DNA of 62,933 bases, counting the filler, from Nemertoderma westbladi (Eukaryota > Animalia > Xenacoelomorpha), in the NCBI GenBank assembly GCA_032718475.1. It is 3 parts of 3 records of this genome, joined end to end, with 100 filler letters (N's around TTAATTAATTAA, not from the genome) between each part and the next. Parts side by side here need not be neighbours in the genome. Positions count along the whole stretch, not along the records: positions 1 to 25,781 come from JAUCBJ010004293.1; 2 more parts are not named here. The stretch is one strand, 5' to 3'. The notes below the pieces were generated by a model that was not told the origin of the DNA, ran no database searches, and was given only the letters and a program-made list of their open reading frames with translations. Positions 1 to 62,933 of the stretch are shown piece by piece. The first letter of the stretch is position 1. Each line of letters opens with the position of its first letter. The position numbers and the translations under genes are program-made.

Positions 1-99
1 GATTAAGAATAATTTTGGGCTTCCCCAAATCAATATACACCAAATATTCACAATAATTATACACGATAATATAAATCCCTACGGTATATTATTTAATAA

Positions 100-1453
100 C
101 CCACTGTTCGCTCAGAATTTTAGCCTACCTAATGTTCCCAGATTTTCCCTCAGTCCCAGTCTTAGTGCCGTAGTGTCGGTGTCGGTCGACCCTGTCGCAT
201 GTCCGTTCCACCCCTCACGAACCCCGAAGGGAACGATCATCGAGAACCAGCACGGCTTGGCTAAGGGTCGGTCCAGTCGGTAGACTCTGTCGCGTATCCG
301 TACCACCCCTCTCGAACCCCGAAGGGTTCGGTCATCGAGAACCAGTACGGCTTGGCTAGGAGTCTGTCGTGTCGGTGGACCCGTTCGCGTGTCCGTTCCA
401 CCCCTCACGAACCCCGAAGGGTTCGATCATCGAGAACCAGAACGGCTTGGCTAGGGGTCCGTCGGTTCATCACAAAAACCCAACCACCTAGGCTTTCCGA
501 GTCCGTTTCAGGCTCGTAGTCGCTTCGGCAGCCGAGAAACTGCTCCGAACAGTCGGTAGGCCAGTAGAGTCTAGTCGAGTCTAGTCCTTTGTCTTTCGAC
601 CCCGTCGCGTGTCCGTTCCACCCCTCACGAACCCCGAAGGGTTCGATCATCGAGAACCAGTACAGCTTGGCTAAGGGGTCTGTCGTCGGTTCCCGTCGCA
701 AATCCCAGTACAAGCAGTCAGCGTTCCGAGTTCTTTTCAGTCTCGTAGTAGCTGCCGTTGACCAGAGACCGCTAAGGGCAGTTCTCGTCAAACCCGTCCT
801 GTGGCCAGCCCTTTCGCATGTCCGTCCCACCCCTCACGAACCCCGAAGGGATCGGTCATCGAGAACCAGTACGGCTTAGGTCAGGGGGCAGTCGTTAGTT
901 GGCCACCCGTTCGCGTGTCCGCTCCACCCCTCACGAACCCCGGGGTTCGATCATCGAGAACCAGAACGGCTTGGCTACTAAGGGGCCGTCGGTGCCCGTC
1001 GCAAATCCCTGACGCAAGCAGTCAGCGGTCCGAGTTCTTTTCAGTCTCGTAATGGCTGCTGTTGGCCAGGGACCGCTAAGGGCAGTCCTTGTCCTTTAGG
1101 CCTGGCGCATTACCAAATCCACCCCTACAGGCAGCAGGAAGTTGGCCAGGGCCTAATAGTACTCAGGCTAACCTGAATACTGCTTGCATTTTCCATCCCC
1201 CCCTGGCCCTTATAACTATGAAATTATTCCCGTACCCTGTAAGTTGCCCCAAAGTTCGCCCATAAATCGCCCCCAGTTTATTGAATGTGCCCAAAACCCA
1301 TGGTCCCGCACCCAGTAGTAATATCGGAATAATCAATTTTAATAAAATACAAAAATATTCAACTCGCGTTATGGAAAGTTGAAATACCGCGAACAGGGAG
1401 TGTTCTCAGCCTAGGCTGAGACGATTGGGGAGTCATTTCAAGAGGGAGTTACA
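100..1453 (-). mobile_element. Probable LTR or terminal region of a retroelement carrying the structured repeats
   Basis: GC-rich block ending at GTTACA (1448-1453), which is TGTAAC on the minus strand, a typical LTR terminus. TATA-like TTATAA at about 1210. No coding domain or second LTR is in the window, and the left boundary is approximate. Confidence 0.35.
187..987 (-). ncRNA. Array of six structured-RNA units (~84 nt): closing helix, inner stem, kink-turn and cUUCGg hairpin
   Basis: Core CCCCTCACGAACCCCGAAGGGTTCGATCATCGAGAACCAG starts at about 211, 306, 401, 621, 830 and 927. The minus strand reads CUC-GAU-GA-U-CGAACCC-UUCG-GGGUUCG-U-GA-GGG. Closing helices differ per copy but stay paired. 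Transcription is inferred, not shown. Confidence 0.55.
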
Positions 1454-1711
1454 GTATCTCAGCCTTGTAAACCAGCACTATTGACTGCTATTAGACCGAA
1501 GTTTAAATTGGTAGTTCGTTTGGTCCAATATATTTGACCGAGTCAACCTACGTTCGAATTTATATGTGTGCAATCCAATCTGATCAAGGATTGTTTTTAT
1601 AGCTTTTGGAGACTGTTGGTACAAATCGTATAACACAGTCTGTATCGTCAGTAGGTTTGGGAGCTACTGTTGGAGCTGGCGGACTGTTGGAGACTATTAT
1701 CGACCACATCT

Positions 1712-2606
1712 CGCGAGTTGTTTATATTAACAACATACAGTATCGCGAGTAGTTGTTTATATTAACAGTATACAGTATCGCGGGTAGTTGTTTATATTAA
1801 AAGTATACAGTATCGCGGGTAGTTGTTTATATTAACAGTATACAGTATCGCGGGTACAGTAGTTGTTTATATTAACAGTATACAATATCGCGGGTAGTTG
1901 TTTATATTAACAGTATACAGTATCGCGGGTAGTTGTTTATATTAACAGTATATACAGTATCGCGGGTAGTTGTTTATATTAACAGTATACAGTATCGCGG
2001 GTAGTTGTTTATATTAACAGTATACAGTATCGCGGGTAGTTGTTTATATTAACAGTATACAGTATCGCGGGTAGTTGTTTATATTAACAGTATACAGTAT
2101 CGCGGGTACAGTAGTTGTTTATATTAACAGTATACAATATCGCGGGTAGTTGTTTATATTAACAGTATACAGTATCGCAGGTACAGTAGTTGTTTATATT
2201 AACAGTATACAATATCGCGTGTAGTTGTTTATATTAACAGTATACAGTATTGCGGGTAGTTGTTTATATTAACAGTATATACAGTATCGCGGGTAGTTGT
2301 TTATATTAACAGTATACAGTATCGCGGGTAGTTGTTTATATTAACAGTATACAGTATCATGGGTAGTTGTTTATATTAACAGTATACAGTATCGCGGGTA
2401 GTTGTTTATATTAACAGTATACAGTATCGCGGGTAGTTGTTTACATTAACAGTATACAGTATCGCGGGTAGTTGTTTATATTAACAGTATACAGTATCGC
2501 GGGTAGTTGTTTATATTAACAGTATACAGTATCGCGGGTAGTTGTTTATATGAACAGTATACAGTATCGCGGGTAGTTGTTTATATTACCAGTATACAGT
2601 ATCGCG
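1712..2606. repeat. ~36-bp minisatellite (GTAGTTGTTTATATTAACAGTATACAGTATCGCGG), continuing at 3855-3930
   Basis: More than 20 near-identical tandem units are directly visible. The array resumes after the insertion at 2607-3854. Confidence 0.95.
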
Positions 2607-3854
2607 GGTGGATCTAGGACACTTCCCCCCCGGACACTTCCCCACCGGACACTTCCCCCCCGGACACTTCCCCACCGGACACTTCCCCCCCGGACACTTC
2701 CCCTCCGCCCAAGTAGGACACTTCCCCCCGGACACTCCCCCCCCCCGGACACTTGCCCCCCGGACACTTCCCCCCCAGTTAAAGTGTTAAAATTAATCTG
2801 GGTGCATCAAAGCAATAAACAAAAGTTAAAGATGGTTACAGGACAAGTTGTATCTAGACAAGTTTTTTCAAAATTATAAAAGAAACATTTTTATAGTCAA
2901 ATTTTGTTTGTTTTTCTTTTAATTCCTTTAATTCTTAAACCCCCGCTTCTTTTCTTGGGGGCTGCCGCCCCCAAACCCCCGCTTCTTTTCTTGGGGGCTG
3001 CCGCCCCCAAATCCCCGCTTCTTTTCTTGGGGGCTGCCGCCCCCAAAGCCCCGCTTCTTTTCTTGGAGGTCATCGCCCCCAGACCCCGGCATTTCCCTGA
3101 GTGCCCGTGGTGAAAGATTGAAGTTTTTGAAAGTGAACATTTTGAAATAATTAATTCATGTTTGTATCATCAGATAATAAATTGACTAAGCCTAAAGTAG
3201 GAGCTGTATTGAATGTTAACCAATTTAATATATAAATTACTACAATATTATATAATTCAACAAAATCGTATTAAAAATATTGCAAGTAACCAGGAAATTT
3301 GATATGTTGTGTGTATAATATCTATATAGTATGTATAGTAGTAATATGTATATCAATATGTAATGCTGAACACAGAATACAGGTCGACGCATGTCGATTT
3401 TACCCTGGAGAGGTATAATTTTGATTGCATCAATAATATTCATCCCCATCTGCTACAATTTGAAGAAGACTATTACATAAAAATACCTATAATTAAAACA
3501 ATTAATTATTATAATTCTATAGTTAATAAAAACAGTATATCATTCGGGGGATGGAATTTATAGGTCATCTACTATAATTAATTGTTTAAAGATTAGCAAA
3601 AAATACGATGTAATTGCATTGATAACACCCATCAATAAAACTTGGATATAAAATGTAAAATCGGGATGCAAAAGATCACTTTCTGAGCTACCAAAGTACT
3701 GTAAAATTGGATACAACTTATCTGGATACAAGCGGTCCGTTTACCTTACAAAATGAAAAATACGAATGTGCGAAGTTAAGAACAGTCGGGGGGGGGGGGG
3801 GAGTGTCCTACTTGAGCGGGGGGGAACTGTCCGGGGGGGAAGTGTCCGAACACC
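2607..3854. mobile_element. Non-autonomous TIR element (GGTG...CACC) with 6-bp TSD ATCGCG, inserted in the minisatellite
   Basis: Left end GGTGGATCTAGGACACTTCCCCCCC mirrors right end GGGGGGAAGTGTCCGAACACC. Subterminal GGACACTTCCCC repeats. ATCGCG on both flanks. Internal 36-bp repeat at 2939-3075. Confidence 0.75.
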
Positions 3855-4004
3855 ATCGCGGGTAGTTGTTTATATTAACAGTATATACAGTATCGCGGGT
3901 TGTTGTTTATATTAACAGTATACAGTATCAGTGAGATATTGTATTTCAGCTTCATACTTCGGCTCAGAAATATTGCAAAAAACATATTTTTATAATTTTA
4001 ACCA

Positions 4005-4236
4005 TCCTATTGTCCGGCCTATTGTCCCGCCTTTTGTCCCGCCTATTGTCCCGCCTATTGTTCCGCCTATTGTCCCGCCTATTGCCCCGCATATTGTCCT
4101 GCCTATTAATTGTCCCGCCTATTGGCCCGCCTATTGTCCCGCCTATTATCCCGCCTATTGTCCCACCTATTGTCTGGCCTAATGTCCCACCTATTGTCCG
4201 GCCTAATGTCCCACCTATTGTCCCGCCTATTGTCCG
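4005..4236. repeat. 12-bp tandem repeat (CCTATTGTCCCG)
   Basis: Directly visible. It explains the Pro-rich spurious ORFs here. Confidence 0.9.
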
Positions 4237-4288
4237 TTTATCCTTGCTATAATACGTAATTTTGGATTAACTATAAGAAAGTTTGAGA

Positions 4289-4650
4289 TGTCAGTTATAT
4301 TCGATGAATAATTCAGGGTTGGAGCAAGTTAAATATTATTAATCAAATGTCAAATATAATTACATATATATTTCGGTAGCTCAGCGCTATCATTATCAAT
4401 AAAGTACAAATTCTAATATAAATTGCAGAATTGACTAACGTAACGTACGACTTGTTATCTGTTAAAAATTTCACTAAAAACAGAATAAATGTTGTAACCA
4501 AAAAACAGAAGACATAGGCAGGGAAACGTATAGGGACCGTAGGTGCATATTGGAGAGCCTATCGAAATATATTTATAATTATATTTGTAATTTGATTAAT
4601 AATATTTAACTTGCTCCAACCCAGAATTTTTCATCGTAATATTGGATGTC
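4289..4650. mobile_element. MITE-like element with ~70-bp inverted arms
   Basis: GGGTTGGAGCAAGTTAAATATTATTAATCAAAT (~4316-4349) is mirrored by ATTTGATTAATAATATTTAACTTGCTCCAACCC (~4590-4622). Confidence 0.65.
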
Positions 4651-4694
4651 AACTCAGTGGAAAGACAGCTTAACGATAATTATACTTTATACAG

Positions 4695-7600
4695 GAGATG
4701 AGGACGGCACAATTAGAATAATTGATACGTTCAGTAAAGATCAAACTGAAACAAAGAAAAGTATCGAACAGGTGGAAAGTATATTGAAGAAAACGGAAGA
4801 ATTAAACGAAATTGTTGAGTATATCGGATGGGTTGGTCCCATAAATAAACCATTCCAGGGTAAGATAACTGATATAATTATATCTACTGTTGATGTTCTT
4901 TCAGATAAAGAGAAAGAACTTTACTTTAGACTGGATGCAGATATTTCTGAGTTAACAACCCAGAATCTGGTTAGTATTTGGGGTTTAAATGAAGTTTCAA
5001 CAATAGAAATTGTTAATAAATTCAGAGACATGGGACTTATGATTATGAATATAAGTGGATCAAATACACTGAAACTTCCAAAATTTTTAATTAATTATAT
5101 AAAAGAACAAAAACTGCCCATAGAGATACTGGCGAGAGGCCCAGAAGCATTGGCTGCTTATAAAGCAGCTCTTTCTAAAGGGACTACATGGATACTGAAA
5201 ACCCGGTTAATGTTAGTGGGACAAGAGAGGGCTGGTAAAACTAGTTTGAAGAAGTCCCTTATTGGTCAACCGTTTGATATAAATGAACCAATAACTGATG
5301 GTATTGACTCATCTGCTAACTGTATTATAAATACCGGACAAAACACAGATTGGACCAACATGAAAGAAGAGCCTGAGACAGCTGTTGATGTCGTCATTAC
5401 TAAAGAAATTGCAAAAACAGTTCTAGAAAGAAAACAAATTACAGGTGATGAGTCTGATATTTCTGGAACTTCAGCAATGGGTATTGGTATTGCGACACCC
5501 TCAGTTGCAACATCTTCGTCTTCTACTGATGATCAACCTAAGATTGCTACTTCAACTTCAAGTTATGGTGCTGCGAAAGTTCAAAAGGATAGTTTGTGGA
5601 GGCGGGTAGTTTCAGTATTACCTGGTTTAAAGTCAAAATATAATAGAAGTAAAATAACTAAAAAATCTAGTACAACTTTATTAACTGCTGAGAATGAAAG
5701 TAAACCTATTGAAGAAAATCTTTCTAGGCAACCAATAAGGGAAGCTATGGAAAATGATATTCCTGAAAACATCACAAAGGGAGTAGAGATTATATTGTTA
5801 TCTGGTAAACCCCAAGATATTCTGGCTAAATTTAATGAGGAAGACAGTCGCTTTTCTCTACAGATAGTCGATTTTGGTGGCCAATGTATTTATTACACAA
5901 CCCATCAGATATTTTTGAGCAGACGAGCTATTTATATAATTGTATTTAATCTCTTGGAAAATCTTGAAAAAACTCCAGATATTATTTTCAGATCTGATGA
6001 AAACAATATTAATGAGTTTGTTTTCGGTGAGATTAAGAATATTGAGTTTATTGAATTTTGGTTAAAAAATATTTATTCATTTGGTACAAAACTAGAAGTA
6101 AATTATTGTCCACCTGTTTTTGTAGTTGGAACTCATAAAGGCAGCTTACATGCTGATCCTGATACTCAATCTGTAATAGCAAGTAAAATATTTGAAAAGA
6201 TTAAGACCCATTTGGGTAAATCTTCATATACAGATAATCTAATTAAAGATTACATTGCTATAGAGAATAATAGAGAAATTATATATGGTGGTGGAGAGAA
6301 AGGACTTGAAAATTTACAGGCCGATATTGTCAAGGAAATGGTAAATTTTAAGGAGGAAATACCTTTGCAATATCTAAAATTTGACCAACTTGTGTCTCAA
6401 TTAATAACGGATGGTAAAGTTTATATTGACATCGACTTGCTAGAGATTAATTTAAAGGATATTGATGTTGAAATGGATAACATTGGTTTGAAAACCATGT
6501 TAGAATTTTACCACGATTTGGGTACAATAATTTACTTTGATGATGAATCTCTAAGAGATACTGTTATACTGAGCCCAGAATGGTTGAGTGGAATGTTTAC
6601 CAAAATAATAACTGTAAAAGACAAAATAAAGAAACAACATTTTACGTTCTGGAAGGACCTGGATAACAATGGTATATTACATGAAGAACTCCTTGATTAT
6701 CTTTGGGAAGGCGTTCTTGATAAAAAACAATTTATGTTGAATATTCTAGAACGTTTTGATTTATTATGTGAACGAGTTTTACCAAGAACCGAAAGAACAT
6801 TGCAAGATGATGTAAAGTTGGCTTATTATGTACCATGCCGCCTTAAATCTGTTAGATATACTCCATTCACACCAAGACAATGTAAAGTTGAATTTTATAT
6901 TACATTCAAGAGTTTCTTACCGCAAGGATTGTACTACCGTTTAATTAAGAGAACTATTGATTTGTCCTACATTGTTGGTAATAGAGTAATTCAACCTAAA
7001 CTTTACCACAGAGTTGCTCAAATATTTTTAGATTTTAATCATCAGGTAATTTTGGAAAGATCTTCTATTTCATTAAATTGGATTAAAGTTCATGTAGTTA
7101 GATCTGAGATGTTTAGTTTGGGCGATGAACAAACTGAAAGTAAACTTGCACCAGATCCGGATATTGTTAATAAAGTAAATCATTTTATTAATACTTCATT
7201 GAAGGAAATTATTACCCAAATGAGATTTAAAAATATTTCATTTGATTTCGAAATAAAATGTGAATGTAATGCTAAATGCGATCAACACAGATTACTTGAC
7301 TGCAATGAAGAAGGGTGTTTTCACTTTGTTAAACTGGCTGATATTTTATCAAATGATTTTCTTGAATGTCAATTTAATAACTCTGTTAGAAGTCGGTTTA
7401 TTAGTGGAAAATTCCCTGTTGTTGGGAGATTTAGCTCACATTGGTTAAACATTACAACTAACCAAGATGACCTTATTGATAGACTGGAAATCTCAGAGTT
7501 ACTTGTATACTTAGCAAGTAAGGGGGCTATATCAAAGGAAGTTTTAGCTGTTATTGAATCTAAGTCGAATTTGATGAGTAAGAATAAGATTTTGTTGGAG

Positions 7601-8116
7601 TCAATAAAATGGGGATCAGAAAATAATTACAAAGTATTTATTGAAGCATTATATGTAACCAATCAACCGCTTTTGGTTGAAATTTTGCATGAAAAAATCA
7701 AAATGGAAGACCAAATGTTCCCTGATATTCTAACAAAGTATAAATATATGTTAATGAAAAATTTAGAACAAACTAAATTTGTGGCACAGCTTCTTGTTAG
7801 CCGAAACGTTATAAGTAAATCTATCATAGAAATAATCGAAAGTAAAGAATCGATAGATAGTAAGAATGTTGTACTTATAAACGCAGTAATGAAAAGATCT
7901 TACAAGGATTTTCTATCTTTTTGTAAATGTCTTCGTCTCACCAACCAACATCATTTAGCTGATACTCTAGAGGAAGCAACCAGTTATGATGCGGATATTG
8001 TAGACATTACCGATCAAGCTGATGAAGTTGCTGTTATAGATAATAGTAATCAAGGTGGAGAGGCCGCTGGGGTTATAGACGTTACCAATCAACCGGTGGA
8101 GAGGCTGCTGTTATAG
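4695..8116 (+). CDS. ROCO-family protein: Roc GTPase + COR + Cys/His-rich segment + two CARD/death-fold-like domains (large exon; 5' end probably spliced)
   Basis: 1156-aa ORF. Pre-Roc helix PIEILARGPEALAAY, P-loop GQERAGKTS (~5219), switch II DFGGQ (~5870), G4-like VGTHK. COR motifs LEFYHDLGTII, VILSPEWL, ERFDLL and YYVPC. Two ~90-aa helical repeats ending TNQxxLxxxL. Splice acceptor TTTATACAG at 4694. The ORF ATG at 4646 lies at the edge of a MITE. Confidence 0.88.
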
Positions 8117-9189
8117 ACATTGCCAATCAATGTAATGTAGCTGTTGTTATAGATGTTACCAATCAACAGGTGGAGAGTCTGCTGTTATAGACATTGCCAA
8201 TCAAGTTAGAGGGGGTGCTGTTATAGACATTACCAATGAAGGTGAAGAGGCTGCTGTTATAGACGTTACCAATCAAGGTAGAGAGACTGCTGTTATAAAC
8301 GTTACCAATGAACCGGTGGAGAGGCTGCTGTTATAGACATTGCCAATCACTGTAATGTAGCTGTTGTTATAGATGTTACCAATCAACCGGTGGAGAGGCT
8401 GCTGTTATAGACATTGCCAATCAATGTAATGTAGCTGTTGTTATTGATGTTACCAATCAACCAGTGGAGAGGCTGCTGGGGTTATAGACGTTACCAATCA
8501 ACCGGTGGAGAGGCTGCTGTTATAGACTTTACCAATCAAGGTGAAGAGGCTGCTGTTATAAACATTACCAATCAAGGTGAAGAGGCTGCTGTTATAGACG
8601 TTACCAATCAAGGTAGAGAGACTGCTTTTATAAACGTTACCAATCAACCGGTGGAGAGGCTGCTGTTATAGACATTGCCAATCAATGTAATGTAGCTGTT
8701 GTTATAGATGTTACCAATCAACCGGTGGAGAGGCTGCTGTTATAGACATTGCCAATCAATGTAATGTAGCTGTTGTTATTGATGTTACCAATCAACCGGT
8801 GGAGAGGCTGCTGGGGTTATAGACGTTACCAATCAACCGGTGGAGAGGCTGCTGTTATAGACATTGCCATGAAAGTGGAAAGGCTGCTGTTATAAACGCT
8901 ACCAATCAAGGTAGAGGGGCTGCTGTTATAGACATTACCAATGAAGGTGGAGGGGCTGCTGTTATAGACGTTACCAATCAAGGTAGAGAGGCTGCAGTTA
9001 TAGACGTTACCATGAAAGTGGAAAGGCTGCTGTTATAAACGCTACCAATCAAGGTAGAGGGGCTGCTGTTATAGACATTACCAATGAAGGTGGAGAGGCT
9101 GCTGTTATAGACGTTACCAATCAAGGTAGAGAGTCTGCTGTTATTGACATTACCAATAAAGGTGGAGAGGCTGCTGTTATTGACATTAT
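7990..9189 (+). repeat. Degenerate ~39-bp minisatellite (13-aa unit AAVIDVTNQGGE-like) arising from the ROCO 3' end
   Basis: About 30 units of GCTGCTGTTATAGACGTTACCAATCAAGGTGGAGAG type. The first units are in frame with the ROCO ORF. A recurring CAACCGGT (+2 nt) variant shifts the frame. Confidence 0.9.
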
Positions 9190-10036
9190 CCGGATCCACA
9201 GCTGGTCAATAAAGTGAAGTGTAATCTTAATAATTCATTGCAGGAATTCCTTAAACAAATTCGAATAAAAAACATTTTCGTTTAGTTTTCAGATAAAATG
9301 TCAATGTAATTCAAAATGCGAACAGCACAATGAAATTAACTGTAGAGAAGAAATTTGCTTCCATTTTATTAAAATCGATGAAAATATTTCAGATAATAAA
9401 GTCAAATGTAAGTTTCATAAACATATGGAAAGCAACTTAATAAGAGAAAAATATACAGGTGATTTAAGTTCAAATTGGAAGAAATTAGCGTCTAAGGAGA
9501 ATGAACTTCTAGATAAACTAGAAATATTGGAACTTATAATTTTCTTAGAAGCTAAGCGAACTTTGTCTCGGGATGTTTTATCTATAATTAACTCGAAACC
9601 AAATGTATTCAGTAAAATAAAGACTTTATTGGAGGCAATAAAATGGGGTACAGAAAATAATTACGAAATATTTATTGAAGGATTAAAGGAAACATATCAA
9701 ACTCATATAGTAAATATTTTAGAGGATAAAACAACAGATGATGATAAAATGTTTCCGTTGATACTAACTAAATATAAGTTTGTTTTAGTTAATAGAATCG
9801 AACCAAACTTGGTAATAAAATTACTTTGTAGGAAACAAGTGTTTAGGGATTCTATAGCTGAATCAATCAATAGTAAAGAATCCACAGTGGCAAAGAATAA
9901 TGAACTGGTCAACGCGATAATTAAAAGGTCATACAACGATTTTCTTACATTCTGTCAATGTCTGAGAGACACAAATCAGGGTCAAATAGCTGATATCCTG
10001 ACTACAGCTGTACATAATTTAGATGATTTAGTCTAA
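9190..10036 (+). CDS. Diverged duplicate of the ROCO C-terminal module (COR end, Cys/His segment, CARD-CARD); alternative exon or pseudogenic segment
   Basis: Translates PDPQLVNKVKCNLNNSLQE...(+1 frameshift ~9277)...IKCQCNSKCEQH...CFHFIK, then the 203-aa ORF. Colinear with PDPDIVNKVNHFINTSLKE...IKCECNAKCDQH...CFHFVK...CKCLRLTNQ at 7151-7975. Confidence 0.75.
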
Positions 10037-10809
10037 ATATAAAAATAATTATATACAATTTTCAGTGTTTAATTTTGTTACAAACCTGAGATAAATAATG
10101 TTTTGGATATTATTGGAATATATCCCATAATAATGTTATTTAGCAAGAATGGTAAGGATAATATTTCATACTTATTTTTTACTTATAATGCCAGTCAGGG
10201 CCGGACACACAATTTCTACAAGCATTTTATAGCTATTCGTGTCCGACCCACCATCTATCTACTATATTAAATATATAAAATTTAGTGCAATTTCTATTAT
10301 ATTATGGTAAATATACATTCAAGTTAAAGTTTAATAATTATTTTATTAAGTTTTCTCTTTTATAGATGGAAATACGAATATCTCCTGATCTCGGAATCGC
10401 AAGCCAGTAAACTGTCAGGCTCTGAACCAAATCAAACAAAAGCCTAAATTATAAAACAGATAACTTGAAATCTTTTAGTATCGCCGAAACGATATGATAA
10501 CCCCGATTCTGGACTGTAATGAACCGACATGATTTGTTCCTATTAGATATTCGACGTAGTCTGGGAAACCAGGAAATCTGGAAACACAATCCTGGAATCT
10601 ACTGGAACTAAAATATTAGTGGCTTAACGGAGATGTTTGAACCAAAGTACTTGGAACACAATTATCGAAAACTTCAGAATAAGTTAGTAATAAATTGTTA
10701 CATGGAATATATCCTACAGTCGGGGTCTCAAAGTGTATCTGGTATTACCGTTATTTTGAATACATTATTAATAAATTATATTATTTCTACTTATTTTATA
10801 GGTAGAGCA

Positions 10810-12160
10810 CACAAACTCTATCCAGTAACCCATCGGAACCCTAAACTCTATCCACCAACCCATCGGAACCATAAACTCTATCCACCAACCCATCGGAACC
10901 ATAAACTCTATCCACCAACCCATCGGAACTATAAACTCTATCCACCAACCCATCGGAACCATCAACTACATCCACCAACCCATCGGAACCATAATCTGTA
11001 TCCACCAACCCATCGGAACCATAAACTCTATCCACCAACACATCGGAACCCTAAACTCTTTCCACCAACCCATCGGAACCATAAACTCTATCCACCAACC
11101 CATCGGAACCATAAACTCTATCCACCAACACATCGGAACCCTAAACTCTATCCACCAACCCATCGGAACCATAAACTCTATCCACTAACCCATCGGAACC
11201 CAAAACTCTATACACCAACCCATCGGAACCATAAACTCTATCCGCCAACCCATCGGAACCATAAACTCTATCCACCAACCCATCGGAACCATAAACTCTA
11301 TCCACCAACCCATCGGAACCATAAACTCTATCCACCAACCCATCGGAACCATCAACTACATCCAGTAACCCATCGGAACCATAAACTCTATCCACCAACC
11401 CATCGGAACCATAAACTCTATCCACCAACACATCGGAACCCTAAACTCTTTCCACCAACCCATCGGAACCATAAACTCTATCCACCAACCCATCGGAACC
11501 ATAAACTCTATCCACCAACACATCGGAACCCTAAACTCTATCCACCAACCCATCGGAACCATAAACTCTATCCACCAACCCATCGGAACCATAAACTCTA
11601 TCCACCAACACATCGGAACCCTAAACTTTTTCCACCAACCCATCGGAACCATAAACTCTATCCACCAACCCATCGGAACCATAAACTCTGTCCAGTAATC
11701 TATCGGAACCATAAACTCTATCCACCAACCCTTCGGAACCATAAACTCTATCCACCAACCCAACGGAACCATAAACTCTATCCACCAACCCATCGGAACC
11801 TTAAAATCTATCCACCAACCCATCGGAACCATAAACTCAATCCACCAACCCATCGGAACCATAAACTCTATCCACCGACCCATCGGAACCATAACCTCTA
11901 TCCACCAACCCATTGGAACCATAACCTCTATCCACCAACCCATCGGGAACCATAACCTCTATCCACCAACCCATCGGAACCATAAACTCTATCCACCAAC
12001 CCATCGGAACCATAACCTCTATCCACAAACCCATCGGAACCATAACCTCTATCCACCAACCCATCGGGAACCATAAACTCTATCCACCAAACCATCGGAA
12101 CCATAAACTATATCCACTAACCCATCGGAACTATAAACTCTGTCCACTAAACTATCGGAG
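10810..12160 (+). repeat. 30-bp minisatellite (CATCGGAACCATAAACTCTATCCACCAACC), ~45 copies, within a putative exon 10802-12198
   Basis: Tandem units are visible. Acceptor TTATTTTATAG (10801) lies upstream and donor CTG|GTAAGT (12199) downstream. Confidence 0.9.
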
Positions 12161-12454
12161 TTATAAGATTTGGCAACTGACATGGATCTTAATTACTGGT
12201 AAGTAATAATTATACGATTTTTTTGCCTTTGCTTGGTCACAGTGCAAACCTATCATCGAAAATTCGTCAATAAACATATTTCTATACATTAAACTATGAT
12301 ATACTAGATATATAGTATATTGTCACAGTAATATAAATTAAATGAAACTAAAACATGAGTAGACTAGACTATGTCACTAATACATACTACTAGGACGAGA
12401 GAGAATGGACTGGACAGTTGAACTGAGATTTTTTCATAGTTGTCGCAATTTCGT

Positions 12455-12600
12455 TTCTCTCAAGTTCAGTATCCCTTTCAAGTTGGTCTTTATATGTTAT
12501 AGCAGGTCGTCCACGCATACACTTTCATTGTGATGGTTGCCAGAAAAGCAGATCTGGTATTAAGACCTCATGTTTACTTCTCCAGAAGTGCCCACTGAAT
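12455..12600 (-). mobile_element. Decayed 3' fragment of an RTE-like LINE
   Basis: The minus strand translates LLFWQPSQ*KCMRGRPAITYKTNLKGDTEL, resembling the RTE-type ORF2 C-terminus (W-P...RGRP...DTGL). Confidence 0.45.
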
Positions 12601-13076
12601 CTTAATCTGCATTCACGGGGGTTGTGTGGTTGATAAATGTGTTATATGTCATATTGTTGACATATGTTCGTATTGTCATATTGTTATCTCCAGGGTTATG
12701 TTTATCATTAATGTTTCATTTTTCTGATAGAACGACATTTTATTATTCCTAATTTATTTATAGATTAAGAATTTAACCGCAAAAAGAAACACAATTTAAA
12801 TAATTTAATAAATTAAATGAAGGAACTTGACTATTCCGTGTAACTTATGATGATTCGCCATTTACAAACTCCAGATGGTCGCCACTATCTCACTAAACAT
12901 TAAAGTAAGTGTAGCATCCATTCATAAAATAAACACTGACTTTTTTACTTAGATCTTTATAATGGTATAGCACCGGTATTGGTTTCTTCTATTAAATAAC
13001 AACAGCAGACTAGTTAGTGTTTATTAAGTTGCACAGAGTTTGTTAAACTCAGCTGTTAGTTGGTACGCGAACACGA

Positions 13077-13420
13077 ATCGGAACGAACTGAACCGAACTG
13101 GATAGAAAGTGTGGCGAACTGGACCGAACTGAACCGAACTGGATCGAAAGTGTGGCGAACTGGACCGAACTGAACCGAACTGGATGGAAAGTGTGGCGAA
13201 CTGGACCGAACTGAACCGAACTGGATTGGAAGTGTGGCAAACTGGACCGAACTGAACCGAACTGGATCGAAAGTGTGGCGAAATGGACCGAACTGGACCG
13301 CCAAATGAAAGATAATTTAAAAACAACAATCCATGCAGACAGGTGAAAATTAATATTGAATTTCATTTGGTCTTTTCATACATAATAAATTTAGTTGCGT
13401 ATAAAATGTCGCTAAATTAA
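13077..13420. repeat. Tandem repeat (GAACTGGACCGAACTGAACCGAACTGGATCGAAAGTGTGGC) plus flank; inverted copy at 22370-22615
   Basis: About five ~41-bp units. The adjacent CCAAATGAAAGATAATTTAAAAACAACAATCCATG is reverse-complemented at ~22455-22490. Confidence 0.85.
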
Positions 13421-15127
13421 GATTACTCTTACCAGTTTAGGCCTACCGGTAGCACGTATCTGGGTTTATAGATTGCAGTATTTTGTGTTCTGGTAGTTGT
13501 GTTCAATGCAGCAATGACAGACTATACAGGAGGACGAATTACAGTTACTATAGGCCTAGCCTATGTAACAAATGCAGGAATGTCATTTAATAAAAAGATA
13601 CCCGTGTGGGGCTTCGTTCAGTCACAACTAAGTGGCTTAAATTATATTTAGATAGATTTATTTATATATTATGCAAAACAATAGAAACCCATACATTAAT
13701 TAACTCGATACAATTGATGTATAGTACGTATTGCCCAACATAACATAAAGGATAACCCCTAAGTGTAGGGGCTTCCAGAGCTATGAGGTAAACCCCCTCG
13801 AAAGAATAAGTCGTCCTACTCGGTTAGAACGCATACTAACTAACCATTTCGGAGTCTGCATATACCGTAGTTTGTTTAGGCTTGATAGTAGTCTGTCAGT
13901 ATTTGGTCTGCATTTTTTTTGAGTAGTCTGTACGCGTAGCGTAATATTTATTATTCAGAGTTTATGCGCTTATTCGCAACATTCATATCCCCAAGTTTAT
14001 TCCTACAGTAATTGTGCTTGTTATATATACCGTTATAGTTAAACTAACCCCGGTACTACATCAGGGCTGCTTGGCGTAGGTAAAGACTGGTGATTTTGTG
14101 CCCCGGTCACTCCAGCAGATACCGTGGTTCTTTTAGCTGTTCAAGTATTTTTAACTACTGATTATTTGTTGTATAAGTACTTGTACCTAATTTAGGGTTT
14201 AGTGTACAGTGCTTTCCGAAGGTAATTAGTGTGTAGGCAGTATATTTGTGTTGTAAAGTGGTTAATAGGCACGCTGGTTCTGGTAGACCGCGGTAATTAA
14301 CTTCTAGGTAGGAACACTCCGTGATACATAACGTAGTACTTATAGCGATACGGCTATAAGTCGTCAGACGGTGGTATTTTTCCTATCTGGACAACGCAGT
14401 ATATTTACTACTACTTATTATTTTCAAATACCGTAGTACCCTGTTCGTTGTAATAACCAGATATTCTAACCCTTTGTTAGGCTGGTTTGTAGACTTCTTG
14501 TAAAATTACCCTAAAATTTCGTACGTGTAATTTTTGTGTTTATTAAGAGATTGTAATCTCACCCCGAATTGTACGTAATTTGTAGTATTAAGTAACTTAG
14601 GTAAATTAGAATTATTTGTTTTAGTGTCCAACAAGTAGCACTTCACTGAGAGCGCACAGCTTCTGTGTAGTGACTCCCCCCAGAAATAATAACATTTATT
14701 TGAAATATTGACAAAACCCATTAAACGGGTATATATATTATAAATCAACTCAAACGATTTATAAATAGTAGGCCTGCCATACAACAATTAGGTCTAAATA
14801 TCAGTTGGACTACTGCTTAAATAACGGTAATAAAGTAAGTTAAAGTAACCAAGAAACCCCTGAAATTTCAGAAATTCAATTATTCTAAAATAATTGACAT
14901 ATCGGTATTTACCATAGGCTTATTATATTTATTTATAAATTTAGGCTGAAATTATACCGGTATTCTGTAATTAATTCTAGTTCATAATTATACTTATATA
15001 TACTATAAGTGTAAGCTGCATACCGGTATTCACGATAGGCCTATTATATATTTATATATATTTGTGCTGAAATTACCTACCGGTATTCTGTGACAAACCT
15101 AGTCTGTAATAATACTTATATATACTA

Positions 15128-17355
15128 CAGTCCCGCTCTCAAAAAGCATTCCTTTGATCAAACATTGATCAAACTTTGATCAAACATTGATCAAAGTTTG
15201 ATCAAAATGTGTCCATAGAATATCATTGAAAGTAGCATTGACATTGAAATGACATTGATGGCATATTGAAATGACCTTGAAATCGACGCACCGAAATTCC
15301 AGACTTTCTGTCTCATATTGAAATGACATTGAAATGATTTCAAGGTAACAGTTTACATCTCTCAACTGCGGCAAGCCTTTGAACTCAGATTCCCGCCGAG
15401 AACTGGCTTTTGTTAATGGCCAAGTCGCTATGTGATTGACAGGGCAGTGGATGGAGCTTGCTTGACTTTGTGGATGGACCGCGATTGGATTTACATGGCA
15501 GTGTTGTGGTAGTGTCCCAGACTGAGTCTTGTTCTTGTAGGGCAGGGCCTATTATTACACTAACAACTAGTTCAGAAAAACATCCTTTGGAATATTTTTA
15601 AATTATTGTTATATTAGAAATTAGTTTCAATGTTCCTTAAATCAGAATCAAGGCCAAAGACCTCCATTGACGTAGCAGCGCGATGGCTGCCGTTGCATTG
15701 CATTTGCTTATACAGTAATTGTGTAAATTCGACAAGCTTCCTTCCTGCCCCTGTCTCTAATTATACTAATAAATGTAAATAAAGAAATAAATAAATCCGA
15801 GCGCTAGCGCCAGCGCACCCCCTAAAATACCTTCTAAAAATGTACGTAATTTAATTTTAATACTCTGATAAGGTAATTTTATTGAAAATATCATTTGTTT
15901 TAAAGTAAACTATGTTATGTACATCATTAGTTACGTATTTTTTAATTCAGATTAACGTATTGTAATTATAATTTTTTAAATATTAAAAATCAAATTGGGT
16001 TAGTAATACTTATTAAATTATGCTCATTCATTTTTAATTAATGGAGGGTTTTAACCATCCGGCCGACAAACCACACTTTTGCTCACAGGTCGTTGTAAGA
16101 CAAAAGGACTAGGCATCAATATAAATAACCCCAGTGATCCCATCCCCTCTCTTGTTGTGGACTATGACTATATCATTGTACAAGCTGCGGACCTGCACAC
16201 CCCCCCCCCCCCCCATTATAATGTATTGTAGCCATTAGTATTGTTTAGGACACATTACTACCTGCATAGTTCCTTTGCGACTAGGTCAGCTCAGTGCCAG
16301 GAGGCCAATCTCTTTGGTTGGCGGCCTCCTGTGTGTGGGTTAGTTGGCTGTCTAATTTCTTGGGAAGACTTTATAGTAAATTTCGAAATTTCGGGGAATT
16401 CCATTCCACAGCAGATAATTGGTTTTACATGCTGGGGCAGCATAAGCTAAGAGCCATTACACATGCTATGCCTTTACTTTGTTAGTGGTCTGTCGCTGTC
16501 GGCACCCCAAGCTAATAATATACAGCAAATATGTAGCACGGAGACCGCTGACTCCTTTACTCCCTATGACATAATTAGTTGTGACTCGAATCAATTATTT
16601 CTCCTCACAAGAAAGCAACGTATTTCCCACTTGTGGCCAGCCAGAAGGCCACAATGTCAACTGATATAATAATACCAAGGGATATTCTTATATTACCCCC
16701 CCCCCCCCCCCCCCCCCCCCCTTTAGAAAAATGCCTTTGTTTCAGAAAATTTGGAATGTGGATCTTTAATATATATATATATTATTTTTTTTCTCATTTC
16801 AACTGGAAAGACTTCAGTATGCTTTCATATGGCCTCCCCCTCGGTACGCTAGTGCCTCCCCCCCCCCCATTCTAATGTATTGTAGCCATCCACCCAACAC
16901 ATTGCGTAACTCAGAATTAAACTCCACACAGCCCATACCCGCCCTTGCTTTCATTACCACCACACCGCCAAGTGGAGATTCAATTGCGGCTGTTATTTTC
17001 TGATAATCGCTGTAAATTATTATAACCTAGGCGGTCCGGTTTAAATAACGGCTATAGCCTACAAACCTATGGTATGATATGGACGTGGTGTCCTGTGTGC
17101 TCTGCAGACATCCTACAGAGCACATGGAGCATTACACACACAGAGCAGGAGAGAGAGAGAGAGAGAGAGTTAGGGCTGCTTGATTGACACACAGCTCAGT
17201 GGGAATCTAGACTTTGAAGTGCAGCGCCTTTGGTAGAACTCAATGGCAGGATTTATAAGCCTGATACATTTCAATATTTGATCAAACTTTGATCAATGTT
17301 TGATCAAAGTTTGATCAATGTTTGATCAAAGGAATGCTTTTTGAGAGCGGGACTG
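15128..17355. mobile_element. Non-autonomous Tc1/mariner-like element, ~80-bp TIRs, TA TSD
   Basis: TA|CAGTCCCGCTCTCAAAAAGCATTCCTTTGATCAAAC...GTTTGATCAAAGGAATGCTTTTTGAGAGCGGGACTG|TA. TIRs are essentially perfect. No transposase ORF. Confidence 0.85.
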
Positions 17356-17762
17356 TATAAGCATACCGGTATTCTAATATATTATATATATATCACGCTA
17401 CACTGAGTAGCAGTATCTGTAATTAATTACTAGGCTAACAGTGATACTGAATTACTAGACTTGCTTAAACTGTAATATAGCAGTAGGCATTCAACTGTAC
17501 AAACCAATATGTCTGACACAAAGCAAAACCTGTCAGACAGTCTCCTAGATACAACCATATGTGACCCAGACAGGAGTGTGGAACGTGTGGGACCGAAGTT
17601 CAACTCACCTCCTACTGTAAGAAAGATCATCCCTCCAGTAGTAATATCAGACCCTAGGCTAGTCCAACATCGTAGGTCTATCATAGGCACTGCAGCTTAT
17701 TTCCAAGGCAAGGGGTCCTCCAAGTTACTCGGTTACCAAAACAAACTAAACTAACTATATAG

Positions 17763-20135
17763 TAGGGTGGAGTGAAAAATTTTTTTTTCTTTATTTTTAA
17801 GGGAAGCACTATTTTTCTGATGCCAAATTGGTCTAAACTAACTTTGCAAAAAAAAATTTTTGATTTCAAAAAATTCTAAGCGGGCCTCACGACACTTGAA
17901 AATTTCAAATTTTTGAGAAGGCAATGCCAGTTTTGAAAATCTCAGATATTTTGTATTTTTGATAAAAGTTAAGGAAGATGCAAATATTTAATGTCAAATA
18001 GGTTGGAAACAAACACAAAATGTGAAATTGTGATTTTCATATAAATCTACCCCAGGCTCATGGCCTTCAAAATTTTGCAAAATTTGCCAAATTTCACCCT
18101 TAAAATACAGTAAACCTACTTCGTAGTCTCTATAGTTGAAATCAATTTACTGGGGTTTGGAGTTCTTCCTGAGTGAAAACCAAGTCCCCTGATTTAATCA
18201 CAATTATATTTCAATACTAGAAACCCAGCTAGTTGGCTGTGAATTTACCTTTGGATCAAATTCCCAATACGTACAGTATATTATAAACAACAGTAGGTAT
18301 AGGAAGAAGGATAATTCTAAATTAGTACACTAGAAAAACAGATGATAAACACTGTAATGCACCCGGAAAAAGTAAAAATATTGATCAACTGGAAATTTAA
18401 TACATGTATTACACTGAATTGGTAATCTTAAATGTACTCCTCGCATAGCACACCATTAAGTAATCTACGTAAAACATAGGGACAACTATAAACTGTCCAG
18501 AAAATGGTGAAAAAATGATTGGCATTAAATAGCATTAAATTTTAACTAATATGCTGCTAAAAAAATAAGTTGAAAGTGTCTAATACTACAAAGAAACCAT
18601 TGTTGCCCGGCAACCAAGGAACAGTAACCAATCAGCATGCATTTCAACAGTTTTACTGGTCAGCCGGTAAAGGCACATTAATGGTGTATTCTGGTATTTA
18701 GTGTATTCCAGTATTCAAGTATTGTTAGTGTTGGATCTTGTCATCTGCTAAATGTTGAACAGTTAAAGTGCAGATGTTGTGGTATTTAATATTAAGACAG
18801 CAAGAGGGCCACAGTTAGGTCCTACCTACAGAGATACTGTAGTGAAGTGGCATACCAGTGTGGCTAGAAGCGCGGATGCAAGATCTAGAACACATCACAC
18901 ATGATTTTCTAGTCAGTTCGGTTTTCTGGTATGAATGGTATCCTTAATAAATACCACAACTTCTGCACTTCAACTGCCAACATTTAGCAGATGAATTGAT
19001 CTAACACTAACAATACTGGAATACACTATGTAATACCAGAATACAGAAACACTGGTACTACTGGCTGACCAGTAAAACAAGGATAGTGCTGAACTGCATG
19101 CTGATTATTTCTTCTTTCACCTACAGTAGTATTATTAGCAGCATATCAAGCAAACAGTTGAGGCGACCCGAAGGCTCCTCTTTCGATAGATGCTACCGAG
19201 GGTAGGGGTTGGCGCTACTATTATCCCAAGATTTGCTCCCAGTTATTTAACTGGTACTCAATTTATCGACCCCAGTGGATGAAAGGCAGCTGAGTGGACC
19301 CTGGTGGGGCTGAACCTACAACCATCGATTGCAGGTCTGGAGCTCAGCCAATTGAGCTACCCCGCTTTCTAGCGAAATATAGGTAAAATTTCACTGTTGT
19401 CCAGAGGGTTTATAGTGTTTTCCCTATGTTTTACTGAGATTACTTAACGTGTACATTTAAGATTACCAATTCAGTGTAATCGATGCATTAAATTTCCTGT
19501 TGATCAATCATTTTAATGTTTTCCGGGTGCTTTACAGTGTTTTTCATATGTTTTTCTAGTGTTTTACTAGTGTTTTCCTAATTTAGAATTATCCTTCTTC
19601 CTAGACCTAGGCCTACTGTTGTTTATAATATTGGGAATTTGATCCAAAGGCAAATTCACAGCCAGCTAGCTGGGTTTCTAGTATTGAAATATAGTTGTGA
19701 TCAAATCAGGGGACTTGGTTTTCACTCAGGAATAACTCCAAACCCCAGTAAATCGATTTCAACTATACAGACTACGAAGTAGGTTTGCTGTATTTTTAGG
19801 GCTAAATTTGGCAAATTTTGCAAAATTTTAAACGCCATGAGGCTGGGGTAGATTTATAGGAAAATCACAATTTCACATTTTGTGTTTGTTTCCAACCTAT
19901 TTGACATTAAATATTTGCATCTTCCTTAACTTTTATCAAAAATACAAAATATCTAAGAATTTCAAAACTGGCATTGCCTTCCCAAAAATTTGAAATTTTC
20001 AAGTGTCGTGAGGCCCGCTTAGAATTTTTCAAAATCAAAAATTTTTTTTTGCAAAGTTAGTTTAGACCGATTTGGCATCAGAAAAATAGTGCTTCCCTTA
20101 AAAGTAAAGAAAAAAAATTTTTTCACTCCACCCTA
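17763..20135. mobile_element. 2.4-kb foldback element, hAT-like (TAGGG ends, 8-bp flank CTATATAG)
   Basis: Arms of about 700 bp are highly similar in reverse complement. Diverged symmetry continues inward (18650-18790 vs 18948-19078). CTATATAG is on both sides, but it is self-complementary, so the TSD call is ambiguous. Confidence 0.85.
19150..19368 (-). mobile_element. tRNA-derived SINE inserted in the foldback arm
   Basis: Minus strand: A-box-like GGTAGCTCAATTGG, B-box-like GGTTCAGCCCC, then the central CCTTTCATCCACTGGGTCGATAAATTGAGTACCAG segment typical of conserved-domain SINEs. It has no mirror in the opposite arm. Confidence 0.65.
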
Positions 20136-22369
20136 CTATATAGACTAATTATATAATAAGAGATACAAGAATACTGAATAAGAATTTGAAATTTTGATTA
20201 ATTTTGATTAATTTTGATTTTAATTAGAATCAAATTTTGATTTTAATTAGAATCAAATTTTGATTTTATCAAATAAAAGTATTAAATATACCCCCGCCCC
20301 ATCCCAACGCCTTGATAGTGTAGTATAAATGTAGTACACAATACAATATAATAAAAATAGTACAGTATAATTCCTTATCGGGAACGCCGCTTCCATAATG
20401 GGCACGATGGACTCGACTACCGAGGGCCTCTACGACGTTATCGAGTAGTATAGTGTTGTTTGTATTTAATTATTTATTTAGATTTTTATTTAAATTTTTA
20501 TTTAATTTTCCTTTTTTAATTAAGTATCTTCTTAGTTTCTTTTTTTAGACGACCCTTAAGGTACTAAGCTACTATTTTTATTTTTTTATTTTTATCTCAC
20601 TTTAAACTCGCCCGTTTTAAACTCTACTTTTAACTTCCGGTTATAGGTACTGTATGATTGCCTAGATTTTACGTATAATTCTATTAATTTAAAGGACGGT
20701 GTTGACTCCCCCCAACTATTTGTTTTATATCTTACAGCCTTGGAGTTGTATAGGCGATATACTGGTAACATTCGTAACGTCCCGGCAGGTGAAATGCCAG
20801 ATATACCCGTTGCTCTATTGTATGAAGTACTAATTTACTATCAGTATTGCCTTAGTTCCTTATTTTAGTTCTAATGTAATCCGCCCTAGTCTATTGCATT
20901 GCAATGGTGCCGGGAACTGGAAAGCAAAAGGGTTGGCTGTATTGTAGGAAATAATTTACTAACTATGTTTACATTTACATCAATTATGGAGAATATTATT
21001 ATTATTATTATTATTTATAATTTTTCAATTATTTTAATGTATTATTAATATCATTATGATTTATTACTTCTAATTTAACGAAACGAAACGAAACGAAAAT
21101 TTAACGAAACGAAATAATTATTATTTCGTCTCGTTATTTACATGTATTTTTATTTAGTTTTTCGTTTCGTTATTGCCAAATCTGCTTTGTTTCGTTTTCG
21201 TTTCGTTATGCCATCCCTGCCTACAACTACTACACAACAACTTCAACACTAATATACTAAAATCAATATACAATAATCAGCCAGGTATTAATATAAAATA
21301 TTACTATATGTTACGACTTTCAAACATTCAATAATGATATATCAGATATGTGTTCGAGCTTTTATTAACTGTGTTCGTCTCTCAGAAGCAAAGACACTAA
21401 TCGAATTGCAATTAATACCGTCAAGGTTATGTTAGGGGGGAGGCCAGCTGATTGAATTCTAAGCACTGGGTCGTACCGATGTTTTATTTGTAAACCTTCA
21501 GATTTCCTCACTGTAACAAAATCATGTCTGTTTGTTCGTCTGTCTGACTGTCTGTTTGTCACACGAAAGGCTCCGAAACTATCCGGTCAATTGCGTTATT
21601 TTTCACCCTCCTGCAGTGTTTGGTCTGAAAGGGTGTATAAAGCAATTTTCAGAAAAATACAATCGTTAGTTTTTGTAAAAAATGAAATAAACGAAAAGTG
21701 CCATAGACACAATGGTAAAATAACACCAATAACAGCTGGTGTTCATGATGAATATATGTAATGGATTTATACTCAGGCTTAGTATAAAACGATGAGTTTG
21801 CCAAGATTATTGTACTTAGTAGACCCATACTGTTTGCTTAGGCCAAACTGCCTAAACTCCACTCCCTTACAAACTTGAAATTCTTCATAAGGTAGCATTA
21901 CTGTGTGTTAAATATTTTATACAGCTGATAGCTTTCTATGGTCGGTATGGGCGAATGTGAATTATTACTATTTTCAGGTGAATGAATTTTAGTACGGTAT
22001 TAATGTAGGCTTTCAACTCTAGTACTGTACTGTAGGTTAATAATAATGAATGGAGAGGGACCCGTCTACACTATGTTTGTCTATGGACGGCCTTTTTATA
22101 GCCAGCTAGCTGGCCTTTTTTTTTTTATATATTAACTGTGTACGTCTCTCAGAAGCAAAGACACCAAACGAATTGCAATAAATATCGAATTGCGGTGAAA
22201 ATTGCTTTATACAGAGCCCAGGACCACGCTGAATCCAATTGGTACTTTCCCCACATCGCGAGAGCCAGTAGTTTAGGAGGAGATAGAGGAACAAACAAAC
22301 ATACACAATTTGAGCTTTAGATATAGATGATCAATTTTATATATCTTGTATCTTATTTTAAACGCTAGG

Positions 22370-22615
22370 ACTTTAATTTAGCGATTTTAAACGCAACTAA
22401 ATTTACAATGCATGCAATGACTATATTAATTTCAATATTAATTTTTACCTGTCTCCATGGATTGTTGTTTTTAAATTATCTTTCATTTGGCGATCCAGTT
22501 TGCCACACTTTCGATTCAGTTCGGACCAGTTCGGTCCAGTTCGCCACACTTTCGATCCAGTTCGGTCCAGTTCGCCACACTTTCCATCCAGTTCGGTCCA
22601 GTTTGGTCCAGATCC
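22370..22615. repeat. Inverted copy of the 13077-13420 repeat
   Basis: CCAGTTCGGTCCAGTTCGCCACACTTTCGAT units and a shared flank. Confidence 0.8.
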
Positions 22616-24412
22616 GTGTAGAGTACTATCCCTGTTAGTTAAGCTAATGAAAATATAAAATATTAAATGATAATATTATTTCATTTTTTGTTATATTTCA
22701 GACAACTATCTAGAATATTTATAAATCACAACTCAATGAAATAAACTCAAAATCTCAAAAAAATTATCAAGACATTCAATATATGTCACCCCATCTATAT
22801 GGTGGTGCAGAATCGATATATTAAGGTGATTGAGTTGAAAAACCAACCTCCAAAACTAAATCTGTGTTTGTAAGAATGTCTCTGTTTAGAACGTTAAAAA
22901 TACTTAACAGATAAAAATTACGATTATATTAAATTTAGATGAGTGAAAAATTGAATTAACGAATTCGTTAAAAATTCATTGTTAGATTAACTATTCTATT
23001 TTTTATATGATGTCATAATATTTTTACGTTTTAATTTGTTTCAGATAAGTATTACCTTCAACTTCAGTTCAAATCTGACAGTTTATTATTTACATAGAGA
23101 TGTTTAACATATCTTATATTCGAACTAGACAAACAATATACCAAATTATTTATATGGAGTGGCATCTTCGTTATATTAAGGTGAGTTACATTGAGTCACA
23201 AAGGCCTATATAACTAATTTTGGTTTTCTGTCAGGAAGAAAAATGTCGCCTTTTCAGATAATTAGATGCTCCAGGGGAAAGTAAACGCAAATAACAGCTG
23301 ATCACTCCCAAATATAAAAACTGTAACCTGTTCTGTTGAGTGTCGTATATTGTTTTGGTTAAAATAAGGTGATACTGTAACCTGCTCATTTCCACAAATT
23401 GAGAATATAACATTGTGGAAGTTATTATTTTGGCTATATACGATTTGCGTCCAGCCCCCCCCCCCCCCCCCCCCCCTGTCTCATCCTTTTAGAATGATAG
23501 AAATGCTACTCAAAATAATTATTAATATACTATTTCAATAAAATACGAATTATTATATGGAACTCCATATTATGTTAGCGGTATTGCACCGTCGTCGCCG
23601 TATTTTCTATTGATTGTGCTGAAATTTGTCTACCAGAACTAATCTTATATACATATCAGCTATTATTAACAACGATAAACCAATAACTCTTGTATTTTAC
23701 CAGCCTACGGCCTTCAGCCTTCATAGTCATTATAAACACGGCGATGCGTAGGAAACACGACAAGAGATTTACCCGGTCGGGATCCCACGCCAACTCGGAT
23801 CCCATCACATATTATTATATTATTTCTTTATTTACAGAATAACCGCGAATCAAAAAAGAAATCCTAATAAAGTAATCCAACCCTCTACAGAAAGAAGTTC
23901 AGATGTTGGAACGTCAAACTGTCCTAATTATTCCATTGAAGATCAGATCAAATGATTGAATAACATCAGTTCAATTCCGTATCTTACAGAATATTACATT
24001 TAGTTACAAAAAATAATTTAGAGTATTTTGTATTAATTTTAATTTATGGAATTTTCTAACTCTATTTATATAATAAATAATAACAAAGATTTATTAGTAT
24101 TTTCCATAGGGAGAGCTCGCAATGTTTGCTAAAATTAGATATAAAATAATTAATTTATATCAGATGTAAATACAATAATGATATAAATTTCTTTCAATTT
24201 ATTTCCATTTTAATTCGTTCTTGGTCGATATTATTCCCATATTATCTGTATTGTGTATTCGAGTAATACCTGTGTATCTGCTACGTCCCTTTGGTAGACA
24301 CAAACCTGGTCCATCCACTAATAAAACGTTTTAATTATAACTCAGAGGTTCCCATTGGTTATATTATTAACCAATCGGTTCTTTAACCAATAAAACATTG
24401 GTTTACAATGAG

Positions 24413-24774
24413 TGTAACGGAGTTGGTTCCCATTCAGAACTACTATAATGTTATATGTTTATCTAATCTATTCTAATTATCTCGGTCCCACTGTGGCTGG
24501 TTGTGGTTTCCCTAAAGTTACCCGACAACCCTATGTCATTGTACGTCCGTCCGTGTTACTAAACTATCAACTCTGTTTGGACAATCGCACTCCATTCTGC
24601 ATCCAAAATCTCCAGTTCAGCTATTTATATCCTTATAAAGGATATATTTAGCATTAATTAATTACAGCGATCAGTGGATTGGTTACAGACTTGTTCAGTA
24701 AACCCAGGGGGGTCTGTATTGGATACACAGGGTTCCTTCTCTATATACTTACATTCCTATATGGAACACTGACA
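24413..24774 (+). mobile_element. Possible solo LTR
   Basis: Begins TGTAAC and ends ACA. TATAAA at ~24634 and AGTAAA at ~24697. Flanks TGAG/TGAA form an imperfect 4-bp TSD. Confidence 0.35.
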
Positions 24775-24805
24775 TGAAACCAAATCAGATTTTCAGCTGT
24801 TGTAA

Positions 24806-25781
24806 TTATTGAAGGATCATTATTGTGAGCTAACCCTATTCCTTTATATTAATTATTTGTATTTATTGAAGGATCATTATTGTGAGCTAACCCTATTCCT
24901 TTATATTAATTATTTGTATTTATTGAAGGATCATTATTGTGAGCTAACCCTATTCCTTTATATTAATTATTTGTATTTATTGAAGGATCATTATTGTGAG
25001 CTAACCCTATTCCTTTATATTAATTATTTGTATTTATTGAAGGATCATTATTGTGAGCTAACCCTATTCCTTTATATTAATTATTTGTATTTATTGAAGG
25101 ATCATTATTGTGAGCTAACCCTATTCCTTTATATTAATTATTTGTATTTATTGAAGGATCATTATTGTGAGCTAACCCTATTCCTTTATATTAATTATTT
25201 GTATTTATTGAAGGATCATTATTGTGAGCTAACCCTATTCCTTTATATTAATTATTTGTATTTATTGAAGGATCATTATTGTGAGCTAACCCTATTCCTT
25301 TATATTAATTATTTGTATTTATTGAAGGATCATTATTGTGAGCTAACCCTATTCCTTTATATTAATTATTTGTATTTATTGAAGGATCATTATTGTGAGC
25401 TAACCCTATTCCTTTATATTAATTATTTGTATTTATTGAAGGATCATTATTGTGAGCTAACCCTATTCCTTTATATTAATTATTCGTATTTATTGAAGGA
25501 TCATTATTGTGAGCTAACCCTATTCCTTTAGATTAATTATTTGTATTTATTGAAGGATCATTATTGTGAGCTAACCCTATTCCTTTAGATTAATTATTTG
25601 TATTTATTGAAGGATCATTATTGTGAGCTAACCCTATTCCTTTATATTAATTATTTGTATTTATTGAAGGATCATTATTGTGAGCTAACCCTATTCCTTT
25701 ATTAATTAATTGTATTTATTGAAGGATCATTATTGTGAGCTAACCCTATTCCTTTATATTAATTATTTGTAATTATTGAAG
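24806..25781. repeat. 57-bp near-perfect satellite, ~17 copies, running into the gap
   Basis: Unit TGAAGGATCATTATTGTGAGCTAACCCTATTCCTTTATATTAATTATTTGTATTTAT. Confidence 0.95.
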
Positions 25782-25881
25782 NNNNNNNNNNNNNNNNNNN
25801 NNNNNNNNNNNNNNNNNNNNNNNNNTTAATTAATTAANNNNNNNNNNNNNNNNNNNNNNNNNNNNNNNNNNNNNNNNNNNN
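25782..25881. other. Artificial gap/linker N44-TTAATTAATTAA-N44
   Basis: Six-frame-stop linker inside an N run. Identical structure at 55277-55376. Confidence 0.95.
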
Positions 25882-26233
25882 TTAGAATCAGTGCCCTAGA
25901 AAACCTGAAAATGTGAATTTATAGCATCATATAAGTGAATTAAAAATTTTGTGTTCTAACTGAAAAGTGCTGGTTACTTGTTTTTTTCATTTTTTTCCTA
26001 CGCATAGAGGACTAAACAGCCATTTATGGTAATCATATCATTTTCAAATATTTTCCAATGTATTTTGCGCCCCAGAAAACCTATTTTGAAAAACAATTAG
26101 CCGAAAAATGTAACTTTCAAATTTTGTGAAAATTGTGCACTACTTGTAATTTTGGTGCTGCAATATTACCACCCCAGTAAATTCAGACGTTTTCGTTAAT
26201 ATTTGTGGATTTTAGAGGGAGGGTTCAATATGA

Positions 26234-26264
<31 letters not shown>

Positions 26265-26297
26265 TGTACAGCATTTTATAGCCCGGTACTAATAGGG
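25882..26297 (+). mobile_element. Partial copy (right end) of the piggyBac-like MITE family
   Basis: Matches ~47290-47718 and ends CCCGGTACTAATAGGG. Confidence 0.85.
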
Positions 26298-26839
26298 TTT
26301 TAAAAGACAAAATGTAAACAATCACAAATATATTATGAAACATATCACATGAAAGTAATTTTTTCTAGAATGCACTTATGTATTATATTAGGCCTATATA
26401 ATGTATTATTATTTATTATTGCTAGCTAGCTATATTTATTTTCTTTTGAATTTGACCTTGACTTTGACTCGGTAGTATAGTGTAAACGAGGTCTTAAAAT
26501 TTTTGAAATTTTTCAATTAAATTATCATGATATCTAGTAAAATTTATGGTAGCTAATAAATAATAAAAGCAATGATTAAAGTAATTTCAACAAGAAATTT
26601 TTTTTTAAATTTTAAATTTTTATTGTTGTTGTTTATTATTTGTTGTTTTATTGTTGTTTTTCAAAATTTCTAGCTACAATCTTACTGTCAAAATGTTAAA
26701 TGTTCTAGAATAAAAACCTCATGATAAAAGCTATTTTTCAAAAAAAAAATTGGACTTCTGGATGTCTCTCACAAAAAAACCGCTTTATCTAATACTGTTT
26801 AATTTAATTTGAATATATTTATAAAAACCTTTAAAAAGG

Positions 26840-27255
26840 ATTGTCCCATGCAATACAATATTCCATTGGAGCCACTAAAATTCAAAATGACCTCTATTGG
26901 ACACTGTTCATAAAGGGCCACCCAAAAATGAAATGGCTCTTACAAGACATTGTCCATTAGAGCCACTTAAATATGAAATATATTTCATATATATTAGGCA
27001 ATTTCCCTTAAAGCCATTCAAATCTGAAATGGCCCATATTGGATAGTGTCGCTTGGAGCCACTCAACTATAATGTGGCCCGATATTAGCCAATTTGTATC
27101 AACCGCCTTTGAAAAGGCAATGGCCCATGCAAGACCATGTTCCATTTGAGCCAAAAGTTCGAAATGGCCTTAATTAGTCACTGTTCATAAAGGGCCACTA
27201 AAAAATATAATGGTTCTTACAAGACAATGTCCCCTTGGAGCCACCCAAATGACAA
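26840..27255. repeat. Degenerate GAGCCA/TGGCCC short-period repeats, likely transposon subterminal repeats; related GGGCCATT repeats at 28865-29025
   Basis: Recurring motifs at ~20-40 bp spacing, with a ~280-bp higher-order duplication (CACTGTTCATAAAGGGCCAC at ~26902 and ~27179). Confidence 0.45.
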
Positions 27256-29553
27256 ATATTATTTAGATTATCTAATAATAAAAAAAATAAAATGTTTTTT
27301 ACAATATATTTTGTTACATTATGTCAACTTAACAGCGTTCTGGTGAATTACTCATAACGCTGCAAAGTACTACTTTGCAGCGTTGCGGCCTATAGGACGG
27401 AACGTTGCAAAACAACTTCAATTACCGTATTCCAGAATGTATTATTTCCATTTATGTTAATGATTGCAGCTTTATTATCCAATTTGCAGTGACGGGACTA
27501 GCTACTGGATGTAAATAATTGTTTAACATGTACTGTAATCCATTATGGCGAAACGTCCAATAGAAGACACTAAATTTAACCAAAGAAAGTGACGACAGTG
27601 TTCAGTAAAACTGAACGGACACAGACGGTGAATAAGTTTGCTTCAGTCGACTATAGTCAAGATGGATTAATGATTTATCACATCCAAGCAGGAGATAACT
27701 TCCAATAAACTTTAATTAGATTTAAATGTATAATTAATACTGTGTACCAGTGTACCTGTTAATAAATTTCACTTATAATCGATATAGTACATGATTAAAA
27801 TGTATAAATGAGCAACCATAAAATCCTTTCTTCACAAACCGAACGCTGATAAGTTGACATAATGTAACAAAATTACATACATCATTGCTTGCAAAGGTCA
27901 CTTTTCAGCGTTAAAGACCCTTGTTTATTGATGTAAATCTCCCTCGCTGCGCTCGCTCGGTACATAAATAAACTCGGGTCATAACGCTGCAAAGTGCTAC
28001 TTTGCACACAATGATGTAAATAGTTATTAGATTTAATTAATACGGGATAAAATTCACATTATAATAGGCCTATAGATAATTGTTACATTAGGGTAAGAGG
28101 CAAAACGTCTACATTTATGTCTCCAATATATGAATTACTGGTGGGGGATGGAATTCGTAGGGGTCGTAAGATGTATTTAGGCTAGTCTATAAACTAATCC
28201 CCCACCAATGACAAAATGTTAATAATGAAGTGTATAGTACGCGAAATAGTGATAAGTTATCCTTCCTAGAGGTACCGAACGGTCATACATTATTTCTTAA
28301 AAAAGCACAAATTGTAATCGCTTGTCAGTGAGAATTTATTAAAACCTGTTGTTATTTACAGTATTGTTATTTACAATTTAACATATTTTGTTTGCACAAG
28401 TTTCGATCTTCAAACGGCTGAGACATCCAAATAGTGGCGCAAATTGACCATTAGTGAAAAGGTATTGTTTATTGTTTTGGGTAGAAAACACCGCCACTAA
28501 TGTTTGAAATTTAAATAAATTAATTTTTTAAATCATCTAAAAAACACATATTTTGTGTTTCCGGTCACTTTGCGCCATTAACTCGAGAAATCACATCCGC
28601 GTTTTTAACTGTCGGTCATAAGTGATAATAATTATCTATAACGAAAGACTTAAAATCGTCTAAAAACTACTTATTGTACAACTCATAATCAGAAATTACA
28701 CTAAAAGTGAATTGTATGCGTTATTGTAGATATATATATTTTTTAAAATATCTGCAAAGGCATTTTTGGCTGTAGAATTAAATTGATAATAAATACTATT
28801 GTTTACCGCTAGGGGTGCAAGTTAAATTCATAAGAACTAAAGGCAATTTCCTTGTAATTGTTTATTTTGGGCCATTATGCCTAGATTGGGCCATTTTGTT
28901 CTAGGTGGGCCATATTTGCCCTAAGAGGACGTGTACCTTTTGGGCCATCGTAGTAGGATTAGGGCCATTGCTCCAAGCCCAAGGCCATTTAAGGGCCATT
29001 GGACCTTTAAAAGGTGGCCCTAATAGTGGGAAAGCTTATATATATATATATATTGCAGCTGCAATGCGGCATGCCGACAGAAGATTCTTTCTGATATTTC
29101 TCTAGTCTAAATCCCATACAAGATCTATTTGAGATCTATCTTGCAAGCAGTTAAGTTAGAATTTCAATGTCACTCAACTAAACCCTATTCAATCCAGTAT
29201 CAAAAACTCCCTTCAACCAGAACCCACCCACCCTTGCAACTTGGTTGGATGTGTGAAGCAATATGAAAGGTTGGGGGGATTTACGGCTGATGAGAGTCCT
29301 GAGACGATTTACGGCTGATGAGAGTTTACTGAAGGTCCACTAAATGCGAATTCAATATTCTTTATGAACTTTAGATTCCCCACTGTCGAAATCCCCGCAA
29401 TAGTCCTAATAATATTAATTGTATAAAATTTTATAGAAATTGTATAGTAGCTTATAATTGAGATTATAGTTTGTGTATAATAACAAATATATATTGTTTA
29501 ATATACCAAGTAAATATTCGCTGTGGTGGTGATTTTTTAATTTGAAAAGTATT

Positions 29554-30741
29554 ATGATGAATAATTTTGCAAACCATTCTCTATCAAATGACCTTAATAA
29601 TTCGGCAGAGGTTATTAAAGGGATATTATATTCGATTATATTTATTATGGGTCTAAGTATGTGCTCATTTGGATTGTATGTCGTTGTATCTGCATCAAAA
29701 AGACAACTTCGCATGATTGACTATCTAGTTTGCAACCTCCTTGTAGCAGACTTAGTCTACATTATCGGCAGTCCATTTATGGGTATAACAGCTGTGCTGC
29801 GTTCATGGATATTTGGAGATGTGGTGTGCCGCATAGTATATTCTCTGGATGTGTTTTCTATGTCAGCTAGTATTTTCACTCTCATACTTATGAGTATTGA
29901 ACGTTACCAAGTCATGGTCCAGGGTAAATCAGGAAAGGTGGTGAACAAATGGCCACTTGTTTGTTTATGGTTAATGAGTTTAGTTTTGGCATTGCCATTT
30001 GGGATTTTTACTAAGAACATGGAAAGTAGATTGTCGCCAGATAAGTGGGACTGCAGAGGAGATTGGCCTAGTGTAAATCATCCTTGGGATACCTATAAAG
30101 GCTATTTGACATGCCTGTGTTTCCTAATTTATATTCTACCTTTATGTTCCATCAGTATGGCATATTGGGCTATCTTGCGCAAAATAAACAACAATTTGAA
30201 TACATGCTTTGAACTGACTCATTTGCATTTGCCTGATGAAGACAAATTACATGAAGGTGTCAGTTTACCTGAAACTGGACAATCGGAAAGATTACAGAAG
30301 GAATTTGATCCTAGCGGTTGCATAATGAAATCAGAAGAACCATCATATATTTCCACGCCGACAACCAGAGGAATCTACCAAAATGGCGCAATAATAACTA
30401 ACCATCAACACAGCAGAAGCAAAGCAATAATGAATATCAAACATATGGACCAACAAACAAGTCGAATGGTTATAGCTATGATTATTTCATTTGCACTTTG
30501 TTATTTGGCCTTTTGGATTTTCCAAATGTTGAATTTTTTTTATCCAAAAGCATTTATAGGAGTGACTAATGAACATATGGGCCTAATACAAAACGTTGTT
30601 GTATTTTCAACTTATAGCAACACTCTGGTAGATCCTGTACTTTGTTTCATTTTATGCAGCAAATACCGACAATTTGTATTCCACATTGATTGCAGTTGCA
30701 TTGTACGGCCATGCCAACAACCCCAACCCCAACATCAATAA
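29554..30741 (+). CDS. Intronless class A (rhodopsin-like) peptide GPCR, urotensin-II receptor-like (somatostatin/opioid/MCH receptor group)
   Basis: Seven hydrophobic segments and N-terminal NxS sites. TM2 NLLVADLVY, ECL1 WIFGDVVC, TM3 SLDVFSMSASIFTLILMSIERY, TM6 FWIFQML, TM7 TYSN. These closely recall UTS2R motifs (recognised from memory, not searched). Confidence 0.88.
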   Translation: MMNNFANHSLSNDLNNSAEVIKGILYSIIFIMGLSMCSFGLYVVVSASKRQLRMIDYLVCNLLVADLVYIIGSPFMGITAVLRSWIFGDVVCRIVYSLDVFSMSASIFTLILMSIERYQVMVQGKSGKVVNKWPLVCLWLMSLVLALPFGIFTKNMESRLSPDKWDCRGDWPSVNHPWDTYKGYLTCLCFLIYILPLCSISMAYWAILRKINNNLNTCFELTHLHLPDEDKLHEGVSLPETGQSERLQKEFDPSGCIMKSEEPSYISTPTTRGIYQNGAIITNHQHSRSKAIMNIKHMDQQTSRMVIAMIISFALCYLAFWIFQMLNFFYPKAFIGVTNEHMGLIQNVVVFSTYSNTLVDPVLCFILCSKYRQFVFHIDCSCIVRPCQQPQPQHQ

Positions 30742-32749
30742 CTATGATCACTCCCTATACAGGTAATATTTGTATGACAGTTAATGAGTAATTAAGATGA
30801 AGTCGCACCAGCAACTGTCTGATAATGTATCAGTACTGTAAGTGAACATACATTAATTTATACCCATTTATTAATTTGGAAATATAGTATGATAATAGAT
30901 GATAGAGAATATTCTTCCCTTCAATTTGTTATTTTTATATTTTTTTCAAAACTTTAAACTCGAAATATATTTAACTACACAGTCAAAGCAAAGCAAACAG
31001 ACGGATGAAGCCAGAAGGCGACACAAAGGCTCCGCTTTCAATAGTCATTAGTACTTATGCAAACCCAGCGGTAGCAATGGGAACCTGGTTTATGTTGGGT
31101 GTTCGCGAGCATATATAAAATTCATAAACTCTGAAATATGAATTATCCGAAAAGTCCTGGATACTGGTGCAAAAAACCGGAAATCCAGAAAGTTAAAATT
31201 ACTATAGTTATGATGGTTTTGACGGACAACTAAACAAAAAACCGTCACTCACCATGCTTATAAAGGGGCCCAGAGTTCCAAGAATAAGTTCGACCTGGCA
31301 CCCGGTAGAGTTCCTGGATGCCAAGGCCTAGGTTTAGCCTAGCGCCAAAGGGACAATTGCCTGCAAGGCGGGGACCCTGAGCAGCGCTAGTCACCTTGGT
31401 ACAAGCCTGAAAAGGCTTCGGGCCATGATGACACTAGGCAAAGCAAAGGAATGACTTGCCTGAGGACAAACCCCAAAAGCGATTGCGAGGGGCGAGCGGT
31501 ACGCAGAGGTTCGACTTACTACTGACTCGACGGAGTGATATGCAGCATCACTGCTGCATTCTCTCACTGACCCGACAGACACCCAATGGACAGCTGAACG
31601 GCACTAGTCAGCGTAGCATGAGCCTGAGAAGGCATCGGGTTACGGTGACACTAGGCAATGCAAGGAACAGACCTGATGGACTACCGACGTACCTCTGATG
31701 GCCTACCGACCGACTTATGACAGAGTCGGACTGGACAGATGGGTTTCATACGTAGTTTAGGGGGTTCAAATCTAAAGTAAAAGTAAAGTCAGCTGCCCGA
31801 TTAAATAATTTGTACTGTAGGCTTGTTATTTTATTATTATGCTAAACTCATTGATTGTGTATATTCGTTCTATTTATATTGGTGTTGGGCAGTTCCATAT
31901 ATTTGTTGGAATCAGTAAAAATTAGTTTGAGAGTGTTAAAAGAACTAGATCAGTTAGAATAAATTGATGATACAACCCAACACGTTGTTTTTCATTTTTG
32001 CCTGCATTATTCAACCACACCCCAACGCAATACCGGCGGCTAGTATCGTTGAGATCGCAAACCCTCTCGAACTTACATCGGCCATTAAGGAATTAACGGC
32101 AACACTGGGGGTGGTGAAAATTGTTGGATAGTTATTGAGTGTTAACCTTGGGAGTTAGTGTGGCGCTCGCCCTCCCTTATAGGTAACAGCCAAGAGAGAG
32201 GAGCATTCGGCTTGCCTCAATTATTTTGTGTTTCACATGTCCACTGATCACTTTTCATTACAAATTTTGCACAAACAACGAAACATTACACAAACTTTCC
32301 ACGATATTGTTATTGCCATTGTTGTGCAATAACTTGCGGCATCACATTCTAGAATGTACGGCATGCCTACAATTATCCACACTAGCACAAGCAGACATAG
32401 GAACATAATAAGTCACGAAGAGGCTGAACCAACTTTTTATAAAAGAAAAATGGCCGGCCAAACTGATTTCATTTTTTGGGGCAGTTCAATGCCTCAAAAA
32501 TGATATTTTCAAAATTAATGGTTCCTCAATATGATGTAGATTACTGAAGAGTGTAATCATAAGGATATAAAATAATATCATCACAAAATGATATGTACAA
32601 ATGATATCTTTCGCATCTTTGATTACATCGCTGATATAGAAATTGAAGAGGTTAAATTACGGATTAAACCCCTACCCTGTTTAATACCGTTTCACGTAGT
32701 AAATCTATCAAGATTAATTGATTATCCGAATTTTATTTATATGAAGTTT

Positions 32750-35440
32750 ATGGAGTAGTAGTATACTTATGGTACAGCATCCTGCGAACTATTGACATTC
32801 CAACCGTGGTTAACGCCTGTCTAATAACAATGGTGCAATGGTTAGTCTCACATACCGTATCTGTTACTTCGGAACTAGTAGTAAAGCACTATCTGGCTGA
32901 GGAGATATATGCGGCCAATGGTATTCTATTTGATTTATTTGGTTTTAAGATTATTAATAGGCAGGATACTGCGGATCGCACTGCGGCTGCTGCTAATTTC
33001 TGAGACATTTGGGAAAAACTATGTGAGTTGGATTGTAGTAAGAGGATTCCTTTAATTGCTGTGTCAGCAATTGATGCGTTGTCCCTTCCACGTTTTTGGG
33101 TTCTGGTGGTGGAGTCATTACTGGTACCGGAACTGGTGGGAACAACCATGGGTCAAGTGTTTTGGACACCGATTGTATGTTGCGTCTAATCAGCTTGAAT
33201 ATAGATTGAATGTAGATGAATATAGATGAATATAGATTGATTAAATTCACAAGTCCATTGTAGAGAAACTTAAAAATAATAATGATAAAATTAAATTAAT
33301 GGAATCCCTGCTGCCACCACAGTCGTCATCTTACCTCGTAGCTCCACCAGGAGTTCAGTGGTTATTGTACAGCGCAGTGGTCCGCGCATCACAGTTCCAT
33401 GCCGGGGACTGATTACTGCCCACCAGCAATCACCACTTGCTGGTGTTCGCGGAGCCAATGGTGATACTATTGCTGGTTCCCCGAGTGCTGGCTTCCGCGT
33501 TGGTGGGACAGGTTCTGGAGCGTCGCGTATACCAGGGAGTTTGAAACGGCCCCGCCTCAACTCCGCTGATAATTCCGATATAAATCCTAGGGATGATCCG
33601 AATAACCCATGGATGAAAGTCAGGCCTCATAGCCGGGCGTGTATGGAAGGGACTAAGAGCCCTACCGGTACCGGGAGCAGTGGAGGGCTGCGGTTGCGTG
33701 CTGCTGTTGGCCCCCCTCCAGTGATTTATGTATGCAGATTGGACAACGAGATTACGGCGAAGGATCTATCAGAGGATGTCTCTTGGAGTCATGGTGGAAG
33801 AAGGTGCAATTGCTAAGGTTTCTCCCCCCAGTTCTTGGTCGACCAGTGTTATGGAACTCGCCTTTGTTCCGGCTGAGAGGAGTATTCGTTCAAAAGTGGA
33901 TTAACTATTCCAAAGGTCATATAAATCAGTGGAGGGGTAGGTGCAATTGCTAAGCTTTCTCCATCCAGTTCTTGGTTGACAAGTGTCAGGATTAAGGTCA
34001 GTAAATCTGATTTTGATAATGTTATGGAACTCGCCTTTGTTCCGGCTGAGAGGAGTATTCGTTCAAAAGTGGATTAACTATTCCAAAGGTCATATAAATC
34101 AGTGGAGGGGTAATAATGTTGAAAGGACCTCAAATGTGTAACCTTGTATTGATATATAGTTCATACTTACTATTTTTTTATATATATTTTTCATTTTCTT
34201 ATATTTTCTTAACCAGTTTAATACTTCTTGTTTAATAATAATTAATTAACAATGGCTACCCAAACCAACTCATCCGCTTTACATCGCACTATAGCTATGG
34301 TATCATATAATAGCATAGGTTTTGGAGCTGATAAAGTTGATTTTATAAAGTGTTTGTTGCCTGGTGCAGATATTGTCTGCTTGCAGGAGCATTAACTGAA
34401 GCAAAATTTAGGTTATATTAGTAAAGAATTTCCTAGTTTTCGTTGTTTTCATGTGCCTGCGCAATATATTAATGATTCGCAATCAGGGCATCCATCAGAT
34501 GGTCTGAGTATGCTAATTAATCCTGCCTTGGCTAGTTTCGCTTCCAAATGTGAATCAAATAACTCACGATTGCAAGGTGTAAAGTTCACTTTACTGGATA
34601 AATCGTTTGTAGTTCTTACTGTTTATTTCCCAGTAGATAGACGGTCTAACACTGTATCTGATGATTTTCTAATATTAATTAATGATTTATGTAATCTAAT
34701 TTCTACAATGAACACACCAAACATAATTATAGCTGGTGATTTTAATTCTGACTTTTTAAGGAATACTGCACATGTTAATTTGGTGTCATCATTTGTTAGG
34801 GATAATAATCTAGAATTGTTATGGAATAAATTTCCAATTGATTACTCTTATATGCAAGTAGTAGACAATAATGTGTCCACTAGTATAATTGACCATTTTA
34901 TTATGACACAACTGTTTAAATAATTGCGCAGAGGGTGGTGTGGTTATTCATAATGGTGCAAACATGTCTAACCATAGCCCAGTTTACGTTAAATTCGCTG
35001 TTTAAGATTTTGGGGCAGACCCAGTGGTCAGTAATGGGTCAAGTGGCTGTCCAAGTTACAGTCGTGCAAACGAGGAGCAAAGAATGAATTTTAAAAATAT
35101 AATAATTTACAGGATTTAAATTTCCAATGTGCTGATTGCGATATTCTATTTAGTGTTGACAGTTTACATGTTGGTAATATTGATACTTTTGCGTTTAATG
35201 TACTAGAAGCTTTGATATTGATGTACAATCTCTGCCTAAGCCTTTACCTGGTTGGAATAAACATGTGCGATCCTATCACGATAAAGCTATTTTTTGGCAT
35301 AATGTATTGGGTGTCCGCTGAAAGGCCCAATGCGTCTCAGAGCAATTTGTTTCATGTTAGTAGACGTGCAAACTTACTGTACAATATAAATATGCTGTTA
35401 GATGATTAAAAGGTAAAAACAGATCAAATTCGCGGCGCAT
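32750..35440 (+). mobile_element. Decayed LINE (CR1/L2-like): ORF1 remnant and APE endonuclease, RT missing
   Basis: From 34252: SYNSIG, DIVCLQEH*, VYFP, AGDFNSD, IDHF, SNHSPV (APE motifs) with stops. Broken ORF1-like frames upstream. Internal duplication at 33800-34110. Confidence 0.8.
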
Positions 35441-35586
35441 CTCTGCCTTGCATCCTTAAGTGGTAGCTAAATAAGTACTGGAGTTTGTTCTGGGGGGACC
35501 GCACTGGAAATAAGTCGTTAGACTTTGTGCGTAATCCCTGGCCTAGCAGCTGAAGAAAATTTACTTTTACTTTACTTTACTTTTTA
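35440..35586 (+). mobile_element. SINE 3' fragment with (TTTTAC)n tail
   Basis: GCCTTGCATCCTTAAGTGGTAGCTAAATAAGTAC is similar to the central SINE motif at ~19250-19290. Ends in TTTTAC repeats. Confidence 0.5.
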
Positions 35587-36607
35587 TGGTAGAGCACTGG
35601 GGTAAGCTGATAGTACAGTAGTGAGTGAAGTCTTCTGAGAAATTCAGAATATCTCATTTGCTCACATCTGAGTCGGAGAGAACTAATATGTCTTGTCTCA
35701 CCACCGTTCCCTTATAGGCTGCAAAATCATGGCTACCATTGCCAGATTCCACACGTTTAATTTTATCTAGTATGGATTCCTTCCGACAATACTGCGAGAT
35801 AATCCAAATGAAAGCCATTCAAACTGCTGTAGGTAAATTTTGGCTTCCATTAATTCGAACCAGTGTCAGTGGTCCCTGTATTGCTATAATGTCAATGGCC
35901 TCCCTTATATACAATATATATTCCTCATTGTTTGTAAATCCACAACAATTAAATGTAGTCATTTTTATAGAAACAGTATGTCCATTCCCATTATAATCGA
36001 CTGCTGTATTCCTCCGATATTATATTGGTATGCCAAACAAACATTTGTGTCCATCAGTACTGAAAGCATTCCTGTCAATTGGACCAGATCGGATTATACT
36101 TTGGCCTATTCTCTATGCCGACTGGTCATATTTTATTTCGGAAGGGTTTATTTTGTTGAGCTAACTGCCGAACCCGGCGCAATATTTATCAGATAGTTAA
36201 ACTTCATTTCGGCATTTTGATTATAAATTCTTAATATTTATCGCCTATATATATTTAGCGTTTATATTAATAAACACGCGAGTGAATTTACTGCAGGGCT
36301 GTCCACATCCACAGTAAAGTACAGAAGTTAGAGTCAAGTGTGCATATTATATTTGGATCTACCAACCATTCCTTTGGCTTCTAAAAACTAATTTTTGCGC
36401 GATATGATAAATTTTTTTGCGTTATGCTAATAAATTCCCGAAAAAATTTCCAACAAATAAAACCAAATGTATGCCGTAATGTTTGTCATTTTTTTGAGTT
36501 TAGTCATTGTTTATTTATCTTTTATTGTGAATTCGAGATGGTGAAATGTTGCCCAATGTTGATTAAATAAATCAAATATAACTAGAAAGCCAGCAAGCTG
36601 GCTTTAA

Positions 36608-37707
36608 GGGGGGGGGTAGCGCATTTTCTGACCAAAAAGTCGAATTTTTTAAACATATCCTATCTGATGTAGAATTTCATGCTGAATCCAAATATGGAAA
36701 CCGTTTTCCCATATCTTGCTTAGTTTTCGAGATATATGGGATAGAAGATACTGGCTCCGATATATCGCGATATCGGTAAAGGAGATGAAGTTTGGGGTTT
36801 GCATTCAATTTCTGCAAATTTCTGTGCTCAGTGGTGCTAATTAGATGTCTTCACGAGAAAGAGCACAAAATTTTAATTGAGAAAGTATTTTTTTATGATT
36901 ATTGGACCTACTGATCAGTTTATAAGACAACTTCAAGTCTCCGGAATGAAGACGAGACTCGAATAAGCGACTCTGCAGTCTTTGCGGGATTACACGGAAT
37001 AGACTTATCGGTCATCGGACATCTTCAAAATGTATAATCTCCAGTTCTAGTGGTCGTACGGAGTTCGTTTTGGGCTCATTCGAAAGCTCTTTTCTCAGAG
37101 ACCAAAGTTACCATTTGGTTTGGCAAACTCTTGAAAGCTGCCTGAGCAATCATAACTTGAACAAAATTTGCAAGGCATATTTTACCCAAATTCATGTTAT
37201 GTTGCCTTACAACCATTCTGTCTTAAACCAAATGGTAACTTTGTTCTCTAAGAAAAGAGCTTTCGAATGAGCCTAAAACGAACTTCGTACGACCTCTAGA
37301 ACTGGAGATTATACATTTTGAAGATCTCCGATGACCGATAAGTCTATTCCGTGTAATCCTGCAAAGACTGCAGAGTCGCTTATTCGAGTCCCGTCTTCAT
37401 TCCGGAGACTTGAAGTTGTCTTATAAACTGACAAGTAGGTCCAATAATCATAAAAAAAGACCTTCTCAATTAAAATTTTGTGCTCTTTCTCGTGGAGACA
37501 TCGAATTGGCACGATTGAGCAAGGAAATTTGCAGAAATTGAATGCAAACCCCAAACTTCATCGCAACTTCTTCTATCCCAGATATCTCGAAAACTAAGCA
37601 AGATATGGGAAAACGGTTTCCATATTTGTATTCAGCATGAAATTCTGCATCAGATAGGATATGTTTCAAAAATTCGTCTTTTTGGTCAGAAAATGCGCTA
37701 CCCCCCC
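36608..37707. mobile_element. 1.1-kb palindromic element with TTAA TSD and GG termini (Kolobok-like)
   Basis: TTAA|GGGGGGGGGTAGCGCATTTTCTGACC...GGTCAGAAAATGCGCTACCCCCCC|TTAA. Arms of ~500 bp converge at ~37160. Confidence 0.85.
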
Positions 37708-38299
37708 TTAAACGAACCTGCCCCTCAAACCAGACTCAAACCAGTACCCTGAGTGAATGAAAACAAATGGAAACACGAAAATTGCCATCAACTCAACGAT
37801 AGAAACACCAGCTGCTGGTACTCATGTGGGCCTAGTAAGCTACTACTATTTATTGAATGGATAGCCCAAACTGCAGAGAAGTATATTACTTGCAAAATTT
37901 ATTACTATCTCACTCTAACCCAGACAGTAATCAAACATCAACTGTAAGTTTGTATAATGTATTACCCCACCAGCTCTTCCCAGTGAATCCTATGACAATA
38001 ATCTATAAGGTTACTCACTGCTATGTTACTGTAGATGGGAGGCCAGGTAATTGAATTGTAAGCACTGGGCCGTTTAAATGGTTTATAGGTTGATGATAAT
38101 GAATGATGAAGGACCCAACTACACTACGTTTGTCTATGAACGGTCTCCTTATAGCCAGCTGGCTGGCTTTTCTAGTTGAATCATTAGTCAACACTCCTTT
38201 ATTACATCATATTATAACTATTTGTTGCACGTGAAGTGAGATAAAACATAATTAGTGGAGGGAGAAAAACCACCCAGGCGTATCAGCGCTTACGGGGGT

Positions 38300-39377
38300 T
38301 AATAAAAAACAAAATTTAAAATCACTAAACATTAAAATTTACATCAGCTTAAAAAAAAAATTAAAAAGAAATACGAATAAAATGAACTGTACATACCGTA
38401 GAACCCAGAAACGTTTATTACGAGCGACCGATTAGTGGTCGATTAAATTTGCATATTGGTAGGAAATCGTGGTTCTTGAGCTTGGTCGCAAAACTGACAA
38501 GTGTTCTGGAATCTACTATATCTTCTGGCAAATCATTCCAGACTGGCACAACACGGCTGGTAAATGAGTTTTTAGATATAATTAATCTACATCTAGGTAC
38601 ATTTAACTTGTGAGAGTGGCCACGCAGACCCGGACGGTTAGTATAGCTAAATAGCGCACCAAAATCTAAATCAACTAAATTTCTCTCTATACTGAAAAGT
38701 AACTTTAGATCAAAAATATATCGTCGGACTTCCAGCGGTTGTAAATTAAGGTGTTGTATTCTATGTATGTACGGTTTGTAACTAATATTGCAACGGCTAT
38801 ACAATCTACGTGTAAAATATCGCTGGACACTCTCCACAAGATCAATACTGCCTAATGAAAAAGGCGACCATACTGGTGTACAGTATTCTAGAATCGGTCT
38901 AACGTATGATTTATAGGCTGTTAATATTGCACCTTTATTGCTAGTCTTAAAGCAACGAAATATCATATTAGTTATGTTAAAAGCCTTTGTACACTGTTGT
39001 TTACAGTATTTATCAAACTTCAAATCCGCAGATATAATAATACCTAAATCTTTACATTTCGTCACCTTCTTTATCACTTTATTGCCTAGCACATAATTGT
39101 AATTATTATTATTTGCACCTATATGTAGAACCATACATTTATCCGGGGCTATATTTAGCTGCCAAAGGTTGGCCCAGGTCTCTAACCTAGAGAGGCTAGC
39201 GTTCAGACTATGACTTTCATTGGACGGACCATATAGCTTGACATCATCGGCAAATAAACGGCAGGACACGTTATCCCTGTCCAAAAGCGGTGGTAAGTCG
39301 TTTATGTATATCAGGAACAAAACCGGTCCGAGGACACTGCCCTGTATTGTTCCGTATTGTATCATATTATTATGCAA
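38300..39377 (-). mobile_element. 5'-truncated CR1-like LINE, RT C-terminal half plus 3' UTR
   Basis: 319-aa open frame with QGSVLGPVLFLIYINDL, LFADDVKL, KDLGI, YVRPILEY, ESVQR, LRGH, WNDLP. Confidence 0.92.
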
Positions 39378-40634
39378 CCAAATAATTTACTCTTTTAGAC
39401 GAATTTGTGCGTTTTTTGCCGGACTAACAAATTTTGGCGACGTTCTGTGCGAGATTGGCGATATTTGAAAAGATTCTGAGTCTCAAATATGTTGCCCAGA
39501 TGACTGAATATCTCAAATAAAAAGTTGGTGCATACTTGACGAGTTGAAAACGGTGAAATTCGACTTTAAATTTTCAAAACCGCTATTTTTCAGTGACCCC
39601 GTGATCGAAACGCCACAAAAAATATACAGTCTTGTGCGCAACCAAAATTTATGTAAAGTTTGTTATTAAAATTTTTGCGTACCTGCTTGAGTTTTTGAGA
39701 TATTGGATGGTAATACATATATACACACACACACATAACCACATCATGTTTTTGAACGGCTCAACTCTTGACAAGAACTACCCTGGCCTATTAATAGGCA
39801 GGTTCGTTATAACTCACACGATATCATTTTCTCTCATTTGAATACATTAAACGGCTGGCTATATCGTGTTAGGTTTAAGTTTAGGCCTTCACCAAAGATT
39901 TCGCATGGTAGGCCTATGGTTCTACACCCAGACGACGAGCCATCCAAAACATCCTTCAAAGGGGAACTTCCTGATCTCGCAGCAGGTTATGAAAAACTAA
40001 ATTTATTAGATTACAGCCCCCGTGGACGGATTACTACGGATTACTTTACGTTTTGTGCCCCATCTAACGCAAAATATATTAAATACGAGTTAGAATGGAT
40101 TACGCTATGGTAGGGAAAAGGAAGCTGAGAGGAAAAGGATGTAGCAGAAAAGCCATAGACTGAAGGTTGCTTCAACCTGGGTGGGGGGTTGGTAACAACT
40201 AGGGTGACTAGGGTATTATAATAAGAATGTACAATGCAATATTTAATCGCACTTAGTAATAGCACCCGGATCTCATGGTCAGCTATACACTTTCCTAAAT
40301 CTTTAATGAGGTATCACAGCTCTTCCATATCCTGGACAACTTGTGGATAATAAAATAAATAAATAAATATTTCTAAGTCTCGTAAGTTAGAAATAATTTT
40401 ATTTATTTATTTGTTTATTTATTTGTTTATTTACTTTGTCATATGCGCTAGGAAATAGTCCTTTATATTTATTTATAAAGAACATTTAAAGTTTATCCCC
40501 CCTGACTTTAATAATACACATATTTACAAAAGAGAATCAATAGCTTGATAATCAAGTCAGACAGGCCTACAGGCTTATGGTGTTCGACGTAGGGTTTACC
40601 GCCCCTTTCGTAGTGAGGAACAGTATGTGCACAA

Positions 40635-40800
40635 TATTGTGCTTTGGCATCCTCAAGGAGAAAAGAAGCACGGTGGACATTCCTTAATTTCTTGAGACTC
40701 CTTTTAATGGACACTGGCTTAGAAGATGCGGATGATCTAGCAAACGTAATGGGTGATAGGGAGGTTTGGAGGCGCCATATGTCAACAATCCGGCATAGCA
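40635..40800 (+). mobile_element. RTE-like LINE 3' fragment
   Basis: LLMDTGLEDADDLANVMGDREVWR resembles the RTE ORF2 terminal DR..W motif. Confidence 0.55.
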
Positions 40801-41136
40801 TTCTAAATTCTAGTGATGCATTGCAGCATGTCGATTTGGGATTGCATGGTGGCAGCGCAATCCAATTTGTTCGATTAAGAAACGTAATTATGTTGCTATA
40901 ATGAATTCTGGTATTTTGTTACACAACTGTTAATGTGGTAAGAAAAACGATGGCAGATATCAATAATTGTGGAAACCTTAGGGCCTACCATTGCAATTAT
41001 AAAGCAATTAAGTTGAATCGAAAAAAATTTTACAATCTAATTCTTACTCCTTCATCAGCTAAAATTATGCAATAATATCTCAACTATAATTCAACCTTTT
41101 TTTCTTTGGCATCTCAATATTTACACTACTATATAT

Positions 41137-42946
41137 ATGGAATATTTCTACCACAATCTACAAGCTGCTGATGGAGTGGATCAGCATGCATTCTTAACAT
41201 TCCTGGGAGACTTTAACGCAAGTCTGTATCAATCACCTACATCGCCCTGGGTCTATAGTGGTAGTGTTAACCGAAATTCGGTCTATCTTCAGGATTTCAT
41301 CTCAGGAAATGTATTGTTTTTGGCTGGAACCCAGTTCAAGAAGCGAACTGGAAAACTATGGCCTCATAGTGGACCCAGTGGTCACAAGTCCCAGATAGAC
41401 CATATTCTGTTTCGTAGGCAATATAGGAGCGTAAAGAAGTGTAAATGCATTACTGACTTGTATAGAGCTCCTGTATTGCCTACGAAACAGAATATGGTCT
41501 ATCTGGGACTTGTGACCACTAGGTCCACTAGGAGTCCATAGCTTACCAGTTCGCTTCTTGAACTGGGTTCCAGCCGAAAACAATCCATTTCCAGAGATAA
41601 AATCCTGAAGATGGACAGAATTTCGGTTAACACTATTGCTATAGACCCAGGGCGATGTAGGTGATTGATACAGACTTGCATTAAAGTCTCCCAGGAATGT
41701 TAAGAATGCATGCTGATCCACTCCATCAGCAGCTTGTAGATTGTGGTAGAAATTTTCCACCTCCTCTACAGGGGCAAAACTAGTTGGAGAATAGCACACA
41801 ATCAGAACCACCTAGGAAACTTCTGAACCAGTCTTACAGAACATGAGAAGTGGCAACGGATGATGCAGTTAGAGATTTGGTAAACCCTCGAAAAAGGAAA
41901 AAGGCCCCCTGGACTGACCACAAAATTCGGAAGTTCCGAAATGACCTCTATAAGGCGCTAAAAGAGTCCCGACTCAAACATACTACAGCGGCCAAGAATG
42001 CAGTTAAGGCTGCATCTAGGTCCCTGAACAGGCAGTGCTCTGATATTCTACAGGAACTTATAAACCAGCAGGTTGATGCCAACAATGATGCTGACAACTG
42101 CAGGCAATCATCCCAGGCATAGAAATGCTGACTTGCTGACTGGGCACAAAAGCCAACCAACCACCAAGGTTATGGCTGAATCACCCGCCGATCGCCTCGA
42201 TGTTTGGAAGGCCCACTTTGAAAACCTCCTCAATAATGACAGGGTATTGCCTGATAACTTTATAGAAGTAAAATTATCCGAGTCTGTACTCCCAGATATT
42301 CCCATAGGCGATATCTCCATTGCAGAAGTGAAGGCTGCTGCAAAGAGCATCAAGACCAATCCCGCCAGTGGAGTAGATGGTGTCCCCCCCTGAGGTCTTT
42401 AAAATAACTGAGTGTTTGGAACTAATTTATTCCATAATAGTAGACAATAATAATAGACATGTACAGAACGACAAGAGCCCACAACAAATGAAAAGAAATA
42501 AGTTGGTGCCAGTTCCCAATAAGGGCAACTTAACACTCTATGGTTCTTTTCGGAGAATCTCATTCATCTCGATTGCTGCAAAGCTATGCAATAGAATTCT
42601 ATTAAATCGCATCAGGGATCCAATTGAGAGACTGCTACTTGAAAATCACAATGGGTTCCGTAAAGATCGTTGGACCATGGAGCCCGTTTTGGCAAAAGGA
42701 TATTTGAAGAGTTAACAACGTATGTTCAGCATACTTTCATTATATGGGATTCCTGATGAAATTATTGCAGCAATCCGATCAGTATACGATGGTTCGACAA
42801 CATTTGTGTCTACTGTTGATGCTGACACAGAACCATTTGAAGTGTTATGGGGAGTCCTCCGGGGAAACACACTTGCACCATTCTTATTCATAATTGCTGT
42901 TGTACATGTTCTATGCATGGCCTTAGATCATCATAATGATGATTAA
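41137..42946 (+). mobile_element. Rearranged RTE-like LINE: APE fragment duplicated in inverted orientation, followed by a frameshifted RT
   Basis: LGDFNA and SQIDHILF on both strands (41137-41435 +, 41450-41811 -). Then WKAHFENLLN, GVDG, PVPNKG, RILLNRI, GFRK, GVLRGNTLAPFLF. Another APE fragment lies at 49530-49765. Confidence 0.85.
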
Positions 42947-43420
42947 ATCTACCCTGGCGCAGGGTAACACTCACTCCTGGGCCTTTATTAATTCTACCCT
43001 TAAATAAAGTTTATAGTACTAAAAATACTTAATACAAATAAAATATAAAACGCAAATATATAACAATATAAATTTATGTATAGATAATTAATATAACAAA
43101 TAATGCAAAAAAAATTGCAGTCGGCCTTATGTGCTTTTTACTCATTCGGCACTTCTAACACATCCTAGACTATCCAATTCCATCATGTCCTACCCTATCC
43201 TAACCTACCCTACCCTATCCTAACCCTATGTTCATTAGAACAAGATGCTTCTAGTGTTGGTCTTTTTGTTAACTCAAAAAAGACCAAAATTTTGAGATCA
43301 AAAAGACCAAAATTTAATTTTTAAGTTCCACAGCAAATCTCTGATCGGATGAGCATAACCTCAAAGGATTGTACGCTTGAGCATGTGTACGAATTCTGTT
43401 GCCTGGGATCGGAGTTAGGA

Positions 43421-43732
43421 GGATGTTACTAAAAAGTGCACACAGTCAAACACAAGCGAGAGGAGGCACACAGGCCCACACACATACCAAAAGATTTATT
43501 TAAGCCTCAAACACAGTCGCGAAATTAATTATCTCGCTCAGTTACATCATTTGAACATAAATTTAGGAAAAATTAGCTTTGCTAGGTTGCTTAATTAAGT
43601 CTAATTGAATTTACATAAATACATTTTTGATGTGTGTGTGGGCCTGTGTGCCTCCTCCCGCCTGTGTGCCTCCTCCCGCCTGTGTGCCTCCTCCCGCTTG
43701 TGTTTGTCTGTGTGTCTATTTTAGTAACATCC
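43421..43732. mobile_element. MULE-like MITE, ~65-bp TIRs, 9-bp TSD
   Basis: GGATGTTACTAAAA...TTTTAGTAACATCC, flanked by GAGTTAGGA and GAGTTAGAA (one mismatch). Confidence 0.75.
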
Positions 43733-46345
43733 GAGTTAGAACAATTGCGAACCAAATAATTTTTTTTCTAAAATCATGGGTCGCAATTGTCCGGATCCAG
43801 ATAAAAAAAAACGATGTGATGTAAATCATAGATCATTATAACCATAGAGTTCAAAATATTTATATCAATAGCTAGTAAAAAAATAAAATTATTAAATAAA
43901 ATTATCCAAAACAAACAAGAGTAAAAGCAATAAATAATGTATAAACAATGTTAACAATATTCGCACAGTAGGCGATGCTAATTTTTAGAGCAACACATAA
44001 AACAATTAATTTAATTGTAAGCATTTAATAAGCCAGCCTGCTTTATGAAATGATTGGCTGAATTTAATCGTGATTCTTTAGAATATATTAGCTAAATAAT
44101 TTCGTTGAGGTGTTGACATGATAAATTCATATTTCAGTATCAATACTATCGGCATATGGTAAATTTTAATAATTTTTACAAATTGGGTTGCCTCCACACG
44201 TAAAAATATATTACTATTAAATCACTAATTTCCTGTTAATATCTCTGCCTTTCATTAATCCTCTGTGCTCCTTTAGGTTGGGGTGGTGCAGATTAAGAGG
44301 GCGGTTTAAGCGAGGGGGGGGGGGGGGGGGGGGGGGGTGAAGGGGAACTTTCCTCTCTTCTTTGATTTATTCTTATTGGTGGTTTGGTTAAATTTCTTAT
44401 TTATTTATTGAAATTTCTTAAGTACCGATTTTGGGATAGAATTTCTCAATTTTAATCTTTATCTGATAACTGAGCCTCGTCCTCCGCGAAGGCCCCACGA
44501 ACGTGTCTGTCATGTCGTATGGGTGGTCTTGGGTTCTCTTCTATTACATAAACGGCCCCTGGTAACTTAACCTGACAACATATACTGTACTTCAACTAAG
44601 TCAAGCATTACTGGTGACGTGCATGATGGGTTCCTAAATTCGTTCCACTTTAAATTGAAGTCGCATTTGTAGTTCAGTGGGGCAATTTAGCCCTACAGAA
44701 TAATTTATTCCATTATTCCCAGCTTCCAACCCGTTATTCCTATAGGTTCTAACCATGGAATACTAAATATACGCATATATGTATTCGTTTAGTATTCCAT
44801 ATTCAAACCAATTATTCCTTCTGGACATTAGCCATCTTTATATTCAAACATTTTCCTTATAGTATATTCAGAGAGATATAATATATACTCCCAATCTGGT
44901 ATAAGAAGCCGTGGGTCAACAGCGAAACATATTACAGTTGGTGTTATCAGTAGGCATAAAAAGTTAATTATACAACTGCAAGTAGTAATATTTCCAAGAG
45001 GGTAAACGCGAAGAAAGTAAGAGGGCATAGAAATTAGCTCATATGGCGGCGGTATACAGCAGTAGTATACTTATTGTAAGATAAACAGGAGCCATTAATG
45101 CAATAAATACAAACATTATCAATTTTATCTATCAATAAATCAATGCAAATTACTAAAAACGAAATTACGTATTTTGCGATTTCGACATTAAGGCTATTCC
45201 TCAATTGGTTAACCTATTTGTAACTCGCTTCAGATTGTAATACAGCGGTAATTAAGATAGATTTCGTGGAATCTCCTCCCACATGTTTTACTGAAACTCC
45301 TTTCCGGTTGAGTAACATAAGGACTGCACGAGTTCCTTAATTATCCCGAAAGATCAATACGGCCTAATGAATCGAAAGACGGAAAACGGAAGGGCCACAG
45401 AGCCTTCGTTGAATCAATTAGAGCAAAGCATTTATCCCAGTCAAATAAACCAATATTTGCTGTCTGTATCGAATGCGAGGAAAAGCTCTCATTCTGAGAC
45501 AGGGGGGGAAACTGGACGCAAAACCCGCCTTGGCGAATTAATATCCCGCCTCATTGTTAAATTCTCAATTTAGGGAAAGGAGCAGGTTACAGTGGCACGT
45601 TATTTTAACCAAAACAATAAACTAAACACAATAGAACAGGTTACAGTTTTATTTTTGAGAGTAATCATCTGTTATTTGCGTCCAATTTCCCCTGGATAGG
45701 GATGAATTTTAATTGCGTCCAGTTTCCCCCCCTATCTGCTCATTCTGGGTGCCTCTCGGTGGTACAGTACTAAGTACCATTCGTCACGTTTCTGTCGTTA
45801 GATAGCGCTCTTACATTAACCACAGCGGGTTAATTATTTACCACAATAAATCACCCCTTATAGTCCTACTCATACACATGCTATCCATAATAAAGATCCA
45901 TAAATAAGGCTTATATTTTCTGTGTTTATTGTCGGATCAGTGTTCAGAGGCAAATGTGTCATTATCGAAAAACATTTCCAAATGACACATTTTATGACAA
46001 TTTTCACATTTTTAAGTAACAAAAAATGTTTAAATTGACATTGACATCATTAGCACTTGAGGTTACGGATGAATTTTAGGTTGCGGCTTGACGAATGTAC
46101 CGTGTAGTAGTTCATAAAACAATTCCATCAGTTAAACATCACAATTGTTTGAAAAGTTTGCAGTTATGTGAACAACACCAATTGTGCGCATTAATTATTA
46201 TTACGCCAAGCACATCCATATAATTATGCCACATTGTACGTACAGTGCTGCCCTCATATGGCAGAACATCCTATCTCCTAAAACATCATTTTGAGTAAAT
46301 TGATGAAACGTAAAACAGCGTGGCAAAAGGTACTAATTTATTTAA

Positions 46346-47718
46346 CCCTATGAAACCCGGGGGGGGGGGGGGGGGTGGGGGCGTCAATATGACCCCCCCC
46401 CCCCCCCGCGGTTTTTTTATTATAATTCTAAAACAAACGCAGTTGGAAATCTGAAATTTTATGACTTTTCCTAAAAATCTATTGTCTTCCTAGTAGTGAA
46501 AACCGTTTTCAAAAATATTGGGTAGTTATCGAATTATAACACCAATTTTTAACCCTCTTTTGGCACTTTTTTTGAGACGTTTTTTGAAAATTACATTTCA
46601 TTAAATATTAATTGTAACATCTCTATTTTTGATTTACACCGGTTTTTTGGTGTTCGCAATTGGATGGAATTCATATAAATTTATTTAGAAATTTCAAACT
46701 TGTTTTTTTCGGCGGGTGCCAAATTTTGGTGCTAGCACGTAATTTTGAAAATCCATTTAATAGATAAAATTGCTTTTGACAATTTATTTCTTGCGTTTTA
46801 GAGGTTTATGGCTGTTCTGAATTCAATGGAATATATAATTATCGAACTAGACATCTCAAACTTATATTTTTCGGAAGTGGGTGTAAAATGTGGTGCTAGC
46901 ACCAAATTTTGATAACCATCAAATATATCAATTGATTGTGTCACCTTGTTTCTTGCGTTATACGGGTTTGTTAGGGTTCTGAATTCAATGGAATCAGTAA
47001 AAATATCATAAAAGTTTTCAAACTTGTATTTTTCGCCGGTGGGTGAGAATTGATTGTGCCAGCACCAAATTTTGGAAAATTAGTAAATTTGATCAGTAGA
47101 TAGTATCATCTTGTTTCTTGCGTTATACGGGTTTATGATGGTCCTGAATCCGATGGAATCAATAAAAACAGCACTGGAAATCGCAAACTTGTACTTTTTG
47201 GTGATGGGTACGAAATTTGGTGCTAGCACTAAAATTTGCCAAATTACGCCGAAAAATACAAGTAGCAATGATCTGGCATATTAGAAATGTATAAGTGAAT
47301 TAAAAATTTTGTGTTCTAACTGAAAAGTGCTGGTTACTTGTTTTTTTTCATTTTTTTCCTACGCAGAGAGGACTAAACAACCATTTATGGTAATCATATC
47401 ATTTTAAATATTTTCCAGTGTATTTTGCGCCCCAGAAAACCTGTATTGAAAAACAATTAGCCGAAAAATGTAACTTTCAAATTTTGTGAAAATTGTGCAC
47501 TACTTGTAATTTTGGTGCTGTAATATAACCACCCCAGAACATTTTTCGAATTTTTTTTGGTCGGATCCAGACTAGTGATACCTACGTACAAACAAAAAAT
47601 CAGACGTTTTCGTTAATATTTGTAGCTTTTAGAGGGAGGGGGGGGGGGGGGTCAATATGACCCCCCCCCCCCCCCCCCCGGCATTTGTACAGCAATTTAT
47701 AACCCGGTACTAATAGGG
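46346..47718 (+). mobile_element. piggyBac-like non-autonomous element
   Basis: TTAA|CCCTAT...ATAGGG|TTAA. Internal degenerate repeats each contain TGGTGCTAGCAC. Subterminal G-run/C-run hairpins. Confidence 0.88.
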
Positions 47719-47891
47719 TTAAGGGCGGTACATATTGATGTTAAAATGTAGTTTATTTCATCAAAATGGTTGCAAATATATAACAATTACAATATGATTG
47801 AATTCATTCGAAGAAAAATGAGGTTGAAAATGGAAAAGTCAGTAATAAGTCAATTTGCCATTGAAAAAATATCTGTAGGACATTTTGCCTA

Positions 47892-48035
47892 ATAGTCAGG
47901 TGGCTTAGGGGAAAAATCACGACAAAGGTGAGGGAAGCACCATTTTTTCACTATATATGTAAAATTTTACGTAGAATCCATTTCGAAGGGTATCCAAAGC
48001 TGTAGTTGAGTGGATGACATTGATATCGATGGGTT
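47892..48035. repeat. Dispersed repeat or possible TIR, inverted partner at 54255-54428
   Basis: ATAGTCAGGTGGCTTAGGG...GTAGAATCCATTTCGAAGGGTATCCAAAGCTG is mirrored at 54255-54428. Confidence 0.75.
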
Positions 48036-48595
48036 GAGTGAACTTAAAATTATAATTTTTTCTTACATGAAACAATTTTTGGTAATAACGTACAACAAGG
48101 ACTTAGGAATTAAAATTTTTTATATTTAACTCGTAGATGATATTGCCGAACTGTGAGAAGTATTTGAAGTACGACATTAAAACACTTCCATTCACAGTCA
48201 AATCTTGATATTATTTCTTAAAACTTGGAGCATTACGTTGTTCAATCTATTATTGATTAATTTCGTTAACAAACATTTTATAAATAATGAAGACTTCCTT
48301 GTTTAATATTATAAAATACATTCGTTGTAAAGAACATCATCAACGAAATTAGAGACTTTTATCATGAACGTGGAAAATTTTAAGTAAAAAGTCAATCTTT
48401 CACATAGTAACTATGTTCTAGAAATGTTATAGCTAACTGTAAATACGATACATGTATTATTTCTCAAATAACAACACCATGCACTTGAATGTTGTTGTCT
48501 TATTTCAGTAGTTATTACTGTGCCAAGAGGTTTTATGTTCCAGAATAAACATTTGACCTTCTGATAGCAAGATGGTAGCTAGTAATTTTGTGATA

Positions 48596-49278
48596 TTGGT
48601 ACTAATAGTATGTATAACCAGTACTAGTACAATATGTATGTAGGCCTATGTATACAGCACATTTGTGTCTATTTATTGGGTTTTATGGCATTTTATTATG
48701 TTCTAGAACATTGGTGAATGTTCTAGAACCTCAGTATAAATATTCTATTGTAGCTCGTTTTTTTACTACCTTTTTTTGCTACTATTTTTTGAAAATTAAA
48801 AAATATTATATTGTTTTATATATAGTGTTTTTTTTTATATTGGTGAATGTTCTAGAACCTTAATATATATTTTTTATGGTTGCTAGTGTGTTTTTTTACT
48901 AGCTAGTATTTTTGAAAAAAAATGATACATATTTCCAGATAATATATTTCGAATTCTAATTGTTTTAACAAATGTTTTTTATATATAATTTCAACATATA
49001 CCTTCCTAACTAGTAAAAAAAAAAACGAAAAAAACACATTTTAATACAAGCTACCTTGATAAATTTTATCTGCTAATGTTCTAGAGCACTTACCAATTAC
49101 AAAAATCCGAAAAAAAATTAATATTTTTAAAATTTCAAAAAATACTAGCTATTAAAAAAACACTAGCTACCTTAAAAAATTGTCGAGTAATGTTCCAGAA
49201 CATTCACCAATATCAATAAAGACAACAATACATATATACATACTATACTAATACCGGTTATACATATACTAGTACCGT
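48596..49278. mobile_element. Degenerate AT-rich palindromic MITE
   Basis: TTGGTGAATGTTCTAGAAC vs GTTCCAGAACATTCACCAA, and GCTAGTGTGTTTTTTTACTAGCTAGTATTTTTGAAA vs TTTCAAAAAATACTAGCTATTAAAAAAACACTAGC. Confidence 0.55.
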
Positions 49279-51106
49279 GATATTTCAGGCAGCTAGAGTT
49301 TTAATGTTTAGCTAGAAGTTTTGAAAAATATTATTATTTATTATTACCATTATTATTATTATTGATTATTATCACCCCACATATGGCGAAAATTTTACAC
49401 AAGGACATAAAGAATTGACCACTCACGCTTTCAGAATAACGTCACACCTGAAAAGCGAGCAGATAACAGAAAGAGTGGTAAAACCGGGAAATTCCTCTCC
49501 CTCGAAGTTGTGATTCCGGCCTCCAGCTAATGATGGAGTGCATCAGCATGCATTCTTACCATTCCTGGGAGACTTTAATGCATGTCTGCATCTCCTACAT
49601 CGCCCTAGGTCTATAGTGATACTGTTAATCAAAATTGCGTCCTTCTTCAGGATTTCATCTCTGGAAATGGATTGTTTCGGCTGGAACCCAGTTCAAGAAG
49701 TGAACTGGAAAGCTACTGTATGGACTCATAGTGGACCTTCCCAGATAGACCATATTCTGTTTAGGAGGATATACATATTTTTTTATTTGATAATTTAAAA
49801 TAAAGTCAGACCCAACATGGACCTGCTGCCATGACCATCACCTGCCTGGCAAGCATTGCGCACAGCGATCACCAAACTACGCTCTACCGATCCATCTTCT
49901 TTAAGGAACAAGGAACACAAAGAACACACAGTTAAAAGGGACTGCCAAACATGCGATGGTTGAGTAATCTGCACATACGTGATTGCGACGAGATACGGTC
50001 CCGACTGAATAATTAGAGGCCAACCCTCCACGAGTCTCAACCCGGAACTTCCACTAGTGGATGGACTGTCTCTTCTTCCGCAACTTCCGATACCTTGGAT
50101 CTCCACCATTTGGGCCATTTACAGACCCCCGAAGAACGTCCCAAAGAGCGAAAAACACCGGTCGACGAAACGCAAAATTCGAACCCAAGGCCAAGAGTCC
50201 AAAGAAGAAACAAAAGAAAAAACGTGATAACTGATAAATCTTTCACGTGCATTATTATACTGCAGTAAATCATAGTTGATCTGATATGAAACTTGTGTAT
50301 AATAGATTTGATATAGTTATATACTGTTTGATATAAAATATTTAAGAAAAAAACGTCATAAATGAAAAGTTAAAATTATTGAAGGGGGGAGGGGGAGGCT
50401 ATCTCAGCTTCATTCCCTGGACGCCAGAAGGGCACGCTACGCCTCTGACGGCAGGGCCTAGAAATAAAGGTGACGGTAGACAGTACTGCTTGGGATGTAA
50501 TAAAATATACTACTGTAGTTAGTGAACGTATGTACAGTAGACTCCCCGAACCTGGTACAATGCGAGGCCTTAAATTAGCGACCTATTCACAGTCTCTCCA
50601 AATATAGACCCATATTACGACCACGGATACCTGCAAAGTGCAGTGTTTGGACTCCTTATGTGGCGGATAATAAACTGTCCAGATAATAAAGCGCTAAACA
50701 GAAGCTTAGACAATTTTGCAATCGCAAGCATATGACGAATGTATTGTAAATAATAGTTATGATCAAGAGAGCTGAAGAAATAATAACTAATCAAACCAAC
50801 ATTCCATTTCTTTGATATGTTATGCGGATTGAAGCTCTCATTCTAATATTTGTTAGATCTTACCGTGAAAGAAATGTTCTACTCTATTTAGAATGTCTAC
50901 AGACCTTAGTTTAGTACATCTATTTTTCGCCTTAGATCATTACAATTACAGTAGGGGATAAGTGTTTATATTCGGGACATGAAGTCCCTACCGCACACAA
51001 CACTCTCACCAATTTCTTGATGGGGATTGGGTTGTACCAAAAACCTTGTGCCGATTTTCAGCACTTTCAGTGGACCAAGTACATGAACAGGAGAACAAAC
51101 TATTAA

Positions 51107-52688
51107 CCCTATTAGTACCGGGCTATAAAATGTTGTACAAATACCGGGGGAGGGTCATATTGACCCCCCCCCCCCCCCCCCTAAAATCTACAAATATTTA
51201 CGAAAACGTCTGATTTTTTGTTTGTACGTAGGTATCACTTGTCTGGATCCGACCGAAAAAAAAAATTTTCGAAAAAATGTACTGGGGTGGTTATATTGCA
51301 CCAAAATTACAAGTAGTACACAATTTTCACCAAATTTGAAGGTTACATTTTCGGCTAGAATTATTTTTCAATACAGGTTTTCTGGGGTGCAAAATACATT
51401 GGAAAATATTAAAAAATGATATGATTACTATAAATGGCTGTTTAGTCCTCTCTGCGTAGGAAAAAAATGAAAAAAACAAGTAACCAGCACTTTTCAGATA
51501 GAACACAAAATTTTTAATTTACTTATACGATGCTATAAATTCACATTTTCAGGTTTTCGAAGGCGCTGATTCTAATGGAATACATTTCTAATATGCCAGA
51601 TCATTGCTACTTGTATTTCTCGGCGTAATTTGGCAAATTTTGGTGCTAGCACCAAATTTCGTACCCATCACCAAAAAGTACAAGTTTGCGATGTCCAGTG
51701 CTGTTTTTAATGATTCCATCGGATTCAGGACCCTCATAAACCCGTATAACGCAAGAAACAAGGTGATACTATCTACTTATCAATTTGCATATTTTCCAAA
51801 ATTTTGTGCTGGCACAACAATTTTCACCCACCGGCGAAAAATACAAGTTTGAGAACTCTTATGAAATTTTTACTGATTCTATTGAATTCAGAACCTTCAC
51901 AAACCCGTATAACGCAAGAAACAAGGTGACACAATCAATTGATATATTTGATGCTTTTCAAAATTTGGTGCTAGCACCACATTTTGCACCCACATCCGAA
52001 AAATACAAGTTTAAAATGTCTAGTTCGATAATTATATTTTCCATTGAATTCAGAACAGCCATAAACCTCTAAAACGCAAGAAATAAATTGTCACAAGCAA
52101 TTCTATCTATTGAATAGATTTTCAAAATTTCGTGCTAGCACTAAAATTTGCACACAGCACCGAAAAATACAAGTTTGATAAGCTTGGTGCAACTCGTATA
52201 TATTTCTTCGAATCCAGAAACCCAAAAAACCCCAATTGCGTAAAAAACAAGTTTCAAACGATCAATTTACAAAATTGACTTATTTCAAAATTTGGTGCTG
52301 GCACCAAAATTTGGCACCCACCGAAAAAAAACAAGTTTGAAATTTCTAAATCAATTTATATGAATTCCATCAAATTTCTAACAACAAAAACCGGTGTAAA
52401 TCAAAAATAGAGATGTTACAATTCATATTTAATTAAATGTAATTTTCAAAAAACGTCTCAAAAAAAGTGCCAAAAGTAGGGTTAAAAAATGGTGCTATAA
52501 CTCGAAAAGTATCCAATATTTTTGAAAACGGTTTTCACTACTAGGAAGACAATAGATTTTTAGGAAAAGTCATAAAATTTCAGATTCCCAACTTCGTTTG
52601 TTTCAGAATTATAATAAAAAAACCACGGGGGGTTCATATTGACACCCCCCCCACCCCCCCCCCCCCCCCCCCCCCGGGTTTAATAGGG
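51107..52688 (-). mobile_element. Longer copy of the piggyBac-like element, opposite orientation
   Basis: TTAA|CCCTATTAGTACCGGG...TAATAGGG|TTAA. Reverse complement of 46346-47718 with about one extra internal repeat unit. Confidence 0.88.
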
Positions 52689-53145
52689 TTAAAGGGCGAT
52701 GGAAGAATTCAATTCAAATTCAAATTTATTCAAACAAACAAACATTTAAAATCTAATATATAGCCTATACCAGGACCCATAGCCAGCCACATATCTTACA
52801 TAACCAGAATATTTCTAGTTGCAATTAAGTAATATTAGTTAATATAATCAGGGGGCTGGATTGAGTCGGTAACTACGGTAGATGGTTATTAATGTATGAA
52901 GTTTGTTTGTTTCAGGAGAACAGCAAAATAGCAGTGCTAGTGACTAGCTGTCCACCTGGTAAAAATGCTGGATATAAATATTGACGTTAGATTTATTATT
53001 TATATTCTTATGTTTATGAGGGGGGGGGGGGGGGGGGGGGGGGTGGTGGTGCATGGACTTGGATTGTGGATTATGCTTAAATTATAATTAGATTTAAAAT
53101 TAGAATTACATAAATACATATTTTACGTTCAGAGTGCCAGAGCGA

Positions 53146-53829
53146 CTCGCCCGGGTGAGACAAAAATGAAGCATGACCCCGCGCCCGGGTGAGACAAAAA
53201 TGAAGCGTGACCCCTCGCCGGGTGAGACAAAAATGGAGAGTGACCCCTCGCCGGGTGAGACAAAAATGAAGCGTGACCCCTCGCCGGGTGAGACAAAAAT
53301 GGAGAGTGACCCCTCGCCGGGTGAGACAAAAATGAAGCGTGACCCCTCGCCGGGTGAGACAAAAATGAAGCGTGACCCCTCGCCGGGTGAGACAAAAATG
53401 AAGCGTGACCCCTCGTCCGGGTGAGACAAAAATGGAGAGTGACCCCTCGCCCGGGTAAGACAAAAATGAAGCGTGACCCCTCGCCGGGTGAGACAAAAAT
53501 GAAGCGTGACCCCTCGCCCGGGTGAGACAAAAATGGAGAGTGACCCTTCGCCCGGGTGAGACAAAAATGGAGAGTGACCCCTCGTCGGGTGAGACAAAAA
53601 TGGAGAGTGACCCCTCGCCGGTGAGACAAAAATGGAGAGTGACCTTGCCGGGTGAGACAAAAATGAAGCGTGACCCCTCGCCGGGTGAGACAAAAATGAA
53701 GCGTGACCCCTCGCCGGGTGAGACAAAAATGAAGCGTGACCCCTCGCCCGGGTGAGACAAAAATGGAGAGTGACCCCTTCGCCGGGTGAGACAAAAATGA
53801 AGCGTGACCCCGCGCCCGGGTGAGACAAA
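53146..53829. repeat. 33-34-bp GC-rich minisatellite, ~20 copies, two interspersed variants
   Basis: GGGTGAGACAAAAATG[AAGC|GAGA]GTGACCCCTCGCC units. Confidence 0.95.
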
Positions 53830-55276
53830 TAATTGAGCGTGAATACTTGAGAAGAATACTTGGGCTAACATAAAACCCATTTTTTATTCTCGGGGCAATC
53901 GAGCAGATGGCATATTGTCTTCATTCGGCGAATGATTAGAAGAGTTCTTACAATATTTAGAGTGGAACCCATGGATGGTAAATCGAGTGTAATACATGTA
54001 ACATGTAACCCTTTAACTATTTACAATTATGATAGCTGAGCTGTAAAATAGGCAGAGACATATAAAAAAAAGTCCGAAACATCATCAAGTTAATCTTATC
54101 TGCAAAACAAACCTTTCTAAAAAATTTCAACATAACTAGTATAATAAGCTTATAATAATACGCAGTGTCATTTATGTTTTCTGGGAATAAACATAAAACA
54201 AAATCAAATACAAAAAAAAACAAATATTGTAATCGTCAATTTACATTTTCTCACTCTTTCAATCCTTCGATATCAATGTCATCCACACAACCACAGCTTT
54301 GGATACCCTTCGAAATGGATTCTACGTAAAATTTTACATATATAGCGGAAAAAATGATGCTTTCCTCACCTTGATATGACGTGATTGACGTGATATGGAT
54401 ATTTTTTAACCCTAAGCCACCTGACTATAAAGCCTACATAACATACATTACATAACATATGGATTCTGTATCATTAATGAGACAATGCAAATCTAATGTT
54501 ATAACAAGCCCAGCATCACCCTCCAGAAACTGTAATGATTAATTGACATTGGATATGTGCGATATTATGATCCCTGTAATTGTTTTGTTTGTTTTTTATT
54601 TATTTCTATATCCAAAATAATGGACCAAGATCGCTTATTATCATCAGATTAAGTATCTGAAATAATATCCACGAAGCTAAGGAAAATCAACTACTTTCGC
54701 TAAGAAAGATTTTCCTTAGCTGAGATGGTCTATTCATAGTGGGCTATTTTACTTGTGTGAGGCAGATTTGGGGTTTTTTGATAGGCGAAAAAACTAGCCT
54801 TTAAAAGTACCCTGAAATTTTGCATGTATATACTACTCGACGAGGCGCATCTTTTGGGCCGGGTCTCATATCCAGGAAAAATCTGGTTTCCATGGCAACG
54901 GACTTCAAAAAAAGTCTATGTATTTCAAGTCAATATTTATAACTCTATTTGTAGGAAAACTATAATAGATATAAACTTGGGGTTTCGCAACACAACTATA
55001 AGGTCCATAGCAGATCCGATTGAGGCTAAATAGAAAATCCAGTTACCTTGGCAACCGGGATAAACAGATGTTAAAATTTATAAAATGTTAATTTGAAGCC
55101 TAAGGGCAAGGTGTTATGACTTGGGACCAACCCCTACCCCCACTATATAACTTATTCTGCATCCGAATTACATTGTTCTATTTTTCAGTTACCATGACAA
55201 CCGCTGAAAACAGATGTTTTTATTCAAAACTTATTCATTTGGACATAGACTTCACGATAAAATTTTACAAAACTGG

Positions 55277-55376
55277 NNNNNNNNNNNNNNNNNNNNNNNN
55301 NNNNNNNNNNNNNNNNNNNNTTAATTAATTAANNNNNNNNNNNNNNNNNNNNNNNNNNNNNNNNNNNNNNNNNNNN
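55277..55376. other. Artificial gap/linker N44-TTAATTAATTAA-N44
   Basis: Same structure as 25782-25881. Confidence 0.95.
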
Positions 55377-55899
55377 AAATAGATACTACAGTATATCTTC
55401 ATCTCTCCGTTTATAAATTGCCTTCCTCTTTGGCTATAAATAACCATCCATTTGTTTCTCTTTTGGCTGTAAATAGCGCCGTATTCTACATCGCTCTATA
55501 CAAAAATAGGCACATATTCATTGTCCCACGTATGCAAGCAAGCAAATGTTCCAGGGCAGTTGATCAAACCATTGTATCCCCTTCACAGCAGTTTCTTCTG
55601 CAGTTAATCTGCCATAAAAGTATGTGGGATTTACTTCACTTCACATTCATCTGACTTTCTATGGGTTTAAATACCCATTCTTCATCACTTTAATTATTTA
55701 AATTAATTATATAATATTACTTAATTTATCGTATCACTCATACTTCATTCTGTATATCATATTTCATGTCATTGTAATAATCACATGTCATCGTATATCT
55801 TTAAATAATATAATATATATACATATATATTTATAGACAAAAATGCAACAATGAAACTAAATAAACTATTAAACACAAATGCTCAAATCAAATTACCAA

Positions 55900-58380
55900 A
55901 TGATATAATATAAAGATTCACAACACTTAAATACTATATTTTTGTCCAATATTTACTTTAAATCCAAAATATTCAAAATTTTTGTAACTAAATTAGCAAC
56001 AACCTCAGGTTTACACCTCATAAAATCCGATAAGTTACTATTACATGAGAACTGTGACCTTACTTTACTGGTCATGGGACACTCGAATAATACATGTTAC
56101 AGACCCATTTACAGAAACAGACCCTATCTTTGTGTGGTGTTCTACTCCACCTACCCATTTCTATTCTTAATTTGTGTGAACTCAACCTAAATCTACTAAA
56201 ATTAACTCGCATATTATCTGGTATATAAACACTGTTGACTCTATAAATAACATGAACTTCTAACATTGGATTAATTTCTACAGAAGTTCTAAATTTACTC
56301 TGCGATACTGCTTTCCTATGTATATCTTTACATTTTCTTATTTTTATCTTTTCATTTTACATTTGTTATTCGGTGTTGAATAACCATATTATTACCATTA
56401 TCTAATAATAATTTATTGAGATACCTATAACAAGGGCTATTAACTTCTTTTCACAACTGAAACGCTATAATAGCGGATCCTCAATGTCCCATATTTTTGA
56501 TTGCCTGGAAATAGATTTCTTAATGTTAGTATCAATTATTGTTTCCGCATCTACTAATCCTACTGTAATTCTGTCAAACAAAGGTGTTGTACATTAGGTG
56601 TTGTAATACGCACATTCAATAACATTTTAACTAGCTTTAAATACATTAATGATATTTCATTTCTTCACTACTATAAATCCATGTATCACTCGATTAAAAT
56701 ATTGTAGCCAAAAGTGGGCTTTCAAAAACTTTCCTCTTAAACACGAAAGGCATATTAGTATTAGTTTCGCAGAATGCAGCGAATTTACGTACATGTTTTT
56801 CGCACTCTTTGATGCGCAGCTTTATAGCTGTCGATATTTTACCATCCTGAGTAAACTGAGCGCCTAAATACATATATGATTCCGTATTCGTAACCAAAAC
56901 ATTGCCTACTAGAAAAGGTTGTCTGTCTATAACTGAACCATTAATTACCATAAATTTAGTTTTTGTTTCATTTATTGACATATTGTAATCCGCACAAAAT
57001 CTCCTGAGTATATCCCATTTCTTTATATACTGAGATCTGGATTCTGCAAGTACTGTAGTGTCATCCATAAATTTATATGTAAATTGCTTCAAGTATGTAT
57101 TAGGTTCTAATAAAGTATTAAACAACTCTACAAGTATATCTATATAAAGAGTAAACAAAAATGGGCTAGTTGGCGCTCCTTGTTGAACCCCCAAATTAAA
57201 TTGAAATTCAATATTGTTGATCTTAAACCACGTTACTTTATACAAAACCATTATTGCATTCACCATATTCAAACCACAGCCTAGGGCAACCAATCTAGCT
57301 ATCAACTTAACTCTAGATATTTTATCGTATGCTTTAACAAAATCAACGTAAACAATAAACAGATTAATCTTTTTATGCACCGCGTAATCTATTAATAACC
57401 TTAACCCTATAATTTGTTCGTAGCAAGATCTACCTTTTTGTCCACCGGCTTGCACTCTACTAGGAGTTCTCCAACCCATCAACCTAGCCGCTAATATACA
57501 GTATAATCATACTAATGAAATTACTCACTGAAATGCCACGATAATTATCACAATTACTAGAATCGCCTCGTTTATAGAATATAGTTAGCTTACTTATAGT
57601 CCATTCTACAGGAATATAACCGATTCTAAAAACAGCACTAAGTATTAGAGATACAAAAATAACAAAATTTATGGACAGATTCTTTAATAAAACTGGTGCT
57701 ACACCCGTGGCACTTCTATTTGCATTCAACGATTCCAGTGCCTCGTGTACTTCCATTGGGGTAATGGGATCGTCGAGGTTAGGGATATAAGGGTAACTTA
57801 ATGTTTCAACTGAGTCTACTGAATCAGTGCTAGGATCATTTAAAAGATTTATGAAGTGATCTTTAAATTCGCAATCCGTTGGATGTCTATCTGTTACAGT
57901 GGAATCTATACAGCCTTTCCAATTGATGGACTTCCAGATAGATTTCGGATCCTTGTTCCGCAACAATTCATGATTGTAATCCCCTATCCCACCTATCTGG
58001 CTGTTGTTTATATTCTCCCAATTTACTTTATATCGTTGAATTGATTCGGTACCCGCATCTGTACAAGCGTTTTGTAGCTGTTCAAACACGGAATCTATGG
58101 AATTTCTCTCTGCTAACACATTAAGAAACTGAGTTACAGAATCATCTAGTCTTTGTCTGTATCGTTGCTTATCAAAGGTAGCAGCATCACGAGGAAGGTG
58201 CACTCCTGGGAATTTGTTAAACCCGTGAACACTAACAGGTGTATACCGATTGATCTAAATCATTCGATATGTTTACAGAGGGACATCCAATCATGATTAC
58301 CTAGTAGACATACCAACAACTCGATAGGTGCGTGATCAGACGGTAGGCTTACATCTTGGTTTACTTTGAATTCCACATGG
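55900..58380 (-). mobile_element. Decayed LINE ORF2 (CR1/L2-group-like): APE end, RT and C-terminal Cys/His region
   Basis: SDHAPI (~58330), NYRGIS, YVDFVKAYD, GVQQGAPTSPFLF, FMDD, YLG, RLSSHKLRIEMGRW...C.C. Split by frameshifts. Confidence 0.9.
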
Positions 58381-58679
58381 CCTTTGATACATCATTATTT
58401 CATTCATCATATCACGTCAGCTATCATCATCACACTTTAATTTAATTTAGCTGGATTCTTCCAAACTTAAATGTAACTATAGTTTTCTTAAATAACTTGT
58501 GTAAATACATATAATTCTATCCTAGGGCCTAATATGAATATCGTAGTTTATTTTACTACTTTATCACTTTATTTTACTACTAACGGGTATACGTCAGAAT
58601 TTTTATTTTCCCCATACACCGTTTCTAATTTTAGGCTTTTATTGAGCCTGATCCAATAAACAGCACTTGTTTAGTGGTC

Positions 58680-58890
58680 TCAGAATGGTTTTCTTGTCAC
58701 TCTTTACTGTTCTTAGTTCTACTGTTCTGACATGTCCGTCTCTCCTGGTCTTTATAGCAACCATCATGAGCTAATATTAAGTCGAACTTCTTCAATATGT
58801 CGTCCATCACAATGACTACATCATTCACTCTGAGGTCTTGTTTCTCTGTATTCCTTGCCTCTTTATGTAGATTGGGGAGGTACACTTGGC
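58680..58890 (-). mobile_element. BEL/Pao LTR-retrotransposon integrase C-terminal remnant
   Basis: YLPNLH...DLRVNDVVIVMDD matches the EYLPxL...LxxGDxVLV pattern of the BEL/Pao polyprotein end. Confidence 0.55.
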
Positions 58891-59269
58891 TGCTGTCAGC
58901 TGATCACTGATTGCATGCAATGTCTAGGTCCTGTTACTTTTTAGTTTTTTACATACTTTGGTACTAACACACCTACGGGGAGGTTTTTTACTTAACGTGC
59001 TTGATAATAAATAAATATAATTATTAATTATTATCATTACTGGGATTTACACAATTATTTTGGCCCAATATAATCAGCCGTTAATATTCGAGTACTGTCC
59101 TGCTGTCAGTACTGTAGGCCTACTATGCTAGGCCTACTGGCATAAATATTCCTGTACTGACTGGAACTGGACTGACTGACAGTTTGATTAAATATTTCTC
59201 AATTCTACAACCCCTGGCAGCCTGAGACTACAGGACTATCTACGACCCTTTGGGCCCCTAGCCAGATAT

Positions 59270-60580
59270 CCTCCGAAATTTACCCAAGCCATTACGCGCG
59301 ACTGGAAAGACATCGGTGATTCGATTATTGAAACTTTGAATCACCTTAGGGAAGAGTTGGAAGCGATGTGGGCTGAAACCAGACAAATCCCGAGTTTAAT
59401 TTCCGAGATAAAAGACCTGCGAAACGAAAATAAGAATCTGAAACAGGACAATGACGACTTGGCTCATATCCCATATACTCTATATGGTCTCCCAGAAATA
59501 GCGAATGAAGGGGTACCGTAGAGGCCACCGCTGTCCATGAAGTAATAGAATCCCTAAAGATATCAGGATATCCTTCGACAAAGTGGATGTGTTCGCTTTA
59601 AATAGAACATAGAAATTAACTACGCCTAAAAAATAGCTGTCTGTACAGGTGATACTGTAGAGACTATTACAGACCCAATGCGTATTGTTACTATTCTTAA
59701 TAATCATTTCGCTTCTATCGGACTAAAACTCAAAGACAATATTCCAATATCTACTCACTCACCCCTGCATTATATAAATAATACTCGTTCTAATTCTTTC
59801 TCACTAATAGAAACCTCCCCGGTCGAAGTCCAATACCATCTACTTCACCTAGACCCTAAGTCCGCCACTAATGACACCTTTCCAACAAAACTAATAATAC
59901 AAGCATCTGAACCTCTTTCTATTCGATTGAACTATGTAATTAACCTATCTATTACTCAAGGCTTCTTTCCAGACTCATTAAAATACGCTAAAATTATTCC
60001 ATCTTTTAAAGGGGGTGAACCAACCGACGCCAATAAATATAGACCAATCCTTCCACTTCTATCCAAAATATATGAAAAAATTATAAATTCTCAACTAGAA
60101 TCCTATTTTGTAAATACTATACTCTCTCAAAATCTCAATACGACTTTCGACCAAAAACTTCTACAAGTCATGCCCTGCTAGCTGTTCTAGAACACATCTG
60201 GAAATCATTAGATGATAATAATTCTACATGTGCTATATTTATTGATCTAAAAAAGGCCTTTGACGCCTTGAATCATAATATCTTATTATCTAAACTGGAA
60301 TCATATGGTGTCAGAGGAATTCCCAATAAATTAATACGTAGCTTTCTCACTATCAGGATGCAATAAGTAACTATAGGAACCTGCACATCTCCACCTGAAC
60401 AGTTAGTCTGTGGAGTCCCTCAAGGAGCGGTTTGTTCACCCCTTCTGTTCCTACTCTACATCTACGATCTACTGATGCTAATATTCATAATCTAATTTCT
60501 AACTCTTTTACAGAACTAAATAAGATAGCAGATTGGCTAATAGCTAATAGGTTATCTCTTAATTTGAAGAAAACAGGGAT
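59270..60580 (+). mobile_element. Internally deleted CR1/L2-like LINE (ORF1 coiled-coil remnant plus RT fragments)
   Basis: Coiled coil plus YGLPE. Then NNHFASIG, LKYAKIIP, YRPI, LSKIYEK, FIDLKKAFD, YGVRG, GVPQG, WLIANRLSLN. Confidence 0.85.
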
Positions 60581-60784
60581 ACAAATTAAAATTGAGCGAC
60601 TGTATCACAAAATCAGTATTTGAGAAATTCACCCACACCGCCAATCAATCAAAGAAAGGGGGACAGTACGTGTTCAGCCCTTTTAATCTACACCCCCCCC
60701 CCCCCCCCCTTCCCACCCACCAATACATAACCGCGACATCTACCACCCACGGGGTGGAAGGGTAGCACGAACTTATTTACAATC

Positions 60785-61245
60785 GCACGTTCAATATGCA
60801 AAGCCAGGTGGTTTATAGGAATATAATAAACGCAGTACTCGTCTTCATTATAAGCCTCGTTGCGTTCGTCCTGTTTTGTATTTAAATATATTTCTTAAAC
60901 GCAGGCTGACGATCTTTATAATAATAATAACTAGGGATGCGTTCAATATGTGAAGCCAAGTGGTTTATATAATAATAATAGTCAATGCAGTACTCGTCTT
61001 CATTATAAGTCATGTTGTGCTCGTCCTGTTTTGTATTTAAATATATTTCTTAAACGTAGGCTGACGATCTTTATAATAATAATAACTAGGGATGCGTTCA
61101 ATATGTGAAGCCAGGTGGTTTATATAATAATAATAGTCAACGCAGTACTCGTCTTCATTATAAGCCTCGTTGTGCTCGTCCTGTTTTGTATTTAAATATA
61201 TTTCTTAAACGAAGACTGACGATCTTTATCATGCGTTCAATAGGC
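60785..61245. repeat. ~155-bp tandem repeat, 3 copies
   Basis: CTAGGGATGCGTTCAATATG at 60931 and 61086. CAGTACTCGTCTTCATTATAAG occurs three times. Confidence 0.9.
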
Positions 61246-62933
61246 GAAGCCTGGTATGGTTTTGGTTTATAGGAATATAGTCTACGCAGCAATAGTCCTC
61301 ATGAGCCCGAGTTATAGTGTGGCAATGTAGATGCAGTAGTTGCACCCGACCAGCCGGAAACTCGGAGCAATAGGCCTACTGCTTGCACAATGCGTGTCAA
61401 TTTCAACACCGCCGGGCACTGGTTGATGGCAGAGTGAGATTAAAAAACCGGATTACATCCTCGGTTACGGTTAGTCCAGTTTGCCCGTAGCGGCAGCGAT
61501 ACCGAAAGTCGAGGTCAACAGACAGAGGCGGCCTTGGTGGTGAGTTATTTGATTTCAATTCCAACACTTTTCTGGGCAGCTGGGTAGACTCTGGTAGTGG
61601 GTACCTGAACTTAGAATGCCGGTCAGCTGGTTAGTCCGCATAACTTCCATTGTTGCAGTTGCCGAGTCGATGGATGGTTGGTAGGGGTAAGCCTATTGCT
61701 ATTGTTGTATTGGCAGATTGATATGTCTGTATGTACATGTACATCTGATTATACCAGTTGCCGGCACCATCGGTGGTACCAATACATAGTCTTTAATTAA
61801 CATATTTAACCGTTAACAAGAGCAGAAACCATAAACGAAGAAATTCATTTTTTTTGTCGCTGACAGGATCGTAGAAATGCGGTATAGTGCTGTCGTAGTT
61901 CAGTACCGTACCGGTCAGCCGGTAGTTCTGTAGTTGGCAGTTCAGCAGTTGCTACCAGTCCGGTTATACTTCTACAGTCTGACAGTAGTCAGGTAGTAGG
62001 GCGGTACGGCGGGCGGCGCCAACGGACCCTCTAATCTAATTCAGGACCGCAGTCCACCAACAGTCCGGAGTCCGCACTGCATGGCTAATTAGGGCCTACA
62101 GAATTAGGCCTGTCCTGTAGTACAAGTATACGTGATCTATAATGACTGAACCGGTACCGCGGTACCAGTCAGCCAGTACCGTAAAACACTGAATACAGTA
62201 TGGCTGTATGGTATTGCAGTATTGCTGTATTGTCTGATTACAGGATTCCTGATTCAGGGATTGACATTGAGTATAGTACCGGTACAGGCAGACAGGCAGA
62301 CAGGCCCCAATGGCATTACTGTAATTTCTTAATTTGCCTGCAGCCGGTTCCACCAACTCTCACTAACCGCTTAGTGTTAGTGCTAACTGCTTAGTGCCAC
62401 TAACCTGAGCCACCCTTATCACTTAGCCTGTTCCACCAAGCTCACTAACTATAAGTGCCACTAACACGTTAGTGTGATTTGCTTAGGGACCTCTAGATAT
62501 CCCTAAAAGCTACACTAACTGCTGAATTTACTTTTGTTGGTCGGATATTATTACTTGCGATTGATTACAAATATATTTCATATTTGTTTTGATTGAACCC
62601 TATCATACTGTATGTACTGTATGTACACCACTTTACATACATTATTTCCACTTTACATGTATACATTTTACTTTATACACTTTACTATACTATACTATAC
62701 ACTTTTTATTTTCGAAGGTGTCAATTTTACTTAAATGAAAATTTGTTATTATTTATTATTAAATATTTATTTACAATTTACTTACTATTTATTTTATAAA
62801 TTATATTACTCGTTAGTCGTAACTGTTATTTCGTCCCCATATTGACACAAAAAAATAACAAAGGAAATCCATTTATATATGATTAGGTATAATTATTCTC
62901 AAAACTATCTTGCATCGCCCAACAATTATCCTG

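Follow-up and report, generated by a model that had tools for sequence, protein, structure and literature searches.

The minus strand of positions 180–1095 of the window (the whole 62.9-kb stretch of Nemertoderma westbladi DNA that was analyzed) carries an array of nine small RNA modules, of which six are of a K-turn type (A) and the other three belong to a second type (B). The array lies in what is very likely the long terminal repeat (LTR) of an LTR retrotransposon, and its RNA structure is probably under selection. It forms an island of 59% GC within AT-rich sequence of 36% GC. The modular RNA appears to be undescribed, its setting in an LTR is of a known kind, and the LTR family itself may already be catalogued in Dfam or Repbase.

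Architecture of the array

All six minus-strand units described in the initial annotation were confirmed at their positions (Table 1). Each of these A units starts with a closing helix and a UA/GA loop, followed in this order by two G-C pairs, a 4x4 loop with CAAG opposite ACAY, a 6-bp helix with additional G.U pairs, the K-turn and a 7-bp stem capped by cUUCGg. The previously proposed anatomy was recovered in every unit, as each of them bears the parts of the standard K-turn definition, i.e., C-helix, 3-nt bulge (here GAU), tandem G.A and A.G pairs and NC helix (PMC5689011). Likewise, the cUUCGg loop is retained in five units and lost via a 2-nt gap in the unit at 901–987, and stem mismatches are found in units 1 and 5, as had been noted. 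The basal AGUA/GAA bulged-G loop of A6 is a full loop E-type motif. One contig of set X6 has Watson-Crick pairs in an A unit in place of the basal UA/GA loop, and this loop is therefore dispensable in some copies. The A units are 87–98% identical to each other. A descriptor combining the K-turn with UUCG gave five matches in the 62.9-kb window, all of them inside the array and none on the plus strand, and a covariance model built from the A units retrieved from the window the six units alone (87–110 bits, next-best hit at 11.7 bits).

The initial annotation, correct with respect to the six units, had overlooked the three B modules as well as the LTR context. From 5′ to 3′, the modules are ordered B-A-A, B-A and B-A-A-A. 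Common to B1, B2 and B3 is an apical helix over a UA/GA loop, with an end of the form C-UGAAA-N-G, and the basal loop plus the two G-C pairs of B2 and B3 are identical to those of the A units. The B apex is a GAAA tetraloop in two copies, a T-loop being the better reading for all three; B1 has a break in the U-A pair needed for closing a GAAA tetraloop, and the T-loop fits it better. The hexamer ACCGAC in the linkers occurs nine times against a Markov mean of 1.2 and a maximum of 6 in 1000, these copies being non-independent.

Module number differs between copies of the element. Contig joints at 233–948, 358–982, 367–988 and 385–819, each seen in one or two contigs, represent copies with fewer units. 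Separately, contigs from X4 and X6 diverge from the window at 529 and one X6 contig does so at 860 (sites within 505–529 and 819–860), which may reflect a second subfamily with other modules; K-turn and 4x4 loop are kept in the one unit seen.

Table 1. Modules of the array, the surrounding putative LTR and candidate transcript signals (positions in the window; signals deduced from sequence).
Feature	Position	Strand	Description
Inferred LTR of abundant LTR retroelement	1..1395	minus	5′ end TGTT at 1395; 3′ end outside the window, past position 1
Candidate poly(A) signal AATAAA	1277..1282	minus	near the LTR 5′ end
TATAA	1214	minus	candidate signal
Multi-stem region	1104..1243	minus	upstream of the array; main-helix pair probabilities 0.77–0.95
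B3, second-type module	993..1084	minus	long irregular rod; z −4.9
A6, K-turn module	901..987	minus	UUCG lost; basal loop full AGUA/GAA bulged-G
A5, K-turn module	808..889	minus	most diverged; weak fold, z +0.55
B2, second-type module	692..779	minus	basal and apical UA/GA loops; GAAA/T-loop-like apex
A4, K-turn module	598..680	minus	z −2.6
B1, second-type module	465..550	minus	diverged; apical helix with UGAAA loop; two UA/GA loops
A3, K-turn module	377..460	minus	best-folding copy; z −3.4
A2, K-turn module	282..365	minus	3b:3n C:A; compensatory change in the inner helix
A1, K-turn module	187..270	minus	all parts of the A unit, from the closing helix to UUCG
Linkers	180..998	minus	single-stranded, with ACCGAC x9 (starts 993, 690, 557, 466, 376, 281, 272, 186, 180)
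ATTAAA followed by U/G-rich stretch	92..97	minus	candidate poly(A) signal or AT-rich promoter
TATAA	61	minus	candidate signal

Evidence for structure at the RNA level

The closing helices quoted in the initial annotation are indeed paired, and with arm windows chosen by the analyst the summed helix length of the cognate closing arms (33) was reached by only 2 of 720 arm pairings. In the alignment of the A units, 150 of 162 cells are paired (92.6%), compared to 32–56% in slid-register controls. This value was reached by 5 of 500 shuffles and the covariation score of 0.109 by 11 of 500, where 5–25% of neutral alignments reach 5/500 on these two measures. The covariation claimed before is genuine yet thin, with only three pairs changed on both sides (reached by 45 of 500 shuffles) among six close paralogues; A2 has a compensatory change in its inner helix. 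It is also true that the GA/GA dinucleotides are kept in all six copies. However, the invariance of these four columns is by itself non-significant (chance P 0.37), because the copies are so similar to each other.

Single-unit folding gave z-scores of −3.4, −2.6, −2.0, −1.4 and +0.55 for five A units and of +0.89 for unit 1, the latter folded with its 5′ closing arm cut short. Z-scores are weak in two of six A and two of three B units, nearest-neighbour energies giving no credit for K-turns. The proposal of a structured minus-strand RNA is borne out by strand comparison, as the minus-strand RNA folds better than the plus-strand RNA in all nine modules, by 3–12 kcal/mol, while for the six A units folded as DNA the strand difference is below 1.5 kcal/mol. 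Moreover, all four one-sided pair changes result in G.U on the minus strand. A single-stranded-DNA GAA-triloop was considered as well and rejected, since the plus-strand stem closes a 4-nt loop and A-unit DNA folds without strand preference.

The host element

From contig matching against sequencing runs, positions 1–1395 of the window are a single abundant repeat with a sharp edge at 1395. At least half of the sampled words derived from the array are present in five sequencing runs, and contig coverage is deep across 1–1396, with contigs extending past position 1, in one case by 182 nt. At the other side, matches of contigs from X1, X2 and X4 (three runs, two samples) end at 1395/1396 and continue into differing flanks, contig depth dropping to about zero by 1398–1400; X3 gave no contigs there. 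One flank recurs in three samples (X1, X4 and X6), a run of 7–8 C which on the minus strand reads as a G-rich, polypurine-tract-like run immediately 5′ of TGTT. The sequence past this C-run is common to X4 and X6 and in the majority among seven contigs in X1; a single shared insertion site is a less probable alternative to a polypurine tract. The contigs of X6 are used here purely as sequence evidence, an RNA origin of this set being a guess. The TGTT start agrees with the integrase motif TGTTRNR (PMC3601003) over its initial four letters, letters 5–7 deviating from it.

The sharp edge, the TGTT start and the polypurine-tract-like flank in a subset of contigs argue for reading 1395 as the 5′ end of an LTR, and the assignment of the repeat to an LTR retrotransposon, deduced from these sequence features, appears highly probable. 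This would also bear out the retroelement setting supposed in the initial annotation. The window's own flank differs from the C-run tract and, therefore, the window copy is likely a 5′ or solo LTR. Its length is at least 1.4 kb and probably exceeds 1.58 kb. The strand that folds would be the LTR sense strand, the sense being set independently by the polypurine-tract-like flank. Shared contigs reach a depth of 12,267 and edge contigs of 7–470, which suggests many copies, roughly hundreds or more, the summed contig depth in X1 (4e4–1.9e5) not being a copy number. The LTR is known from one end and the array, with the internal part, the proteins and the far LTR end lying outside the sequence seen. 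No second piece of it is present elsewhere in the 62.9-kb window, and the reverse transcriptase frames of the window resemble LINE fragments and are unconnected to the array LTR. Two further observations concern the margins. The summed contig depth of positions 1–100 in X1 and X4 exceeds that of much of the array, a weak hint of wider subfamily sharing as expected of R/U5, and a distinct abundant repeat with a short palindrome starts precisely at the LTR edge (1396–1473), with tandem units of about 35 nt in contigs.

Within the LTR, the array is placed with some preference in U3 or R, and hence at the 3′ end of the RNA, because a leader of about 1.3 kb with 14 AUGs on the minus strand and a folding energy of about −470 kcal/mol would be hard to scan (predicted with a 120-nt span at −467 kcal/mol for the minus versus −393 kcal/mol for the plus strand). 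The full-length RNA would contain the array under any partition into U3, R and U5.

K-turn class and comparison with known motifs

In all six units, the K-turn positions −1b:−1n and 4b:4n are C:G. A U.U pair in most copies had been reported and is found at 3b:3n in four units, the other two having C:U and C:A. The Kt-7/ribosomal pattern favours folding in Mg2+, whereas box C/D K-turns keep G:C at 4b:4n (PMC5689011), and C at 3b, the letter of both 3b variants in the array, permits K-turn folding (PMC4382518). Going by these published rules, the K-turns are predicted to fold in Mg2+ without protein. As most K-turns also bind L7Ae-family proteins (PMC5689011), binding of 15.5K is possible. With Kt-7 and riboswitch K-turns, the array shares the 3-nt bulge, the tandem G.A/A.G pairs and C:G at −1b:−1n, and its 4b:4n C:G is Kt-7-like. 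With the box C/D K-turn it has in common the U:U at 3b:3n of four units, but neither the 4b:4n G:C nor guide sequences nor a second box pair, and it consists of six copies in a mobile element. Consequently, the earlier label of a box C/D-type K-turn is replaced here by the Kt-7/ribosomal pattern.

An Rfam search of window positions 1–5000 at E up to 5 returned five weak matches, none of them within 130–1400, in line with the earlier description of the array as a candidate undescribed RNA system. A box C/D K-turn or snoRNA (RUGAUGA plus CUGA) was accordingly dismissed, given 4b:4n C:G in all units, U:U in just four and no Rfam snoRNA match in the array. SECIS elements have a GA quartet followed by a helix of 11–12 bp and apical adenosines. 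This candidate was also discarded, as the helix in the array has 7 bp with a UUCG cap and no Rfam SECIS match was obtained.

The 4x4 loop was compared with the 11-nt GAAA tetraloop receptor, which is characterized by C2:G10, A8, an AA platform, a U3.A8 pair and a closing G6:U7 wobble, G:C at the closing position costing 4.33 kcal/mol (PMC2275092). Its letters agree with C2:G10, A8 and the AA platform in five of six units. Position 3, however, is C in five of six, so that U3.A8 is absent, and the closing pair is G:C or G.A throughout, in place of the G6:U7 wobble. No receptor variant like the 4x4 loop was found in the available passages of PMC11571812 and PMC11381326, the supplements of which list many variants.

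Proposed role and alternative explanations

By analogy, we tentatively propose that the modules could together form a cis-element in the genomic RNA, multivalent and self-folding, that serves export, stability and handover to packaging, a reading that may well hold without being the expected outcome. Nine repeated modules would be presented inside the LTR, on the inferred sense strand. The K-turns would fold in Mg2+ without protein and might then be bound by host L7Ae-family proteins (15.5K/Snu13) as the likely K-turn binders, while the UA/GA loops common to A and B could be bound by a host or element protein. The bound proteins would get the unspliced RNA exported, stabilized and passed to packaging, and recombination between units would likely multiply or remove modules.

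Several retroelement RNAs can be compared. The RcRE of HERV-K is located in the LTR. So is the RxRE, found in the 3′ LTR of HTLV-1 (PMC7551171). Like the cis-element proposed here, both are large, structured, LTR-encoded RNAs acting in cis on genomic RNA. In contrast to the array, RxRE and RcRE are single multibranch folds of vertebrate retroviruses with a virus-coded binder, whereas the array strings together nine modules of repeated types, standard K-turns among them, in a genome of invertebrate type and has no demonstrated sequence likeness to them. The CTE of MPMV and the SPRE are likewise post-transcriptional elements of retroelements (PMC4338338, PMC8579622), and the CTE gains function through its duplicated internal-loop binding site (PMC4338338). 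Unlike the array, CTE and SPRE stand outside a modular LTR array and the available descriptions of them, on which the comparison with the CTE is based, do not feature a K-turn. A role in export or stability is proposed by analogy with RxRE, RcRE and CTE; the array has no demonstrated sequence likeness to any export element and is not taken to be a member of these families. Among invertebrate LTR elements, Cer1 requires a dedicated export route (PMC10309623). For packaging, the core encapsidation signal of MoMuLV, described as an A-minor K-turn, is comparable as a kinked retroelement stem-loop (PMC7599994); it is, however, single, non-standard and situated downstream of the LTR, whereas the array repeats K-turns of the standard kind within the LTR itself. 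In plants, LTR retrozymes carry a functional RNA motif in their LTRs (PMC4918200), as would be the case here, but the array is devoid of a hammerhead or other known ribozyme.

An alternative use of the same structures, considered unlikely, is a docking scaffold for dimerization or packaging, in which the GAAA-type loop of B would insert into the 4x4 loop of A, either within one genome or between two, and the K-turns would be architectural. Every group starts with one B followed by one to three A, and the shortest form among the contigs retains one B and one A, which deletion between repeats would also yield. The 4x4 loop resembles the 11-nt receptor in its C:G, AA and key A and shares the geometry of its G.A closure with the selected R(1) receptor (PMC2275092), and the K-turns match the protein-free folding pattern. 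Yet the U of the receptor's U.A is C in five of six units, the closing G.U is absent, the broken U-A pair of B1 fits a T-loop better, and an LTR-borne signal would also sit on spliced and solo-LTR transcripts. Carried further, this would give a natural self-assembling RNA, with K-turn arms bearing a new tetraloop-receptor class, docking-loop arms and a module number tuned by recombination, able to fold the genome, with no protein involved, into a particle that is compact or dimeric, which is decidedly unlikely. To be taken no more seriously is a variable U3 repeat of the ordinary kind, neutral or enhancer-like, that arose by amplification of a GC-rich hairpin, its complementarity being restored through template switching at quasi-palindromes with no selection acting on the RNA. 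U3 is the variable portion of LTRs, and the near-identity of the copies, the P of 0.37 for GA/GA invariance and the 12 of 162 cells left unpaired would all fit such an origin. Arguing against it, one strand alone combines a perfect K-turn of the standard kind, cUUCGg in register, loop-E-type loops and a further module sharing the basal motif. It is also opposed by the resolution of one-sided changes into G.U on the minus strand in four of four cases and by A-unit DNA folding without strand preference.

It is very improbable that the array lies instead in R/U5 as a 5′ leader, functioning as an IRES or shunt or, along the lines proposed for HTLV-1, as a fold that brings AAUAAA at 1282 close to a cleavage site far away. 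Both AATAAA 1282 and TATAA 1214 are upstream of the array, a 10-bp hairpin is predicted at 1158–1181 inside the multi-stem region, 30–50 nt after TATAA 1214, and the RxRE offers a precedent (PMC7551171). On the other hand, the predicted helices at 1243–1124 span this TATAA, the sole long-range helix with a probability above 0.5 pairs 1395–1385 with 55–45 and not 1282 with the far end, and ATTAAA at 97 with its U/G-rich tail is a simpler poly(A) signal. Least of all do we expect the modules to be a new self-cleaving ribozyme of an LTR-retrozyme-like element, as partly envisaged in the initial annotation. Although plant retrozymes have hammerheads in their LTRs (PMC4918200) and the motif density is ribozyme-like, no Rfam ribozyme family matched at E up to 5 and loose self-made descriptors gave no HDV-like match on either strand, no hairpin-ribozyme loop B and one lone hammerhead-core-like heptamer at 706. 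Nine internal cuts, moreover, would destroy the genomic RNA of an LTR element.

Occurrence elsewhere and significance

Pattern scans of viral contigs resulted in 1, 2 and 0 matches, with locus L001 lying in a phage reading frame without likeness to the window. In a scan of 47 of 64 metagenome parts, at least 120 loci were obtained, all of them single matches, none with the 3′ half of the module and the best with a blastn E of 0.21 versus the element; the pattern was too loose for absence there to prove much. Literature on K-turns together with LTRs or retrotransposons did not include a standard K-turn array in an LTR among the matches listed, at the level of the text given for them, the nearest case among these being the packaging signal of MoMuLV with its non-standard kink (PMC7599994).

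The cis means by which LTR elements of invertebrates export their unspliced RNA, protect it and select it are mostly unknown, and the modules of the array, being small, repeated and built of textbook 3D motifs, lend themselves to synthesis and probing one at a time. Recruitment of 15.5K by the K-turns would mean that a retroelement makes multivalent use of a host protein of the snoRNP and spliceosome; docking between A and B would make the 4x4 loop a new receptor among those found in nature.

Other features of the window

The window as a whole is AT-rich animal-type DNA (36% GC), in which LINE fragments and many satellites accompany a ROCO-CARD gene and a GPCR. An intron-free frame of 1156 aa at 4646–8116 (+) encodes a Roc-COR-CARD-CARD (ROCO) protein and is followed by a 36-bp coding-like repeat and a diverged CARD-bearing frame at 9425–10036 (+), 67% alike. 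A 35-bp minisatellite in two blocks (1716–2609 and 3855–3929) brackets an insert at 2610–3850, which has complementary C-rich/G-rich 15-bp end repeats and resembles a non-autonomous DNA transposon. The GPCR, intron-free and rhodopsin-type, is located at 29542–30741 (+); a protein search at E 1e-30 among proteins of similar length gave no relative. Broken LINE-type endonuclease/reverse transcriptase fragments are found at 34453–34923, 38418–39377, 56694–58203 and 59678–60181. Finally, arrays of a 162–165-bp repeat at 46341–47722 and 51103–52693 form a long inverted pair and are likely the arms of a foldback-type element.
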